NCBI GenBank assembly: GCA_004431415.1
Contig: QPMI01000416.1
Location: 310,001 to 374,000, forward strand
Origin: Cyanophora paradoxa CCMP329
Lineage: Eukaryota; Plantae; Glaucophyta
Length of the DNA: 64,000 nucleotides
Direction: 5' to 3'
The position numbers were made by a program, and so were the translations under genes. The notes beneath the pieces are model-generated. The model saw only the letters and a list, made by a program, of their open reading frames with translations, searched no databases and was not told the DNA's origin. Of this stretch, positions 1 to 64,000 are shown piece by piece (position 1 is the stretch's first letter; every line of letters begins with the position of its first letter).

Positions 1-58
1 GGACGGCGGGCGATCCCAAAGCGTAAACAGGTAATTGCACACGATTATATTCGCCCAT
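1..58 (-). CDS. 5' end of a putative viral gene running off the window (MGEYNRVQLPVYALGSPAV...)
   Basis: ATG at 58 (minus) is preceded by TAGTAAAAGAAGCA, similar to the motif upstream of the other viral genes. The frame is open to the window edge. Confidence 0.3.
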   Translation of the reverse strand, partial: MGEYNRVQLPVYALGSPAV

Positions 59-170
59 TGCTTCTTTTACTAAGAAGGAAAGAAAAATAAACGACTTTCA
101 AGAAGGACATGCAAGATACATGCCTTTCTTATGCATGATCTATGAAAAATAACAATAAACCCATCTCTCT

Positions 171-434
171 TTACATAGGAGCACTCACAGTAATTTCGCT
201 TGCCTTTCGAACAGTCCCCCGATTAAACGCTTGCTCTACAATCGCTTCCTTTGTGAGTGGAATCGGAATTCCAGCAGCAATACACGATTTAACTTCTTTG
301 TCCACAATCTCATCAATCGCGATTCTCGCCCTATTATGAGCAGCATTATCGATCCAATCCTGAACAGAGTAGGCACAGTATTCCATTCCCAGTTTTTCAG
401 TATCAGTTAGAACTACTTGATAGATGTTCGACAT
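171..434 (-). CDS. 87-aa phage-type hypothetical protein, putative fibre-associated/assembly factor
   Basis: LTDTEKLGMEYCAYSVQDWIDNAAHNRARIAIDEIV...IPLTKEAIVEQAF resembles, from recall, small proteins encoded just downstream of C1q-type fibre genes in marine tailed phages. It is co-oriented with and starts ~9 bp after the C1q ORF. Confidence 0.65.
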   Translation of the reverse strand: MSNIYQVVLTDTEKLGMEYCAYSVQDWIDNAAHNRARIAIDEIVDKEVKSCIAAGIPIPLTKEAIVEQAFNRGTVRKASEITVSAPM

Positions 435-443
435 TCTTTTACT

Positions 444-1457
444 TTATGTTGCAGAAATTAATTCACCAGAAAAAATCGTGTAACTCCCGCCATACTCGCC
501 ATATAAACTACCTGTTCTAATATATATTCTAACGGAGTCTCCGGCTACAAGATTTAAATTTACATTGAATAATGCGGGAACATATGCAACACCGACAGCT
601 GTGGAAGCTAGTATTTCAATACTCGATGGATCAGCATTATTAACATGTATTGCAACTTTGGTTTGAACTGTGACGTTTCCAGTAAATGCAGCGAGCATGA
701 ATTTATAATCACCATTAACAGGAGCTGTAAATTTACCTGTCGAAGAATCGAAACAGTTGCCGTGATTTAATATTGTTCGACCATAAGTGGTTATATATGC
801 AGCAGAATTAACTGGTGCAACTAATGCAACAGAAAATCGTGGATGATTAGGAAGTGCAAGATAAGAGTTCGCCCCATTAATTGTAAGACCTTTCCAGTTG
901 TAAGTTCCAGCGACTGCATTCGGTGTTGAATTGGTGGAAGTTTTCACAAATGTAGAAGCGATATTCTCATTATTTCGCTTAATTACTAATTCTGTGTTCG
1001 CCCCAGAATCAATAGTCGTCGTTTTAACTGTCCCAAATGATCCAGCTGTAAGGCTTCCATTGATTGTCGCATTTCCAGTAATTGTCGCATTCCCATTCAC
1101 CCCCAAGCCAGTCCCAATCCATGCCCCACCACTGTAAACTTGAAAAGCCGCGGAATTCCTATCAGCCGGATCGAAAGCTGTTTTATAATCCGCTTGACCT
1201 TCATATAGATTTTCTTTGGTGACCAGCCCCGAAGATATTGCGGGTCGATTCGATACGATCATTTGAGTAGCTTTAACGATTCCACCAGCCTTGTCGGCTC
1301 TGAGTTCTTTGACTCTGAGTATGGAGGTCTCATTGAAAGAATCGGTTTTCGCTGTCTCAGTCGAAGGGAATGACTCGTTTAGATCATATACAGTGTGTTG
1401 CACGTTATGGACAGCACTGGCTGATAAGGAAAACACAGGCGTGAACACAGTCGACAT
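444..1457 (-). CDS. Fibre/receptor-binding protein with C-terminal C1q (TNF-like jelly-roll) domain
   Basis: C-terminal PRFSV...LNHGNCFDSSTGKFTAPVNGDYKF...LNLVAGDSVRI...YTIFSGELI fits the C1q consensus. The upstream GLGVNGNATITGNATINGSL is a beta-shaft-like repeat. Confidence 0.85.
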   Translation of the reverse strand: MSTVFTPVFSLSASAVHNVQHTVYDLNESFPSTETAKTDSFNETSILRVKELRADKAGGIVKATQMIVSNRPAISSGLVTKENLYEGQADYKTAFDPADRNSAAFQVYSGGAWIGTGLGVNGNATITGNATINGSLTAGSFGTVKTTTIDSGANTELVIKRNNENIASTFVKTSTNSTPNAVAGTYNWKGLTINGANSYLALPNHPRFSVALVAPVNSAAYITTYGRTILNHGNCFDSSTGKFTAPVNGDYKFMLAAFTGNVTVQTKVAIHVNNADPSSIEILASTAVGVAYVPALFNVNLNLVAGDSVRIYIRTGSLYGEYGGSYTIFSGELISAT

Positions 1458-1477
1458 CTTTTGATTGTTCTTTATTA

Positions 1478-3253
1478 TTACGTGAGAATATTATTGTTTT
1501 GGAGAGGTCCGACAGCAATCCAATGGAGTTTAAGCGTTCTTTCGTTTTGTGGCACATTCGTATAATTGATCGCCGAATAACAAGTAAATATAGCAATCCA
1601 GGTGAATTTATTTTTGAAACCAACACGGTTCCCACTCACAAATTCAGCGGAGATATATATGCTATTGGTGAAATCGACACTCGTTAAAATAATACTGTTT
1701 TCGAGAGTAGCATTAACTATTGGATCACTATAATATGGGGTAGAAAACGTAACGGTTCCTGATGCTGTAAACACTTGCCCTACTGTATAAACTTGATTAG
1801 GTATAACTACATCCGCTGTCCCCTGTTGCACATATGCATTTGGATTTACATAGCTACCGAAATTCGTGAGCAACTCGATGCTGTGATTGTGAGTAGGTGG
1901 CGAAGTAGGTGTGTTAATCAGGTCATCATAATTTCCACTTGTAGCCACAGCATGTAGGTTTGGTGTGTTTATCAGATCATCATAATTTCCACTTGTAGCC
2001 ACAGCATGTAGGTTTGGTGTGTTTATCAGATCATCATAATTTCCACTTGTAGCCACAGCATGTAGGTTTGGTGTGTTTATCAGATCATCATAATTTCCAC
2101 TTGTGGCAACAGCATGTAAATTCGGTTTAGTAAATAATCTATCCCATGTCCCATTGAAAGGTAGTGTAGATTCTGATATAATTACACCTTGATCGATCCA
2201 ACGAGGTATATAGCTTGTGAAATCGGGAGGATTTACAAGATCATAGTAATTTCCTGTGTATGCTACACTACTCCAAGTCGGCTTCTGAATGATATCACTC
2301 CACTTCCCACTGAATCCCGCCGGCACATCTGTAAGCTCCTTATAGCTCACCTTTTGCTTTGGTATAGACAGCTCAATTGGTGAGAATGCACCCGAAAGGC
2401 GATTTTCAGAGGTGAAATACATGAGGTTTTGACTGTTAGGGAAGTCATCCACGACATTAAAGGTGGAATTCGTGGGTAATTCGAGGCGACTGATTGGGGT
2501 GTTTGGATCTAATACATATTCAGCACCAAGGTGGACAACAGGAAATGTTTGATCATTCGGAGTAGTAACAAAGAAATTAGAAGCATGCACATCACCTGCC
2601 ACAGTTCCACCTGTTAGTGGTAAATAATCATGATCGTGTGAATCAGGTGGATAGGTCGATGGGGGATTAACAATATGCTCCCAAAAATGCTTGTGAACAT
2701 TGGGTAATTCGAGTCGACTTATTGGAGTGTTTGGATCTAATACATATTCAGCACCAAGGTGGACAACAGGAAATGTTTGATCATGTGGAGTGTCGACAAA
2801 GAAATTCGGGGCGTGCACATCACCTGTAAGAGTCCCACCTGTAAGAGGTAGATAATTCCCAAGAGCCGACGTTAATTCGGTATCTGTAACATAATCTTCA
2901 AGAATTGCTGCAAGTTCTGTATCATCTACATAGTTTTTGCTTTGGAGGTAATCATCTGTTACCACACCTGAAAGGGTTGTATTGTGTAAGTTTTTCGCCG
3001 CCATTCTCTGATTGACTTCTAAGGCGCCACCTGTTGTTGTTTTAATCCATGCAATCTCGCATTTTCCGTGATCATCTGTGGGTTGTCCCACAACAGGAAG
3101 ATAGTTTACAACTTTCTCCCTTGTGAACACAATCTTAGGTCTTGCTCCATCATATGCGCTTTGATCCGTTACATTTACTTGAATTGCTGCTGAAAAATCC
3201 GCTTCTTGTCCTATTTCTCCTGGGTGATAATTCGTAACATAGATACTGGGAAA
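1478..3253 (-). CDS. C-terminal part of a large tail-fibre-like protein, in the -1 frame relative to 3211..5961
   Basis: The frame of ORF 1478..3130 stays open upstream (SIYVTNYHPGEIGQEADFSAAIQVNVTDQSAYDGARPKIVF) and aligns with an internal module of the 916-aa ORF (GIYLTSFYPED...AAMQINVTDVSDFDQSRPKLVF). It contains YLPLTGGT, HxH and ATSGNYDDL phage-fibre-type repeats. Confidence 0.8.
   Translation of the reverse strand, partial: FPSIYVTNYHPGEIGQEADFSAAIQVNVTDQSAYDGARPKIVFTREKVVNYLPVVGQPTDDHGKCEIAWIKTTTGGALEVNQRMAAKNLHNTTLSGVVTDDYLQSKNYVDDTELAAILEDYVTDTELTSALGNYLPLTGGTLTGDVHAPNFFVDTPHDQTFPVVHLGAEYVLDPNTPISRLELPNVHKHFWEHIVNPPSTYPPDSHDHDYLPLTGGTVAGDVHASNFFVTTPNDQTFPVVHLGAEYVLDPNTPISRLELPTNSTFNVVDDFPNSQNLMYFTSENRLSGAFSPIELSIPKQKVSYKELTDVPAGFSGKWSDIIQKPTWSSVAYTGNYYDLVNPPDFTSYIPRWIDQGVIISESTLPFNGTWDRLFTKPNLHAVATSGNYDDLINTPNLHAVATSGNYDDLINTPNLHAVATSGNYDDLINTPNLHAVATSGNYDDLINTPTSPPTHNHSIELLTNFGSYVNPNAYVQQGTADVVIPNQVYTVGQVFTASGTVTFSTPYYSDPIVNATLENSIILTSVDFTNSIYISAEFVSGNRVGFKNKFTWIAIFTCYSAINYTNVPQNERTLKLHWIAVGPLQNNNILT
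1907..2125. repeat. 54-bp coding tandem repeat x4 (PNLHAVATSGNYDDLINT)
   Basis: Near-identical units at 54-bp spacing, e.g. ATTTCCACTTGT at 1931, 1985, 2039 and 2093. Confidence 0.95.
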
Positions 3254-5961
3254 GTATCATTTACTCCTACATTGAAATCGCCACTATACACTCCGTTTAC
3301 GATTGGATCCCTGGGTAATCTTACAGCAAGAGTTCCCACCATCGGTGTGCCTGTTTCACCTGTAAACGACCCATTCAGACTAACATAATGATCATTCAAA
3401 AATAGCCTTTCAGGTGTATTAATCGATTGGTAAAGTGTGACCCCATTAAAAACATTTCCGATTGCATTCAATTGCGCAAAAACTGGCTGCTCATCTATTT
3501 CCTCCCATGGGTGCCTGTGGTTACTATTGGTAATCTCTGAATAATCATGAGTGTGTGAATCAGGTGGGAAGGTTAACGGAGGATTTGTGATATGCTCCCA
3601 TAAATGAGTATGGGCGAAATCTGTGATTTGAGATTTTGTGTGAGTATGGTCAAAATCTGTGATTTGCGATTTTGTGTGAGTATGGTCAAAATCTGTAATA
3701 TCTGCTTTTGTGTGTTTTTGTTTTGCTAACCAATCTAAGACAACATTCGAAGTAGGATGATGTGGAAGGTTTGCTTCAATATTCACAGTTAAGTAGTCGA
3801 CTATTAAATTACTTCCATAAATATTACTTGCCCATAGATTACTTGCCCATAGGTTACTTGTCCATATGTTACTTGCTGAAATGTTACTGGTATAAATGTT
3901 ACTTGTGACTGTAAGGTTTGTGTCGTTTTTGATAACAAATAAAGAAAATATATTAGTAAGTTCGCCTTCATCAATGTATCCTTGATGTTCTAAATAATCT
4001 TCCGTTACCACTCTCGAAATATCTTCATTGTGTATGTTTTTGGCGCTTGCTCTTTGATTGATTTCTAATAAACCTTCACCAACACCACCGTTATAATTTG
4101 TTTTTATCCATGCTACCTCACATCTTCTGTAATCATCACGATCTCCTATAAAAGTATTTGGTAAAAGACGCTGCCGACTAAATACTAATTTCGGTCTCGA
4201 TTGGTCAAAATCGCTTACATCTGTTACATTAATTTGCATTGCGGCATCTTTGATATCATAACTATTTGGATCTAATGGAAGTGACGGTATCGGAGGTAAT
4301 ACATCTGTCATCGGGATATCCTCAGGGTAGAAGCTTGTTAAATAAATTCCGGGTTTCGTCTCATATAAACCAAAATTACCATTGATTGGTAAAATCCCCT
4401 CTCTTCTGGGTGGTCTAATGTATAATTCGGCTTCCATTCCTGTGCCTGCTTCTATTCCCATGCGATTAAGGTAGTGGTCATTTAATTGTAATCTTTCTTC
4501 TATGTTAATATTTCTATAAAGACTTACACCATGTTGAAAATCTGTTAATACATTTCCTGCGGATGCGAAAGTAGGTTGCTCATCGATTTCGTCCCAATTA
4601 TGCCTATGGTCTTCTGGTGGAAATTCAGTAGGTATGTTATCTAAATCTTCCCAATTGTGCCTATGCTCTGTGGGCGGAAATCTTTCCGGTTTGTTTAAAA
4701 TGTCTTCCCATTCGTGTTCGTGTGGATCTGGTGGAAATGTTTCGGGTTTGTTAATAATATCCCTCCAATCTACGGTAAAATCGAAAAAACCCGGCTGTAA
4801 TCCGTCTGGTAATAACTCTTCATCTGGTATATGTGGTTGTTCGTAATCTATGTTAGGTGGATTTAATCCATCTGGTAAAAGTTGTTCATCGAAAGGTTCG
4901 TAACGATCATATAACATATGGTTAGGATCAAATCCATCCGGCAATTCTTCCACGTCTTCACATTCTTTATGTTCGAGAGGTATAACATTAATATCTGGTG
5001 CTAAGAGTTCCTCAGCGGGCGGTTTGTAATCTTTAAAAACTGGTTTATTATAAACTTTTTCCCAACTAACTAAATGTTGCCCAAACGCTACCGTCTCATC
5101 CGCTGTGTATTCTCTACCGGGTTGTTTCTTTGGTGTAAGATCTGGTGGATCCCATGGTAGTGGAAATGGAACCGGAGTAGGTCCGTAATGCTCTATGATT
5201 TCTCTTATGGTCTTTTCACTAACGAGCCGCTCCCCATTTGCATAAACATTACTACCATGAATATTTCGCCATTGTCGGGTTCTAATTCCAAGGTCTTTGG
5301 TGTTTGTCTTCAAAGGTAAAAGGTGGCGATCCATTTCGACAAGATCAGGATGTAAATGTATAGCTACTGGTTGACTGGGACTACTGTCGACTGTGATCGA
5401 ATCCTTTTCTTTGGAAGTATCCGGTGGAAGAGTGAAACCAAACAGTGCATTAGTGTTTGAATTGTTGACAATGTCCTTTGGGTAAACATTGTTGGTGTGG
5501 CGAATCTGATTCTCTTCACCATGTGGTGCAATTTGCAATATTTCAGGGATTTGTGCTATCGAATTTGATCCTTCATTATAGATCCGTAAACCGCTACGAT
5601 GAACTCCCTTCTCATCCTGGACATTAAAAACCAAACGTCCGCTATCGTAACGTGTGGGAATATCGGGATGCGTTCCACTTGCTTTAAGTTTCCGTGGTCT
5701 CCTTCTTGTTGCCTTGATCTCCGCAACCGTATTTTTTTTTACATTCCCCAAACTGAAAGCTATACTTACATCTTCTTTCTCTGGGTCTGTTTGATTCACC
5801 GTTAAAGCATGAATTCTGGGATACGTCTTACTGGGTTTATCGGCGCTCTGATCAATTGACGCCGACCCTTTAATGGTGATATTATCAAAGTTAACATGTT
5901 TAGTGTTTCCTTTACCACTACCTGTTATGGTTTGTAAATTTGCTGGATAATTGAAACTCAT
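3211..5961 (-). CDS. N-terminal 916 aa of a large tail-fibre-like virion protein
   Basis: His-repeat fibre motifs (HEHEWEDI, HRHNWEDL, HTHTKSQITDF), an LLPLKTNTKDLGIRTRQWRNIH tail-spike-like motif, SNxx(T/A) pentapeptide repeats and an internal module duplication. Confidence 0.8.
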   Translation of the reverse strand: MSFNYPANLQTITGSGKGNTKHVNFDNITIKGSASIDQSADKPSKTYPRIHALTVNQTDPEKEDVSIAFSLGNVKKNTVAEIKATRRRPRKLKASGTHPDIPTRYDSGRLVFNVQDEKGVHRSGLRIYNEGSNSIAQIPEILQIAPHGEENQIRHTNNVYPKDIVNNSNTNALFGFTLPPDTSKEKDSITVDSSPSQPVAIHLHPDLVEMDRHLLPLKTNTKDLGIRTRQWRNIHGSNVYANGERLVSEKTIREIIEHYGPTPVPFPLPWDPPDLTPKKQPGREYTADETVAFGQHLVSWEKVYNKPVFKDYKPPAEELLAPDINVIPLEHKECEDVEELPDGFDPNHMLYDRYEPFDEQLLPDGLNPPNIDYEQPHIPDEELLPDGLQPGFFDFTVDWRDIINKPETFPPDPHEHEWEDILNKPERFPPTEHRHNWEDLDNIPTEFPPEDHRHNWDEIDEQPTFASAGNVLTDFQHGVSLYRNINIEERLQLNDHYLNRMGIEAGTGMEAELYIRPPRREGILPINGNFGLYETKPGIYLTSFYPEDIPMTDVLPPIPSLPLDPNSYDIKDAAMQINVTDVSDFDQSRPKLVFSRQRLLPNTFIGDRDDYRRCEVAWIKTNYNGGVGEGLLEINQRASAKNIHNEDISRVVTEDYLEHQGYIDEGELTNIFSLFVIKNDTNLTVTSNIYTSNISASNIWTSNLWASNLWASNIYGSNLIVDYLTVNIEANLPHHPTSNVVLDWLAKQKHTKADITDFDHTHTKSQITDFDHTHTKSQITDFAHTHLWEHITNPPLTFPPDSHTHDYSEITNSNHRHPWEEIDEQPVFAQLNAIGNVFNGVTLYQSINTPERLFLNDHYVSLNGSFTGETGTPMVGTLAVRLPRDPIVNGVYSGDFNVGVNDTFPVSMLRIITQEK
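3610..3715. repeat. 36-bp coding tandem repeat x3 (HTHTKSQITDFD)
   Basis: Visible in both the DNA and the translation. Confidence 0.9.
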
Positions 5962-6000
5962 CCCTGGTTACTCTAATAATAGAGATTTATTAAATTTCAA

Positions 6001-6013
6001 TAAAGTAAAGATG
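6001..6013 (+). promoter_or_regulatory. Shared viral upstream motif TA(A/G)(A/G)GTAA...G-ATG (example at the patatin start)
   Basis: TAAAGTAAAG-ATG (6011+), TAAGGTAAAG-ATG (8690-), TAAAGTAAAAGA-ATG (434-), TAGAGTAACCAGGG-ATG (5961-), TAAAGAACAATCAAAAG-ATG (1457-). Confidence 0.55.
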
Positions 6014-7395
6014 CCTTTAAAGGTCGTTTTAGCTTTGTCTGGCGGCGGCGCACGTGGTATTATCATAACAAGGTTGTTAAAAGAAATAGAAACAAGAACA
6101 GGTAAACGCGTTATTGATTTGGTCGATCTTGTAAGTGGAACGTCCACAGGCGGTATTATTGCTATTGGTCTCAATGTGAAAAATCCCGAATTTCCCGATG
6201 AACCTAAATTAACAGCTACCGACCTTCATAATACTTACCTATATCATCTCCCATTGATCTTTGCGAATCCACGGAATATCATAGAGAATGCACTTTTTAA
6301 TACTAAATACGATGTATCACCATTAGAAACCGCTATTTTCTCTGTGACTGGGGAAGCTCTCATTACGAGGGGATGTGTCTAATTGATGGTGCGATATCAG
6401 GTAACAATAACCCAAGTGTTTGTGGTTACAGTCACGCAAAAAAGATTTATGATAACGACGACGATATTATAGTTATTAGCATATCATGTGGTGAGGTTAA
6501 CGAAACCGACGCACCAAATGTGGGTTACTCTTACGAAAGTGTGAATACCTGGGGAATTCTATCATGGATTGCTTCCACATCAGGAAGTCCATTAATCAAT
6601 ATGCTAATGGCTGCAAGTGAATTATCGGCTCTTGAAAAGATGCATGAGTTTTTACCATATAATGATGACCAAGGATACGCGCGATACTACCGTATCTCTG
6701 TGCCGCTCCCGAAAGATATCTTAAATTCTCTCGATGATACTTCAAAGATTCCGGACATGATCGCGGCGACTGAAACGTATATACAAGCAAACGACGCCAT
6801 GATAAATCGACTCTGTGAGTTACTTGTTACAAATTATGAGATTAAGAACCCTATCAGATCTTATGTATCATCCACTCTTAATAACATACCTCCTATCGAT
6901 GCTAATTGGTATCTTCTATCGGATAATGCGTTTACCGCTTCTTCTGCAAAATTCGGAAAAGAGGCATTTAAAGCCCGCCCATCATTAACTGGATGGGAAG
7001 CGAATGCATCCGCCATAAACGGAATATGGGAAACGCCAACTGAATATTTGCAAATTGCTTTTCCATATACATATGAAATCGCTTCTATAATTGCATATGG
7101 ATCAGGTATAACGACTGCGTTTATTAAGACTTTTAATGTTGCGACATCGCAAGATGGTTTAACATGGTCATTTATCAAATATGAGGGTGTAAATAGAATG
7201 TTTGTATGTGAGAATATAAATAATGCTAATAATTCTGGGGATGTATCATATGCTATGGGGTTCCCACTTTCGGTAAATGATGTATTTTACATAGGTTATC
7301 CATTGAGAACACGATATATTCGAATTTATCCATTAGTATATATAAATGCTCCGACTATGAGAGTCGATGTGTCAGGCGCATTTATTAGAAATTAG
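6011..7395 (+). pseudogene. Patatin-like phospholipase fused to a C-terminal F5/8 type C (discoidin) domain; internal deletion plus frameshift at ~6360
   Basis: GGGARG and GTSTG lie in the first frame, DGA and NNP in the second. The usual intervening segment with A(T/S)SAAPxYF is missing. The C-terminus EYLQIAF...FNVATSQDGLTW...TRYIRIYP...MRVDVSG is discoidin-like. Confidence 0.85.
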
Positions 7396-8690
7396 AGCTT
7401 TTCAGTTCCATTTATTGTAAGTTTCTTTAATTCTCTTATAACTTTACTTTTTTTCTTTAATCTGGCTTGTAATAGCGGTTCTTCTGGGACATCATCCGCT
7501 TTTTCGATGCCTTCCTTACGTATTGCCGAATCTATCCGAGCTTCTTCTTTGGCTTGTTCTAATGCATCACCTGTGGGCGCCTCATGATACTCTACACCTT
7601 TGATAGGTAACAGTTCGTGGAAAGCAAACCTTCCATCGACCAATTCGCCATTAGGATTTCGTAACCGAAACTTAAAACCCTCCCTACCCTCGACAGTATA
7701 AACGATTCGCGACCAATTGACACCCTGTTTAGCGAATGGGTTCTTTTCTATTCTCACCCGCACAAACATACCCTTTTGAATACCGTCTAAGTAAGCCATC
7801 GACTTCTTAAACTTCTCATCTTCTAAACCTATGATCTCTCTATAATGCTCATCTGTGGTTTCTGCGGGTTTCCTCTTAGTCGCTGAATGAACAGTATGGT
7901 TATAATTATACTCAATGTCACCCAATACATCAAAGAATCGCGCCGTGTTATTCGCTATGCAATAGTTCGTAATAAGCCGTTTGATCTGTTTGTTAAACGC
8001 TTCAATTCTACCCTGACTCCGATGATCTGCGACATCGCTAATCTGATGGTCGATGAACTTCTTAGCAAGATAGTTAGTAAACATAGTATTAGTAAATTCG
8101 CTACCGCTATCACTTTGGACGCGTGCAATAGGTCGTGGCACTCTCTTTTGTAGCTGTTCGAATGCGGCAAGAGTCGTAATAGCGCTCTTATCTCTCATCG
8201 GAATAATATAACCTGTTCTAAGTGTTGATTCCATAGCCGACATAAACGTATCATATCCGTCATTTTGCTTCTTATAAGCCGGGAAAAACAGAAGATCAAT
8301 AACATAGGTATCGAGAGGCTGCCTAATTGGTATCATCGGGTCTCTCTTTCTGGAAAGAGTCGGCGCGTTAATCTGAACGACTTCCTGTTTATCATACCAT
8401 TCCCTCATCTTCTTATAGTCTTCATCTGGTAACTCCTTCCTCATCGCTCCGAAACCCTTGTAACCGGTGCGCGGATCGTAAAACTTCTTAGCTATCTTAG
8501 ATTCTTTTGTTACAGTCTCAGTAGGCAATGCCTCCGGGATCAGTTCTTTAACTATCTCAGACTTCTTTAAAATTCGTGTGTTTTTCTGTTCTATCGGAAT
8601 GGTTATAGGTAGCATGTTACCCTGATCTTCTTTCATGCTCTTCTTTACGATCTTAGGAATGGGTCTTAATCCTATCTGTGCGGAAGGCAT
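7392..8690 (-). CDS. Retroviral-like (rve, DDE) integrase of Polinton type
   Basis: IDLLF, SDSGSEF and GRIEAFNKQIK supply the D-D-E triad. Also YNHTVHSATKRKP and a C-terminal GMFVRVRIEKNPFAK...WSRIVYTV segment typical of Polinton integrases. Start is placed at MPSAQ (8690) from the upstream motif and to avoid overlap with speD. Confidence 0.92.
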   Translation of the reverse strand: MPSAQIGLRPIPKIVKKSMKEDQGNMLPITIPIEQKNTRILKKSEIVKELIPEALPTETVTKESKIAKKFYDPRTGYKGFGAMRKELPDEDYKKMREWYDKQEVVQINAPTLSRKRDPMIPIRQPLDTYVIDLLFFPAYKKQNDGYDTFMSAMESTLRTGYIIPMRDKSAITTLAAFEQLQKRVPRPIARVQSDSGSEFTNTMFTNYLAKKFIDHQISDVADHRSQGRIEAFNKQIKRLITNYCIANNTARFFDVLGDIEYNYNHTVHSATKRKPAETTDEHYREIIGLEDEKFKKSMAYLDGIQKGMFVRVRIEKNPFAKQGVNWSRIVYTVEGREGFKFRLRNPNGELVDGRFAFHELLPIKGVEYHEAPTGDALEQAKEEARIDSAIRKEGIEKADDVPEEPLLQARLKKKSKVIRELKKLTINGTEKL

Positions 8691-8734
8691 CTTTACCTTA
8701 TTTCCGTAATTTAATTTTTCTATATAATTCATAA

Positions 8735-9166
8735 ATGAAGCGTCCCGCAAGCGAGACTCGGCAAGCGCCCCATCGGGGCTTCCATGTGATGTTAGATTAC
8801 AAGTTTTCGAGTCCACTAATTACGGGAGTGGACAACTTAGAGACCACAACGAAATGGTTAATGCACTTTTTACAAGATATTATACAAGAGCAAGGTATAC
8901 GAGTAGTTCACAAGCATTACGAGATTTTCGATGGTGGTCTTTCACCTCCTGGTTTTACATTAGTTCTCCTATTAGATGAGAGTCATTGCACCGCTCATTG
9001 TTACTCAGACGAGGGCATGTTAGCAATCGATATATTCAGTTGCGGAAGGGAAGCGGAGCGAAAGACATGTAATATATCATCGTTAATAGAAGAGAGGATA
9101 ATAGGTATCTTTGGTGGATCTCCACATACGGAGAGACATAAAGTATCGAGATTTCCGACACGGTAA
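8735..9166 (+). CDS. speD: Prokaryotic-type pyruvoyl S-adenosylmethionine decarboxylase proenzyme (SpeD/SpeH family)
   Basis: GFHVMLD N-terminal motif, LLDESHCTAH autocleavage motif (E-SH) and AIDIFSCG. The length (143 aa) fits the short prokaryotic class. Substrate is not proven. Confidence 0.88.
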   Translation: MKRPASETRQAPHRGFHVMLDYKFSSPLITGVDNLETTTKWLMHFLQDIIQEQGIRVVHKHYEIFDGGLSPPGFTLVLLLDESHCTAHCYSDEGMLAIDIFSCGREAERKTCNISSLIEERIIGIFGGSPHTERHKVSRFPTR

Positions 9167-9215
9167 TAAGTGGTAAAAGAAGATGTAACAGGTTAATTTA
9201 TAGTATTTAAGTGTG

Positions 9216-9567
9216 GTGTAACAGGTGTAACAGGTTCTCCCCAAAGTTCCAAGCCGCCGACCTCCTCCTAGGGGAAAGTTTGGGATGAACCTGTTACACC
9301 TGTTACACATACCATTTTCAGTAAGAACCCATTAAAATAACATAATCTCAGTCTTAAAATAACATAATATACCATAAGTAATACTACGTTATCTTTATTG
9401 TATTATACGCTCCGCCTCCCACACAGCACAGGCGCAGCCGAGGCAGCTTGTCTGACGACTTATAGTTGTTTACATTGTAACGGGTGTAACAGGTCAATCC
9501 CAAAGTTCCAAACCGCCGACCTCCTCCTAGGGGAAAGTTTGGGATGAACCTGTTACACCTGTTACAC
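9216..9567. repeat. Two copies of a ~93-bp hairpin unit (9216-9308, 9476-9567) built from GTGTAACAG iterons
   Basis: Perfect 22-bp inverted repeat GTGTAACAGGTGTAACAGGTTC (9216-9237) / GAACCTGTTACACCTGTTACAC (9287-9308). The second copy is near-identical. Confidence 0.92.
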
Positions 9568-9752
9568 ATAGGAAATACCATTATAATAACAGAAGATCTA
9601 TATAGAATACTAACTTATCTTTCTTATAATACACGCTCCACGCTCCTTACAGCACAGGCGCAGCCGAGGCAGCTTGTCTGACGACTTGTAGCTGTTTACA
9701 ACGGCGCCATATGCGCTCCATAGGCGCAGCCAAGGCAGCTTGTCTGACGACT
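9423..9752. repeat. Direct repeat AGGCGCAGCCGAGGCAGCTTGTCTGACGACT x3 (9423-9461, 9649-9687, 9722-9752)
   Basis: Read directly. The copies are interleaved with the hairpin units in an A-B-A-B-B arrangement. Confidence 0.92.
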
Positions 9753-9937
9753 CATCATCGCATTATATCCAGCGGCACGCTAAGCTTGCCTTGCGCAAGC
9801 GCAAAGAACATTTTTTTATTTTTCGTTGGAATTCCATTATAATTTCATACATATTTCTTGTATAATTAAATACATATTTTTCATTAAATGCATACCCATA
9901 TTATTTCCATATCATTATACACGATAATGCGTAATAT

Positions 9938-10236
9938 CACACATAGAGAAAGCCCGCGTTTTATCAGGAGGCGTGATATAATTTAACTAAGTTTAAAATC
10001 CACCTCAAATACAAGTGATTACGAGAGATAGAGGTGAAATACATCGGAGATACGAGTAAATTAAATAACAGTAAGGGTTTGGATAGTAATTTATAAGAAA
10101 TACGCACATAAAAGACAAGAATAAAGGATAAAATACACATAAATTATCGTTAAATATGCAATAAATATAGGTAAAATATAAACAAAATATAATTAAACTT
10201 TGCCGAGGGATAAAACGCGGGCTTTCTCTATGTGTG
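9938..10236. mobile_element. 299-bp AT-rich unit with perfect 28-bp terminal inverted repeats (MITE-like, or the folded viral terminus)
   Basis: CACACATAGAGAAAGCCCGCGTTTTATC at 9938-9965 and its reverse complement at 10209-10236. No target-site duplication found. Confidence 0.7.
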
Positions 10237-10817
10237 TAGACGGCTACGGCCCAGCGCGAAGCGACAACAAAATACCTCGAGTGCTCGCTCGGGTCATCGC
10301 GAGAATCGAAGTCGAATTCCCTTCGCGTCACGCTGTAACCCCAAGACGCCACGAGAACAGGCAACGTGGGGATAACAATGACGCAGAGGTGCAACGCGAA
10401 AGACATTATGTCAAGCTTCCATAGACGGGGGCTGGTCGCGTAGGTCAGGAACTTGTCTTGCGTGGTTTCGTAGCGTGGTACCGGCGGCGGCTGCGTTTGC
10501 CTCACCGGATCCATGTTAGCTGCGTCCCGCATCTCCCTCTCTTGCTTCGACTTCTGCTGCTCCTTTTCGAGAGCTTCCTTTCTCTGCTCCTCGGACAACA
10601 GAGGCTGGTCCGGATCCTCGTCATTCCGGTTTAGACCAATGAGCAGGGCCTCCACGCGCTGAGCATGCTGAATGCCGGACTCGCGCTCCGCTTGACGCTC
10701 TTTGCGCTTCGCATCTCGCTGCATGCTATCGAGGCAGAGGCTGACATCGATGAGCAAGAACAGCCGTGTCGTATCGCACATGCTCGCGAAGCGCTCCACC
10801 TGCAAGTTAAACCAGTA
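10235..10817 (-). pseudogene. 583-bp duplicate of host coding sequence 20084-20666
   Basis: No differences seen by eye at offset 9849. The translations are identical (QVERFASMCD...RWAVAVY). Confidence 0.95.
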
Positions 10818-11034
10818 GTGCGAATATTAATATCGCACTTACAAGCATCGAATTACAATTCATGCGCGTATCACGCTCAGACAGAGACTGCAGCTGGAAT
10901 CTGCTGCGCATGCCAGACTGCTGGATCCGATGATCCAGAGTTTGCAAGGATATTCGCGAGACCGACTTATATTAATTACTCGGCATATGCATCGATATCA
11001 GAAGGCTTCAAAAACAATTATTAAATTTATAAAT

Positions 11035-11076
11035 GGGGGGGTGCGGGGGGGCTTGCCCCCCTGCTTGTTATTTTCC
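11035..11076. repeat. G/C-run hairpin motif, inverted partner of 16796-16838
   Basis: The reverse complement GGAAAATAACAAGCAGGGGGGCAAGCCCCCCCGCACCCCC matches GGAAATCACAAGCAGGGGGCAAG(CGCTAG)CCCCCCGCACCCCC at 16796-16838. Confidence 0.7.
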
Positions 11077-11781
11077 TGTACTACCGCCGCAGCATCAGCT
11101 GCAGCCGCCGCGCCGCTACCGGTACTGAGTACCGGACCGGTATAGTACGGTACCGGTACTACTAGTAGTCCGGTACCGGTAGCTCCCAGAGCTCCCACCG
11201 CCTCTCGGTACTGTGGTTTACGTAACGGCTGGCGTCGGCCGCGTCGTAAGAAGACTCGTGAGTCGTCACTGACTCGTCAGTCGTAACCGAGCGGGGGACC
11301 GGATCGGACCGGGGTCCGGGGGACCGGCGGGGGTCCAACTCGTCCGAGCCTAGGAGGCTGCCAAGGCTCGAAGGAGGGACCGGTACCGGCAGCAGGGGCC
11401 GGGTACCGGATACTACCGGTAGTACTAGTACCGCAGTAGTACGGTACCGGGAATTTCGAAGTCGATTTTTTATCGGCGGAAAGTCGACGTCGGCGGCCCT
11501 GGGGCCCAGGCTGGGGGGCCAGTGGGGGCCGGGCCCGGGGGCCCGGCGGCCCGGCCCGGGCCGCCCGGCCGGGCGGACTCCGGGAGAGTCGCCGCCGACT
11601 CGCGATCGCCGGATCCGGAGACTCGAATTCCGATGATCCGATCGGGCGACCGTCCGACGGTCGGACGGGCGGACGGGCCCCGGGACCGTGACGGCCCGCC
11701 CCGGGCGGCCGGCCGCGGGCCCCGGCCCCCGGCCCCGACCCCGGCCCCGGGCCCCGGGCCGTGGCGGCGCGTCCCGTTCTG

Positions 11782-11971
11782 CCCGTCAAAACTCGCACCG
11801 GAATAATGCGTTTCGAAAAATTTTGGCTGCTGAGGGGGACAGCACTTTTCGTAGCGTGTTGATATTAATGCGGTCCTAAATTAATGCGTTTTAATTTCAT
11901 TGCAGAAAACGCATTAATTAGGTACCGCATTACTTAATTATAAGTGCGCGCATTACTTAAGTGTTTTACGG
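11782..11971. mobile_element. Degenerate or left-truncated pogo/Tc1-like MITE
   Basis: Right end GTTTTACGG|TA, TAATGCG repeats and an internal palindrome (11866-11892/11906-11932). Same architecture as the 24547 MITE. Confidence 0.55.
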
Positions 11972-12215
11972 TACTAGTAGTACTGCGGGGCCAGTGCGCC
12001 GGCGGGGCACTGCGAGCCGCCGGCCCGGCGCCGGGCCCAGTGCGGGGCAGCGGCCCGGCCGCGGCAGCCGAAGGCCCGAAGCTGGAAAAGCCTGGAATAC
12101 TGGTAACCACTGCTAACCGTTGAACCAGTGGTAAGCGGCTCGAGCTCGGCGCTCGCTCCCTGTCTACCGTGGTACTGTATAGCAGCCTATATATATTAGT
12201 AGTCGCCGGCCTTAA

Positions 12216-15200
12216 TTGCGCTTGATCCGACTGTCGTGCGGGTCGACATCCGACGGGGGCGGTCCGCGGCACACTGCGGCAGGTTCCAACGTTAACGTCG
12301 CCAAGATGGGTGCTGCGCAGGCCAAGTGTTACACCAGCTCCGACTGCTCTGGAACCGAAGCCTTCAAGTCGGACAGGTGGCCGCCGTCCACTGGCCCGGG
12401 CGGCCGGGCCACGCGGGCGCCACGCCGCGATCCAACGAACGATTCCTGATGCATGAGGACGCGCGCGCGCGCGCAGCGATGGAAACGTGGTATCTGTCTG
12501 CTCGAATCCAGCGTACGCGTCCGGAATTGAGAAGGGCGACAAGACGTCGACGTGCATCGCAGCAAAGCTGCTGTGCTACAACTCAACGTCCGTACTCTTG
12601 TCGTGCCGTGCATTAGAGCTCATATCTATACTATGATATGCATCATGGCCGCGGCCGGGCGTGTACATATATGCATACGTCTATCTATCTATCTATATGT
12701 AGATATACGAAGAGATCGTGCTCCGGGCCCGGGCCTCCAAGGCTCGCTTTACAAAGTTAATCCGATCATGCCATGATGATCACGATATCGCGATCGATGA
12801 TCTATGCGTACGTGCGCAGAGACTGCTCAGGCATCCCAACGATTGGAAAGGACGCTGCTGGCAAGGCCGTCACCGCATAGTGCGCGCGCGCCCTCTAGAG
12901 CTAGAATTGACGAAGTCTTTTCGATAATTCAGGACGTTGACGAATATATTGATAATGTGATTTCATTTATCAATCCGATCTTTGAAAGCAATCATTCCAA
13001 CGTTCGCGTCCGCAGTCAACCCGACGGGGTCTCTATTGACGAAGCGATCCGTCAGTGTCCTGTGCGTTTTGATGGCGTCTCCGTGAATTGCGCTCCTCTA
13101 GATTTCTGCTGTTTTTTGCGGAATTCGAACTCATCGGGCGTTTTTCGTATGCCCGGATGACGTTTAGAACGGCACCCTGAGCTACAAGAACGGCGGCGAC
13201 AAGGACCAATGTCATTCCGCCCTAAAGTATGATGACTATCTGCTCTGCTACAACTCAGCGTCAGTGTCCCAATTGCATGTATGGCTCTTCAAGGTGATCA
13301 CGATGCGCTCACATCGGCCTGGGCTCGCAGAGACTGCTCTGGCACCCCAACGATTGGAAAGGATGCTGCAGGCAACCCTGTCACCGAATTGTGCGCGACA
13401 CCCTAGCCTCTGATCATGATACATTTCTTGCAGAGCGTTAACGAGTACAATCTATCGTAATTTAAAAAGATTCATGATCAATCTTAGATTCAATCTTTTC
13501 TAATCAGAGAATCATGTTCGCATGCGCAGTTGGCCAATGAGCTTAAAGCAGATTTGGCCGATATCTACAGCTAATGACACAGCGATCAGACAATGTCCTG
13601 TGCGTGTTCAGTGAACGTTGCGCCAAGTACTATCTATAGTGTTGCGCGGAACTTACGCATACGCTGCTGCATGATCTGTAGATTGGAACCGTGAGCTACA
13701 AGAACGCTGACCTCGACCCCAACGACTCCACAGTCAGCAATACATGCCAAGCAGTCCCCAAGTACATGGCTTGCCACAAAAGTCTGGATTGCGCGAGCAC
13801 GGGAGACGACATCACCTATGTTTTCGGATCGCTCGAACGGAATCCGGAGCTGAACTTCTGCCCGCGGATACGCTAAGCATCCGTGACGTGAACGGAACGA
13901 CCGCGGGGACATGCCATCGCTCGGCCCTCCTCTGCTTCCGCGACGGGCAGTGCAAAGACACCCCAACGGTCGCGAAGGGCAGCGCGGGAAACATCCTCAG
14001 CAAATAGTACGCGAGCCCTCCCGCGGCCGCGATGGTGGTAGCGCTGTTGTGATGAACTGGAGGAAACCGTGCAGCCAAATCGCGGGGATGTCGAACGACC
14101 AGGTCTGGGCGCGCTGTCCGGTGAGTCCGTACGCGTGCTCATACATATGCATGCACATATGCATGCAATCGATCGCCATATTTTGTCGTTGTTTATAAAT
14201 ATAGCGATCTCACGTACATCCTTCGAATTCGTAATCTTAAGCATCTTGCATTGCACAGCTTGGCACAACGGCGTACATGAACGGTTACGAACCCTACGAC
14301 TGGTGTACGCGCGCCAAGGGCACTATCGAGTGTCACAAGAGCATCGATTGCACGAGCTCGGGAGGCGATGTAACCTACATTTATGGGGACCGAGATACCG
14401 ACGCGTGCGCTCCTACTGAAATCTCATGCTCGCGCTCTGACCTTCGTTGTCGTGCTCGCTGATCGTGAGATGCTTCGGCATGGCCGCGCGCGGGTTGCAA
14501 TTATTTGCAGCGCGCGATGCCCAGGACCCTCGGCTAGCTGGAAATTCATGGGCTCGGATGGGTGCAACAAAGCGGCCCTCCTCTGCTATTCCGGCCGCGA
14601 TTGCACGGGCACTGCAACGGTTGGAAGAACTCCTGAAGGATCCGTTCACAAAGCTTAGTACGTTAACGTTCGGAATCCCAATATTAATCAACTTTGTATT
14701 CAAGCTCATCGTCGAAATTAACACTACGGGCGCAGTTACTTGTATGGCCATTCCGACAAAACAATCTACGAGAAATGCCCTACAGGGTACCTAACAGTGA
14801 TCATGATTTCGATATGCATGCCACCATTGTTCCAGAGAATATTAATTGCACAGCGGCGCCGGCCCGCCTGATCCGGACCGCTCGCCATCTTTTTGAAACG
14901 GTCGACAGGACGCTGTCCTTCATGAGAGCACCGGGTGAATTCACTTGGTACGGAGACACCTCGGTATATCAGTCAAACGGGTGCTCCAATTCAGTCAAGG
15001 GGGGGAAGTGCTTTGAGGTTGGTTCAGACTCCATGGCTAGATCTTCAGATTTGCTTTCCCGTGTGCTCTCCAATTGCAAGTCCACTGATGAATGCTAAAA
15101 CTGTGCCTCGCCACGATCAGAGCTTGGACTGCACGTCGTCCGATCCAAGTGAGAAAGACGTGACCTTCGCTTTCGATGCGGCGTCTTGCCCGAAGTCCGC

Positions 15201-16211
15201 CGCGTCCTTCTTGCCCCTTTCGGGCGGTATGCCTCCGACATACGATGCACCCCTGCGAAACTGACGTGTTACGCCGACACGTACGCGCTTGCGTAATTAA
15301 TTATAATTAGCCGGCGGGCCGGGGCTCACACCTTGTGAACAGCTAGCTAGCGCTACTAAGTGATCATCGGATCATTGATTTCGCCACTGCGGCAGATATT
15401 GTGGCACGCCACTCGGAGTCGGGAAAGACTCGTCAGGCCAACCAGTCGACAAATAGTACGTTCGTTCCGCACCGTTTTCTCCCGGCCGCGGGTCCTCATC
15501 CGCATGCGCACGCGCAAGCGCGGTCTAGCCATAGGAAACCTTTTCTTAAGTAAAACATTTGATATATATAATCAATCGTAATGAAATGCGTGCCATGATA
15601 TCGATGTGCGCACGCAGTCAACCGGAGGGCGTCACGAACGAGCAGGCCTGGGCGCGCTGTCCGGTGCGCACGTGCACGCATGTGCATGTAAACTTACACG
15701 TGCAATTAAATCTTATATTTTCTGTTCAATGTACTTGCCAGGCTTGTACTACAAATGACACGCTCATTAAAAATTCCGGTCCGTAGGGCGGCACATTGTC
15801 AGTCAAGGAAACGGGCGGTCAGTGTAACTCAAACATTCACGTTGGCTACGCCTGGTAATTATATATATACGTATTCATGTTCAGCGATATATCATGGATA
15901 AGGTTATAATGCAGCTGTGCATGCGCAGCTACTCAGATGAACGGTGCTACTCTACCCCGACGTACGTCTTTGACAGGGCCAATTGCCCTTCAAACACAGC
16001 TGCCGTGCGTATACGGATCCAGGATCTCATGGCCACCTATATTGAGGCTTGCTACTTCAACGCTGAAGCTTCAACTAATCTTTGCATGCTTCAGAGCAAA
16101 CAAGGCTATTATGCTTGCACACCCAAATCGCAGTGGAACCTACTAGACGAAGACGTCAATGTCGCCGAGGAGGAATTCGAGGTCGGCTGCACTCCCTCGC
16201 GCACACCGTGA
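12216..16211 (+). CDS. Multi-exon cysteine-rich tandem-module protein (approximate limits; may be a pseudogene)
   Basis: Recurring exons LLCYNS, RDCSG(I/T)PTIGKDAAG, CHKS(L/I)DC...D(I/V)TY and (N/I)(D/E)xx(W/I)xxCP. GT donors follow the CP codons at 13062, 13600, 14121 and 15664. One apparent 1-bp frameshift near 13862. Confidence 0.6.
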
Positions 16212-16795
16212 CTTCTCTCGAGCCACTGAATATTAATACGGGAGTGCACGGCGCGTGTCACAGTGTGTGCAGGATCCGGCCTTGGCGGATACCGATGTCG
16301 ACGGCGAGCTCGAGGGCCTCGACAACCTTTGCTTCGAGGCCAGCCCCGAGGTACCCACGATCGCCCTCTAGCGCGTGAATTTGTCTACCCCAGTTTCAAG
16401 TTTAGCTCACTGGACCTGCGCGAACGCTGCGGTATACATAGACCGCCGGGGAGCTGGTCGGCATTCTGGAAGCCTCCTGATCATGAGCCGATGACGACAT
16501 TGACAAATGCCAAATGGCGAAGTAAATTCCAAATCAAATACCCGCTCTAGATCTATTTTTCAGAACCAGCATCCGACTCGGCGAACACTTTCAAACATCC
16601 GAGTTTCGACTGTGAATTCGAAACTCTGAGAATGAGAAGAGAATTCGAATTTTCGAAGGGGGGGGCGGGAGTCCGCGGTTGTACGGGAGTGGCGGGCCAG
16701 AGGGCGTGCGGGGATTAATTTATAAGCAATTGTTCAAGTCATCACTGAGTCAAGCGCTAGCTTCGCCCAGGCCACCGCCCTTTCTCACTTCTCTC

Positions 16796-16838
16796 GGAAA
16801 TCACAAGCAGGGGGCAAGCGCTAGCCCCCCGCACCCCC
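16796..16838. repeat. Inverted partner of 11035-11076
   Basis: See the 11035 entry. Confidence 0.7.
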
Positions 16839-18049
16839 GCCCACCGTGGCCCACCGATGTACGTATGTGATGGAGTCGGGCGGCTGCGGCCGCGATCGGT
16901 CGGCCCGGCCGCCCGGGTCGCGATCGGGCCGCCGGACCGCCCGCAGCCACCGCCTCCTGCGGAGAGCTTCAGAAAAGGGTACACGAAATCGGGGGAGAAG
17001 GGGGTACGGGCTCACGGCAATGGCAGGTCCGAGGGCGGCGGCGGCGGCAGCCGAATCTGGTGACCCTGAGGCGTATGCCCCCGTGGCTCCGGCCACGAGG
17101 GCCGATGCAGCCTTAGCCAGCCAGAGCCCGGCCTGCATTTGGCGGGGTACGTCGCACAAGGAAGGGCGCGGTGCTGGTGTGGGTACACCGCCCGGACAGC
17201 TAGGATCGGGGCGCGGGCGAGGACATCGAAACGGACCATGGCCGCTGGATCAGAGAATCGCACGCCGAGACGGGGCGGAGGGCTGCGCAGGGTCGACGCG
17301 CCGTTCGGGCTGCATGCTAGCGCTAGCTATGTATATATATATATATATATGCTGTGTGCCCTCCACTCGAACCCCCCCCCCCTCTCCCTCCCCGCTCCGC
17401 GGCCGGTTGCCGCTCCCCTGCCTAGGCCTGTCAGAGTCGGTGCGCAGGCCCAGTGAAATATTTCTTGATCACATCATAATCATGAAACAGATATATATTT
17501 AGTTCTAGCTATAGATCTTGCAATTGATCATGAGGCCAATGAGTCAAGCGGGCGACTCAGTGATAATCGATATCAATAATTTTACACCAAGCCGCTAGCG
17601 CTGAGCTCCATCTTTGACACGCTAGTTCGTTTGGCAGGATATTGATATCGATATTTATCTCAAGACATTTTCTAGTTCTATCCGACATCGGTGATCCGAT
17701 GCATTTCATCGATATCCGCTATAACTATATAAAGCAGCTTGCACGATCCGGCTCACAGCTACAGCAGCTTGCATATGCTCCGCTGCAGGCCACGGCATTG
17801 TATAATTAACGGTCGACCACGGCCGCGGCCTGGAGGTCCTTTCCGAAGTCGATCAAAGCAACGAGCATCGTGGCTTCAAAAGAGGTGGCCGTTTTCAGCT
17901 TCGTGTAGTCGCCAAAGACTTCCTCAATCTTATTGAGAATCTACCGTCCCCCCCACGCGTTAGAGCTCTATATATATATGTACCTGGATCTTCGGCGATG
18001 TTTTCAAATTTATTATTAAAGCCGGTGCCAAACCTTTGTTATTGCGGCA

Positions 18050-21000
18050 TCAATTTGGGTGGTGTTGGCGCCCGAATGCCCTTGTCCACAGTCTCCAGGG
18101 CCTTGTGGCAATTATGTGTCCGATCCGCCAGACGTGAGCACTACATTGGAAAGCAAGCGATCGCGAAGGAGACGGGATTCGGACCTTCGCAGTGGAGTTC
18201 CTGTTCACAAACAGCGCAGCTCCACCTACCGCGGTACAATCCATCATCGATATCCGGGAGGGCAGCTCACGATTAGCGGCCACGATCATGAGATTTCGCA
18301 GTGATTGTGTTTCGAATTTGCCGCACCAGCAAGGATGCTGTGGATAGCGGTTGTCAGGTAGCCCGGGACTCCGAAGGCCTGATGATGGGGAGCTCAAACT
18401 TGGCTCGCATGCGCAAAATTGAATTTTAAAACCGTCGACGGACCGCGATGCCGACGAAAATGAAAATAAAGAAGAAAAACAGGAAGAGACAACTTTCATA
18501 CAACAGCCCAACGTCGCTCAACCTTTAGGGGGAGTCAATTTGCAACATTTGCCTGTACATGTCACGCATATATTTAAGTACATGCGCTCGGGTGCGTACG
18601 CACGAGCATCGCTCTTGCATGGCGAAAATTCGAACAATCATCCCGACCTTCCCATAATTGAACTTCGTCAGCATCTTCTGGATGCTTTCCTTTGCTCCCT
18701 GAATGTTTGCATGCTCGCCGCCGGGGGTTGCAGGGGTAAAAGGGAAATTTCCAAACTCCGATTCGCCATCTTGATTAACCTGCTGCGCTTTGCTTGATGT
18801 ATTCGAGTGCGCAATACTAAATAATAACGAGTGAAATGCAAGCGCACGCACGTGATAGGAATTGGCGGGCTCTCGAATGCCTTTGAATGATTCTAGGCCT
18901 TGTTTCCGTGAGCTGGAGCTCGGGTGCGCGACCTCAACGACCATCGTGCTCGCTCCCTCCACCTCCTCGACATGTACATCTTGATTTTCCCGATCGGCGG
19001 TTTCGCTCTCTGGCGCACCTGCCTGCATGCGCAGACCACGACGCGCATGAGAGGCCTGAGGTGGATTCGCGGTTTTCTCTGCCTCGGCCAGGGCTGTCGA
19101 TGCAGAAAAGGTCGGCGCAGCTCAGCGGCTGCAGTAAGCAGCGGAGACATGTGTCCAGCACGGCGAGCGCTAGCGCACCCCGTCTTGAGTTAAAGATTTC
19201 CATTCGAACGGCCTGAATGAGACGCTGTTGAGCAGCGGTACGAGCCTGCATCTGAAGGCGGCTCTCCACGTATTTCATAAACTCGATATTCTGCTTGTGG
19301 TCTGGAAAGCGATCGTATTCAGGGATTGCTTATTAGCAGTGTAGGTCGAATAGCAAGCAGATCTAGGCATTCGTAATCTAGATCACAGGCGCTGACCCTT
19401 CAGCGAAGTGAGCGCCTTCTTCACGTCTCTGATCTCTTCGATCAACTCCGTGAAAGCGGCGCGCGCTTTGTTGATCTCGGAAGAAAGCTGGGCGCCAAGA
19501 CGTTTGAGGAACTTCCACAACCTCCAGACGTGTCCCAGAAACGATACTATAGCTGCGCACGTGCACGTGCACGTGTCGCATGTTCAGCTCCAAATGTACA
19601 GCGAGACGTACGCAAATAATAGAGATATTAACAATATTAATGCATACCCACGCAAATCGGTATGACACGCTCTGGCTTGAGAATAACGCCTACGTTATGT
19701 TACGTGAGATATAGAGCCACAATGAAAATTATTATCTTAGATCAATGAAAATTATGTAATCACCAAGTGAGACCCATAATATCGTCACGCTAGTCCCGAC
19801 GAGGGACGCAATCGCAAAGATGACCCAGAAGGAGAGCGCGACCGAGAACACGAATTTCAGCCACCACAAAAGTCTCCCATCCATCGGGATGCTGTCATCT
19901 TGGATGGCCGACTTGTCGTGAGCAGCGCCAATTCTGTTGATACGATTCACCAGGTTTTGAGTCCATTCCTTGTTGTGGAAATAATACATGCACAATGAGA
20001 ACTGCGATCACGATTGCGTCAAGCTCTGTACACGTAATAAATTTATTTCCAGCCGCAGCACAAAGAGCCTACCCCGTTCAGAATGTAGACGGCTACGGCC
20101 CAGCGCGAAGCGACAACAAAATACCTCGAGTGCTCGCTCGGGTCATCGCGAGAATCGAAGTCGAATTCCCTTCGCGTCACGCTGTAACCCCAAGACGCCA
20201 CGAGAACAGGCAACGTGGGGATAACAATGACGCAGAGGTGCAACGCGAAAGACATTATGTCAAGCTTCCATAGACGGGGGCTGGTCGCGTAGGTCAGGAA
20301 CTTGTCTTGCGTGGTTTCGTAGCGTGGTACCGGCGGCGGCTGCGTTTGCCTCACCGGATCCATGTTAGCTGCGTCCCGCATCTCCCTCTCTTGCTTCGAC
20401 TTCTGCTGCTCCTTTTCGAGAGCTTCCTTTCTCTGCTCCTCGGACAACAGAGGCTGGTCCGGATCCTCGTCATTCCGGTTTAGACCAATGAGCAGGGCCT
20501 CCACGCGCTGAGCATGCTGAATGCCGGACTCGCGCTCCGCTTGACGCTCTTTGCGCTTCGCATCTCGCTGCATGCTATCGAGGCAGAGGCTGACATCGAT
20601 GAGCAAGAACAGCCGTGTCGTATCGCACATGCTCGCGAAGCGCTCCACCTGCAAGTTAAACCAGTACTGCAGTTTGGAGCCGAGAGTCGCAGTTGGAAGA
20701 ACTCCGCCATTCATCTTCTTCGCCTGTTCTGCAAGGCTTCTCAGCCACTCTTCGACGAGGGTTTCGCGGTCCTTGAAATTTAACAACGCCAGGCCCTTGT
20801 CAGCATGATCCGCTGTGCGTTTTGGATTGGGATGATTGTGATGTTCATGATGGGCTGAATCCACGGCCGGAGCTTGGTCGGCATCTGTGGCTAAGGCTGG
20901 AGCCTGGGTATAAGCTGGCCGGAGTGCAGGCGCCTGCTCTGAGGTGGCTGCTAGCTCTGCATGCGGCAGCTCCAGCGGGGCCAGTGATGCGGGAGCTGCG

Positions 21001-24000
21001 ACTTCGAATTCTTCTATAGCTATGTCGTCCGAGCTTTCGTTGGCGGTCTGGCCCTCCGCTGCAGCTTCGGAGACGATCGCGATCCGCCCGTCACCTTTGC
21101 CGTCATCAATATTAATGAGGGGCTTCATTTCGTCGCCATCCGCGTCCGACGCCGATTTCTTGGAGAACACCGAAGCGTGGGGAGCAGGGGGCTGCGTTGG
21201 CGGCGACTGCTCCTGCTGTTGGTGGTATTTGAGCGGTGCAGCTGAAGATGCGGGTCGCGACTGTTCACGCATATGCTCGCGAATTTGCTCTGGACTTGTC
21301 TCTTTCAGAGTGTGCATGATGCGATTGGCGTCTTGAATTAGCGTCTTGCTAACGCTCGACAAGCCCCTGGAAATTTAACGCGTATGATGATCAGGCGAAG
21401 AAGAACTCGAAGAAGCGAGCACATTAATATATAATTATAAAATTTAAAAAAACGACTTGCTTGTACGCGACGGAAGTGATGATGCAGAACATGATGAGGG
21501 CCAGAATGGCGGTGAGAGCCAGTAAAGTGCTGAAGACGTATGTCTCATTAGAAACCGTCGACAGGGGCACAGGACGCCAGACCGCCTCCACAGTCTCCCG
21601 TGTCCCCTCGTTTCGCACGGTCTGTGTCTCCAGCTGGCGGTTGGGCGGGGTGTAAATGAACCAGTTTCGCGGATTTCCGAGTGCCTGAAAAGGATATATA
21701 TAGTGCAAATATCAGCTTATCATGACAGGGAGCGGTTTTTCTTTAAAATTTAGATGCGCACATTTACGAGGAGCCGAAATAGACCAGACGTTCCTGGATT
21801 GTTAACATCGGTGTAGGTTGGCGACTTCCACGCCCAAGTCGGGCAAGGGGGTGACAGCGTGACCGGGAGCCGAAGCCGTGTCGGAAACAGCAAGCCACCA
21901 GTCATCAGAACAAGGTACTCCGGTCTGATAAGCTACGACGTGCACGTTTAAGGATATCGATTGTGCTTCCACAAAGCGCGATCAGATTCCAGATCTCAGT
22001 CGCGCTCACCTCGTACATGATGTTGCTGACCATCAACCACTGGCCCTCGTTCTGCGCCTGGTCCCTGTTAATGAAGTGGACGTAGTCCGCCGGCAAGGTG
22101 AACTGCGTGGGGGATTCCCGGTAGAATTCCTGCCGGAGCGACTCAAGCTGAGAGTCCGTCAAGGCGAGGCCGGTTGGAAGGCTGTTGGCGCCGTCAACGA
22201 GGTTCCGTCTGATGACAAACGGCACCGCTGAATTCTGCGATTGAAATCGAATGGAGGCGAGAGTTGCAATATCGATCAGAGATAAATGAGTACCTGCAGC
22301 TGAAACAGATCTCCTACGTACGCGCTGCGAGAAGTGGCGTCGTACTTCAGCCGAGCCTCGAGCTGCACGAACGCAACGTCCGTTTCGAGCTCGATCTGCG
22401 TGCTGGCTGCGGCGACCGCTGTAGTCACGGTTGCGTTCTTTACGTCGAAACAGAGGGCGAAGTTGGTGTTGTTCCGCATTGAAGGGAGAATGCCGGCACA
22501 CAAGAGCGTGAGCGTTCCGAGAAAATCCGTCCGGCGAGTCACAACCTCCGCAACAGTGGACTCCAGGCGCGTGCAGTTCGACTGTCCAATGGCCCACAGT
22601 CCGGGACGGATCGAAGACTTGTGTTCCACGCGGTCTGCAAAGAAGCAGGTCCCGCCTCCTTGTGGGGCTGAAAAGCCGAGGTTGTTGTTGGAGATGACGG
22701 CGCAGTAGGGTTCGGGCTGCCAGAGATGGAAGCGGCCAGAGCTGAGCCTTGCGGTCGTTCTTGCCAAAGGAGCCGTCGTTGTCACCGAGATCTGACTCCG
22801 TCCTTTGTCGACGACGCTTAGCTCCGAAGCGTTGTAGCAGCCAAGGGTCACGTGGAGGTCGGGACCTGGAAATTGAGTCACGCGTGAGAAGGTCACGCGT
22901 ATAAATGCATATGGTTGGATGCTGCAGATTGCAGCCACCTTGCAGAGTGAGCCCCGAATCTTCATAGAACTGCATTGACCTGGCACCGGACATGCACGCG
23001 TCTCCTTCCTGAAGCACTGAAGTCCCCGGTAGCCCCGTGCGGTCGCCCAGGCTTGGATCCGAGATAATGGAAATCGATGGGAACGCCCCGTCGGCCGTGA
23101 TGCTGATGCGACATCCCCACTCGGAGAAATCGCTGGGCCCTGTTAAATCCTTCTTGTTCTTCTTGCGACTATTCTGTACAAGTGTAAACAGGTATTTGAG
23201 AGGAGGGCCGAACAAGAAAAGGAGTAATTATCGGGCCGTAGAAGCTTTAAGCGCATACCTTGACGAGGAAAGTGTTATCGCCCCTCGCGTATGATCCGAA
23301 AGACATCACTTCTTTGATGGGCCACTGTCCTGTGTGGTATTCTGCACACACTCTGACCTTCGAAGCCCGGCCGAGCAGAGGATTCCAAGGCTGCTTCTTG
23401 AATGTGATCTGGCAGTTGTCCGATTGGACAGTGATTCGACGGGAAACATCCACGTTCTCGCAGAATTCGGGCTTTCCGGTCTCATTGATCGCGGAGATAA
23501 CATACAGCTGCGAACTCGAATCACACATCACTTTGAACATGTTGTGATTACCTATACTGGATAATAGTGGATATGGCGCGATTAATATTGCGCATGCGCA
23601 TGCGAAGGGCTAGGCTTACAACCAGAATGGCTGTAATCACTGCGCTCACAGGCAAAATCATTGAATATTAATGGGGCTCGTCAGTGATCATGGAATAAAC
23701 ATATGCATGTATAGCTAAAAGCTATAGGGAGCTCGAGCGAACCGGCCGCAACGATTCTCCGGGGCTCGCCGAATCGAGTGAGCAGGTCCTTGTCCAAGGT
23801 CCGTAAGAGCACATCTGATCGCTGGCTGTAGATCTCCTCCCGTTCTCGCAGGTATTCGAGCAGTTCTGCGATTGATATACACACGTAAGATGCCCACACT
23901 GACATATGCATGCGCAGTTTAATCCAACTTGCGCGCATGCGCAGTTAACGTTACCTTCTGTGATCTCCGGCTGCTTAAGCTTGCTCGTCCGCGCCGGCGC

Positions 24001-24234
24001 AGCTGGTCGCGAGCTGACGGCGCCGGCAAGCTTGCTCGAGCTCGGCGTGTCAGATGCTTTCGTTTGGTCAGTGTGCGGCTCCTGGTCGGTCGCAAGCCAT
24101 GCTGCAGCTGGAGCGACCAGCCTCATCGATCGGGCACTTACACCAGCTGGCGGCGGGCGCACACGCATGCTTTCGGATCCGCCCACAGCTAGATCAAGAG
24201 GCGCAGGCGTTGCATGTGTAGCGGCAGGCGGCAT
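18050..24234 (-). CDS. Large multi-exon uncharacterised membrane protein (one gene or possibly two; limits approximate)
   Basis: Co-oriented ORF pieces 23722-24234, 23247-23540, 21905-23215, 21424-21708, 20043-21362, 19732-19995, 18934-19278 and 18525-19028, separated by short intron-like gaps. Several hydrophobic helices (STLLALTAILALIMFCII, FALHLCVIVIPTLPVLV, FVFSVALSFWVIFAIASLV). Confidence 0.55.
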
Positions 24235-24546
24235 TGATGCTGCTTTCGCGGGCGAATTTGAAGATATCGATTCTGATCAGGGCCGGCCGCCGGCCGGGGG
24301 ATATCTTTCCCTCGTGGCCTCGCTGCGCGCGCGAACGTATCCAGCACCGGCCTAGGGACTGCGCGCGATCCGATGATCGAGCTCGAGGCATCGACGGTAC
24401 TGCATCACAGACTCACAGTAGCAGTATACGTAGCAGATTCACAGGTACTGTGACGTCGACACTGTCACTGACTCACTGTGGCAGTACTAGTAGCAGCTCA
24501 TGATCCGATGATCACTGACTCGATTCTGAGTCATGATCAGCGGCTA

Positions 24547-24806
24547 CCGTAGACGACTTAAATACCGCGCCACATATTACCGCGTTCTAAAATTTCGGCG
24601 CCGGTAGGCGCTTTAGCGCGGCATCAAATTAGCGCGTTTTCATCAATTTGGGGTACGGCCCATAATACAAAAGTGTTATAATTAGCAAATCTAAGCAAAT
24701 TAAAAGACAATTACCGCGCTACCAAATTACCGCGTTATAAACATTTTGAGCGCGGTAATTTGGTAGCGCAGTAGTTAAGTCAGCGCGGTATATAAGTCGT
24801 CTACGG
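24547..24806. mobile_element. Tc1/mariner-pogo type MITE, 260 bp, TA target duplication
   Basis: TA|CCGTAGACGACTTAAATACCGCGC ... GCGCGGTATATAAGTCGTCTACGG|TA, with internal TACCGCG repeats. Confidence 0.9.
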
Positions 24807-24953
24807 TACTACGTATACGCCGGGCCGTCGACGTCGCCGGCTAGGCAGTGGTACTTACGTTAGTGCACGTGGTTGGCTGTAGTAGCAATAGGCAGTGTAT
24901 TAGGCACTACTCAGTGATTATAGCTAGGCACTGTAGTAAGCAGTGGACCAGTG

Positions 24954-25196
24954 CTGTAGATCCACAAATTAAGTTAGGCGTCGCTTTTCATAGACAAACT
25001 TTGCCCATCCGTCGTGATAGACGTTCACAAAGATAGACGCCGTGACGAGCTGCGGGTCGCTCCATACAAGCGTTACTAGTACTATGGCATACCCCCTTCA
25101 GGGACAGTTAGACGAGGATTAAGTTAGACGAATGGGTGAACTCGTCTATCCGCGCCTAACTTTGTCGGCGCCTAACTTTAATTTGTGGATTCACAG
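24954..25196. mobile_element. MITE with ~28-bp imperfect TIRs and possible 2-bp TG duplication
   Basis: CTGTAGATCCACAAATTAAGTTAGGCG ... CGCCTAACTTTAATTTGTGGATTCACAG. TG flanks both sides, and there are internal TAGACG/TAGGCG repeats. Confidence 0.8.
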
Positions 25197-26104
25197 TGGT
25201 AGCCAGCCCTGAGTGTACTAGCCACTGGTAGGCAGTATATAGTACCGTAGTACTAGGCACACTACTAGCTATAGGCAGTGTACATGTACTAGGCACTGCA
25301 TGCGCGGAGGCTGTGCACTCAGTCACTGCACTGTGCACTCTGCCACGGTCACGGGTGGCAGGCACTGGCAGCGGCCGGGCGCGGCGCCGGCAGGCTCGCC
25401 CGGGCACCGGCGGGCAGCCACTGGGCCACAACTTGCCAAGTTAACTTAGTAACGACGAGTCGACGACAACTTAACGTTGGCCCATAAGCTAGCTACTAGC
25501 CTAGTAGGCTACCAGGGTATACTGTAAATCAACTGCCCATTAACACTAAATCAAAACTGTGACAGCCCTCCGTAGATTTAGATTTAGAAAATCACGAAAA
25601 TAATTAAAGGAGATCATGCCATGATGATTCATGATCAGAACTTTGTCGAGGGCCCGAGGCTAATAATAAGAACTGTTGAGTTCAGAATAAAACTATCATT
25701 TGGGGTATTACTAAAACTATAAGTGCCCACTTGCTGAAAATCGACAAGACACTTTCCGAATCGGCGAATTGCATGCATTCAATGCCATGATGATTCCAGC
25801 GGAATCCAGCCGGCTTGAATCGGAAGATTCGGAAGATTGAATCGTTTCGGAAACATGAATCGCAAAGAATCGGTCGGTTCGTTTATAAATGCGGGAGGTC
25901 CGAACCGTTGAACTGTGAGCAGGAAGTTCCAGCCAGCAACTTCCAGGAACTCCAACTTACCGGCTACCGCCGAGTTACCGCCGAGTCGGCGCCGACTTAC
26001 CGGTAGTCTCCATTGACTCTCCAAGGCTCCGAAGTTACAGAGAGTCCGAACTAGTACTCATGATCGGATCACTGCCATCCGATTCACTGGCTCGTGCCAG
26101 CCTC

Positions 26105-26349
26105 GTGGGCCGTGGCTTAAGCCACATAGGAACTTAGTAGGACGTTTTAGTAGGAACGTTAACACTGTCCGAAGTGACTCCGAACACATGCGCGATTTAC
26201 TGGTCGTTTCGGTTTACGTTGTTGAGGCCCCACTTGAGGGATATGGATCTTTTACAATTGGTTACCATGAACCTACCAATACTAATGGGCCAACACGAAA
26301 ACAATTTTGAGAAACCCTCATATGCATGGCCATTGGCCACGGCCCACGG
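26105..26349. mobile_element. Possible degenerate MITE
   Basis: CGTGGGCCGTGGC ... GCCACGGCCCACG inverted ends around an AT-richer core. TSD not established. Confidence 0.35.
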
Positions 26350-26877
26350 GCCACGGCCCACGGGCCACGGGGCCCCAGTGCCGCCCCACCACGTCCCTCC
26401 CTGCACGTATGATGCTGTATCATAGTATGAACTTCTGAACTTCCAAGTTTCTAGCTGCCTCCGAGGCTCAGCCTGCCTGGCCGGGCTGGCCCTGCTATCT
26501 GCCGCAATGCAGCTGCATGCGCACCTGTGCACCTGCGTCGGCTATGGTTAGGATGAGGGTCGATGTCGATCTACTGAACGTTGCAGCTATCAATATTGGC
26601 ATAGAAAACGAATTCCGCCCTCACTCAACTGCCCTCACGCGTTTGGTTCGCAAGCATTGCATTCATAAGAGCCTGGAGGCCCGGGTCACTAAGTACAAAA
26701 GCAAATACCGGGGGTACACACGAAAAAGCTCTGCTCCTGAGGGGCGGGAAGAGTGGGGATCGGGGGCAAAACGCGCGCATCGACGAGGGAAAGCGGGCCG
26801 AGGAAAAAGAAGAGGAGGTAGAGGGGCGAGGGCGGGTAGCCGTGAGGGTAGGGACGGAGGGGTACGGGGGTACAACG

Positions 26878-28179
26878 CTACTTCGGGGGGTTCCGGACGC
26901 GGAGGCCGAGCCCGAGGCGGCGGAGGGCCTCGGGGGAGGGGTCCATGAATTCCGAGGGGGTAGCGGGGCCCGAGCCGGCCGGCTTGGAGCCGCCGCCGGC
27001 CCCGGAGCCGCTACCCGTCCGCTTGAGCTCCCCCTCCTCCTTCTTCTTGTGGCTACCCCCCTCCTTGGGGGTACCCGCCACCTTGCCCTTGTCGCCGCTG
27101 GCGCCGCCGCTGACGGCGCCGCCGCCGCCGGCCTTGTGCGAGTGCTGCGCCGAGGCGGGCCCGGGGCCCCTGGCGCTGCCTCCGGGACCCGAGCCGCCGC
27201 CGGCGCCGCCGACGCCGCCGGGCGTCCGCGCCGGCGGCGGGGCGCCCTTCTCGAGCTTGACGGCCACCCTGCCCTCGCTGCCGGCCGAGGGCCGACGCTC
27301 CCTCCGAGGCGGCGCGTCCATATCGACGTCCGACTCCGTCGCCGCGCTGTCCGAGGCGGCGGCCGCTGCGGCCGCCGCCGCCGCTGCCGCCGCCGCCGCG
27401 GCCTTCTTGGGCGGGGGCGGCGCCGGCGGCTTCGTTCGGTACGCCGCCGAGCGGATCGGGATCACGACGCCTTGCTCCCTGCACCCGAGGATCAGCTGCA
27501 GGCCGGCCGGGCGGGCGCCGTACCCCCTCCCCGGGGCTCCGAGAAGGAGGAGGGGGGTACGCACGTGAGGAACGTGACGGCGCGGCGGGCGGCGCGCCAC
27601 GCGGCCTCGAGGGACGTGGCGGAGCCTGCGGAGACGGCGGGATCGTTGTACCCCAGCCGGGGCGACCCCTCGCCCCCCTCGAAGAGCGCCTGGTACCAGC
27701 CCTCGCCCGCGTAGTCTGCGGGGGCGGGCGACCGGGCGAGCGAGCGGTCAATCTCAGATAAGGAGCGAGAAGAAGGGAGGGGAGGGCGGGGCGGGCGGAC
27801 CGGCGGCGGGGCGGTAGAGCTCGGAGGCGGAGGGGGCGTGGCGGCCGCGGAGGGTGAGGATGAGGCGGTCGCGCGAGCGGGCCGCCTCGGCGCCCGTGAC
27901 CGCCTTGCAGCGGACCGTGACGCCCCGCCAGTGCAGCGTCGCCTCGTAGAGCCCGTTGGGCAGCGTCGCGAGGCCGGGCGCCATCGGGCGGCCGGCCTCG
28001 TCGGCCGCCGGCTCCCGCCGGGGCGAGGGCGGGGGCGAGCTCGCGGGGCTCGGGAGCTCGCCGGCGATGGGCTCCGCGGCGGCCGCCGGCATGCGCCCTG
28101 CGCGCTCGCCGAGGCGAGCTCGATGAGGGCCACGGTGTCGGCCACCTGCGGCGAGCGCGGCCGCGCCTTCTTCGCCCGC

Positions 28180-28215
<36 letters not shown>

Positions 28216-30019
28216 ATGCGGCCGCCGCGGAGACGACGCCGCCAGAGGCGCCGGCCCGCCCAGCGCCGCCCGCAGCGCGCCGGCGTCGACCGCCGGCGGG
28301 CGGAGGGCGGCGGCGGAGGCGGAGGAGACTCCCGAGCGGCCAGCGCCGGCCGAGGAGGAGGAGGACGGGGGCGGTCCGAGCGGGAGCACGGCCCGCGCGG
28401 GGACTGGGAGGGGGCCGAGGCCGAGGCCCTGCGGGCCGCGGCCGCTGCTCCCCGGCGGGGCCGAGGGCCCGCGGCCGTAGGGGTCTTGGCGGGTCGTGCC
28501 GAGGGCGGGGCGGAGGAGGGGCCGGCCCCCGCCGGGGAGAGGGCCGGGAGGGCAGGTGACGAGGCGGGAGGGGCCCGCCCCGGGCCGGGGGCCGCGCCGG
28601 CGCCGGCGCCGGCCGGGGCCCGGCCGGAGGAGGCGGGGAGGGGTACGGGCTCCGCGTCCTCCTCCTCCTCGTCGGCCCGCCGCGGCCGCGGGCGCTGCCA
28701 GAGCGCTCGCCGTCGCCGCGGGCGCTCGAGTTGCCGCCGCGGGGCCCGCCGCGCGCGCGCTGCCGGCGGCGCCGGATGGGGATCGCGCTGTACTTCTCCA
28801 TGAAGGCCAGCGCCCGCTCCTTGGCCCGGTTCGTCGCCGCCATGTCCTGCCCGCCGTACCCCTCCGGGTCCCGCCAGCCCAGCACCGGCGCGCTCCCGTC
28901 CGCCGCGAACAGCACCTCGTACCACATCTGCGCGCGCGAGCGAGCGTACCCCCAGGTCAGCGAAGGAGGAGAAGAAGGGCGGAGGAGGGAAGTGACCTCG
29001 GCCTGGTAGTCGGCGAGGGGGCAGTTGAGGCCGGAGTTCGTGGCGTCGGGGAGGCCCCAGAGGCCGATGAGGAGGCGGTCGTAGATGCGCGCCGCGTCCG
29101 CCGGCGTCCGCACGGTCGGGCTGTAGATCGACGTGCCCCGCCAGTCCACGCGTGCACGGAAGCCCGTCCCGTTGCGGAAGACGCCCTTCGGCAGCGGCTC
29201 CGGCGTCCGCAGGTCCCTCCGGATCCGCTTCCGCGGCCGCCGCGGCCGCCCCGAGCCGCCGGCGCTGCCGCTCCCCGCCGGCCCCGCGTTCTCGTCGTCT
29301 GTGGGCGCGCGTGCGGGTCAGACGGGCCTCGGGAAGGATAGGCGAGGCGGGGCGCCGCACCGGTGTAGTCGCCGTCGCTGCCGCTGCCGTCGCCGTCGTC
29401 GCTGTAGTCGCCGTCGCCGCTGGGGCTCTGCCACGAGGGCGGCCGGGCGCTCCCCGGCGGCTCCGAGCGCCGCGCGCTTGCCGGCGTCCCCGCAGCCGAC
29501 GAGCGCATCGAGAAGAGCGACTCGGCGATGGTGACCGGGTCGAACTCGCCCGTGCGCGGCCGCGTCGGCTGCTGCTCCGGCGTCGCCCCCGGCTCGCCCC
29601 CGATCGTCAGCGTCAGCGGCGTCTCGACCGGCCGCCGCGCCCGCACGCCCCGCCGGGGCGCCCCGCGCTGCCGCTGCCGCCCGGCGCGGCCCCGCCGGCG
29701 CCGGCGCCGGCGCCGGCCGCCCGCTGCTGGAGCGCGGCGTCCGGGCTGCGGAGCGCCCCGAGGGGACGGCGCAGGCGAGAAGCGGCCGGCGGCCGCCGCC
29801 GCGGGGCTCCGGACGGGCGCGGCGGGGCCGGCGGCGCCGCCCGGGACGTCGAGGGCGGCGAGGGCCGAGTGGGAGGATGAGGCGGAGAGGGAGCCGCGCT
29901 GCGGGGGCGAGCCCGGCGGCTCCGCCTTGACCGACACCGCCGCCTCGGCCCGGATCGCCGCCAGCTGCTCGTCCCGCTCACGTACCCGTCCTCCTCCCGC
30001 CACGGCCGCCCGCGGCGGT

Positions 30020-30052
<33 letters not shown>

Positions 30053-33000
30053 GTCTCCCGCGGCAGGGGCGGCCGCCGGCGGGGGCGCCACAAGCCCGTG
30101 GGAGCCGGAGCCGCGGCGGGGGACGAGGGGCGGGATGGCCGAGTGGGCGTTGAGGAATGCGCGGGCCTTCTGCACCGCCGCTTCCACCGCCTCGCGCGGC
30201 GCCCCGCGGAAGGCGAGCGGGTCCCGAAAGCCAACCTCGGGCGGGTCCGACCCCTCGGGGGGGTACAGCGCCTTGTAGAACCGCTGCCCCGCGTACGCTG
30301 CGCGGCCGGCGGGCGGTCGGAGGGCGCGGCGGGCGGCGCGGAGGCGGGTACAACGCACTGGAGACGGGGAAGTTGAGCTTGCCCTCGCAGCCGTCCGCGC
30401 CGAAGAGCGTGATCGCCACGCGGTCGTGGCAGCGTGCCGCGATCTGAGCGCGCGGGCGAGCGAACGAAGCTCAGACGAAGCCGGCTAAAAATAGAAAGGA
30501 AGGCGGGAAAAGGGGACCTCGGCGGAGTTGACGACGGGGACGTGGAGGGAGCTGCCGAGCCACGCGACGTGCGCGTTGAACTTGTGCCCGTTGGACGAGA
30601 CGCCCCGCCACCGCTTCTTCTGCGCGAGAAGCTTAGAAGAGCTTAAAAGAACGAACTCAAAACAGCTCAAGGGAAGCTAAGAAGCATAAAAGGACAGGCT
30701 CAAGATAGCTTAAGGGAAGCTTCGAAGCTTGCAGAACAAACAGGCTTAAGAGAGAGAAGCTTGGGAAGCGCCCGAGGCTGAGGAGGGGGCGCCGGACCTC
30801 GTCGCGCGGCTGCTTCGCGTCGCGCCCGCGCCGCTCGGCCCGCTCCTCGCCTCCCGCCGCCGCCGCAGCTGCTGCTGCTGCCGCCGCCGCCGCCTCGCCC
30901 GCCGCCGCCGCCTCGCCCGCCGCCGCCGCCTCGCCCTCGCCCTCAGCCTCGGCGCCCGACTCGCCGCCGCTCGCCGCCCGCGCTCCAACGCCTCGCCCCG
31001 CGCGCCCTCGCCTCCTCCCCGCCTCGCCGCCCTCGCTCCGGGCCTCGCCCCCCGCCGGCGCCGGCGGCCGCCGCGGGGCGGGCGGCTTGCGCGGCTGGGA
31101 CGGGCTCAGCGTCGACGAAGACCCCTCGAACCCGCCGTTGTCCACAAGGAACTGCAGCGCCCGCGTCCCGACCTGCCGCCGGCCCGCGCCGTCAGCCCCA
31201 GGCCGGGGTACAGCCCGAGGGCGGCGGGGGGGGGGGGTAGGCCCACCTCGACGGCGCGGCCGGCGTCGTCGACTTCGGGGTCCCGGAATCCGACGGGGGG
31301 GTACGCCTCGCCCTCCTCCGCCGGCGGCCCGAAGACCCGCTTGTACCACGGCTCCCCGGAGTAGTCTGCCGCGGCGGGGCCAGCGTGAGCGAGGGGCGCG
31401 GGGAGCGCCGCCAGCCGGGGCGGGGCGGGGCGGGGCGGGGCCGGACCGGAGGAAGGGAAGTTGAGGCTCTCGCGGGCGCGATCGAGGCCGCGCATGACTA
31501 GGAGGATGCGGTCGTAGTAGCGGGCGGCCGTCTGGCGGCTCCCCGTCTTGGGGGCGTACACAACCTCCTGGTGCAGGGGGTAGATGGCGTAGAAGCGGCC
31601 CCCGACCTCCTTGATTCCCCGCAGCTTCGAGCGCGACCCGGCGCCCGCCGGGCGCCGCCGCGGGCTCGCCGCCGCTCCCGACGCCTCCTCCCCGTCGCCC
31701 TCCCCCGCGGCGCCCTCGTCCTCGGCGGCGCCGGACGCGGCCGGGGCGCCGCCGGACCCCTCCTCGTCCTCGTCGCCAGCCTCCTCGTCCCGCGCGCTGC
31801 GGCCGCGCTCCTTGCGGCTCTTGGGCGCCTGCGGCTCGTCGGCCTCCTCGCCGGCCGAGGGCAGGGGCGGGATCTGGCTGTTCGCCGGCCAGCCGCCCTC
31901 GTCGGCGAGCCGCCGCAGCGCGCGCCGCGCCGCCGCCCGCAGCTCCTCCTGCGTCGCATCGGCGTCCTCGGCCACGGGGTCGCGCCACCCGACCGGCTCG
32001 CCCTCGCCGTCCGCGGGGTCCACCAGGCGAACGTAGAAGGCCTCCGCCTCGTAGTCCGCCCGCGGGAAGTTGAGCGGCGTCTCCTTGTCGGCGTCGGGGC
32101 CCTTGAGGACGAGCGAGAGGCGGTCGAAGGAGCGCGCGGCCTCCGTCTCGTCGTCCACGGGCGGCGCGTTGATGCGCGTGCCCAGCCACGGCACCTGGAT
32201 GCGCCACCGGCTCCGGTTCCGCGACACGCCGCGGTACCCGAACGACGAGGAGCCGCGGGCCTTGGCGCGCACGGGCGGCGCCGGCGCCGGCTGCGCCTCC
32301 CCGTCGGCCGCCGAGTCCGCCCCGCCGGCCTCGGGGGGGAAGAACGAGGGGCCCCGGGACGGGAGCCCCTCGCCCCCCTCCGAGGGCCCCGCCCCGTCCT
32401 CCGCGTCGCCCGCCCCGTCCTCGGCGCCGCGCCGGGAGCGCCGCAGCTGCCGCCGGAAGGGCGCCAGCATCGCCGCCTCCAGCGCCGCCTCCCGCTCCTT
32501 GGCGTCCGGCGAGCCGCCGGCCGCCGGCGTCGCCGCCGCCGACGGAGCCGCGCTCTCGCCGGCCGCAGCCGCCGGCCGCGCCCGCTTCTCGGGCGGGGCC
32601 CCCGTGCTGCCGCCGCTGGGACGGCTCGAGGCCGGCCGCTTGCTGCTGCCGCCCTTCTTCTTCCCCGCGCCGCTCTCCTCCTCCGCGTCGTTCGCCTCGA
32701 CCGCCTCCGCGACCGCTGCCCCGAAAGCGTCAGAAGCGGCGGGCGCGAACGAAGCGAGGGGGCGAGGCCGGCGGGCGGACCGCGCATGAGCTTGGGGATC
32801 ATCTTGACCTTGGCGGACTTGCCGGCGCGAACGGCCTGGCCCGAGACGGTCTGGAAGAGGGCGAAGATGTGCTGCTGGGAGAGGTCGATCAGGTCCTCGT
32901 CCGTGCAGTCCCGCAGCAGGCGCAGCATCTCCGCCCGCCCCGTGCCCCGCGTGATCGCCGTCGCGATCGCGCGCCCCAGCTCCGTCGCCGGCTCCACGCG

Positions 33001-36000
33001 CTTCTTCTGCGGGGCCGGCCCGGCCGCCGCCGCCGGCGCCGCGCCGCCGCGCCAGGAGACGGGCCCGCCCTCGTCGCTGCCGCTGCCGTAGCCGCCGTAG
33101 GGGCCCCTGGCCGAGGGCCCCCCCTCGCGCTCCTCGGCGTCGGGCTCGCCGTGCAGGAGCCCGTTGACGATCGCGATCTCGGCCTGGTCCTCCACCAGGT
33201 CCTCGACCAGGTCCTCGGCCGAGGCGGCCGAGCCGCGCCCCTCCTCGTCCGTGCTGCCGCGCAGCGAGTGCGCCTCGTCCCCGCTCGACGCCTCCTCCGC
33301 GTAGTGCAGCGCCGCCGCCGCCCGCCGCTTCGACCGCGCCAGGCCGACCGCAGCAGCCGCCGCCTCCGCCGCCGCCGCAGCGGCGGCAGCGGCGGCAGCG
33401 GCAGCGGCCGCGGCCGCCGCGCCGCCCTGCCGGCCGCGCCGGCGCTGGTGCGTGCCGCGGCCGCCGAAGTTGCCGGTCGGGCGGAGCGCGGAGCCCTCCC
33501 CGCCGCGCTCCTCGTCGTCGTCCTCGTCCTCGTCGCCAGCGCCCGCCGGCTCCGAGTCGCGCTCGCGCTCCGACCGGCGCGCCCGCGGCCGCGCCCGCGG
33601 CGCCGCCTCCCCGGCCTCCTCCTCCTCCTCCTCCTCGGCCTCGCCCTCGGCGACGGCCGGGATCTCGCCGGCCGCCAGCAGGGCCGCCCGGAGGCGCTCG
33701 GAGAGAGGCCGGTCCTCCTCCGCCTCGGGCGCGGGGGCCCACGGGTCGCACGGGAAGGCCCGGCTGGGCCGCAGCGCCGCCGGCGCCGAGAAGGGCCCAG
33801 CCTGAAGGAGGGCCAGGAGGGCAGACAGGTCCGCGGCGGCGCGCGTCAGGCGCGCCAGCGGGACGCGGGCGCGGCAGACGGTCTTGTGCTGCCGCAGGTG
33901 CTGCGACGGCACGCGGCTGCGCGGCACGACGCGGCGGCCGGTCGCCACCGCGAAGGAGCGGTGGCACTGCACGCAGAGGTCTACCTGGCGCTCGCCGTCC
34001 CACTCGCCGCCGGCCGCCGCCGCCGCCGCCGCCGCCGAGGACGACGACGCCGCCGACGGGCCGGCATGCGGGCCGTTGCTGCTGCTGCTGGCGCCCGCGC
34101 CCGCGCCCGCCGGTCCGCCCGCCAGCGCCGCCGCCGCCGCCGCCTCAGGGTCCACCGGCCGGTCCCCCGCGTCGCCTTCGGCGCCCGCCTCGCCGTCGAG
34201 GACCGCCTCCTCCTCGTCGGCGCCCGCCTCGGCCGCCGACGAGTCGCCCCGCGGCGCCTCCGCTGGCGCGGCGCGCGCCGCCGCTGCCCCAGGCGCGCCG
34301 GGGCGCGCCGCCGGGCGCGGCTGCTGCGGCCGCGTGCTCCTCATGCCCACACTCGAGGCAGTGGACGTGCGCGTTGAAGATCTCGCCCTCGCACGCGTCG
34401 CACTGCATGCGCTCGCCGCCCGTCCAGCCGCCGTACCGCCCGCCGTGCGCCCCGTGCGCCACGCCCATCATCGCCATGCCGCCCGCCGCCGCCGCCGCCG
34501 CCGCCGCTCGGCTCGACGACAACGCAGCCGAGGCCGGCGGCGCGTCGCTGGGCGCCGCCGGGGGAGCCGAGGAAGAAGCGGCGGGGCCGGAGGAGGAGGA
34601 GGACGAGGAGGGCGCCGCGGCGGCAGCCTCTTCGCCCGCGAAGGCCAGCGACTGCGCAGAGGGGACGGGCCGGCGTCAGAAGAGGCGGGCGGCGGCCGGG
34701 CCGCGCGCGGCGTGGAAGCGTACCCGAAGCGCGTGCGAGGCGGTGACCGAGGGCGTCGTCTGCAGGTCGCCCGCGGCCGCGTGGCCCGAGGGACCGGCGC
34801 CGGCGCCGGCGCCGGCGCCGGTGGCTGCCGCGGAGTGCCCGGAAAGCGAGGCGTGGTCCTCCCAGTCCTTGATAAGGTACGGACGGTACTCGCCTGCGCG
34901 GGCGGCGTCGGCGTCGGCGCCGGAGAAGCGAGGGGGGGGGGGGGGGGCGGGGCGGCGGATCAAGTCACCTTCCTCCTGGATCATCTCCTGGAGGGCCTGC
35001 AGGGCGAGGGCGGCCCACCGCCGGAGCCGCTCCCGCCACGCGCCGCCGTCCTCCTCCTCCGCCGCCGCCGCCAGCGAAGCTGCGGGCGCCGCAGACGAAA
35101 AGGAGGGAGCCGGCGCCGAGGCCGCTGCCGGGCCGTCGGCGGCTGCGGCGGCGGCGGCTGGAGCCGCGGCCGGCGAGACGGCGGGCGACGGGGGGTGATC
35201 GAGAGCCATCGGCTCCGCCACGGGCGTCGGCGCCTGCAGCGGGCCGTCCGGCAGGCCAGCCGGCCCCTTCTGATCGCCCTCCGCCTGCTTCTCGGCCTGC
35301 TGCTGCTGCTGCTGCTGCTGCTTCGCCTCCACCGCCGCCGACGACGCGCCCTCCGCGGGCGCGGGCGGCGGCGGCAGCGGCCCATCCCGCGGCTCCTGCT
35401 TGACGGCCGGTCCAGGGGACTTGGGGGCCGCCTGCTCGGGAGGAGGAGGCGGCGCGGCAGGGGCCGCCAGCGGGGGCGTCCGCGGCGCAGCGCCGTCCTC
35501 CGCCATCGGATCGGAGGGGGGCGGCGGGGCGTCCGCGTCGAGCATGGGGGTGTCCTCGCTCTTGGAGGGCCCAGCCGCCGGCGCCGGGGCGGGCGCCGAG
35601 GCCGAGAGCGTGGGCAGGGGCGACGCCGGCTCGTCCGAGGGCCCGGCGTGGGGGGCGGAGGAGGAGGAGGAGGACGCCGCGGCCGGCGCCGGCGCCTCAG
35701 AGGGAGAGGCGGCGGCGGCGGCAGCGGCCACGGGAAGCGGGGCGGAAGGGCCCGCCAGCGAAGCCGGGGCGGGAACGAGGGAGAAAGTGTTGGAGTCGGA
35801 GGGAGTGGAGGTGGCGGCGGCGGCGGCGCCGGCGGCGGCCGGGGTCGCAGGGTACTCGGGGTGCTTGTTGGCGCCGGCGGCGGCCGCGCGGGCGGCGGAA
35901 GGGGACGCGGCGAACTCGAGCAGAGCAAAGGCGGCGTCTGCTGAGAAGACGTCGTTTCGCTGGGGCGGGGCGATCTGGGGCAGGCGGAGCGGGGGCGGCG

Positions 36001-38023
36001 GCGGGGGCGGAAGCTTCAGGCGCCCGTTCGCCTCCCGCAGGATCGCGTTCGCCAGATTCCAGACCATCTTCTTGAGGGGAATCACGCTCTGGCTGCCCGA
36101 GAGGATCTGCCGGTCCTGCGCGCGGCGCGTCGGCGGTCGGGCGTGCGCTGCGTCCGGGGCGGGGGCGAGGGGGGCGCCCGGGCGCACCAGCTGCAGCTTG
36201 GAGAAGGCGTAAGGTAGGCGGTCCAGGGGCAAGATGTCGGCGGCGATGGCGACCGAAGAATCCTGCGCGGCGGCGGCGCGTCGGCGGCGGCGGCGCGGCG
36301 GCCAGGGCGGGCGGCGGCCAGGCAGAGCAGCACGGACCAGGTTCAGCACTTGGTGAGGGCAAGAACCCGGGATGATGACTGCGGGCGGAGGCGGGGCGGG
36401 GCGGGGCGGGGCGTCAGCGGGCGCGCGGGGAGCGGCGGCGGGCGGGCGAGAAGCGCACTGGTCTGGCCAGGCCGGACGACGCCAATCCAGGGGAGCACCC
36501 CGCAGCGCGCGAAGACCTGCAGGAAGGCGTCAGCTAGCGGTCCGGGGCGGTGAGGCGATCGGGGCGCGACGTGCCTCGAGGGGGATGTAGGTGGGCGGGA
36601 AGCGGTTGTAGACCTCATCCCGCAGCAGCGCATTCTCCCGCAGAATCGGAGCCTTGTGCTCCGGCCAGATCATGAATAGCTTGCGGCCGTGGACCGTGGA
36701 GTTCCAGGCGTAGGTGCCTGGCCGCGCGTCAGCGGGGCGGGGCGCGCGCAGGCGGGCCGAGACGGAGCGGGGCGGACCGCAGGCATCCATATGAAGCCCC
36801 ATGTGCGAGAGACGCGGCCCGGAGTACGCAAGGCGGTGCACGGGCCTGAACCGGCCGCCCAGGTGCGAGAACAGATTCTCCGGGCTGCGGCGCGGCGCGG
36901 ATCAGCGGCGGCGCGATGGAGCCGATGCAGGGCAATCGCTCGCCTGTCGCTGGCGAGGCACCCCGCGACCTTGATGTTAGCATCGAGGTCCGGAGCCGCC
37001 TCGGCAATGTTGAAGTCCGGCAGGTAACTGATGTCGCCCGGCGGGGCGTCCACATCAGCCGGATCGCGCCTGCGGATGGCGAGCGAGCGGGGCGCCGCCG
37101 GGTCAGCCCGGGCGAGGCGAAGGCGCATGCGGCGAAGCGGCGAGATGGGCCGGGGCGGCGGGGGCGGGCCGCGGGCCGTTCTACGGGCAGTACGCACTGC
37201 ATGTAATCGAAGAAGTCGCCCGCATCCTCGTGAACCTCCTGGCGGCTGAAGAGATGGCGAAGCTTCACGCTCCGCCCGCGGAGAGTGCTCGCGAGCTCCG
37301 ACGGCCGCCATCGCGCGGGCTCCTCCACGGTAACAGCACCATCGAAGATAGCGGGTTCGTTCCGGGTGACACACTGCGGGCGGGGCGCGGGTGAGAAGTT
37401 TGTTTGACCGGTTAGGAGGCGCCCACGAGAGGCATGCGGGGCGGGGCGCACGATCTGCTTGAACTTCTCGTCTGAGTACTGCCCCGCGTGTGGAACAGAC
37501 ACGAGCAGCGATGGCGCCTGATGGTGGAGACGGAAGGCACGCCCCTCTCGCTGGACATCCTGGAACCATCGCGGATCGGCGAGGGGCGACCCAAAGAGCT
37601 ATAGCTTTGCAAAGTGGGCACCGCGAAACCGCGATAAACCTCCCCGGCTTGGTCGATGTTCTCGGCGATCCTGTCGAAGAGCTGATCTTCAGCGAGATGG
37701 TAGTCGATGATATCCGCGGTGGGGAACGATTCGATGGATCCCGAAGCTTGCTGCTCGGGGGCGGAAGCCGCTGCGAGACGCTCGGGTCAGGTTGGTCGGG
37801 CAGATCGCGCTTACACCGCGAACCCGACTGCAGCGTTAACGAGACCACAGATGAACGGGGCGGCTCCGGGCGGCCGCCCCTTCGCTTCTTCATGGTTGTT
37901 GGCCCGCTCCTTCGCCAAGCAGCCGGAGTGCGTAAGGGGGGGGGGTACGCAAAGCTTGGCAATTTGATCCGGAGTTCGCACGTATAGCGTCACCGAGGCT
38001 CGCCGCGGCTCGCACTGCGGCAT
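26878..38023 (-). CDS. Multi-exon JmjC dioxygenase + ZZ-like zinc finger + five AP2/ERF-like DNA-binding domains (5' end uncertain)
   Basis: JmjC exons at ~36195-37485 (GLHMDACG, WNSTVHGRKLFMIWP, HQVLN). CDACEGEIFNAHVHCLEC...VDLCVQC...HLRQH at ~33890-34410. AP2-like repeats at ~31905-32236, 31145-31624, 30150-30610, 28800-29194 and 27563-27984. Exons join through GT...CAG introns but need a few 1-bp frameshifts (~34310, ~30000-30040). Confidence 0.75.
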
Positions 38024-38348
38024 CGCGCGCGTCCGCTGCGCGTTTATCTTGGCACTAGCTAGATCTAGATGATAGTTAGCTAGCCATAGCTAAACCCAGC
38101 ACGTTAACCCCAGCGCGTTGCACGCGCGCGGCAGGTTTGTAGTCGGAGGCTAGACTAGGAGACTCGGAGTATGCGGAGGACCTCCCGGCCGCGCCTCCCG
38201 CCTCCCCGGCGCAGCGTCGTGGACGAGCTGGACTATTGGAATCCTCTCCTTGAAAACAGAAGCTACGCATACAGCTAACGAGAGATAGCTTAAATCACAG
38301 CCACGAGATGGGGGCGCTCGCTCCGCCCCCCGCGGCCGGCCCCGAGGG

Positions 38349-38938
38349 TCACCTCGAGTAGCTGCCGCCGACGGGGATCTGCGGGAGGAAGCCGCCGCCG
38401 CCGGGGTACGCCGGGCCCTGCACGTACATCGCCGGCGCCAGCTGCTGCGCCTCGTACCCGTACGCCGGCTGGGGGGAGTACCCGTACGCCGGCGGCGGAG
38501 AGTACGCCGGCTGGTACTGTGGGGGCGGGAAGCCGCCCGCGGGGGCGTAGGCGCCGGCGTCCAGAGGCTGCATGAGGTTCGGGGCCGAGGCGTGGCCTGG
38601 GGCCGCCCGCCGCGGCTTGCCCCCACGCCGTTTCGCCGCCAGCGCCCGCGCCTGCGGGGACGGCGCGATGGGCCCCTCGCCCATATCCATCGTGGCGACG
38701 TACGGGCTCCGCATCTTCCGCGGGCCGCCCGGCCCCCCCGCAGCCGGCGCCGGCGCCGGGTACGCGTCCACGCCGCCGTAGCCCGGGTACATCATTCCCG
38801 GCGGGAGCTGGGCAAGGAGCGCCTGCTGCTGCTGGGCCAGCGCCCACTGCTGCTGCCCGATGGCCTCCAGGCCCTCCGCCACCGCGGCGTAGTCCAGGGC
38901 CTCCATGTACCCCCCCTCCTCCATCGGCCCGGGCCGCC

Positions 38939-38970
<32 letters not shown>

Positions 38971-41900
38971 GCCCCGTACATCGGCTGCTGCGGCTGCTGC
39001 TGCTGCTGGTAGTACCCCTGCGCGTACATCTGCTGCTGCTGGTACTGAGCGCCGTACCCCACCGCCGAGGCGCTTGCGGAGTGCCCCAGGCCCGAGGCGC
39101 GCGCCGGCGGTTGCTGCTGCTCCACGCCGCGCTCGGAGGCCGACCGCCGCATGTGCTGCAGCTGGACGGCGTCGCGCAGGCCGGCGGGGTACATCGCCCG
39201 GTCCGAGATCTTCTCCGCGACCTTGCGCGTCCGCGGGTGCGTCGAGACGAGCATGTCCCACAGGAAGCGAGTCTCGGGCAGGATCACGCCGTCGAAGGCG
39301 CCGCCCCCGCCGCCGCCGTCCAATGCGTCCTGTAGCGGGCCCGCCCCGCCGCCGCCCTCCGCCCGCGCCTCGTGCACCCGCTGCGCCGCCACGCGGCCCG
39401 ATCCCGCCGCCGGCTTCGCGCCCTTGGCTCCGCGCTTCTTCCCCGGCTTGGGCGGCGGCGACGCGCCGCCCCGCGGCTCCTCGCTCGCCGCCCGGGCGGG
39501 GGCCGCCCCCTCCGCCCGCCCCTCGTCGCCCGCCGCGCCCGAGGGCCCGCCCAGGTCCAGCCCCACCTCCTCCAGTACCCGGGCCACCTCCGCGTCCTCC
39601 GCGGAGGGGTACGCCCACGCCGCCGACGAAGCGGGCGGGCCGGCATCCTCCGCGGGCTCCGAGGAGGAGGGCGCGAGGAGCAGGGGCTCGTCCTCCTGGG
39701 GGGGTACGGGCTCCCCGGCCTCCTCCGCGAGGGACCGCGCGACGCCGCGCATCGCCTCCTCCGCCGCCGCGGCCGCCGCCGCCGCCGCAGGGTCCGCGTC
39801 CTCTGCGGGCGCTGCAGGGCGCTGCTGGTGCTGCTGCTGCTGCTGCTGCGGCTGCTGATGCTGGTCCTTCGGGGGCGGGCCCGAGCGAGTCGGCGCCAGG
39901 GCCGAGCCCTCCGAGTTGGCCCGAGAGATGTGCTCGCCGCCCTCCTTCCGCTTGCCCCGCGTCGACTTGGCGCCGCCCCCGGCGCCCTTGAGGCTCGCCA
40001 GGCCCGAGAGGCCCTTGGTGGCGCCCTTGGGGGGCGACCCGCCGCGCCCCTCCTCGTCGTCCGAGCCTCCCGCGGCGCCCGAGAGCATCCGCACGCCCGT
40101 GTCGAAGAACTCCTGGCCGAACTGGAGCAGCGGCGGCGACTTGGCGGCCGAGACGGGGCTGTTCTGCACGCCCAGCACCAGCGCCGGCTGCGCCGCCGAG
40201 TCGCCCGTCCCGGGCGTCCGCCCCTCCCGCTGCGACCCGCGCGAGCTCCGCACGCTCCCGCCGGCCTCCGTCGAGGCCCGCGGGTCGGCGACGCCGGCCG
40301 CCGCCAGCGCGTTCGCCGCCGCCCGCGCCCGCAGCGACTGCGACGGGGTGGAGGCCGCCGTGCTGGAGCGGGCCAGCGGCCCGGGCCCGGGTCCGGGCCC
40401 GGCTCGGCCGAGCTCTGCGAGGGCCCGCGCCGCAGCAGCGCCTGCTGCTGCTGCCCCGCCAGAGCCTCGCCCGACGCCGTGGAGGACATGGAGGCCGAGA
40501 GGCCGGCGGCGGCGGCGCGCCGGGCGGCCGCCACGCGCTTGGAGCGGGGCCCGTCCAGGCTCGCCAGGTACCGCTCCCTCGCCTCGAGCGCCTTCAGCTC
40601 GATCGCCTCCTTCAGCTCCGCCTCCGCCTCCGCCTTGCCCTTGGCGCCCGGCTCGGACGCCCGCGCCGCGTCCTGCGCCTCGGCAAAGGCCTTGAGCGTG
40701 TCCCCGTCGCCCTCGATGTTGGGCGGGGCGATCTTGAAGCCCAGGCCCCGCGCCGCCGCCGCCGCCGCCTCGGCCGCCGCCTGCTGCGCCGCCGTCGGGC
40801 TCTGCGGCCCGGGCCCCCGCGCCGAGAGGAGCCCGGTGGAGGAGCTTTCGAAGAGGGCCTTCTGCCCCCGCCGCCGCGTCGTGCCGCCGCCCGTGCGGGC
40901 CGTCCGCGGCGGCATCCGCAGGAGCGCGTCGTGGCGAATGGCGTCCTCGACCGACACTGGGCGGAGAGTTAGCGCCGGCGACGTGCGGGCGGAGGGGACC
41001 CATCCGGGAACAGCAAAGCGGCGCACTCTTCTTGTCGAGGTCAGCGAGAGAGGTGGGCCGGAACATCGACTCCGGGATCTGGAGCTCGCGGGCGGGCACG
41101 GCCGGCCGGGGCCTCAGGTGCCCCGTCGCCACGAGGCGCTGGCTCGCCTTCGCCTCGATGAGGCCCAGCCACTGGTGCACGTTGCCCTCCAGTACCCCCC
41201 CGATCGGCAGCGGCTCCTCCCACTCGGACAGCGTCTCGCTCTCCTTGATGTCTGAGAACCGGCCGCTCGGCCGCTTAGCTAGCAAGCTAGCCGCAGACAG
41301 CAACGAAGAAAAAACAAACAGAGCGGACGGACCGAGTGTGACAATGAGGCGCTCCACGACGGCCTTGACGCCGTCGAGCACCGAGATGCCCGACTGGAAG
41401 CGCTTCTCGTACGACTCGGCGAGCGCCTCTAGGCGCGCCACCTGCCCGGTCGCTCGCTCGCTCAGGCGGCTCAGGAGGCGGCTCAGACGGCTCAGACGGA
41501 CCTCGCGGGACTGGGCGGTGCGTGCGCCCGAGGTCTCGGAGAGGCGGGGCCGGCCCTCCTCGTCTCCCTGGGCGCCGGCGGGTCCCTCGAGGGCCTCCAG
41601 CTCCCCCCGCAGCTCGGCGATCGCGTCCTCCAGCCCCTGGATCTCCTGCGACTGCAGGTCCAGGTGCTGCGGGGGTACCGCGTCAGCTCGAAAGGAAGGG
41701 GGGGGGGGAAGAGAAAATCCCGTACCCGGAACATGGAGAAGATGTCGTGGTCGCGCTCCTGGAAGCGCTTCACGAGCTCGTCGGCCGACTCGCAGCTCGT
41801 AGCCGTCAGGATCTGGGGGAGGAGGGGGGAACATGAGTTGGGAAGTGGGGGGGGGGGAAGAAAGAAGACGGGGTACCCGCTGGAGCCCCTCCTCCATGAG

Positions 41901-43184
41901 CTGGAGGCGGCGGAGCGCCTGCGCGGCCGCGTCCGCCTCCTTCGCCTCCTTGTGCTTCCCCGTGAACTTCTCTGAAAGGAAGGATAAGAAGGAGGTGAAA
42001 GGAAGAGGACAAGGAAGGGAAGGGGCGCGGACCCTTGACTGTGACGGCCAGGGAGGAGATGCGGCGGTCCAGCGCGAGATCCTCGTCCGTGGAGAGCTGC
42101 GTACCCCTCAGATAAGATTCGATCTTTCTCTTTGAGCAATTCTGTTCGCACCTTGGCGATCTCTTGGTCCAGCATGTCCCGCTCCTGGTTCAGCCGCATC
42201 GCCTCCTGCGCGGCGCCGCTCCGTCAGCGCCCGCTCCTTGCCGGAACGGCCCCCGGATCCTCGGCGGGCGCACTTCCTGCCATGCCGCCTGGAGCTTCGA
42301 CGTCTGCTCCTTCAGGTGGTTCCTGCGCGCGGCCAGCGTCAGCACCGGGCACGGGAGCGAGCGAGCGCGGAAGGAGGCCGCACCGCTCTTCGTAGAGCTT
42401 GCTGTTGTGCTTGAGCATGTCCATGATGCGCTTCGTGCGGTCGCGGATGTCCCTCTCGCGCCGCGCGCAGTGATCCTGGAACTGGCTCCGGTCCAGCCGC
42501 ATGTTCGAGACCAGCTCCTTCAGCCGCCGGTTCTCCTCTACGGTGGAGCTAACGTCGTTCGACAGCTGCGCCCGACGCGTTAGCGCCGCCGCCGGCCGCG
42601 GCGCGTGCCGGGCAAGGAGGGACGGCCTGCCTTTAGCAGCTTCGTCTCCTGGTTCTCGATGAGCCTCGCGCAGAGGCCACGCGTGCGCGACGGCTGCATC
42701 TCTCCTCCCATGTCAATGATCTGGTTCTCGATTGCGCTGCGAACAGAGTCAGGCGGCGGGGTCCAAGCAAAGGCGCAAGCTGGAATTAGCGCTACGCGGG
42801 TGCAAGGCGCGGCGCACCTCCTGAGCTCCTTCATCTGCTTATCGAGCATCTCGTTCCGGACCCGCTCCTCCACCACCTTCTCTTGGTAATCCAGGACATC
42901 TGCGGAGTGAAGGCGGCTCAGCGAGGGCGGCACAACGGCCCGCGCCGCAGCCGACGCATCGCAGCATTGACGTGACGCCGCAGCGTGCGTGCTTAGCTAG
43001 AGCTGCCGGGGCCCGCGGGGAGCCTGGGCGCACCGTCCTGCAGGCGGAGCAGCTTGGCTCGCATGTTGGCTGCCGGGCCCACTCCAGGTTTGATGGTTGA
43101 TGACTCTGGACCATCATTCTCGCTCATCATCTCCTCATCGCGTGGCTCCGCCTCATCCCCGCCGGGGATGTCGACCAGCAGCAT
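38349..43184 (-). CDS. ODAD1/CCDC114/CCDC63-like coiled-coil protein (outer dynein arm docking complex family) with long Ala/Gln/Pro-rich C-terminus
   Basis: Exons LIENQETKLLKA, EENRRLKELVSNMRLDRSQF, ILTATSCESADELVKRFQERDHDIFSMFR and LQSQEIQGLEDAIAELRGELE follow the family pattern. Confidence 0.7.
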
Positions 43185-43400
43185 CGCGGATGCTCAAGAC
43201 GCTCCGCGGATGCTGAAGGTCGCTGCACTAGTGTGTCTGCGCTTGCAGGCTGCTTCTGGGGCGCGCCCGCCACCGCCGCTCGGTTCTTAGCTTGGCTTTT
43301 TTTTGATGTGGGCGAAACGACTACCCCCCAGTGCAGTGTTACCACTCTGCTGGCAGTGCTCCAGCTCTTGTGTACCTCGAGTTTCAGCACCGGACAGAGG

Positions 43401-44904
43401 ATGAAGGCGAGGGGACCGTCCAAGAAGCGCACCCGCCTCCAGGCGAACGCGGACGACATCGCGTACAACGATGACGACGCTCAAGGCGAGCTGTCCGCCT
43501 GCAAACAACGCCGGCGGGTGCGTTTCTGGCTGCTGCGGCGCCTGGTCGCACGCACACGCGCTCGGAGCTCAGCCTGATCTCAGGTCGGCGCAGCCGCCGG
43601 CGCAAAGGACCTTCTTGTTCAGGAGCTCGAGGATGATCTCTTTGCGTGCCTTCCCGAAGAAATCCTTCGGCGGGTTTTCAACTGTGTGAGCCTGCGCCGC
43701 CTCGAGCTCCCTCCTCGTTCGCGTGCGACCGCCGCGTGGCCTGAGCTTGCCCGCCGCAGGTCGGTGCACTGTGTGCCCTCTCTACAGCGCGGCTCCACCA
43801 CGTGTGCCGGCGCTTCCGTCTGAACGTGGCGGGGACCGAGTGGGACCGCGTCGACGTGACGGCAGGCGGACTCGAGCAGGCAGGCCTGCCGCAGCATACG
43901 CTGGCGTCCGTCGCGCGACGCGTGGCGTGCTGCGGAAAGTTGATCGGTCGCGCTCGGGCCGTCTCGTTCGACGCCGGCGGCGGCTTCGGCATGCATCCGC
44001 TCGGGACTCTGCTCGAGCGCCCCCGGGGCGCCCCCGACCTCAAGCGCCTCGCCATCGCCGAGCCTCCGGGTGCGCCCGTGCGGCGTCCCGCCGGCGCGTT
44101 TCCCTCGCCACCCTCGCTCCTCGCCATCGGCGCCCTGCCCGCCCTCGAATCCCTCTCGATCACTGTGGGCCACGAGAGCCTCGCGGGGGTACGGGCGCTC
44201 GGTAACCTGCCCAGACTCAAAGACCTCGTCCTGCGGGTCATGCTGGACGCCCGCTACAACGGGGCCGGGCTGATCCGCGCCCTCGCCGCCGCCATCGGGC
44301 GGGCCCCCGCCCTCCGCGCCCTTGACGTCACGCTCCTCTCGGCTGTACCCGACATCGGCACGCCGATCGCCATGCTCGCGGACGCGGCCGATGAGGCGAG
44401 GGCGTACCCCCTTCTGACGCTTCCCCCCCGGGTCCGACGGTCGCTGAGCCGAGCCGCCGACCGGCGCAGGTGCTGGCGGCGGCGGCGCTCGTGCGCGCGG
44501 CGCGCCCCGTCCTCCGGAGCTGGCGGAGCGCCGGAGAGCTTGTACCCCTGGCCGAGGCGCTGGCGGCGGGGGGCCCCGCTCTGGAGTCGGTCCAGCTCGA
44601 CTACGTCCCGGAGTCGGGCCAGGGCTCCGGCCTGGCGTCCGCCGTGGCCGCCGCGGTCGCCCCCGCCCGGGCCCTGGCGCCCCTCGCTCCGCCCGGACGC
44701 GCCGGCGCCGGCGCCCCCTCCCTTCGGATGATCGGCTGTTCGCGATCGGAGGCGGGCAGCCAGTGGGAGGGGGCCCTGGCCTCGTTCGTCCGCGGTACCC
44801 CCGCCCTCCACTTTGTGGTCGTCCGGGGCCGCAATGGCCGGCCCGCCCCGCCCGGGCCCGAAGAGCCCGAGGGCGTCGCCGTCGCCGCAGCCCCCTCCCC
44901 CTGA
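43401..44904 (+). CDS. F-box protein with LRR-like C-terminus (multi-exon; one frameshift or intron unresolved near 43700-43800)
   Basis: LFACLPEEILRRVF...VCRRFR F-box pattern, followed by LPALESLSI, LPRLKDLVL, APALRALDV and PALESVQL repeats. Confidence 0.7.
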
Positions 44905-44907
44905 GCC

Positions 44908-44938
<31 letters not shown>

Positions 44939-45985
44939 GCCATGCCTTCGATTTCCCGCCCGGCCGCGCCCTCGAGCTCCGCCCTCCAACTTCGACTTCT
45001 TTGGCCCCCTGCCCTCTCCGTCGCTGCCGACGTGTACGTCTGGGGGGCCTGCCTGTCTCTAAACTCTACTCAGCGACTTGGTGAATGGCCTTCTTGAGCT
45101 TCTTGCATTTCTGAACCTGTACGTATAGTACGTACATGTAGATCAGTAAGTTGGATGTAACTTTACTTTGTAACGGCAGACCGTGAGACGCGACGTCGAC
45201 GGGCCGCAGGCCCGCAGCCTGGGCTGCCTGGCCGGGCAGGCCGCCGGGCCCGCAGTGCCCCCCCCACTGCCCGGGAGTCTGCCCCTGCCCCGCACTGTAC
45301 TGCAGCTGCTGGCCCCGCGGCCGCAGCCTGGCCCGCGCAGCGGCGCATGCAGGCCCGCATGCAGGCCTAGGCCCTGAGGGCCGCAGCCTGGCCCGCAGGC
45401 CAGCAGAGTCTGAGCAGACCCGCAATTTAATGGCGAACTCGCGGCAATGCGCGCGCCGCGCATATGCGCGGCGCTGCAGCAATTTTGCTGCAATCTAGCC
45501 TGGAAACCCATTGGCGGGGCCTCTGCGGACGAGTACGCGGTTTCCAGTTTTCCAATTGAGCAGCACACATTCCCGGGTATGCAGAATGCATGCAGTCTGC
45601 AGAGTCTTAGAGGTCCGGTGACTCCGGAGTCCGGTCTCACGGAGAAATGCATATTCACCAGCATGCGCAGCTGCAGGCTACAGATAGCATGCACATAGCG
45701 CCTGCATGGATGCATGTTGTGCCATGAAGTAGCTAGCAACCGGTAATATGGTCCGGTATACGTAGTACCACTGCAACAACTTTGGCAAGCAGCGCCGCTG
45801 CAGCAGCTGCTCCTGGAGCCTTTGCACCGCGCCTTAATATAGAAAAGCCCGCACGGAGGGAGTGCGCGGCAGCTGCAGGGATTTCGAGTGCACGGCGGCA
45901 GCTCAAACACCGCGCGCGCGCCCGCTCGCCCAGCCGCGAGGCAGCGGCAGTTCGCGGCCCGACTCCCCGGCCCGCGGCTCTTGCG

Positions 45986-48900
45986 ATGTCTGCCAAGGTG
46001 CACGCGTCGGCGAAGATGTCGGTGAAGGGGAGCGACGCGGAGGGGCTCGCCTCGCGCGCCTCGTTCGGCGCGGGGCGGCCCCGTCAGGGCACCACGGTCC
46101 CGACCGGTACCGGGGCCGCGGCCGCGGGCCACGGGCGCATCCTCAGCCGCGCCTCCGTTGTGGTGCCCCAGCAGCCGGGCGGCCCGGGGGCCGAGCCGGC
46201 CTTCAAGCGCTTCTACGACTACGACCCGGCCGCCGCGGCGCGGGCGCGAAGCCAGACAAACTCCGCGTGGCACGTCTTCTACAAGAAGATTGAGGGCGTC
46301 GTCTTCTCCATCCTCTTCTACCTCACGGACCGCACCGTAAGCACCAAAGGCGCATAGCTTCGCGCGCCTTCGGCTTGCAGCTTATCCGGATCTCCATCCG
46401 CGCACATGTCATTGCGCAGGGCAAGGAGCCAAGCCTCTTCTCTCGCTTCGCCGTCCCATACATCTTCCTCCTCTACGACTGTGCGCCGCAGCCGACTTGC
46501 GTGGGCGAGAACCCTGCTTCTTGCGGCCCGTCTGATTTGATCTCCGGGATCCGGTTCCGCCGAACAGTCACGCAGCTGATGACCCTCTCGCTACCCCCCG
46601 GGTTCCCCACCGATACCGTCTCCTGGTTCTCCTACGCCGGGAACGTCGAGTCCACGGTACCCTCCTCGTCGCTCGCTCCTGTCTACGTCTGCGCCCGCTG
46701 ACGGCGCGCCCCGCTCGCCCGCAGCTCGCGAGCATGCAGCCGATCGGCATCTTCTGGCTCGCAGTAAGGTGCGAACAGACCCTCGGCCCTGCATGTCTCT
46801 CCTCGGCTTGGACTCCCGAGGCTACCTCTCCCTTCCCCCCTCCCCCCGTCGCCCTTCGGTCCGCGTCGTTCGAGCCGCGCGCCGCGCGCCGCACGCAGCT
46901 TGATCGTCACGACGTTCGTCCTGACCGGATTCGTGTTCTACATGAGCCTGGTGCGTGAACGGTGGGGCTCCGCCCGCCTAAGGCGAGGGCTAATGCTTAA
47001 CGGCTCAAGCCTTAAGCTTGGCCTGAAGCTTAGAGCCTGAAGCTGACTGAAGCTATAGCTTCTCCGTGCGGCTGTAAAACTGAGAGACGAACTTAAAGCT
47101 TAGCGCCTCGAGCTTCTTCTCCCTGCAGGCCCGCCTGCAGCTGACGCCCCGCGCCCCGCCCCGCCCCGCCCCGCGCCGCGCCGCGCCGCAGACCCAGAAC
47201 CTCCGCGTGCTGCCCATCAAGATTCTCCGCGTCCTCGCGACCGCCCTCGTCGACGCCCTCTTCGTGCGGCGTCCCTGTACCCCCCTTCCATCCCCCCCCT
47301 CAAAGATCGCCGTTAGAGCTGTTGCACATCGCTGTGCCTTCGGCCTTACGCGTAGGTCGGGCGGGCGCGCAGATTCCGGTGACGCAGATCCTGGCGCAGC
47401 CGTTCGCGTGCTTCCTCGCGGCGCGCGCCTCGGGGCCCGACGGCCTCGTCCGCGCCTCCGTCCTGGGCGCCGTCCCCTCCTGCCCCGCCTACGACACCGG
47501 CATCGCCCCCGTCTACTTCGCGGTACCCTGATGCCCCTGCTTCCCCCCCCCTTCCCCCCCGCCCCTTCCTTGAGCCGAAACCCCTCTCAGGTCTCCACGA
47601 TCCTCCTCGTGACTTTCGTGGTGCGGCCGCGTGCACGTTGCCCTCGCCCGCCTAACGCTTTAGCTTCTCCTCCGTCTTCTCCTCTTCGTCTTCTCCTCCG
47701 CTGACGTCGTCGCGCCGCCGCCGCAGCCCTACGCCCTTGTCTTCGCTCTGATGTGCGCCCGGCCGCCCGCCCGCCCGCGGCCGCCCCGGCGGCCCCGCGT
47801 GCGCGCGCCCGCCTCACGCGCCCCGACCCGCCCCGCCCCGCCCCTCCCGCCCCGCCCCGCCGCGCCCCGCCGCGCCAGCTTCTTCGACTCGTGCCCCGTC
47901 TCCTCGGCCGTCGAGGCCCGGCCCCACGGCCGCTTCTCCTTCCTCTACGGTACCCCCCCACCCCCCCCCTCCATCCGAGTCAGAAGTCGAACGCGTCGGT
48001 GCTGATGCTCCCCGCCCGCAGTTTGCGTGCAGGCGACGATGATTTTCGTGTGCGCCTGTTCCTGTCGCACCCGGCCTCCGGCCCTGGTCGTGGCTCGCAC
48101 ATCCGCGCGCTCGCCTCACTTTTCGCGATCGATCGCAGCAACTTCTTCGTCAGCGCCGACGTCGCGACGGCCCACGGGATCAACTTCGCCCTGCTGATCT
48201 CCCTGTGGCTCTTCTTGGTAATTTGTCGCTTTGATTTTGATTGTCTTGCTTGTCTCCGGCACTATCGAGTAATCCTCGCTTCTCGCAGTTCATTTCCTCG
48301 CCGTGAGCCTGACTTTCTTGATGCTGCATTTCCGCGATCGGTAGTGCCGGCCAGACGAAGCTGACGCCACGTCCACCGCGATCGATCGCCCCGCAGTTTC
48401 TACTCCACTTTCACGACGGCTTTCGTGCGCTCTCCCGGCTCCCCTCCCCCGCGCGCAGCTAGCATGCTCGTTCCTCCTTTCCTAGCTATTAGTAGTAGCT
48501 GCTTATAAGTAGTAGTAGCTATTAGCTGCTATTGAGCTAGCGCGCTCGTTCCTCCTTTCCATCTTCTCACCCGCCCTCGCCCTCGTCCCCTCAGCGCGGA
48601 GGCCTCTTCCTCGCGGCGGCCTCCTTCCCCCTTGCAAACAGGTTCATCCGCAGCGCCACAGACCTCGACGGTGCGCCGTTATAATTAGTAGTCGTCTAGA
48701 TCTGAGAGTTTGCGCCCTTAGCCCAAGGGGTCTATGAGCTGCTTACAAGTAGTAGTAGCTATTAGCTGCTATCAAGCTGCTTATACAAGCTTGTATTAAG
48801 TTAGTGGTTTAAGTTGCTCGAGCTGTTATATGTCCAGCTGATCGTGATCATGATCGCGTCCGCGCATATATATGTACAGGCCCGTCTGCACACCACTGGG

Positions 48901-51900
48901 CCACTGTGGCGCTGTCGCTTCTGGTGCCAGTCTTCGCGATCGGATTCGTGATCACATGTGCCCATACTCTGCGGCCCTCTTCCTGACCTGCTTTCTGACC
49001 TCTGACCGCCCCCCCGCTTCCTCCCTTCTCCCGCAGACCTGCGCGTCTGGTATCTGACGCCGGTGCGGTGGGACCGGCCGGACGCCGCGGCGGCGGCCTC
49101 CCTCGCCGCCGCTGGCGCCGCCGCTTCTATGGCACGATCCCAGAGCTACGTCCAAGGCTCGGCGCCCGTCAGCCCGACGCGCTCCCGCGGCGCCGGCGGC
49201 GGCGCCGGCCACAACTCCGACGTGGAGCTGGCGCACGCGGGGGACCGTGAACGGGAGGAGGAGGGGGAGGGGCCCGACCGCGCCGGCGGCCTCGCCCTCG
49301 CGAGGCGCAAGGTCGACGCGCATGTGGGGCGGCTGCGGGCGGCGCTGGCCCGCCGCGGTCTAGCCTTCCTCGAGGCCGCCAACCTCATCTTCCTCGTAGA
49401 GTGTCAGGTGCAGTGCAGCGCCCGCCCTCAAACCAATCTTAAAGGCAACGCAAGCTCTAAACATAGCTGTCAGTACGTTACTAGCTGTTCTAGAACGAAG
49501 GAAGGCGACGAGCCCCAAACAAATTTAACTAAGCTAAGCCAGAACTAACGAGCGCCGCCCGCCCTCGTCCGCCCTCGAATCAAATGAACCATTTATTTAA
49601 TAGAGGCAACACGCTCCAAACAAACTTGATAAACAAAGCTGTCAGCATAGTGCGAGAAGTTTTAAACAAACAAAGCAAGCTTAAGACCTAACTGACGATC
49701 GCGAGCGCCGCACACCAGTACGAGCTGCGGGCGCGCATCGCTCTCCGCAAGCACGAGGACGTCGCCCTTGCCGAGGCTATTTATAGGGACGGCATTTTCG
49801 CACTGCCCCGCAGCGCCTACATCCGCATCCACTACTCCCTCTTCATCCGCCGTGCGCGCGCCCCTTCAGTTTCGAAGTCTTCTTCTCTTTGTGTCTTATC
49901 TCGCTGTTTTCGTTCTATAGATTACAAGGGGGACACGGGGGCGGCCGCGCAGCGGATGCGGGGCGCGGCGGCGGGGCCCGAGGGGGCGAGCGGCGCCATT
50001 GCGTTCGACCTGAGGTACCTCGTCTTCGAGAAGCAGGTGCGCCCGCCCGCCCGCCGGTCAACGCTTACGCTCGAGATCGCGGTCGGATAATTATAACTGG
50101 CCGCGGCTCACCATATTCCTTCCTCAGCGCATGTGGGATCAAATCAGCCAGGGCACGACGATCGGGAGCACCATGAACAGGTCTGCTGTCGCGGTCATAT
50201 CTAGATCTAGATCTAGCTATAGCCTCTCCCTGCTGGAGTTCTCTCTATCTAGGCTCTCGATCTTGCTCACACTCTCTAGATCTCACCGCCTTCTCTGCCT
50301 TCGGCCTCACCTCGTTGGCCTCACCGCCTTCTTTGCCCGCCTTTCGTCCAGCCTCTCCCTGCTGGAGTTTTAGATCTTTCTATGTAGACTCTATCTAGAT
50401 CTTGCTCGAACCCTCTAGATCTCTCTCTAGATCTCTAACCTCTGCCTTCCATTTTGCTTGTCTAACTTAACCCCCCGCGCAGCCTCTCCCTGCTGGAGTT
50501 CGAGCAGGTCTACGCCACGGCGCAGTCGAAGCACGGGGAGGCCCTGGCGCTCATCCAGCGCTTCTGGGCCGGCGTCTCCAAGAAGCAGAACGCCAAGGTG
50601 CCGGATTCTCGCATTACAGCTTATATAGAAGCTGAAGTTTCGCATTCCAGCTATAGAAGCTTATAGAAGGCTCTTATAGAAGGCTCTTATAGAAGCCTAT
50701 ATTAAGTCTCGTTTCGTCTCCAAGAAGCAGAACGCGAAGGTGCCGGAGCTTTGCTTCCCGGGCTCTGTTTCTAGACCTGTGCATGCTCGCTCGCTATGCT
50801 ATGCAGCCGGTCGCCGCTGACAGAGCGATACTCCGGGCGCTCTTTTGTTTCTTCTCGCTCGCGATCCAGCCGGTCTAGCTGACAGAGCGATACCCCGCGC
50901 GCGCACGCGCGCAGTTCATTGCCGGGGCGAGCCTGTACGTGACCCGCATCAGCGAGGCATCGAAGGCGGCCGCCGCGGCCTACGAAGCGTGCGCGGGCGG
51001 CGCTCGAGCCTCTACTATGTCCCTCTCGGCCTAGGCCTCAGCCTTCGGCCCTTGAGCCTCGGCCCCGCCCCGCAGGCTCCTGCGGAAGCACGCGAAGAGC
51101 AAGATGCTGCTTCGCTCCTACGCCAACTTCGCGCGCAGCGTCGAGAACAACGTCGACAAGGTGATCGGGAACGGCGTTTCGATTTCCGGAAATCTTGACG
51201 CTCGCGATCGCGACCGCGATCGCCCCTCGTCGCACGCAGGCCACGCTCCTGTTCCTGAAAGCGGACGAGATCGAAGAGCAGGAAGCGTGCGCACGCGCTC
51301 GCTTCGACGTCGCGCCGCGTCACGCCGGTTCCGCTTGCTCGCTTGCACGCGCAGGCGGGCGCTCAGCGGGGACGCGTCGGCGGGGGACGGCATGTCCGAG
51401 GTGGGCGACACGGAGGCGACGTCGGAGGCCGGGAAGCAGAGCAACACGGGGTCGGGCTCCAGCGAGCACGTCAAGAACCGCGTGACCGCGAAGAAGAAGG
51501 AGGGGCTCGAGAACGTCCTGAACAACGAGGGCCAGGTTCGAGCTTATTATTAAGAACATTAAGAACATTATGACATCCTATGAAGAACATTGAGAACAGC
51601 GAGTGCAAGCTCCTGTGAACGCTCCCTTGCAAAGCTTTGCGAGTGCAAAGAACTTCTGGCCTCAGAACTAGAACTCCTAAGAACGCTTCCTTGACCTCCA
51701 AGACGAAGAACGTTAAGAACATTAAACCCTAAGATTATACTAGACGCGCCTGGCCCTGCCTAAGACCTCCTATGAAGAACGTTAAGAACATTGAGACATC
51801 CTATAGAGAACACTTGGCAGAGAGTGGAAGCTCCTGTGAACGCATGCTCCCGGCAGCTGCGCGCGGTGCGCCGCCTGCAGATCGGCGTGCTGGCGGGCCT

Positions 51901-54900
51901 CGCGGTCCTCGCCGCCATTGTCGTCGCGTTCTACGTGGCGAGCCGCGAGCTCCTCGCCGAGATCTCCGGCGGTGCGTTTGCTTGCTTGCATGGATTCGTA
52001 TCGATTAGATGTACGACGATATGATACGAAGATTTGTGTTATCTGCAATGGCTCACCTCAATTAGAGGGCCTCTAGTGTCTAGTATTATTATCTCCGGCG
52101 GTGCGGCGCCGAGCCTCGAGGCCGGCGCGGAAGCCCCGGCGCCCGCTGAACGCGAATCTTCTCCAGGTCTCGCCCGCATCACGGACGTCGCCTCGCAGGC
52201 GCGCGCGCGCTCCCCTGTTGCGCCCGAGTCCAGATCTAATTTCGCGGCGCAGGCGCGCTTCATTGCGTCCGTCACGGACCACGCGCGGAGCGTGCACCTT
52301 GCCGCCTACATCAATTCAAGCACGGTTTGGACTCAGCAGGTCCGTCAGCGATTACGTTGCCTTCGCCTCGTTGGTGTGCCATGGCTCATACTCTGAGCGC
52401 AGATGGGCCGTCTGAAGGTCCGAGCGGACCAGGTGCGCTGCGAACCCCTCGACGCCCATTATAATGTCTCGATCGCTTCTTTTGAGTTCGCTGATGAGCT
52501 CAACGCGCCCTCGTTGCGGTCAGCAGTTTCGAGACACGCACCAGGCAAGCTTTAAATGCTTTCATCTCCTAGCAACGGTTGCCGCGCAATTCTGAGCGGC
52601 TCCGGTCCATCCCTTCGCTCGCAGACGCTGTATTTTGGGCGTGGCGGCGTTCCCCCCTCGGACGATCCCCACGTTCTCGTGCGTGCTCGCCTGCTCGCCG
52701 CTGCCGGCGCTCGCTCTCGATCTCTGCCCACACGAACGACGCTCGCGATCGGCAGGCCCTGTGGAACGACCAGGCGATCGAATACGCAAAGTACCTGCCC
52801 GGTGGTCCCGGGCAGAAGCCGACTGTAATCACACAGAAGGTGCGACCCGGGTTACGCATTGTTAAAATAATTCGCACAGCGTCATATACAGGATCAAACG
52901 TACTATCTGTTCACGCGCTGTTCGTTCGTTTGCAGACGGGCCTGTTCGATCTGGGCAACATGTTCTACTCGCTTGCCGCCGAGTTCCAGGCTTCAACGTT
53001 CGCCCAGACGCTCAAGGCGGCCGAAATGGAGTCCTTCCGCTTTATCCAGGTACCCCTGGCCTGCCCCCCCCTCACCCCCCCCCCACCCCCACCCCCATCC
53101 CCACCCATAAGAAACGATTTCATACCCCCGATCTCCCACGGGTCCCACCCCCCATCCTCATCTGCCAACCCGCACCCCTGAGGGCACCCGCACCATTTTG
53201 TCGACGGATGGCGAGGGCGTCGCCCCGCAGACCTTCACTCACCCATTCCCTTCGCTGGCCCTTAGCTCTCATCCCTCATTTCTTTATCTCCGCTCCGCCA
53301 TTTCCGCTCCGCCATTTCCGCTCCGATCCGCCATTTACGGGATTTTCTTAATTTCTTGATTTCCGCGCGCAGGACGTAGGGGCGCACGTCCTCACCAAAA
53401 CGATCCTCGACGCCGTCGTCCAGTACGAGGACGAGGTGCGCTCAGCTAACGTAATTAGCAGTTATAGTAGTGATAGAAGTGATAAGCGCTAGCAGCTTAG
53501 CTTATACTTATAAGCAGCTTAGCTAAGCTTACAGCTTAGCTCAGCTTAGATAAGCAGCGTAACCAGCAGCTGCAGTGGCTAGATGGCGGTCGGCTCGGTC
53601 GAACGGAGGGCCAGGCCATCCGTAGGCCTCCGCAGCCTCGCTCGGCTGACTCCACCCATCTCCGCGCGCGGCCGCGGCCTTCGTCCAACCGGCCCATATA
53701 TTCGTAGCCCGCGGGGCCAGGCTAGTCGTATACGTAGGCCTTCGAATTCGCAGCCTCGCTCGGCTGGCTCCGCTGACTCTGACTTCGTCGTCGCAGACGT
53801 ACGACCACCGGAACGTCTCCATTGGCATCCTCGGGGCCATCCTCGCCGTCTTCCTCATCACGATCGCCTCGCTCATCGTCTGCGTGGTGCGCGCGCGCGC
53901 GCACGCGCGCTCGGCGGGCCGAGGCGGGAGCAATATCGCTACTGGAAGCTCAAGCAAAGCTATATCGAAAGCTAAAGCTAATAGCTAAGATATATCTATA
54001 TATGGGTTATATAGCTAAGCTATATCGGAAGCTGTAGCTAAGCCGACGCGAACCGCCCTCGCCCCGCGCGCAGCTGCAGCCGGCGATCCGCCGCGTCCGC
54101 AAGACGAAGTCGGGCGTGAGCGACATCCTGAGCGTCATCCCGCGCAAAGGTCCGGCCGCTTTTCCCAACATTTCCCATCATTTCCCATCATTTCCGACTT
54201 GAGCGCCGGCAGCGCTGCGCAAGATCTCGCGGCACTACAACCGGATGAAGGTGCCCGGGGCGGCCGAGAGCGACGAGGAGGAGGGCAAGGGGGGCGAGGA
54301 GGGCGCGACGGGCAACGACGGCGAAGGGGACGACGAAGACGACGACGTCGCCGCGGCCGGCGCCGGCGAAGGCAAGTCCGGGATCCCGGCAGATTCATGA
54401 TCATTTCATTCAGCTCCGGCTATATCTTACACACGGCCTGCAGGCAAGGGCGTGACCCGCGCGGCCCTCGCGCGCCGCCGCCGCTCCCGGTCGGGATCGG
54501 TCGTGTCGAATTCGAAGGGCGCCGGCGGCGAGAAGATCGACAACAAGGCCCATGGCCAGGCGCGCAAGGGCAGCACGGAATCGATCGGGCGCAACTCGCT
54601 GGGCGGCGACCCCGACGAGAACGAGGACCTGGTCGTGCCGTTGACGGCCGTCCCGGAGGCAAAGAAGGCGTTTGGCGAGGACAAGGAGGCGTCGGCGGCG
54701 CCGGCGGTGGCGATGCGCCCGGCGACGTTGAAGGGGCTCGACGGCCAGGGCGAGGGCGAGGGCGGGACCGACGTGGAGGACACGCCGCTTGCCGAGCTGC
54801 GGCCGATGATGGCGGCCATGGCCATGGGGCCGGGCGCCGCCGGCGAGACGAGCGTGTCGGACTCGTGGGTGCAGGACCCGGAACCCGGCGCCAGCGTCCA

Positions 54901-57144
54901 CACCGGTACCATGACCACCGGCACCGGCGCCGGCAACGGCGTCGGCGTCGGCGTCGGCGCGCACGGCCACGCGACGGCCGTCTGGATGGACATCGATCAT
55001 GAAGGACAGGCGGAGACGGCGGCGGGGGCCCCGCTCGGCTCGAACGCGTCGTCGCTGTCCAGCGTGCCCACGGCCGCGCCCACGCCCAAACCGGCCGGCG
55101 CCGGCGCCGCGGCGGTGGCCGCCCCCCAGAGCGGCCTCGGCTCATCCCTTCTGCGCCGCCGGCTGGCGCCCGGCCCGCACCCGCCGTCCTCGGCCGAGCT
55201 TCTGGCCGCGCCGGCGGAGCTGCAGAGGCCAAACGGTGGTCGCCGCGTCTCGCTCGCGGCCCGCCGGCGGAGCGCATCGCGGCGGGACACCTCCAGCAGC
55301 GAAGAGGAGGGTCGCGTGCACCGCGGCGGCCGCGCGCCCGCGGCGCGGGCGGCGCCGGCGGCGGTACCCGTCGAGCTCTCCCCGGGCCCTGGCAGCATCC
55401 TCGCCCACATCCTCTCGGGCGACCCTCTCTCGGGGACCGACGGGCCCGCCGCCGCCGCCGCCGCCGGAACCGCCTCAGAAGCCGACCCGAACGCAAAGCG
55501 AGCGTCTTCTGCATCGGCGGTGGCGGCGGCGTCGAATTCGAAGCCGTCCGACAACGAGCGCGATCGCGAGGAGGCGGACGAGGCGGAGGCGAAGGAGAAG
55601 TCGGGCGCCGCGGGCGGCGGACGCGGCGCCGGCGGAGGCATCTTCACCCGCATGATGGCGAGATACCTCATCGCCTTCGCCGCGCTCGCCCTCATCGCGG
55701 TGCTTCGATTCGAGTTCGAGTTGTTTGAGTTTGCGGTTCGAATTCTGATCGGCGGGTTCAGATAATCGGATACGTCGTCACTGTTCTTCTCGTCTCGAAG
55801 GCGACCCAGGCACGCTAAAAGAATCCAGATTAAAGATTAAAGCCGCGCCTCTTCTTACGATTGCGCTGTAGAACCCCCGCTGTCTGCGCTTTTGTTTCGC
55901 GCTAGTTGTTTGAAACTGCGCCGCCCAGGCCGCCTCGGTCATCCGCTACGCCGGCAACAGGCGTTATTTCGCCCGCGACCTGGCGTATGTCGCCCGCGAG
56001 GTGAACCAATCTCTCTTGATTCTGATAAGATTTACTTTAATAATAAAAACATCCCATGATCTCTCCCCCGGCTCTTCTCCGGATCCGCCGCTCATGATCA
56101 CACACCGCTCCCGTCGGTCTCACTTAATCAGGTTTACTAATGAGATCTAATAAGATCTAATAAGATCTAAGAATCTAAAGCTAATAAAGCCTATAGCTAA
56201 TAAGACCTCAGATCTACGTCGAGATCTAATAAGATCTTATAAGACCTAGGAATCTATAGCTACGACGGCGCCTCCTAATATTAGATCTGATAAGATCTAT
56301 TAAGACCTAGGAATCTAGAGCTGATAAGACCGAATGATATCTCAGATCTACGTCGACGACGGCGCCGCTGGGCTCACCAAAGCGGAGGCCGTCGAGCGCG
56401 CCATGAAGCGATTCGCGGTGCGCCGTGTCTCGTTTCATTTGCTTTCATTCGGTTCAGCCGTAGCTTCATTTTGGTTTGTTGTCCGCGTGCGCGAGCGCCC
56501 GTAGGCCTCCAGACGAGGGAGCCTTCCCCTCCCTTGCTCTCAGTGCTGGCTCGGCAGTGCTGACCGTCGCTTCGGTTAGCTTTGGAGTTAGCTTGGGTTT
56601 GTTGTGCACGGGAACGCGCCAGCGCATGTCCAGCTCTAAGCTTCTTCTTCTCTGTTAAATATTCTCAGCGCCGAGAATTCTAATGACACCAAGAACTCCG
56701 CCCTTATTTATTTATTAGGATGTTATTAGATCTTATTAGATCAAGATTCTAAGCTTCTTCTTCTCTCTTAAATATTCTCAGCGCCTCACTCTTGGTGCGA
56801 TCTCATCTCGACGCCTTCGGCGGGCGCGCGCGCGCAGGAGCTGCAGCAAACCCACAACGGGCTCAAGTACGGGAACGCCGAGGACAACGTCTCGCCCTCA
56901 TACACGCAGTGAGCTCGGGCCCTTCTCAACCTTTAAATAGCTCAAGTCTTTCTTTTAATAGTGCCATAAGCGCTCCGCTCCGCCGATCGTGGACCCGTTC
57001 GCCCTTGCATACAAAATTTCCGGTCTTTTCCGGTCCCGCCGGCTTAAGCTTGAGCCGCGAATTTGGGATCGTTGTTCTCACGCCCTCAATCTATCTATCT
57101 ATCGCCAGGCAGCCGAACCAGCTATAAATAGACAGTGCCATGGC

Positions 57145-57182
<38 letters not shown>

Positions 57183-59761
57183 ATCGTCAGGCAGCCGAAT
57201 AGTGCCATGGCCATAATTATAAGCGTTCTGCTCCGCTGATCGTGGACGCGCTCGAATTCGCCCCCTGAATATTAATCGAATCGAATCGACTCGAGCAGGC
57301 AGCCGAACCAGCGGGAGCTGCTGTACGGGAAGCCGTGCCTGCGGGCCGACGGCGACTGCTCCGCCTCCAAGCTCAACTACGTCGCCCCGCTCGTCTCCAG
57401 CGGCCTCGGTGCGCCCGCCGCCCGCCCCGCCCGCCCGCTCCGCCCCGCCCCGCCCCGCCCGCCCCGCCCCGCCTCGCCACATGTAAACTAGCGCTCTAGC
57501 TTCTCCATCATCACGACGACAGTCGATGTGCAATCGGTTTAACGCCTTCCTTCCTTTCTTCCTTCCTAGTGCGTTGGTTCTAGCTTCTCCTTCGTCGTCG
57601 TCGCGACGACCTTTCCCACACTCGACTCGCTCGACTCGATTTGCTCGAATCCCACACTCGAACCCCCTTTGATTTCCTCGAATCGCAGACTTCCTGGTGC
57701 AGCAGTACGTCGGCTTCGTTCAGAAGGCCCTCAAGGAGAACAACGTCTACACCGAAGAGTGCGCGCGCGCGCCCTTCGCGGGGCACTCTCACCTAATCTA
57801 ATCTAAGTTCTGATCTTATCTAATCTTATAACCAATCTTCAAAATGAAAGGGCATGCTTTGCTTTGCTTGCCGGGTTCCGAGCGCGCGCGCGGCCTAGGC
57901 CTGGGCCTGACCCGCCGGGTGCGCGCAGCGGCAAGGTGGACAGGGAACAGCCGTTCTTCCGCGAACCGCCCCCCAACCCGATTGCCAAGGGCGAGCTCGG
58001 CAGGTCCGACCGGACCCCGGATTCATCGGTTCGCCCTGAACTATATATTTTGTCCCGCAGGGGCGCCTGTTGCTCGTCGGCCAACTCGATCCAGCCGCGC
58101 TCTGCCAACATGCGCGCGCTCTACGACCTCCACAGGTCCGCCGCTACTTTTAGCTTCTATAAGCTACTACCTCTTTAGCTACTACCTCCGCCCGTCTCCG
58201 ACACACGCCTTTCGGCGCATTTTCGGCGCAGCGACTACGTGGACGCGGGGCTGACGACGAGCCAGCTGATGTACCTTGCGGCCGCGGACGAGGACCTCCA
58301 GACCGTCCTCAAAGTCGCCGTGCGCTTTCTTCTGCAGAGACGATTAATGAGATCTAAGGTCTAAGATCTAAAAGAAGAAGCGGTGCATAAATTGTTAGAT
58401 TAGATGTACCCAGATCAGATCTAATATATAAGACCGTCCTCAAAGTCGCCGTGCGCTGCGCCCTCTAAATTCATGATCGATCGATTTGGGGTGGAGTAGA
58501 GTTTCAAGAACAAGAGGATCTAGAAGAAGTAGGAGTAGTAGTGCATAAACAATGAAATGCAGGAAAGAGGAGGCGCCGTAAGCTAATTTAGAGCACGAAG
58601 ATGACAACCGACCTTTAAAGGATCTTTAGTAGATCATAAGAGCCGCCTGCTGGCCGTGAGCTTAAGACCTATGATCGTGCACACGTGAGGATGATCAAGT
58701 CAATTCGACGCCGACGCGCAGGCGGTCGTTCTTGCCCTGCAGCTCGCGGCCCTCCTCGTCGTTTTTACCTTCGTCTTCCGCCCCATGTGCGCCGCCACGC
58801 CACGCTTCGCTTGTCACCCCGTTTGTTCCGCGGCTGACGCCGGCCCCGTGCCCGCCCGCCCGCCCGCAGCATTCGCCAGCTCCGCGACGAGTGCGGCAGA
58901 AGGTCCGCACTGCGGCACCTTTCCGTCCGAGCGACTCGGAAGCAAAAGAATCGACAAAAGCAACTTGCGCTCTAGATCTGTCACACACATATAAAATTGC
59001 ATATTCATTTTAAATGCCCCGGCGCGGCCTAGCTGCCCTAACTTCCCTGACGCCCCGGCGCGGCCTAACTGCCCTAACCGACGCCCCGGCGCGGCCTGAC
59101 TGCCCTAACCGACGCCCCGGCGCGGCCTAACTGCCCTAACTGACGCCCCAACGCGGCCTAACTGCCCTAACTGCCGTAACTGACGCTCTGGCCCGCAGCG
59201 ACGAGCTGCTCCGAATGCTGCCGAAGGACATGCTCCCCCTCCTCAAGGACCTGCAGAAGGTCCGCCGCGCCTTACAATCAGCGACAAGAACAACTAGAAC
59301 TGCACATTTCGCCGATCAACAAGAACCTTGACTTGTTATAAGAGCAAACTATAGAACGAGAACTACACATCTACCCGTTCGACAAGAACCTTGACTTGTG
59401 CTCGCGCGCGCGCGCGCACCAAAATCATAAGAACGCCGTATATGCGAACAATCAACAACATACATGGACAAATAACGAGCACAGACACCGAATTAAAAAG
59501 AAGACGATCTAGGAGAGCGTTTATAAACGATGACGATTCGCCTTGGCGCAGTTCTTCCGGGGGGCGAACGACCAGGACAGGGGGGGCGAGGGCTCCGGCC
59601 TCGTCAGCGCCCGGGAGATCGCCGCGAGCCTCGGCGACCTATTCGCGCTCTGCTGCGGCGCCCGACGATCCGGCGGGCAGCCACGCGTCCGGCCAGCCAC
59701 GGAGGCCGCCCCCTCCGGAGGATCCGCGCCGGTTTCCTCGAGCCCGTCAAGGCCCGCATAG
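45986..59761 (+). CDS. TmcB/TmcC (tiny macrocysts)-like multi-pass membrane protein, many exons
   Basis: N-terminal TM exons with ARPHGRF. TPR-like region AEAIYRDGI...YIRIHYSLF, FDLRYLVFEKQ, LIQRFW, KMLLRSYANFARSVENN and LFLKADEIEEQE. Several further TM pairs and a terminal LLRMLP motif. No PAS domain recognised. Confidence 0.75.
51977..52090 (+). mobile_element. Short retroposon-like insertion with (TAT)n tail and perfect 15-bp target-site duplication
   Basis: ATCTCCGGCGGTGCG at 51962-51976 and 52091-52105. 3' end is TGGCTCACCTCAATTAGAGGGCCTCTAGTGTCTAGTATTATT. Confidence 0.85.
59016..59186. repeat. Intronic ~30-bp tandem repeat x5 (GACGCCCCGGCGCGGCCTAACTGCCCTAAC)
   Basis: Read directly. 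It lies just 5' of an acceptor and repeats branch-site-like CTAAC/CTGAC motifs. Confidence 0.9.
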
Positions 59762-59897
59762 TTATAAAACTCGGCAGCTATCTATTATCAAGTTGCCCGT
59801 CGCCCCCTCCGGAGGGTCCACGCCGGTTTCTTCGGGCCCCGCAAGGCCCGCATAGTTGTCTCGGCAGCTATCTATCTATTATCAAGTTGCCCGTCGC
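59708..59897. repeat. ~95-bp tandem duplication covering the TmcB-like stop codon
   Basis: CCCCTCCGGAGG...AAGGCCCGCATAGTT...ATCAAGTTGCCCGTCGC occurs twice. Confidence 0.85.
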
Positions 59898-59971
59898 AGA
59901 ATAATTAAGTAGTCGTGATCCGGCCGGCCCCGCTCATAATTATCCCCGCTTTTGTGTGATCGCAGTTATGT

Positions 59972-60156
59972 ATAGCACTCTGGATCTTAAGCTTGCAGTT
60001 ATTTTGCTACCAGAATATCTGAGTGCAGAGTATCACGTGCGTTTGCACGGATTTGTTTCGATTAGATATGACGAATACGTCGTAGGCAGTATTGTGTTGT
60101 GTGTTCCGCAATGATGGCTCACCTTAATTAGAGGGCCTCTAGTGTCTAGTATTATT
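59972..60156 (+). mobile_element. Second, longer copy of the (TAT)n-tailed element
   Basis: Shares the 3' ~42 bp almost exactly, plus a TTGCAxGGATTxGTxTCGATTAGAT block, with 51977-52090. Possible imperfect TSD ATCGC(AG)TTATGT. Confidence 0.7.
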
Positions 60157-60439
60157 ATCGCTTATGTCTTGATTTGGCCTGTATCATCGATTTTTATTGA
60201 AAGCTGTCGTGGCCTCCGTGCCTGCGCCTGTGCCGAGGCTCGGCCAAGCCCGCTTGGTTATTATTTAAACGAGCCCGCCCGAAAATCTGGTTGTATAATA
60301 TAGCTATCGGTATCGCCGTTCAGTTCAGCGCATTTGAATTGGTGTGATTGCAGAATAGTTCGTCGACGCCCCCGCTTCAAGCTTGTATAATCACATAATT
60401 CTTCATAGCAGGTAGCGCTTCGCAGACTATGTAGTCCTA

Positions 60440-60775
60440 CTAGATATGTTTGTGTTCTGTGCAGTCAACTACAGCAGAGAATTTGTTCTTACGTCTTGGC
60501 CAACGTCCTGCAGCTGGGTCCTCGGGATGAAATTTAAACCGTACGCGTCGCTTGAAGTTATCAAGTGTCGTGTTAGGCAACGGCAGCGAGAGGGTCGCTT
60601 TTGGATCGATCGTGTCCGGATCCCAATATCGCGTGTACATGTTGTCGATTTGGATCTTAAGCTTCCCCCGGGCAGCCTTCTGGGCAGCCGATTGATATTT
60701 AATTTTAGAATTTCGGTGCAGAGCCGGCGCCCCGACCAGGCCTTGGACATGAGCGCCCAGATTCAGCGAGGACAT
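60440..60775 (-). pseudogene. Possible fragment of a PIF/Harbinger/ISL2EU (IS5-like) DDE transposase
   Basis: Only the AVVDCTEH motif resembles the first catalytic Asp region, and a stop follows immediately. Confidence 0.35.
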
Positions 60776-61154
60776 TTATATATAATTATAAGAATTCAAG
60801 GGCATTTGTATGTAAGAATAAAGAAGGAGAAGCGGGCATGCGCGGCGAGCCACCCACCGCCTGGGCTACCGCTCGCGATTGGGGCGGAAGCAGCCGCGGA
60901 GGAGAGCGCGAGGTGGTGGCGGCCCGGCCCGGCCCGGCCTAGGCCTCGGGCTATTTCTAGCTAGCTACCGCAAGGACAAGAATTCAATCGCAAGGACATT
61001 TGTATGTAAGAATATTAATAAAGAAGAGGCCGCCCTGCCTAGCTACCGCTCGGGGCGGAGGAGGCGGCGGAGGAGGGCGGAATTCGAAGCTTGAGGCTTC
61101 CGGGCGACCCACGCTTAGGCCTCGGGCTATTTAAAGCTACCGCCCGGACTATAG

Positions 61155-64000
61155 CTACCGCTGGGGGCGGAGGTGGCGGCGGAGGAGGGCGCAGGCGGCG
61201 ACGAGCCACGCGAGGGCGGCGCACGCGAGCGCCGCCGCGTCCGCCGCCAGGTTCCCCGTCTCCTGCGAGCGCGAACGAAGTCTAAGCGGCTCGGCATCGA
61301 AACGTAAAGAATCCAAATCCGACTAGCTCTTTGTTGTGCAAGCTAGTTTTATGAGCGGGCTATCGGCTGAATTCGAAGCTTATGAGCGTGCTCACGGCGC
61401 CGAGGCGGGTGACTCATAAATAATCTAAATCCGAAATCCGACTAGCTGTATATAAATCCGACGGCCGTAATGAAAAGCGCAAGTTATAAGCGTAATCGAG
61501 AATCGAGTTATAAGCTTAAGCTTCTTAGCTTCACTTATGAGCTACGGCGTGCGCACGGCGCCGAGGGATCTAGCTATTTAGGATCGACGTTTCATGTATG
61601 AGCGCGCCAAAGCTTTCATATATAGGCGAGTTCGGTTTCATGTATGAGCGCGCCAAAGCTAGAGGTTTTAGTCCACAGCCGATTTTAGTCCAGGTTTCTA
61701 AGACGCTAAACGACGCACGGCTCCGAGGCGGGTGACGAGGACGTCGCCGGGTACAGTCAGCTGCCCGAACTCCACCACGTCGATCGTGAACCTGGCCGGG
61801 GTGGGGGGGGATGAAGTAGGGTCAGATCATGTGATCACGTCCGATCGGATCGGGTCGGGTTGGGTCGGGTCGGGTGGGATGGGATGGGAGGCGCACAGGC
61901 GGCCGCGGAACTCGAGGGCCAGGAGGGCCTCGTACCCCCAGTTCAGCGGCGAGAGGCACTGCAGAGGGCTCAGGTGAGATGCTCGGGGCGGGGGTTTTGG
62001 TTGTGGCGAGGGAGAAGGAGGGAGAAAGGCCGGGGGGGACGCGGTCGGCGTTGTCAGACGAGACTTTACCAGATCTAGAGACCAGCATCCGGACGCATCT
62101 TGTTTTCTTATCTCATCTTTCTTAGGGCGGCGCGCAGTTCGTCTTAGATCTTAAACCTTGAGCTTACTAAGTTACATATATAAGAGAAGCTCGCTCTAGC
62201 GCTCTTCGGGGCGTTCGGCGCACGTTCATGAGGCGCATGGGGAGGGAGGGCGAGGCCTCCTTGACGAGGTGCCCCCCGAAGAGCAGGCTCGTGAAGACCG
62301 CCTGCGGGGGTTCGGGGGCTCAGCGGGCTCACAGGCGGAAGGGGGGGGGAGGGGCAGAGGGGCAGAGGGGGGGAAGGGGCGGAGGGGGGGAGGGGCGGAG
62401 GGGGGGGGCGGGGGGTGTTGGGGGGGGGGGGGGGGGCTGTGGAGGCAGGCGAACGCTTAGAAAAAATTTCGCATGGGAGTGGCACGCGGGGGCGCATGCG
62501 CGCGACGGGGGCGATATTGAGGGAAGAGAAAACGCTTCTATCTGAGGGAAGGGGAGACGGAAGAGGGGGGAGATATATCTATGGACAAACGGAACCCCCC
62601 TGTGACAATGCAAAGGAGGCGCCGCTCTGAGATCGAGAGGGGGCGCATTATTATGCGCACGACGGAGGCGATGTTGAGGGAGGAGGAGATGCTGGAGGTG
62701 AATGCAGAGGCCGCCTGGCTCATCGCCGCCACCGCCCCCGCCAGCAGCCTGCCCCCGCGCGCGCGCGCACGTTTATAGCTAGTCCGCCAGCTTAAGCTTG
62801 CTTAATTGAGATTAAGCCTCGGCTTGAAGGCGGTGGCGAGGAAAGAGCAAGCTTGATCGAGGCCTTGGCTTCAGCTTACTCATCACAAGAGTAAAGAAGA
62901 AGCTCGGCTTCCGCTAGATAGGAGGGCAAGGCGGCAGATCTAGATCGGAAGCTTAAGGTCGGAGAGTGGCGGCCAGCGGGCGCGCGTTCATGATCAGTTT
63001 TTACAAGGAATAGTGCTTGGAATAGCCTTCTTAAGCGGCCTTAGAGTTCGAGCTCAAGCTCTATGAAGCTTAGTCCTAAGGCGCTTATATCGGCTAGATC
63101 AGATTAGATCGGCCCGCTTAAGATTCGGGCCTAAAAGGAGCGCACTGCATGTAGAGGAGGGTGGCGAGGGATTAGTGGTGGGCCTAGGCATCTTGATCTG
63201 TCTTAAGCGGCCTTATATTTAGTGCGCACTGCATGTAGAGGAGGGCGGCGAGGAAGGCGAAGAGCTCGGGCCGCAGCCCCGCCAGGGCGTACACGCACGC
63301 CACCAGCGCCGCCACCGGCGGCGCCTGCGCGCGGCCGAGCGGGCGAGGGCGTCAGCGCTCCAAGCTTAAGCTTATACGATGCGAGGTTTTGTAAGGAAGG
63401 AGGAAGCGCGAGTTCGGTTGATGCTATGAGCTCTAATAGCTCTGTGTTTGTTTGCTATAAGTTTCAATACAATAAGTAAATATGGAATTCGGACCCGGAG
63501 GAAGGCGAAGTCGGCATCAAGTTCTATAAGTCGCTACGAGTTCTAAAACTATAAGCTCTAAAAAACTTCTGTTTGTTCTTGAGTTCTATAAAAGTACTTA
63601 AGTTTCCTATCTAAACACGGAATGACTCGGACCCGGAGGAAGGCGAAGTCGGCGAGGGTGCGGGCGGCGGCGTACGGGAGCACGTGGTACATCCCGTCCG
63701 CCCGCTCCTGCGCGGGGGGCGGCTGTAAGCTGAAAGGTGGAAAGGAGGAGGAGATAGGAGGGCGGGGCGGGGCGGGCCTGGGCCAGCAGGGGTCGGTCCA
63801 CCAGTACTGCGCGCCCGTGGTGAGGTGAGGGATTCGATGGCCACGAGTTAAATACATCGGCTACAGCGGGTGCGAGGGCGCACGGGTCTCGATGGTGGTG
63901 AGGGAGTTGATGGCGACGAAGGCGGGGAGAAGAAAGAGGAGCCCGAAGCGGTTCCACGCCCCGTCCGAGTCCATCCCTGGCCCACGTCAGACACTCAGAC
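61155..64000 (-). CDS. ABCG (White-like) transporter, transmembrane-domain exons; the 5' part lies beyond the window
   Basis: Exons NRFGLL, ERADGMYHVLPYAAARTLADFAFLR, AYALAGLRPE, SLLFGGHLV and LQCLSPLNWGYEALLALEF match the ABC2 membrane consensus. Stop at 61155-61157. Confidence 0.85.

What the first reader, a model, noticed from the sequence alone, without database searches (positions are those of the whole stretch)
1..10236. Endogenous Polinton-like virus arm with a bacteriophage-style attachment/entry module and metabolic cargo
Seen: an intronless AT-rich block with an rve integrase, about 5.8 kb of fibre genes, a lipase-discoidin fusion, a SAM decarboxylase and subterminal hairpins, inside a GC-rich protist genome. 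Known: Polintons, PLVs and some virophages integrate through rve integrases, and fibres and lipases are recurrent accessory genes. Inferred: this combination (phage-type fibre repeats, C1q plus partner, patatin-F5/8, SpeD) may define an undescribed lineage that formed virions recently, since most ORFs are intact.
Basis: partly seen in the sequence, partly recalled or inferred. Interest (0 to 1): 0.85.

Follow-up and report, generated by a model that had tools for sequence, protein, structure and literature searches.

The report
Polinton-like virus end with iteron origin
This is the right-hand end of a many-copy DNA element, most likely a Polinton-like virus, inserted in a GC-rich eukaryote genome; its gene mix is already catalogued for such viruses in glaucophyte algae, but its terminal "hairpins" are likely a phage-satellite-style replication origin and one fibre gene pair is shared with bacteriophages.

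Summary
Bases 1-10235 (39.6% GC, 99% coding over 171-9166) carry an rve integrase with an intact DDE triad, 5.76 kb of fibre genes, patatin-F5/8 and a class 1b SpeD. The element is multi-copy in the runs laid, ends at 10235, and a 6-bp target-site duplication is indirectly supported.

The "undescribed lineage" claim is not supported. Bulzu et al. 2025 (PMC12220804) describe phage-like fibres and patatin-discoidin fusions in glaucophyte PLVs, and tabulate rve in 85, lipases in 89 and AdoMet_dc in 66 of 156 such elements. Two of six genes are broken in this copy: the fibre by a one-base indel that may be an assembly error, the patatin by a deletion of about 55 codons. Capsid and ATPase genes could not be tested.

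Two details were not found in print. (1) The hairpins are opposed TGTAAC hexamers around an AT-rich tract. The same pattern lies just 3' of primase-helicase genes in 10 of 12 scanned phage frames and 3 of 3 testable bacterial loci, so it is probably an iteron origin. (2) The 87-aa gene is 42-53% identical to phage genes that follow C1q-tipped fibres in the same order.

The parts
171..434 (-). 87-aa helical protein, conserved partner of C1q-tipped phage fibres (likely assembly factor or adaptor; function untested)
   Evidence: 42-53% identity to 23 IMG/VR loci and to phages S-SRM01 and DC33; model pLDDT 87.9; no fold match
444..1457 (-). 337-aa fibre/spike protein with C-terminal C1q head (residues 208-334)
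   Evidence: Pfam C1q E 2.8e-9; PDB C1q-family hits; joints across the head region in other copies (table 5)
1478..5961 (-). One long fibre gene of about 1,490 codons with phage tail repeats, split in this copy by a one-base indel near 3247 (read as ORFs 3211-5961 and 1478-3004)
   Evidence: PHROG tail matches; phage minor-tail hits; internal module repeat, E 5e-33; most laid contig depth carries the indel-free form (table 4)
6011..7395 (+). Patatin-like phospholipase fused to an F5/8 C (discoidin) domain; in this copy about 55 codons are missing and the frame shifts near 6375
   Evidence: Pfam; PHROG and NCBIfam profile gaps; Ser-Asp spacing 242 nt; factor VIII C2-like hits
7392..8732 (-). 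rve integrase, D146-D208-E244 triad intact, no chromodomain hit; may start at Met15 (8690)
   Evidence: model matches the PFV intasome, E 2e-17; shared 5' motif with the patatin gene (I11)
8735..9166 (+). Class 1b-type SpeD homologue (pyruvoyl decarboxylase) with the E-S-H self-cleavage motif; substrate untested
   Evidence: Pfam AdoMet_dc E 2e-12; alignments
9184..9567 (.). Candidate iteron origin: nine TGTAAC/GTTACA hexamers in two palindromic units (9216-9308, 9476-9567) flanking an AT-rich tract (9312-9405, 23% GC)
   Evidence: context in phage and bacterial loci
9380..9755 (.). 37-bp direct repeats (9427, 9653, 9719) within a 226-nt duplication
   Evidence: D5, D6
9939..10235 (.). Terminal 297 bp bounded by a perfect 27-bp inverted repeat (9939-9965 and 10209-10235); the element ends at 10235
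   Evidence: loose ends behind 10235
10236..10241 (+). Predicted 6-bp target-site duplication (right copy)
   Evidence: indirect: a unitig boundary at 20061 in 4 of 4 runs fits a TSD of 6 (or 4) and no other length from 0 to 10
10235..10821 (.). Insertion target: duplicate of 20084-20670, the 3' part of a 424-aa ORF with no Pfam hit

Best explanation
Bases 1-10235 are the right end of one copy of a multi-copy mobile element with an intact retroviral-type integrase, most likely an endogenous Polinton-like virus whose capsid, packaging and replication genes would lie left of the window. Shown: the genes, the sharp end at 10235, the copy number and the broken lipase. Inferred mechanism: the integrase joined the linear genome into a duplicated host segment and left a 6-bp duplication. 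On reactivation, a primase-helicase (predicted in the unseen arm) would bind the opposed TGTAAC iterons at 9184-9567, melt the AT-rich tract between them and start replication, as SaPI Rep/PriRep proteins do. The long fibre and the C1q-tipped spike, with its 87-aa partner taken as a cassette from tailed phages, would form vertex attachment structures. The patatin-discoidin protein would bind and breach a membrane on entry, and SpeD would feed polyamine synthesis. This copy's lipase is probably dead, so it would depend on sister copies.
For: Domains. DDE triad conserved in 30 of 30, 30 of 30 and 29 of 30 aligned rows. Intasome fold. Pox_A32 in 6 of 7 integrase-relative viral contigs scanned, pPolB in 3 of 7. 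Single contigs inside the element reach depth about 1,000 against 77-100 for single-copy pieces in X1 (table 8). Other copies end at 10235 with different flanks. TSD fit. Synonymous excess, 23 of 40, p about 4e-5. Glaucophyte PLVs carry rve 85, lipases 89, AdoMet_dc 66 and Pox_A32 139 of 156, plus discoidin-patatin. Origin: 9 hexamers in 1,069 nt against 0.68 expected; the 18-mer lies within 300 nt of the 3' end of a long frame in 13 of 80 viral loci, and 10 of the 12 such frames scanned are primase/helicase types; the full hairpin pattern lies at the 3' end of such genes in 3 of 4 bacterial loci, the fourth being at a contig edge; SaPI5 iterons are TGCAAC(C) around a 102-bp AT-rich core; SpeD relatives in two small PLV-like contigs lie next to primase genes (L058, L063). 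Cassette: 12 of 14 distinct upstream neighbours of the phage 87-aa homologues carry C1q.
Against: No capsid, ATPase or replicase gene is in the window, and no genome is held, so PLV membership is inferred. No listed contig piece bridges 10235 with 31 or more letters on both sides (the list was cut), and run X15 shows no junction signal. The origin candidate does not follow a rep gene here, unlike SaPI origins. 55 of 80 viral matches to the 18-mer lie inside long frames (many look like Gly-repeat fibres), and several of the 12 'other' matches lie upstream of terminase genes, so the motif is not specific to origins; several of the 10 primase/helicase loci are near-duplicates. Only about a quarter of glaucophyte elements list a D5-type primase-helicase (40 of 156), against 49 with pPolB. 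The integrase tree is unresolved beyond one 72%-identical relative (quick tree). The 40 variants are the best-supported of 455, and some lie in internal repeats. No host marker was confirmed.
Confidence: 0.8

Rival explanations
1. A Maverick/Polinton-type element that replicates with protein-primed PolB; the hairpins and the 27-bp internal inverted repeat act as single-strand fold-backs (panhandle or racket) rather than iterons.
For: pPolB sits next to rve in 3 of 7 integrase-relative contigs scanned and in 49 of 156 glaucophyte elements. The terminal 300 nt folds strongly (z = -6.9). The spacers inside each palindrome are 52-56% GC, not AT-rich.
Against: The palindrome arms consist of repeated hexamers that recur next to primase-helicase genes elsewhere. 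Any inverted iteron array folds well in silico. The element ends in TGTGT, not the CT recalled for classical Polintons (recalled, not from a call).
Confidence: 0.12
2. A capsid-less or truncated derivative, a fragment of a giant virus, or a Ginger-like integrase transposon that captured viral genes.
For: No morphogenetic gene is visible; SpeD relatives also occur in giant-virus contigs (L059, L060); the lipase is broken.
Against: The whole arm is multi-copy, with synonymous excess. Fibres make little sense without a capsid. The gene content matches tabulated PLVs.
Confidence: 0.05
3. The 10235 junction is an assembly chimera between a repeat and a duplicated host segment.
For: The flank is a 99.8% duplicate; no bridging piece is listed and X15 lacks the signal.
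Against: In 3 of 4 runs, extra depth ends exactly at 10264 (one k-mer past the junction) and equals 1.06-1.14 times the two-copy plateau. The host unitig starts at 20061 in 4 of 4 runs, as a 6-bp TSD predicts. Window-identical single-copy contigs cover 440-902 in three runs.
Confidence: 0.03

Closest known systems
Glaucophyte (Cyanophora paradoxa) endogenous PLVs of Bulzu et al. 2025, PMC12220804 (sections 11 and 13, Table S6 read)
   Same: rve integrase (85 of 156), lipases (89), AdoMet_dc (66), discoidin alone or fused to patatin (n = 11), phage tail repeat fibres; AT-rich elements in a GC-rich host.
   Different: C1q has no occurrence in that paper's text or its two supplementary files, and no origin or iteron is described in the parts read.
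PgVV-14T / Gezel-14T PLV (bioRxiv 10.1101/2022.07.28.501842, passages)
   Same: A phage-like long fibre and a putative lipase found in virions, proposed for attachment and entry.
   Different: Uses a tyrosine recombinase and TVpol, an alpha/beta hydrolase rather than patatin; no C1q occurrence in the text.
SaPI Rep/PriRep5 iteron origin (PMC9371898 and bioRxiv 10.64898/2026.10.17.759575, passages)
   Same: Opposed hexamer iterons (TGCAAC there, TGTAAC here) on both sides of a roughly 100-bp AT-rich tract, within about 300-400 bp.
   Different: Here the array lies in the subterminal region of a eukaryotic virus, behind speD rather than a rep gene; binding is not shown.
C1q-tipped fibre loci of marine and freshwater phages (PMC3909814, passages; S-SRM01 and DC33 records)
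   Same: A C1q receptor-binding head followed directly by a roughly 90-aa gene, 42-53% identical to the 87-aa protein.
   Different: Here the pair is carried by a eukaryotic integrating element; donor and direction were not tested by tree.
Maverick/Polinton (pPolB + rve) and mavirus-type virophages
   Same: rve integrase, TIR-bounded, about 6-bp TSD.
   Different: No chromodomain hit on this integrase; pPolB, protease and MCP type are unseen.

Membership tests
Polinton-like virus | Double jelly-roll MCP and penton | not testable with these tools
   Not in the window; no genome held; no close relative with flanks found
Polinton-like virus | A32-like packaging ATPase | not testable with these tools
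   None in 1-10235; present in 6 of 7 distant integrase-relative contigs scanned
Polinton-like virus | Integrase (rve or tyrosine recombinase) | tested here: met
   rve with intact DDE
Polinton-like virus | Terminal inverted repeats | tested here: inconclusive
   Right end defined at 10235; left end unseen
Polinton-like virus | 5-6-bp target-site duplication | tested here: inconclusive
   Graph boundary fits 6 bp (or 4 bp) only; indirect, and a substitution at 20091 would give the same boundary
Polinton-like virus | Multi-copy, intronless, lower GC than host | tested here: met
Maverick/Polinton | Protein-primed PolB and cysteine protease | not testable with these tools
   Outside the window
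Maverick/Polinton | 5'-AG...CT-3' termini (recalled, from no call) | tested here: not met
   The element ends ...TGTGT-3'
Virophage (Maveriviricetes) | Virophage-type MCP and maturation protease | not testable with these tools
   Outside the window
SaPI/P4-type iteron origin | Opposed penta- or hexamer iterons on both sides of an AT-rich tract | tested here: met
   definition
SaPI/P4-type iteron origin | Located directly downstream of the rep gene | tested here: not met
   The upstream gene is speD; no primase-helicase in the window
SaPI/P4-type iteron origin | Bound and melted by the cognate winged-helix primase-helicase | not testable with these tools
   Needs the left arm and an EMSA
Class 1b AdoMetDC | E-S-H self-processing motif, size about 120-140 aa | tested here: met
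Class 1b AdoMetDC | Decarboxylates AdoMet (viral homologues may use Arg or Orn instead, PMC9992855) | not testable with these tools
   below the TIGR03330 cutoff (46 against 75.65 bits)
LTR retrotransposon | LTRs with gag/RT | tested here: not met
   The 587-bp repeat is a cut duplicate of an ORF's 3' part; no RT or gag hit

The most novel reading that the evidence does not exclude
An algal Polinton-like virus lineage that replicates from a phage-satellite-type TGTAAC iteron origin in its subterminal region, and that swaps C1q receptor-binding tips together with a conserved phage-derived partner gene. This would give a sequence-defined PLV replication origin and an uncharacterised fibre-assembly family shared across the prokaryote-eukaryote divide.
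Probability: 0.35. Interest if true: 0.65.

Novelty: new member of a known kind. Interest (0 to 1): 0.42.

Why it matters
The element type and its cargo are already catalogued, so the headline is ordinary. What remains is testable. How primase-helicase PLVs start replication has been hypothesised to involve their inverted repeats (PMC11296320, passages), but I found no mapped origin. Here a 380-bp candidate with a defined hexamer can be tested by EMSA once the left arm is read. The C1q plus 87-aa gene pair shows a two-gene phage fibre cassette in a eukaryotic virus with about 50% identity preserved, which points to an unstudied fibre helper family.

Tried and rejected
The left arm could not be reached: no genome; integrase, SpeD, fibre and patatin scans of viral contigs gave no close locus; the metagenome scan gave only 27-34% relatives; the window's proteins are not in the exact-match collection. 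Patatin-F5/8 homologue search: 0 of 1,278 candidates, so whether sister copies have a whole lipase is unknown. No RNA holder was listed; run X20 is only guessed to be RNA and is not used as evidence of expression. The complex prediction of the C1q head with the 87-aa protein was not available: no verdict. Fold and profile searches for the 87-aa protein found nothing significant; the Atlas gave only unnamed phage clusters. The Atlas search of the fibre N-terminus did not complete. Rfam over 1-27000: 0 matches. Host marker: 91 plus 5 host frames gave no Pfam hit; AP2-like repeats seen by eye were not confirmed. Rejected: the 587-bp repeat as an LTR (it is a cut ORF duplicate); the terminal 297 bp as an independent MITE (contigs join it to the upstream AT-rich DNA, and its flanks show no duplication); a specifically cyanophage donor for the 87-aa gene (the best named hit is a Limnohabitans phage). 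Literature searches that found no description of the C1q pair or of a PLV iteron origin. Term searches in PMC10120064 and bioRxiv 10.64898/2026.10.13.758929 returned 0 hits; their supplements, bioRxiv supplements and the Zenodo sequences of PMC12220804 were not seen and may hold this element.
Full report
Observation. Bases 1-10234 are 39.6% GC, against 54% over 10235-26600 and 74% over 26601-48000, and are 99% coding from 171 to 9166. Pfam finds C1q (444-1457), patatin (6011-6382), F5/8 C (6373-7395), rve (7392-8732) and AdoMet_dc (8735-9166). PHROGs and tblastn tie the long fibre frames to phage tail proteins. The integrase keeps D146, D208 and E244, and its model matches the foamy-virus intasome. 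Its only close relatives are one protein at 72% and a fragment at 67%; all other listed hits are 37% or lower, and a quick tree of 48 rows places it no further.

The frames 3211-5961 and 1478-3004 are one gene: a fibre module continues in the second frame across about 3247, and most contig depth in the four runs laid carries one more base there (17,758 of 25,240 in X1). The site is a short homopolymer, so an assembly error is possible. The patatin has its oxyanion, Ser and Asp motifs, but Ser and Asp lie only 242 nt apart and out of frame, and the profiles show about 55 positions missing. It is probably dead. Whether sister copies have it whole was not determined.

Copy number and ends. Nineteen DNA runs of one organism label hold half or more of the words of 6000-10900. 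Single contigs inside the element reach depth about 1,000 where single-copy pieces show 77-100 (X1). In 4 of 4 runs other copies leave the window sequence behind 10235, which fixes the terminus. The right flank duplicates 20084-20670 (587 bp, 99.8%). No listed contig bridges the junction by 31 letters on each side, but the list was cut. In 3 of 4 runs extra depth ends exactly at 10264 and equals 1.06-1.14 times the two-copy plateau, as two short branch contigs would give; X15 shows none. The host-side contig starts at 20061 in all four runs. Among duplication lengths 0 to 10, only 6 and 4 predict that start, and 6 is what rve integrases typically leave (PMC12220804, passage). This is indirect. 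Of the 40 listed differences between copies (of 455), 23 are synonymous against 26.7% expected (p about 4e-5), which suggests purifying selection on the family; some of the 40 lie in internal repeats.

What it is. Of seven viral contigs with related integrases that I scanned (of 22 found), six carry Pox_A32 and three pPolB. Bulzu et al. 2025 (PMC12220804; I read sections 11 and 13, passages, and part of Table S6) have a section on phage-like fibres in PLVs, report discoidin alone or fused to patatin in glaucophyte PLVs (n = 11), and list for 156 glaucophyte elements rve 85, lipases 89, AdoMet_dc 66, Pox_A32 139, DNA_pol_B_2 49 and D5_N 40. A glaucophyte-type host is plausible from this match and from the GC-rich flank with short intron-like stretches (C. 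paradoxa averages 67.6% GC; PMC6704402, passages), but no host marker was confirmed. Fibres and a lipase are virion proteins in PgVV-14T (bioRxiv 10.1101/2022.07.28.501842, passages). Viral SpeD homologues can be AdoMet, arginine or ornithine decarboxylases (PMC9992855, passages), so the substrate here is open. The nearest viral SpeD relatives include small PLV-like contigs in which the gene lies beside a primase gene (L058, L063), as well as giant-virus and phage contigs (6 of 80 loci scanned).

The hairpins. The two palindromes (9216-9308, 9476-9567; z = -8.9) are built of TGTAAC/GTTACA hexamers: nine in 9167-10235 against 0.68 expected. They flank a 94-nt tract of 23% GC. An 18-mer arm was found in 122 or more viral stretches, of which 80 loci were examined: 55 lie inside long frames, 13 within 300 nt of a 3' end, and 12 elsewhere. 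Ten of the 12 such 3'-adjacent frames scanned are VapE, DUF927-Cch, DUF3987 or AAA_25 primase/helicase types; one is an integrase and one has no hit; several are near-duplicates. Several of the 'elsewhere' loci precede terminase genes. An independent scan of bacterial genomes with both arms found 4 loci: three lie at the 3' end of a VapE, AAA_25/DnaB or DUF927 gene, and the fourth is at a contig edge. SaPI origins are opposed hexamers around an AT-rich core, and PriRep5 binds TGCAAC(C) (PMC9371898 and bioRxiv 10.64898/2026.10.17.759575, passages). Barth et al. proposed PLV inverted repeats as primase-helicase origins without mapping one (PMC11296320, passages). I infer an iteron origin (about 60%) and predict a primase-helicase in the unseen arm. 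Against this, no rep gene adjoins the array. Earlier notes of this scan report similar arrays in other genomes; they are unchecked and were seen after this reading was written down.

The C1q cassette. The 87-aa protein is 42-53% identical to genes in 23 viral loci and in phages S-SRM01 and DC33, which lie in tail-fibre regions. Twelve of 14 distinct upstream neighbours carry C1q, in the same order as in the window; 4 of 27 occurrences had no upstream gene on the contig. C1q heads are known variable host-recognition domains of marine phages (PMC3909814, passages). In the runs laid, this copy's C1q head is covered by a single-copy contig while joints skip the head region in other copies, consistent with exchangeable tips. 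The protein folds confidently as four helices with no structural match. A fibre-assembly or adaptor role is inferred from gene order only.

Other papers seen: PMC8502044 (passages) mentions adintovirus-like PolB and integrase sequences in C. paradoxa contigs; bioRxiv 10.64898/2026.06.19.733378 (passages and section 6) has no glaucophyte mention.

Verdict. A real, probably genuinely integrated PLV arm and a new member of a known kind, possibly one of the elements already counted. The candidate origin and the phage-shared gene pair are modest, testable additions. Interest 0.42.

Noticed in passing
window 10236-26600: A 16-kb block of 54% GC between the element and the 74-80% GC host genes, with long ORFs (20043-21317, 21905-23227, 22276-23142) that have no Pfam or NCBIfam hit; possibly another mobile or viral region.
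   Followed up: partly
window 24541-24810, about 24955-25198, and 11866-11932: Short inverted-repeat-bounded units that look like MITEs.
   Followed up: no
window 27000-32300, minus strand: Host frames with several AP2-like repeats by eye and short GC-rich intron-like stretches; Pfam did not confirm AP2.
   Followed up: partly
window 10190-10235 (Logan contigs): A solo 46-bp piece of the terminus lies in GC-rich DNA on both sides in run X15, and the same loose end before 10190 appears in all four runs: a truncated remnant elsewhere in the genome.
   Followed up: no
window 5999-6017 and 8684-8702: A 19-nt motif shared by the starts of the patatin and integrase genes (I11); it suggests the integrase starts at Met15 and may mark a shared promoter or translation signal.
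   Followed up: no
window 9939-10235: The terminal 27 bp is repeated perfectly in inverted form 270 bp inside, so the end can fold into a local panhandle; role unexplained.
   Followed up: partly
L001, L002, L004 (IMG/VR): PLV-like contigs whose roughly 1,250-aa gene next to rve carries an Endonuclease VII domain, with pPolB detected in L001.
   Followed up: no
L154, L161, L191, L137, L262: The same TGTAAC arrays lie just upstream of terminase genes in several phages; they may mark origins between modules or packaging sites.
   Followed up: partly
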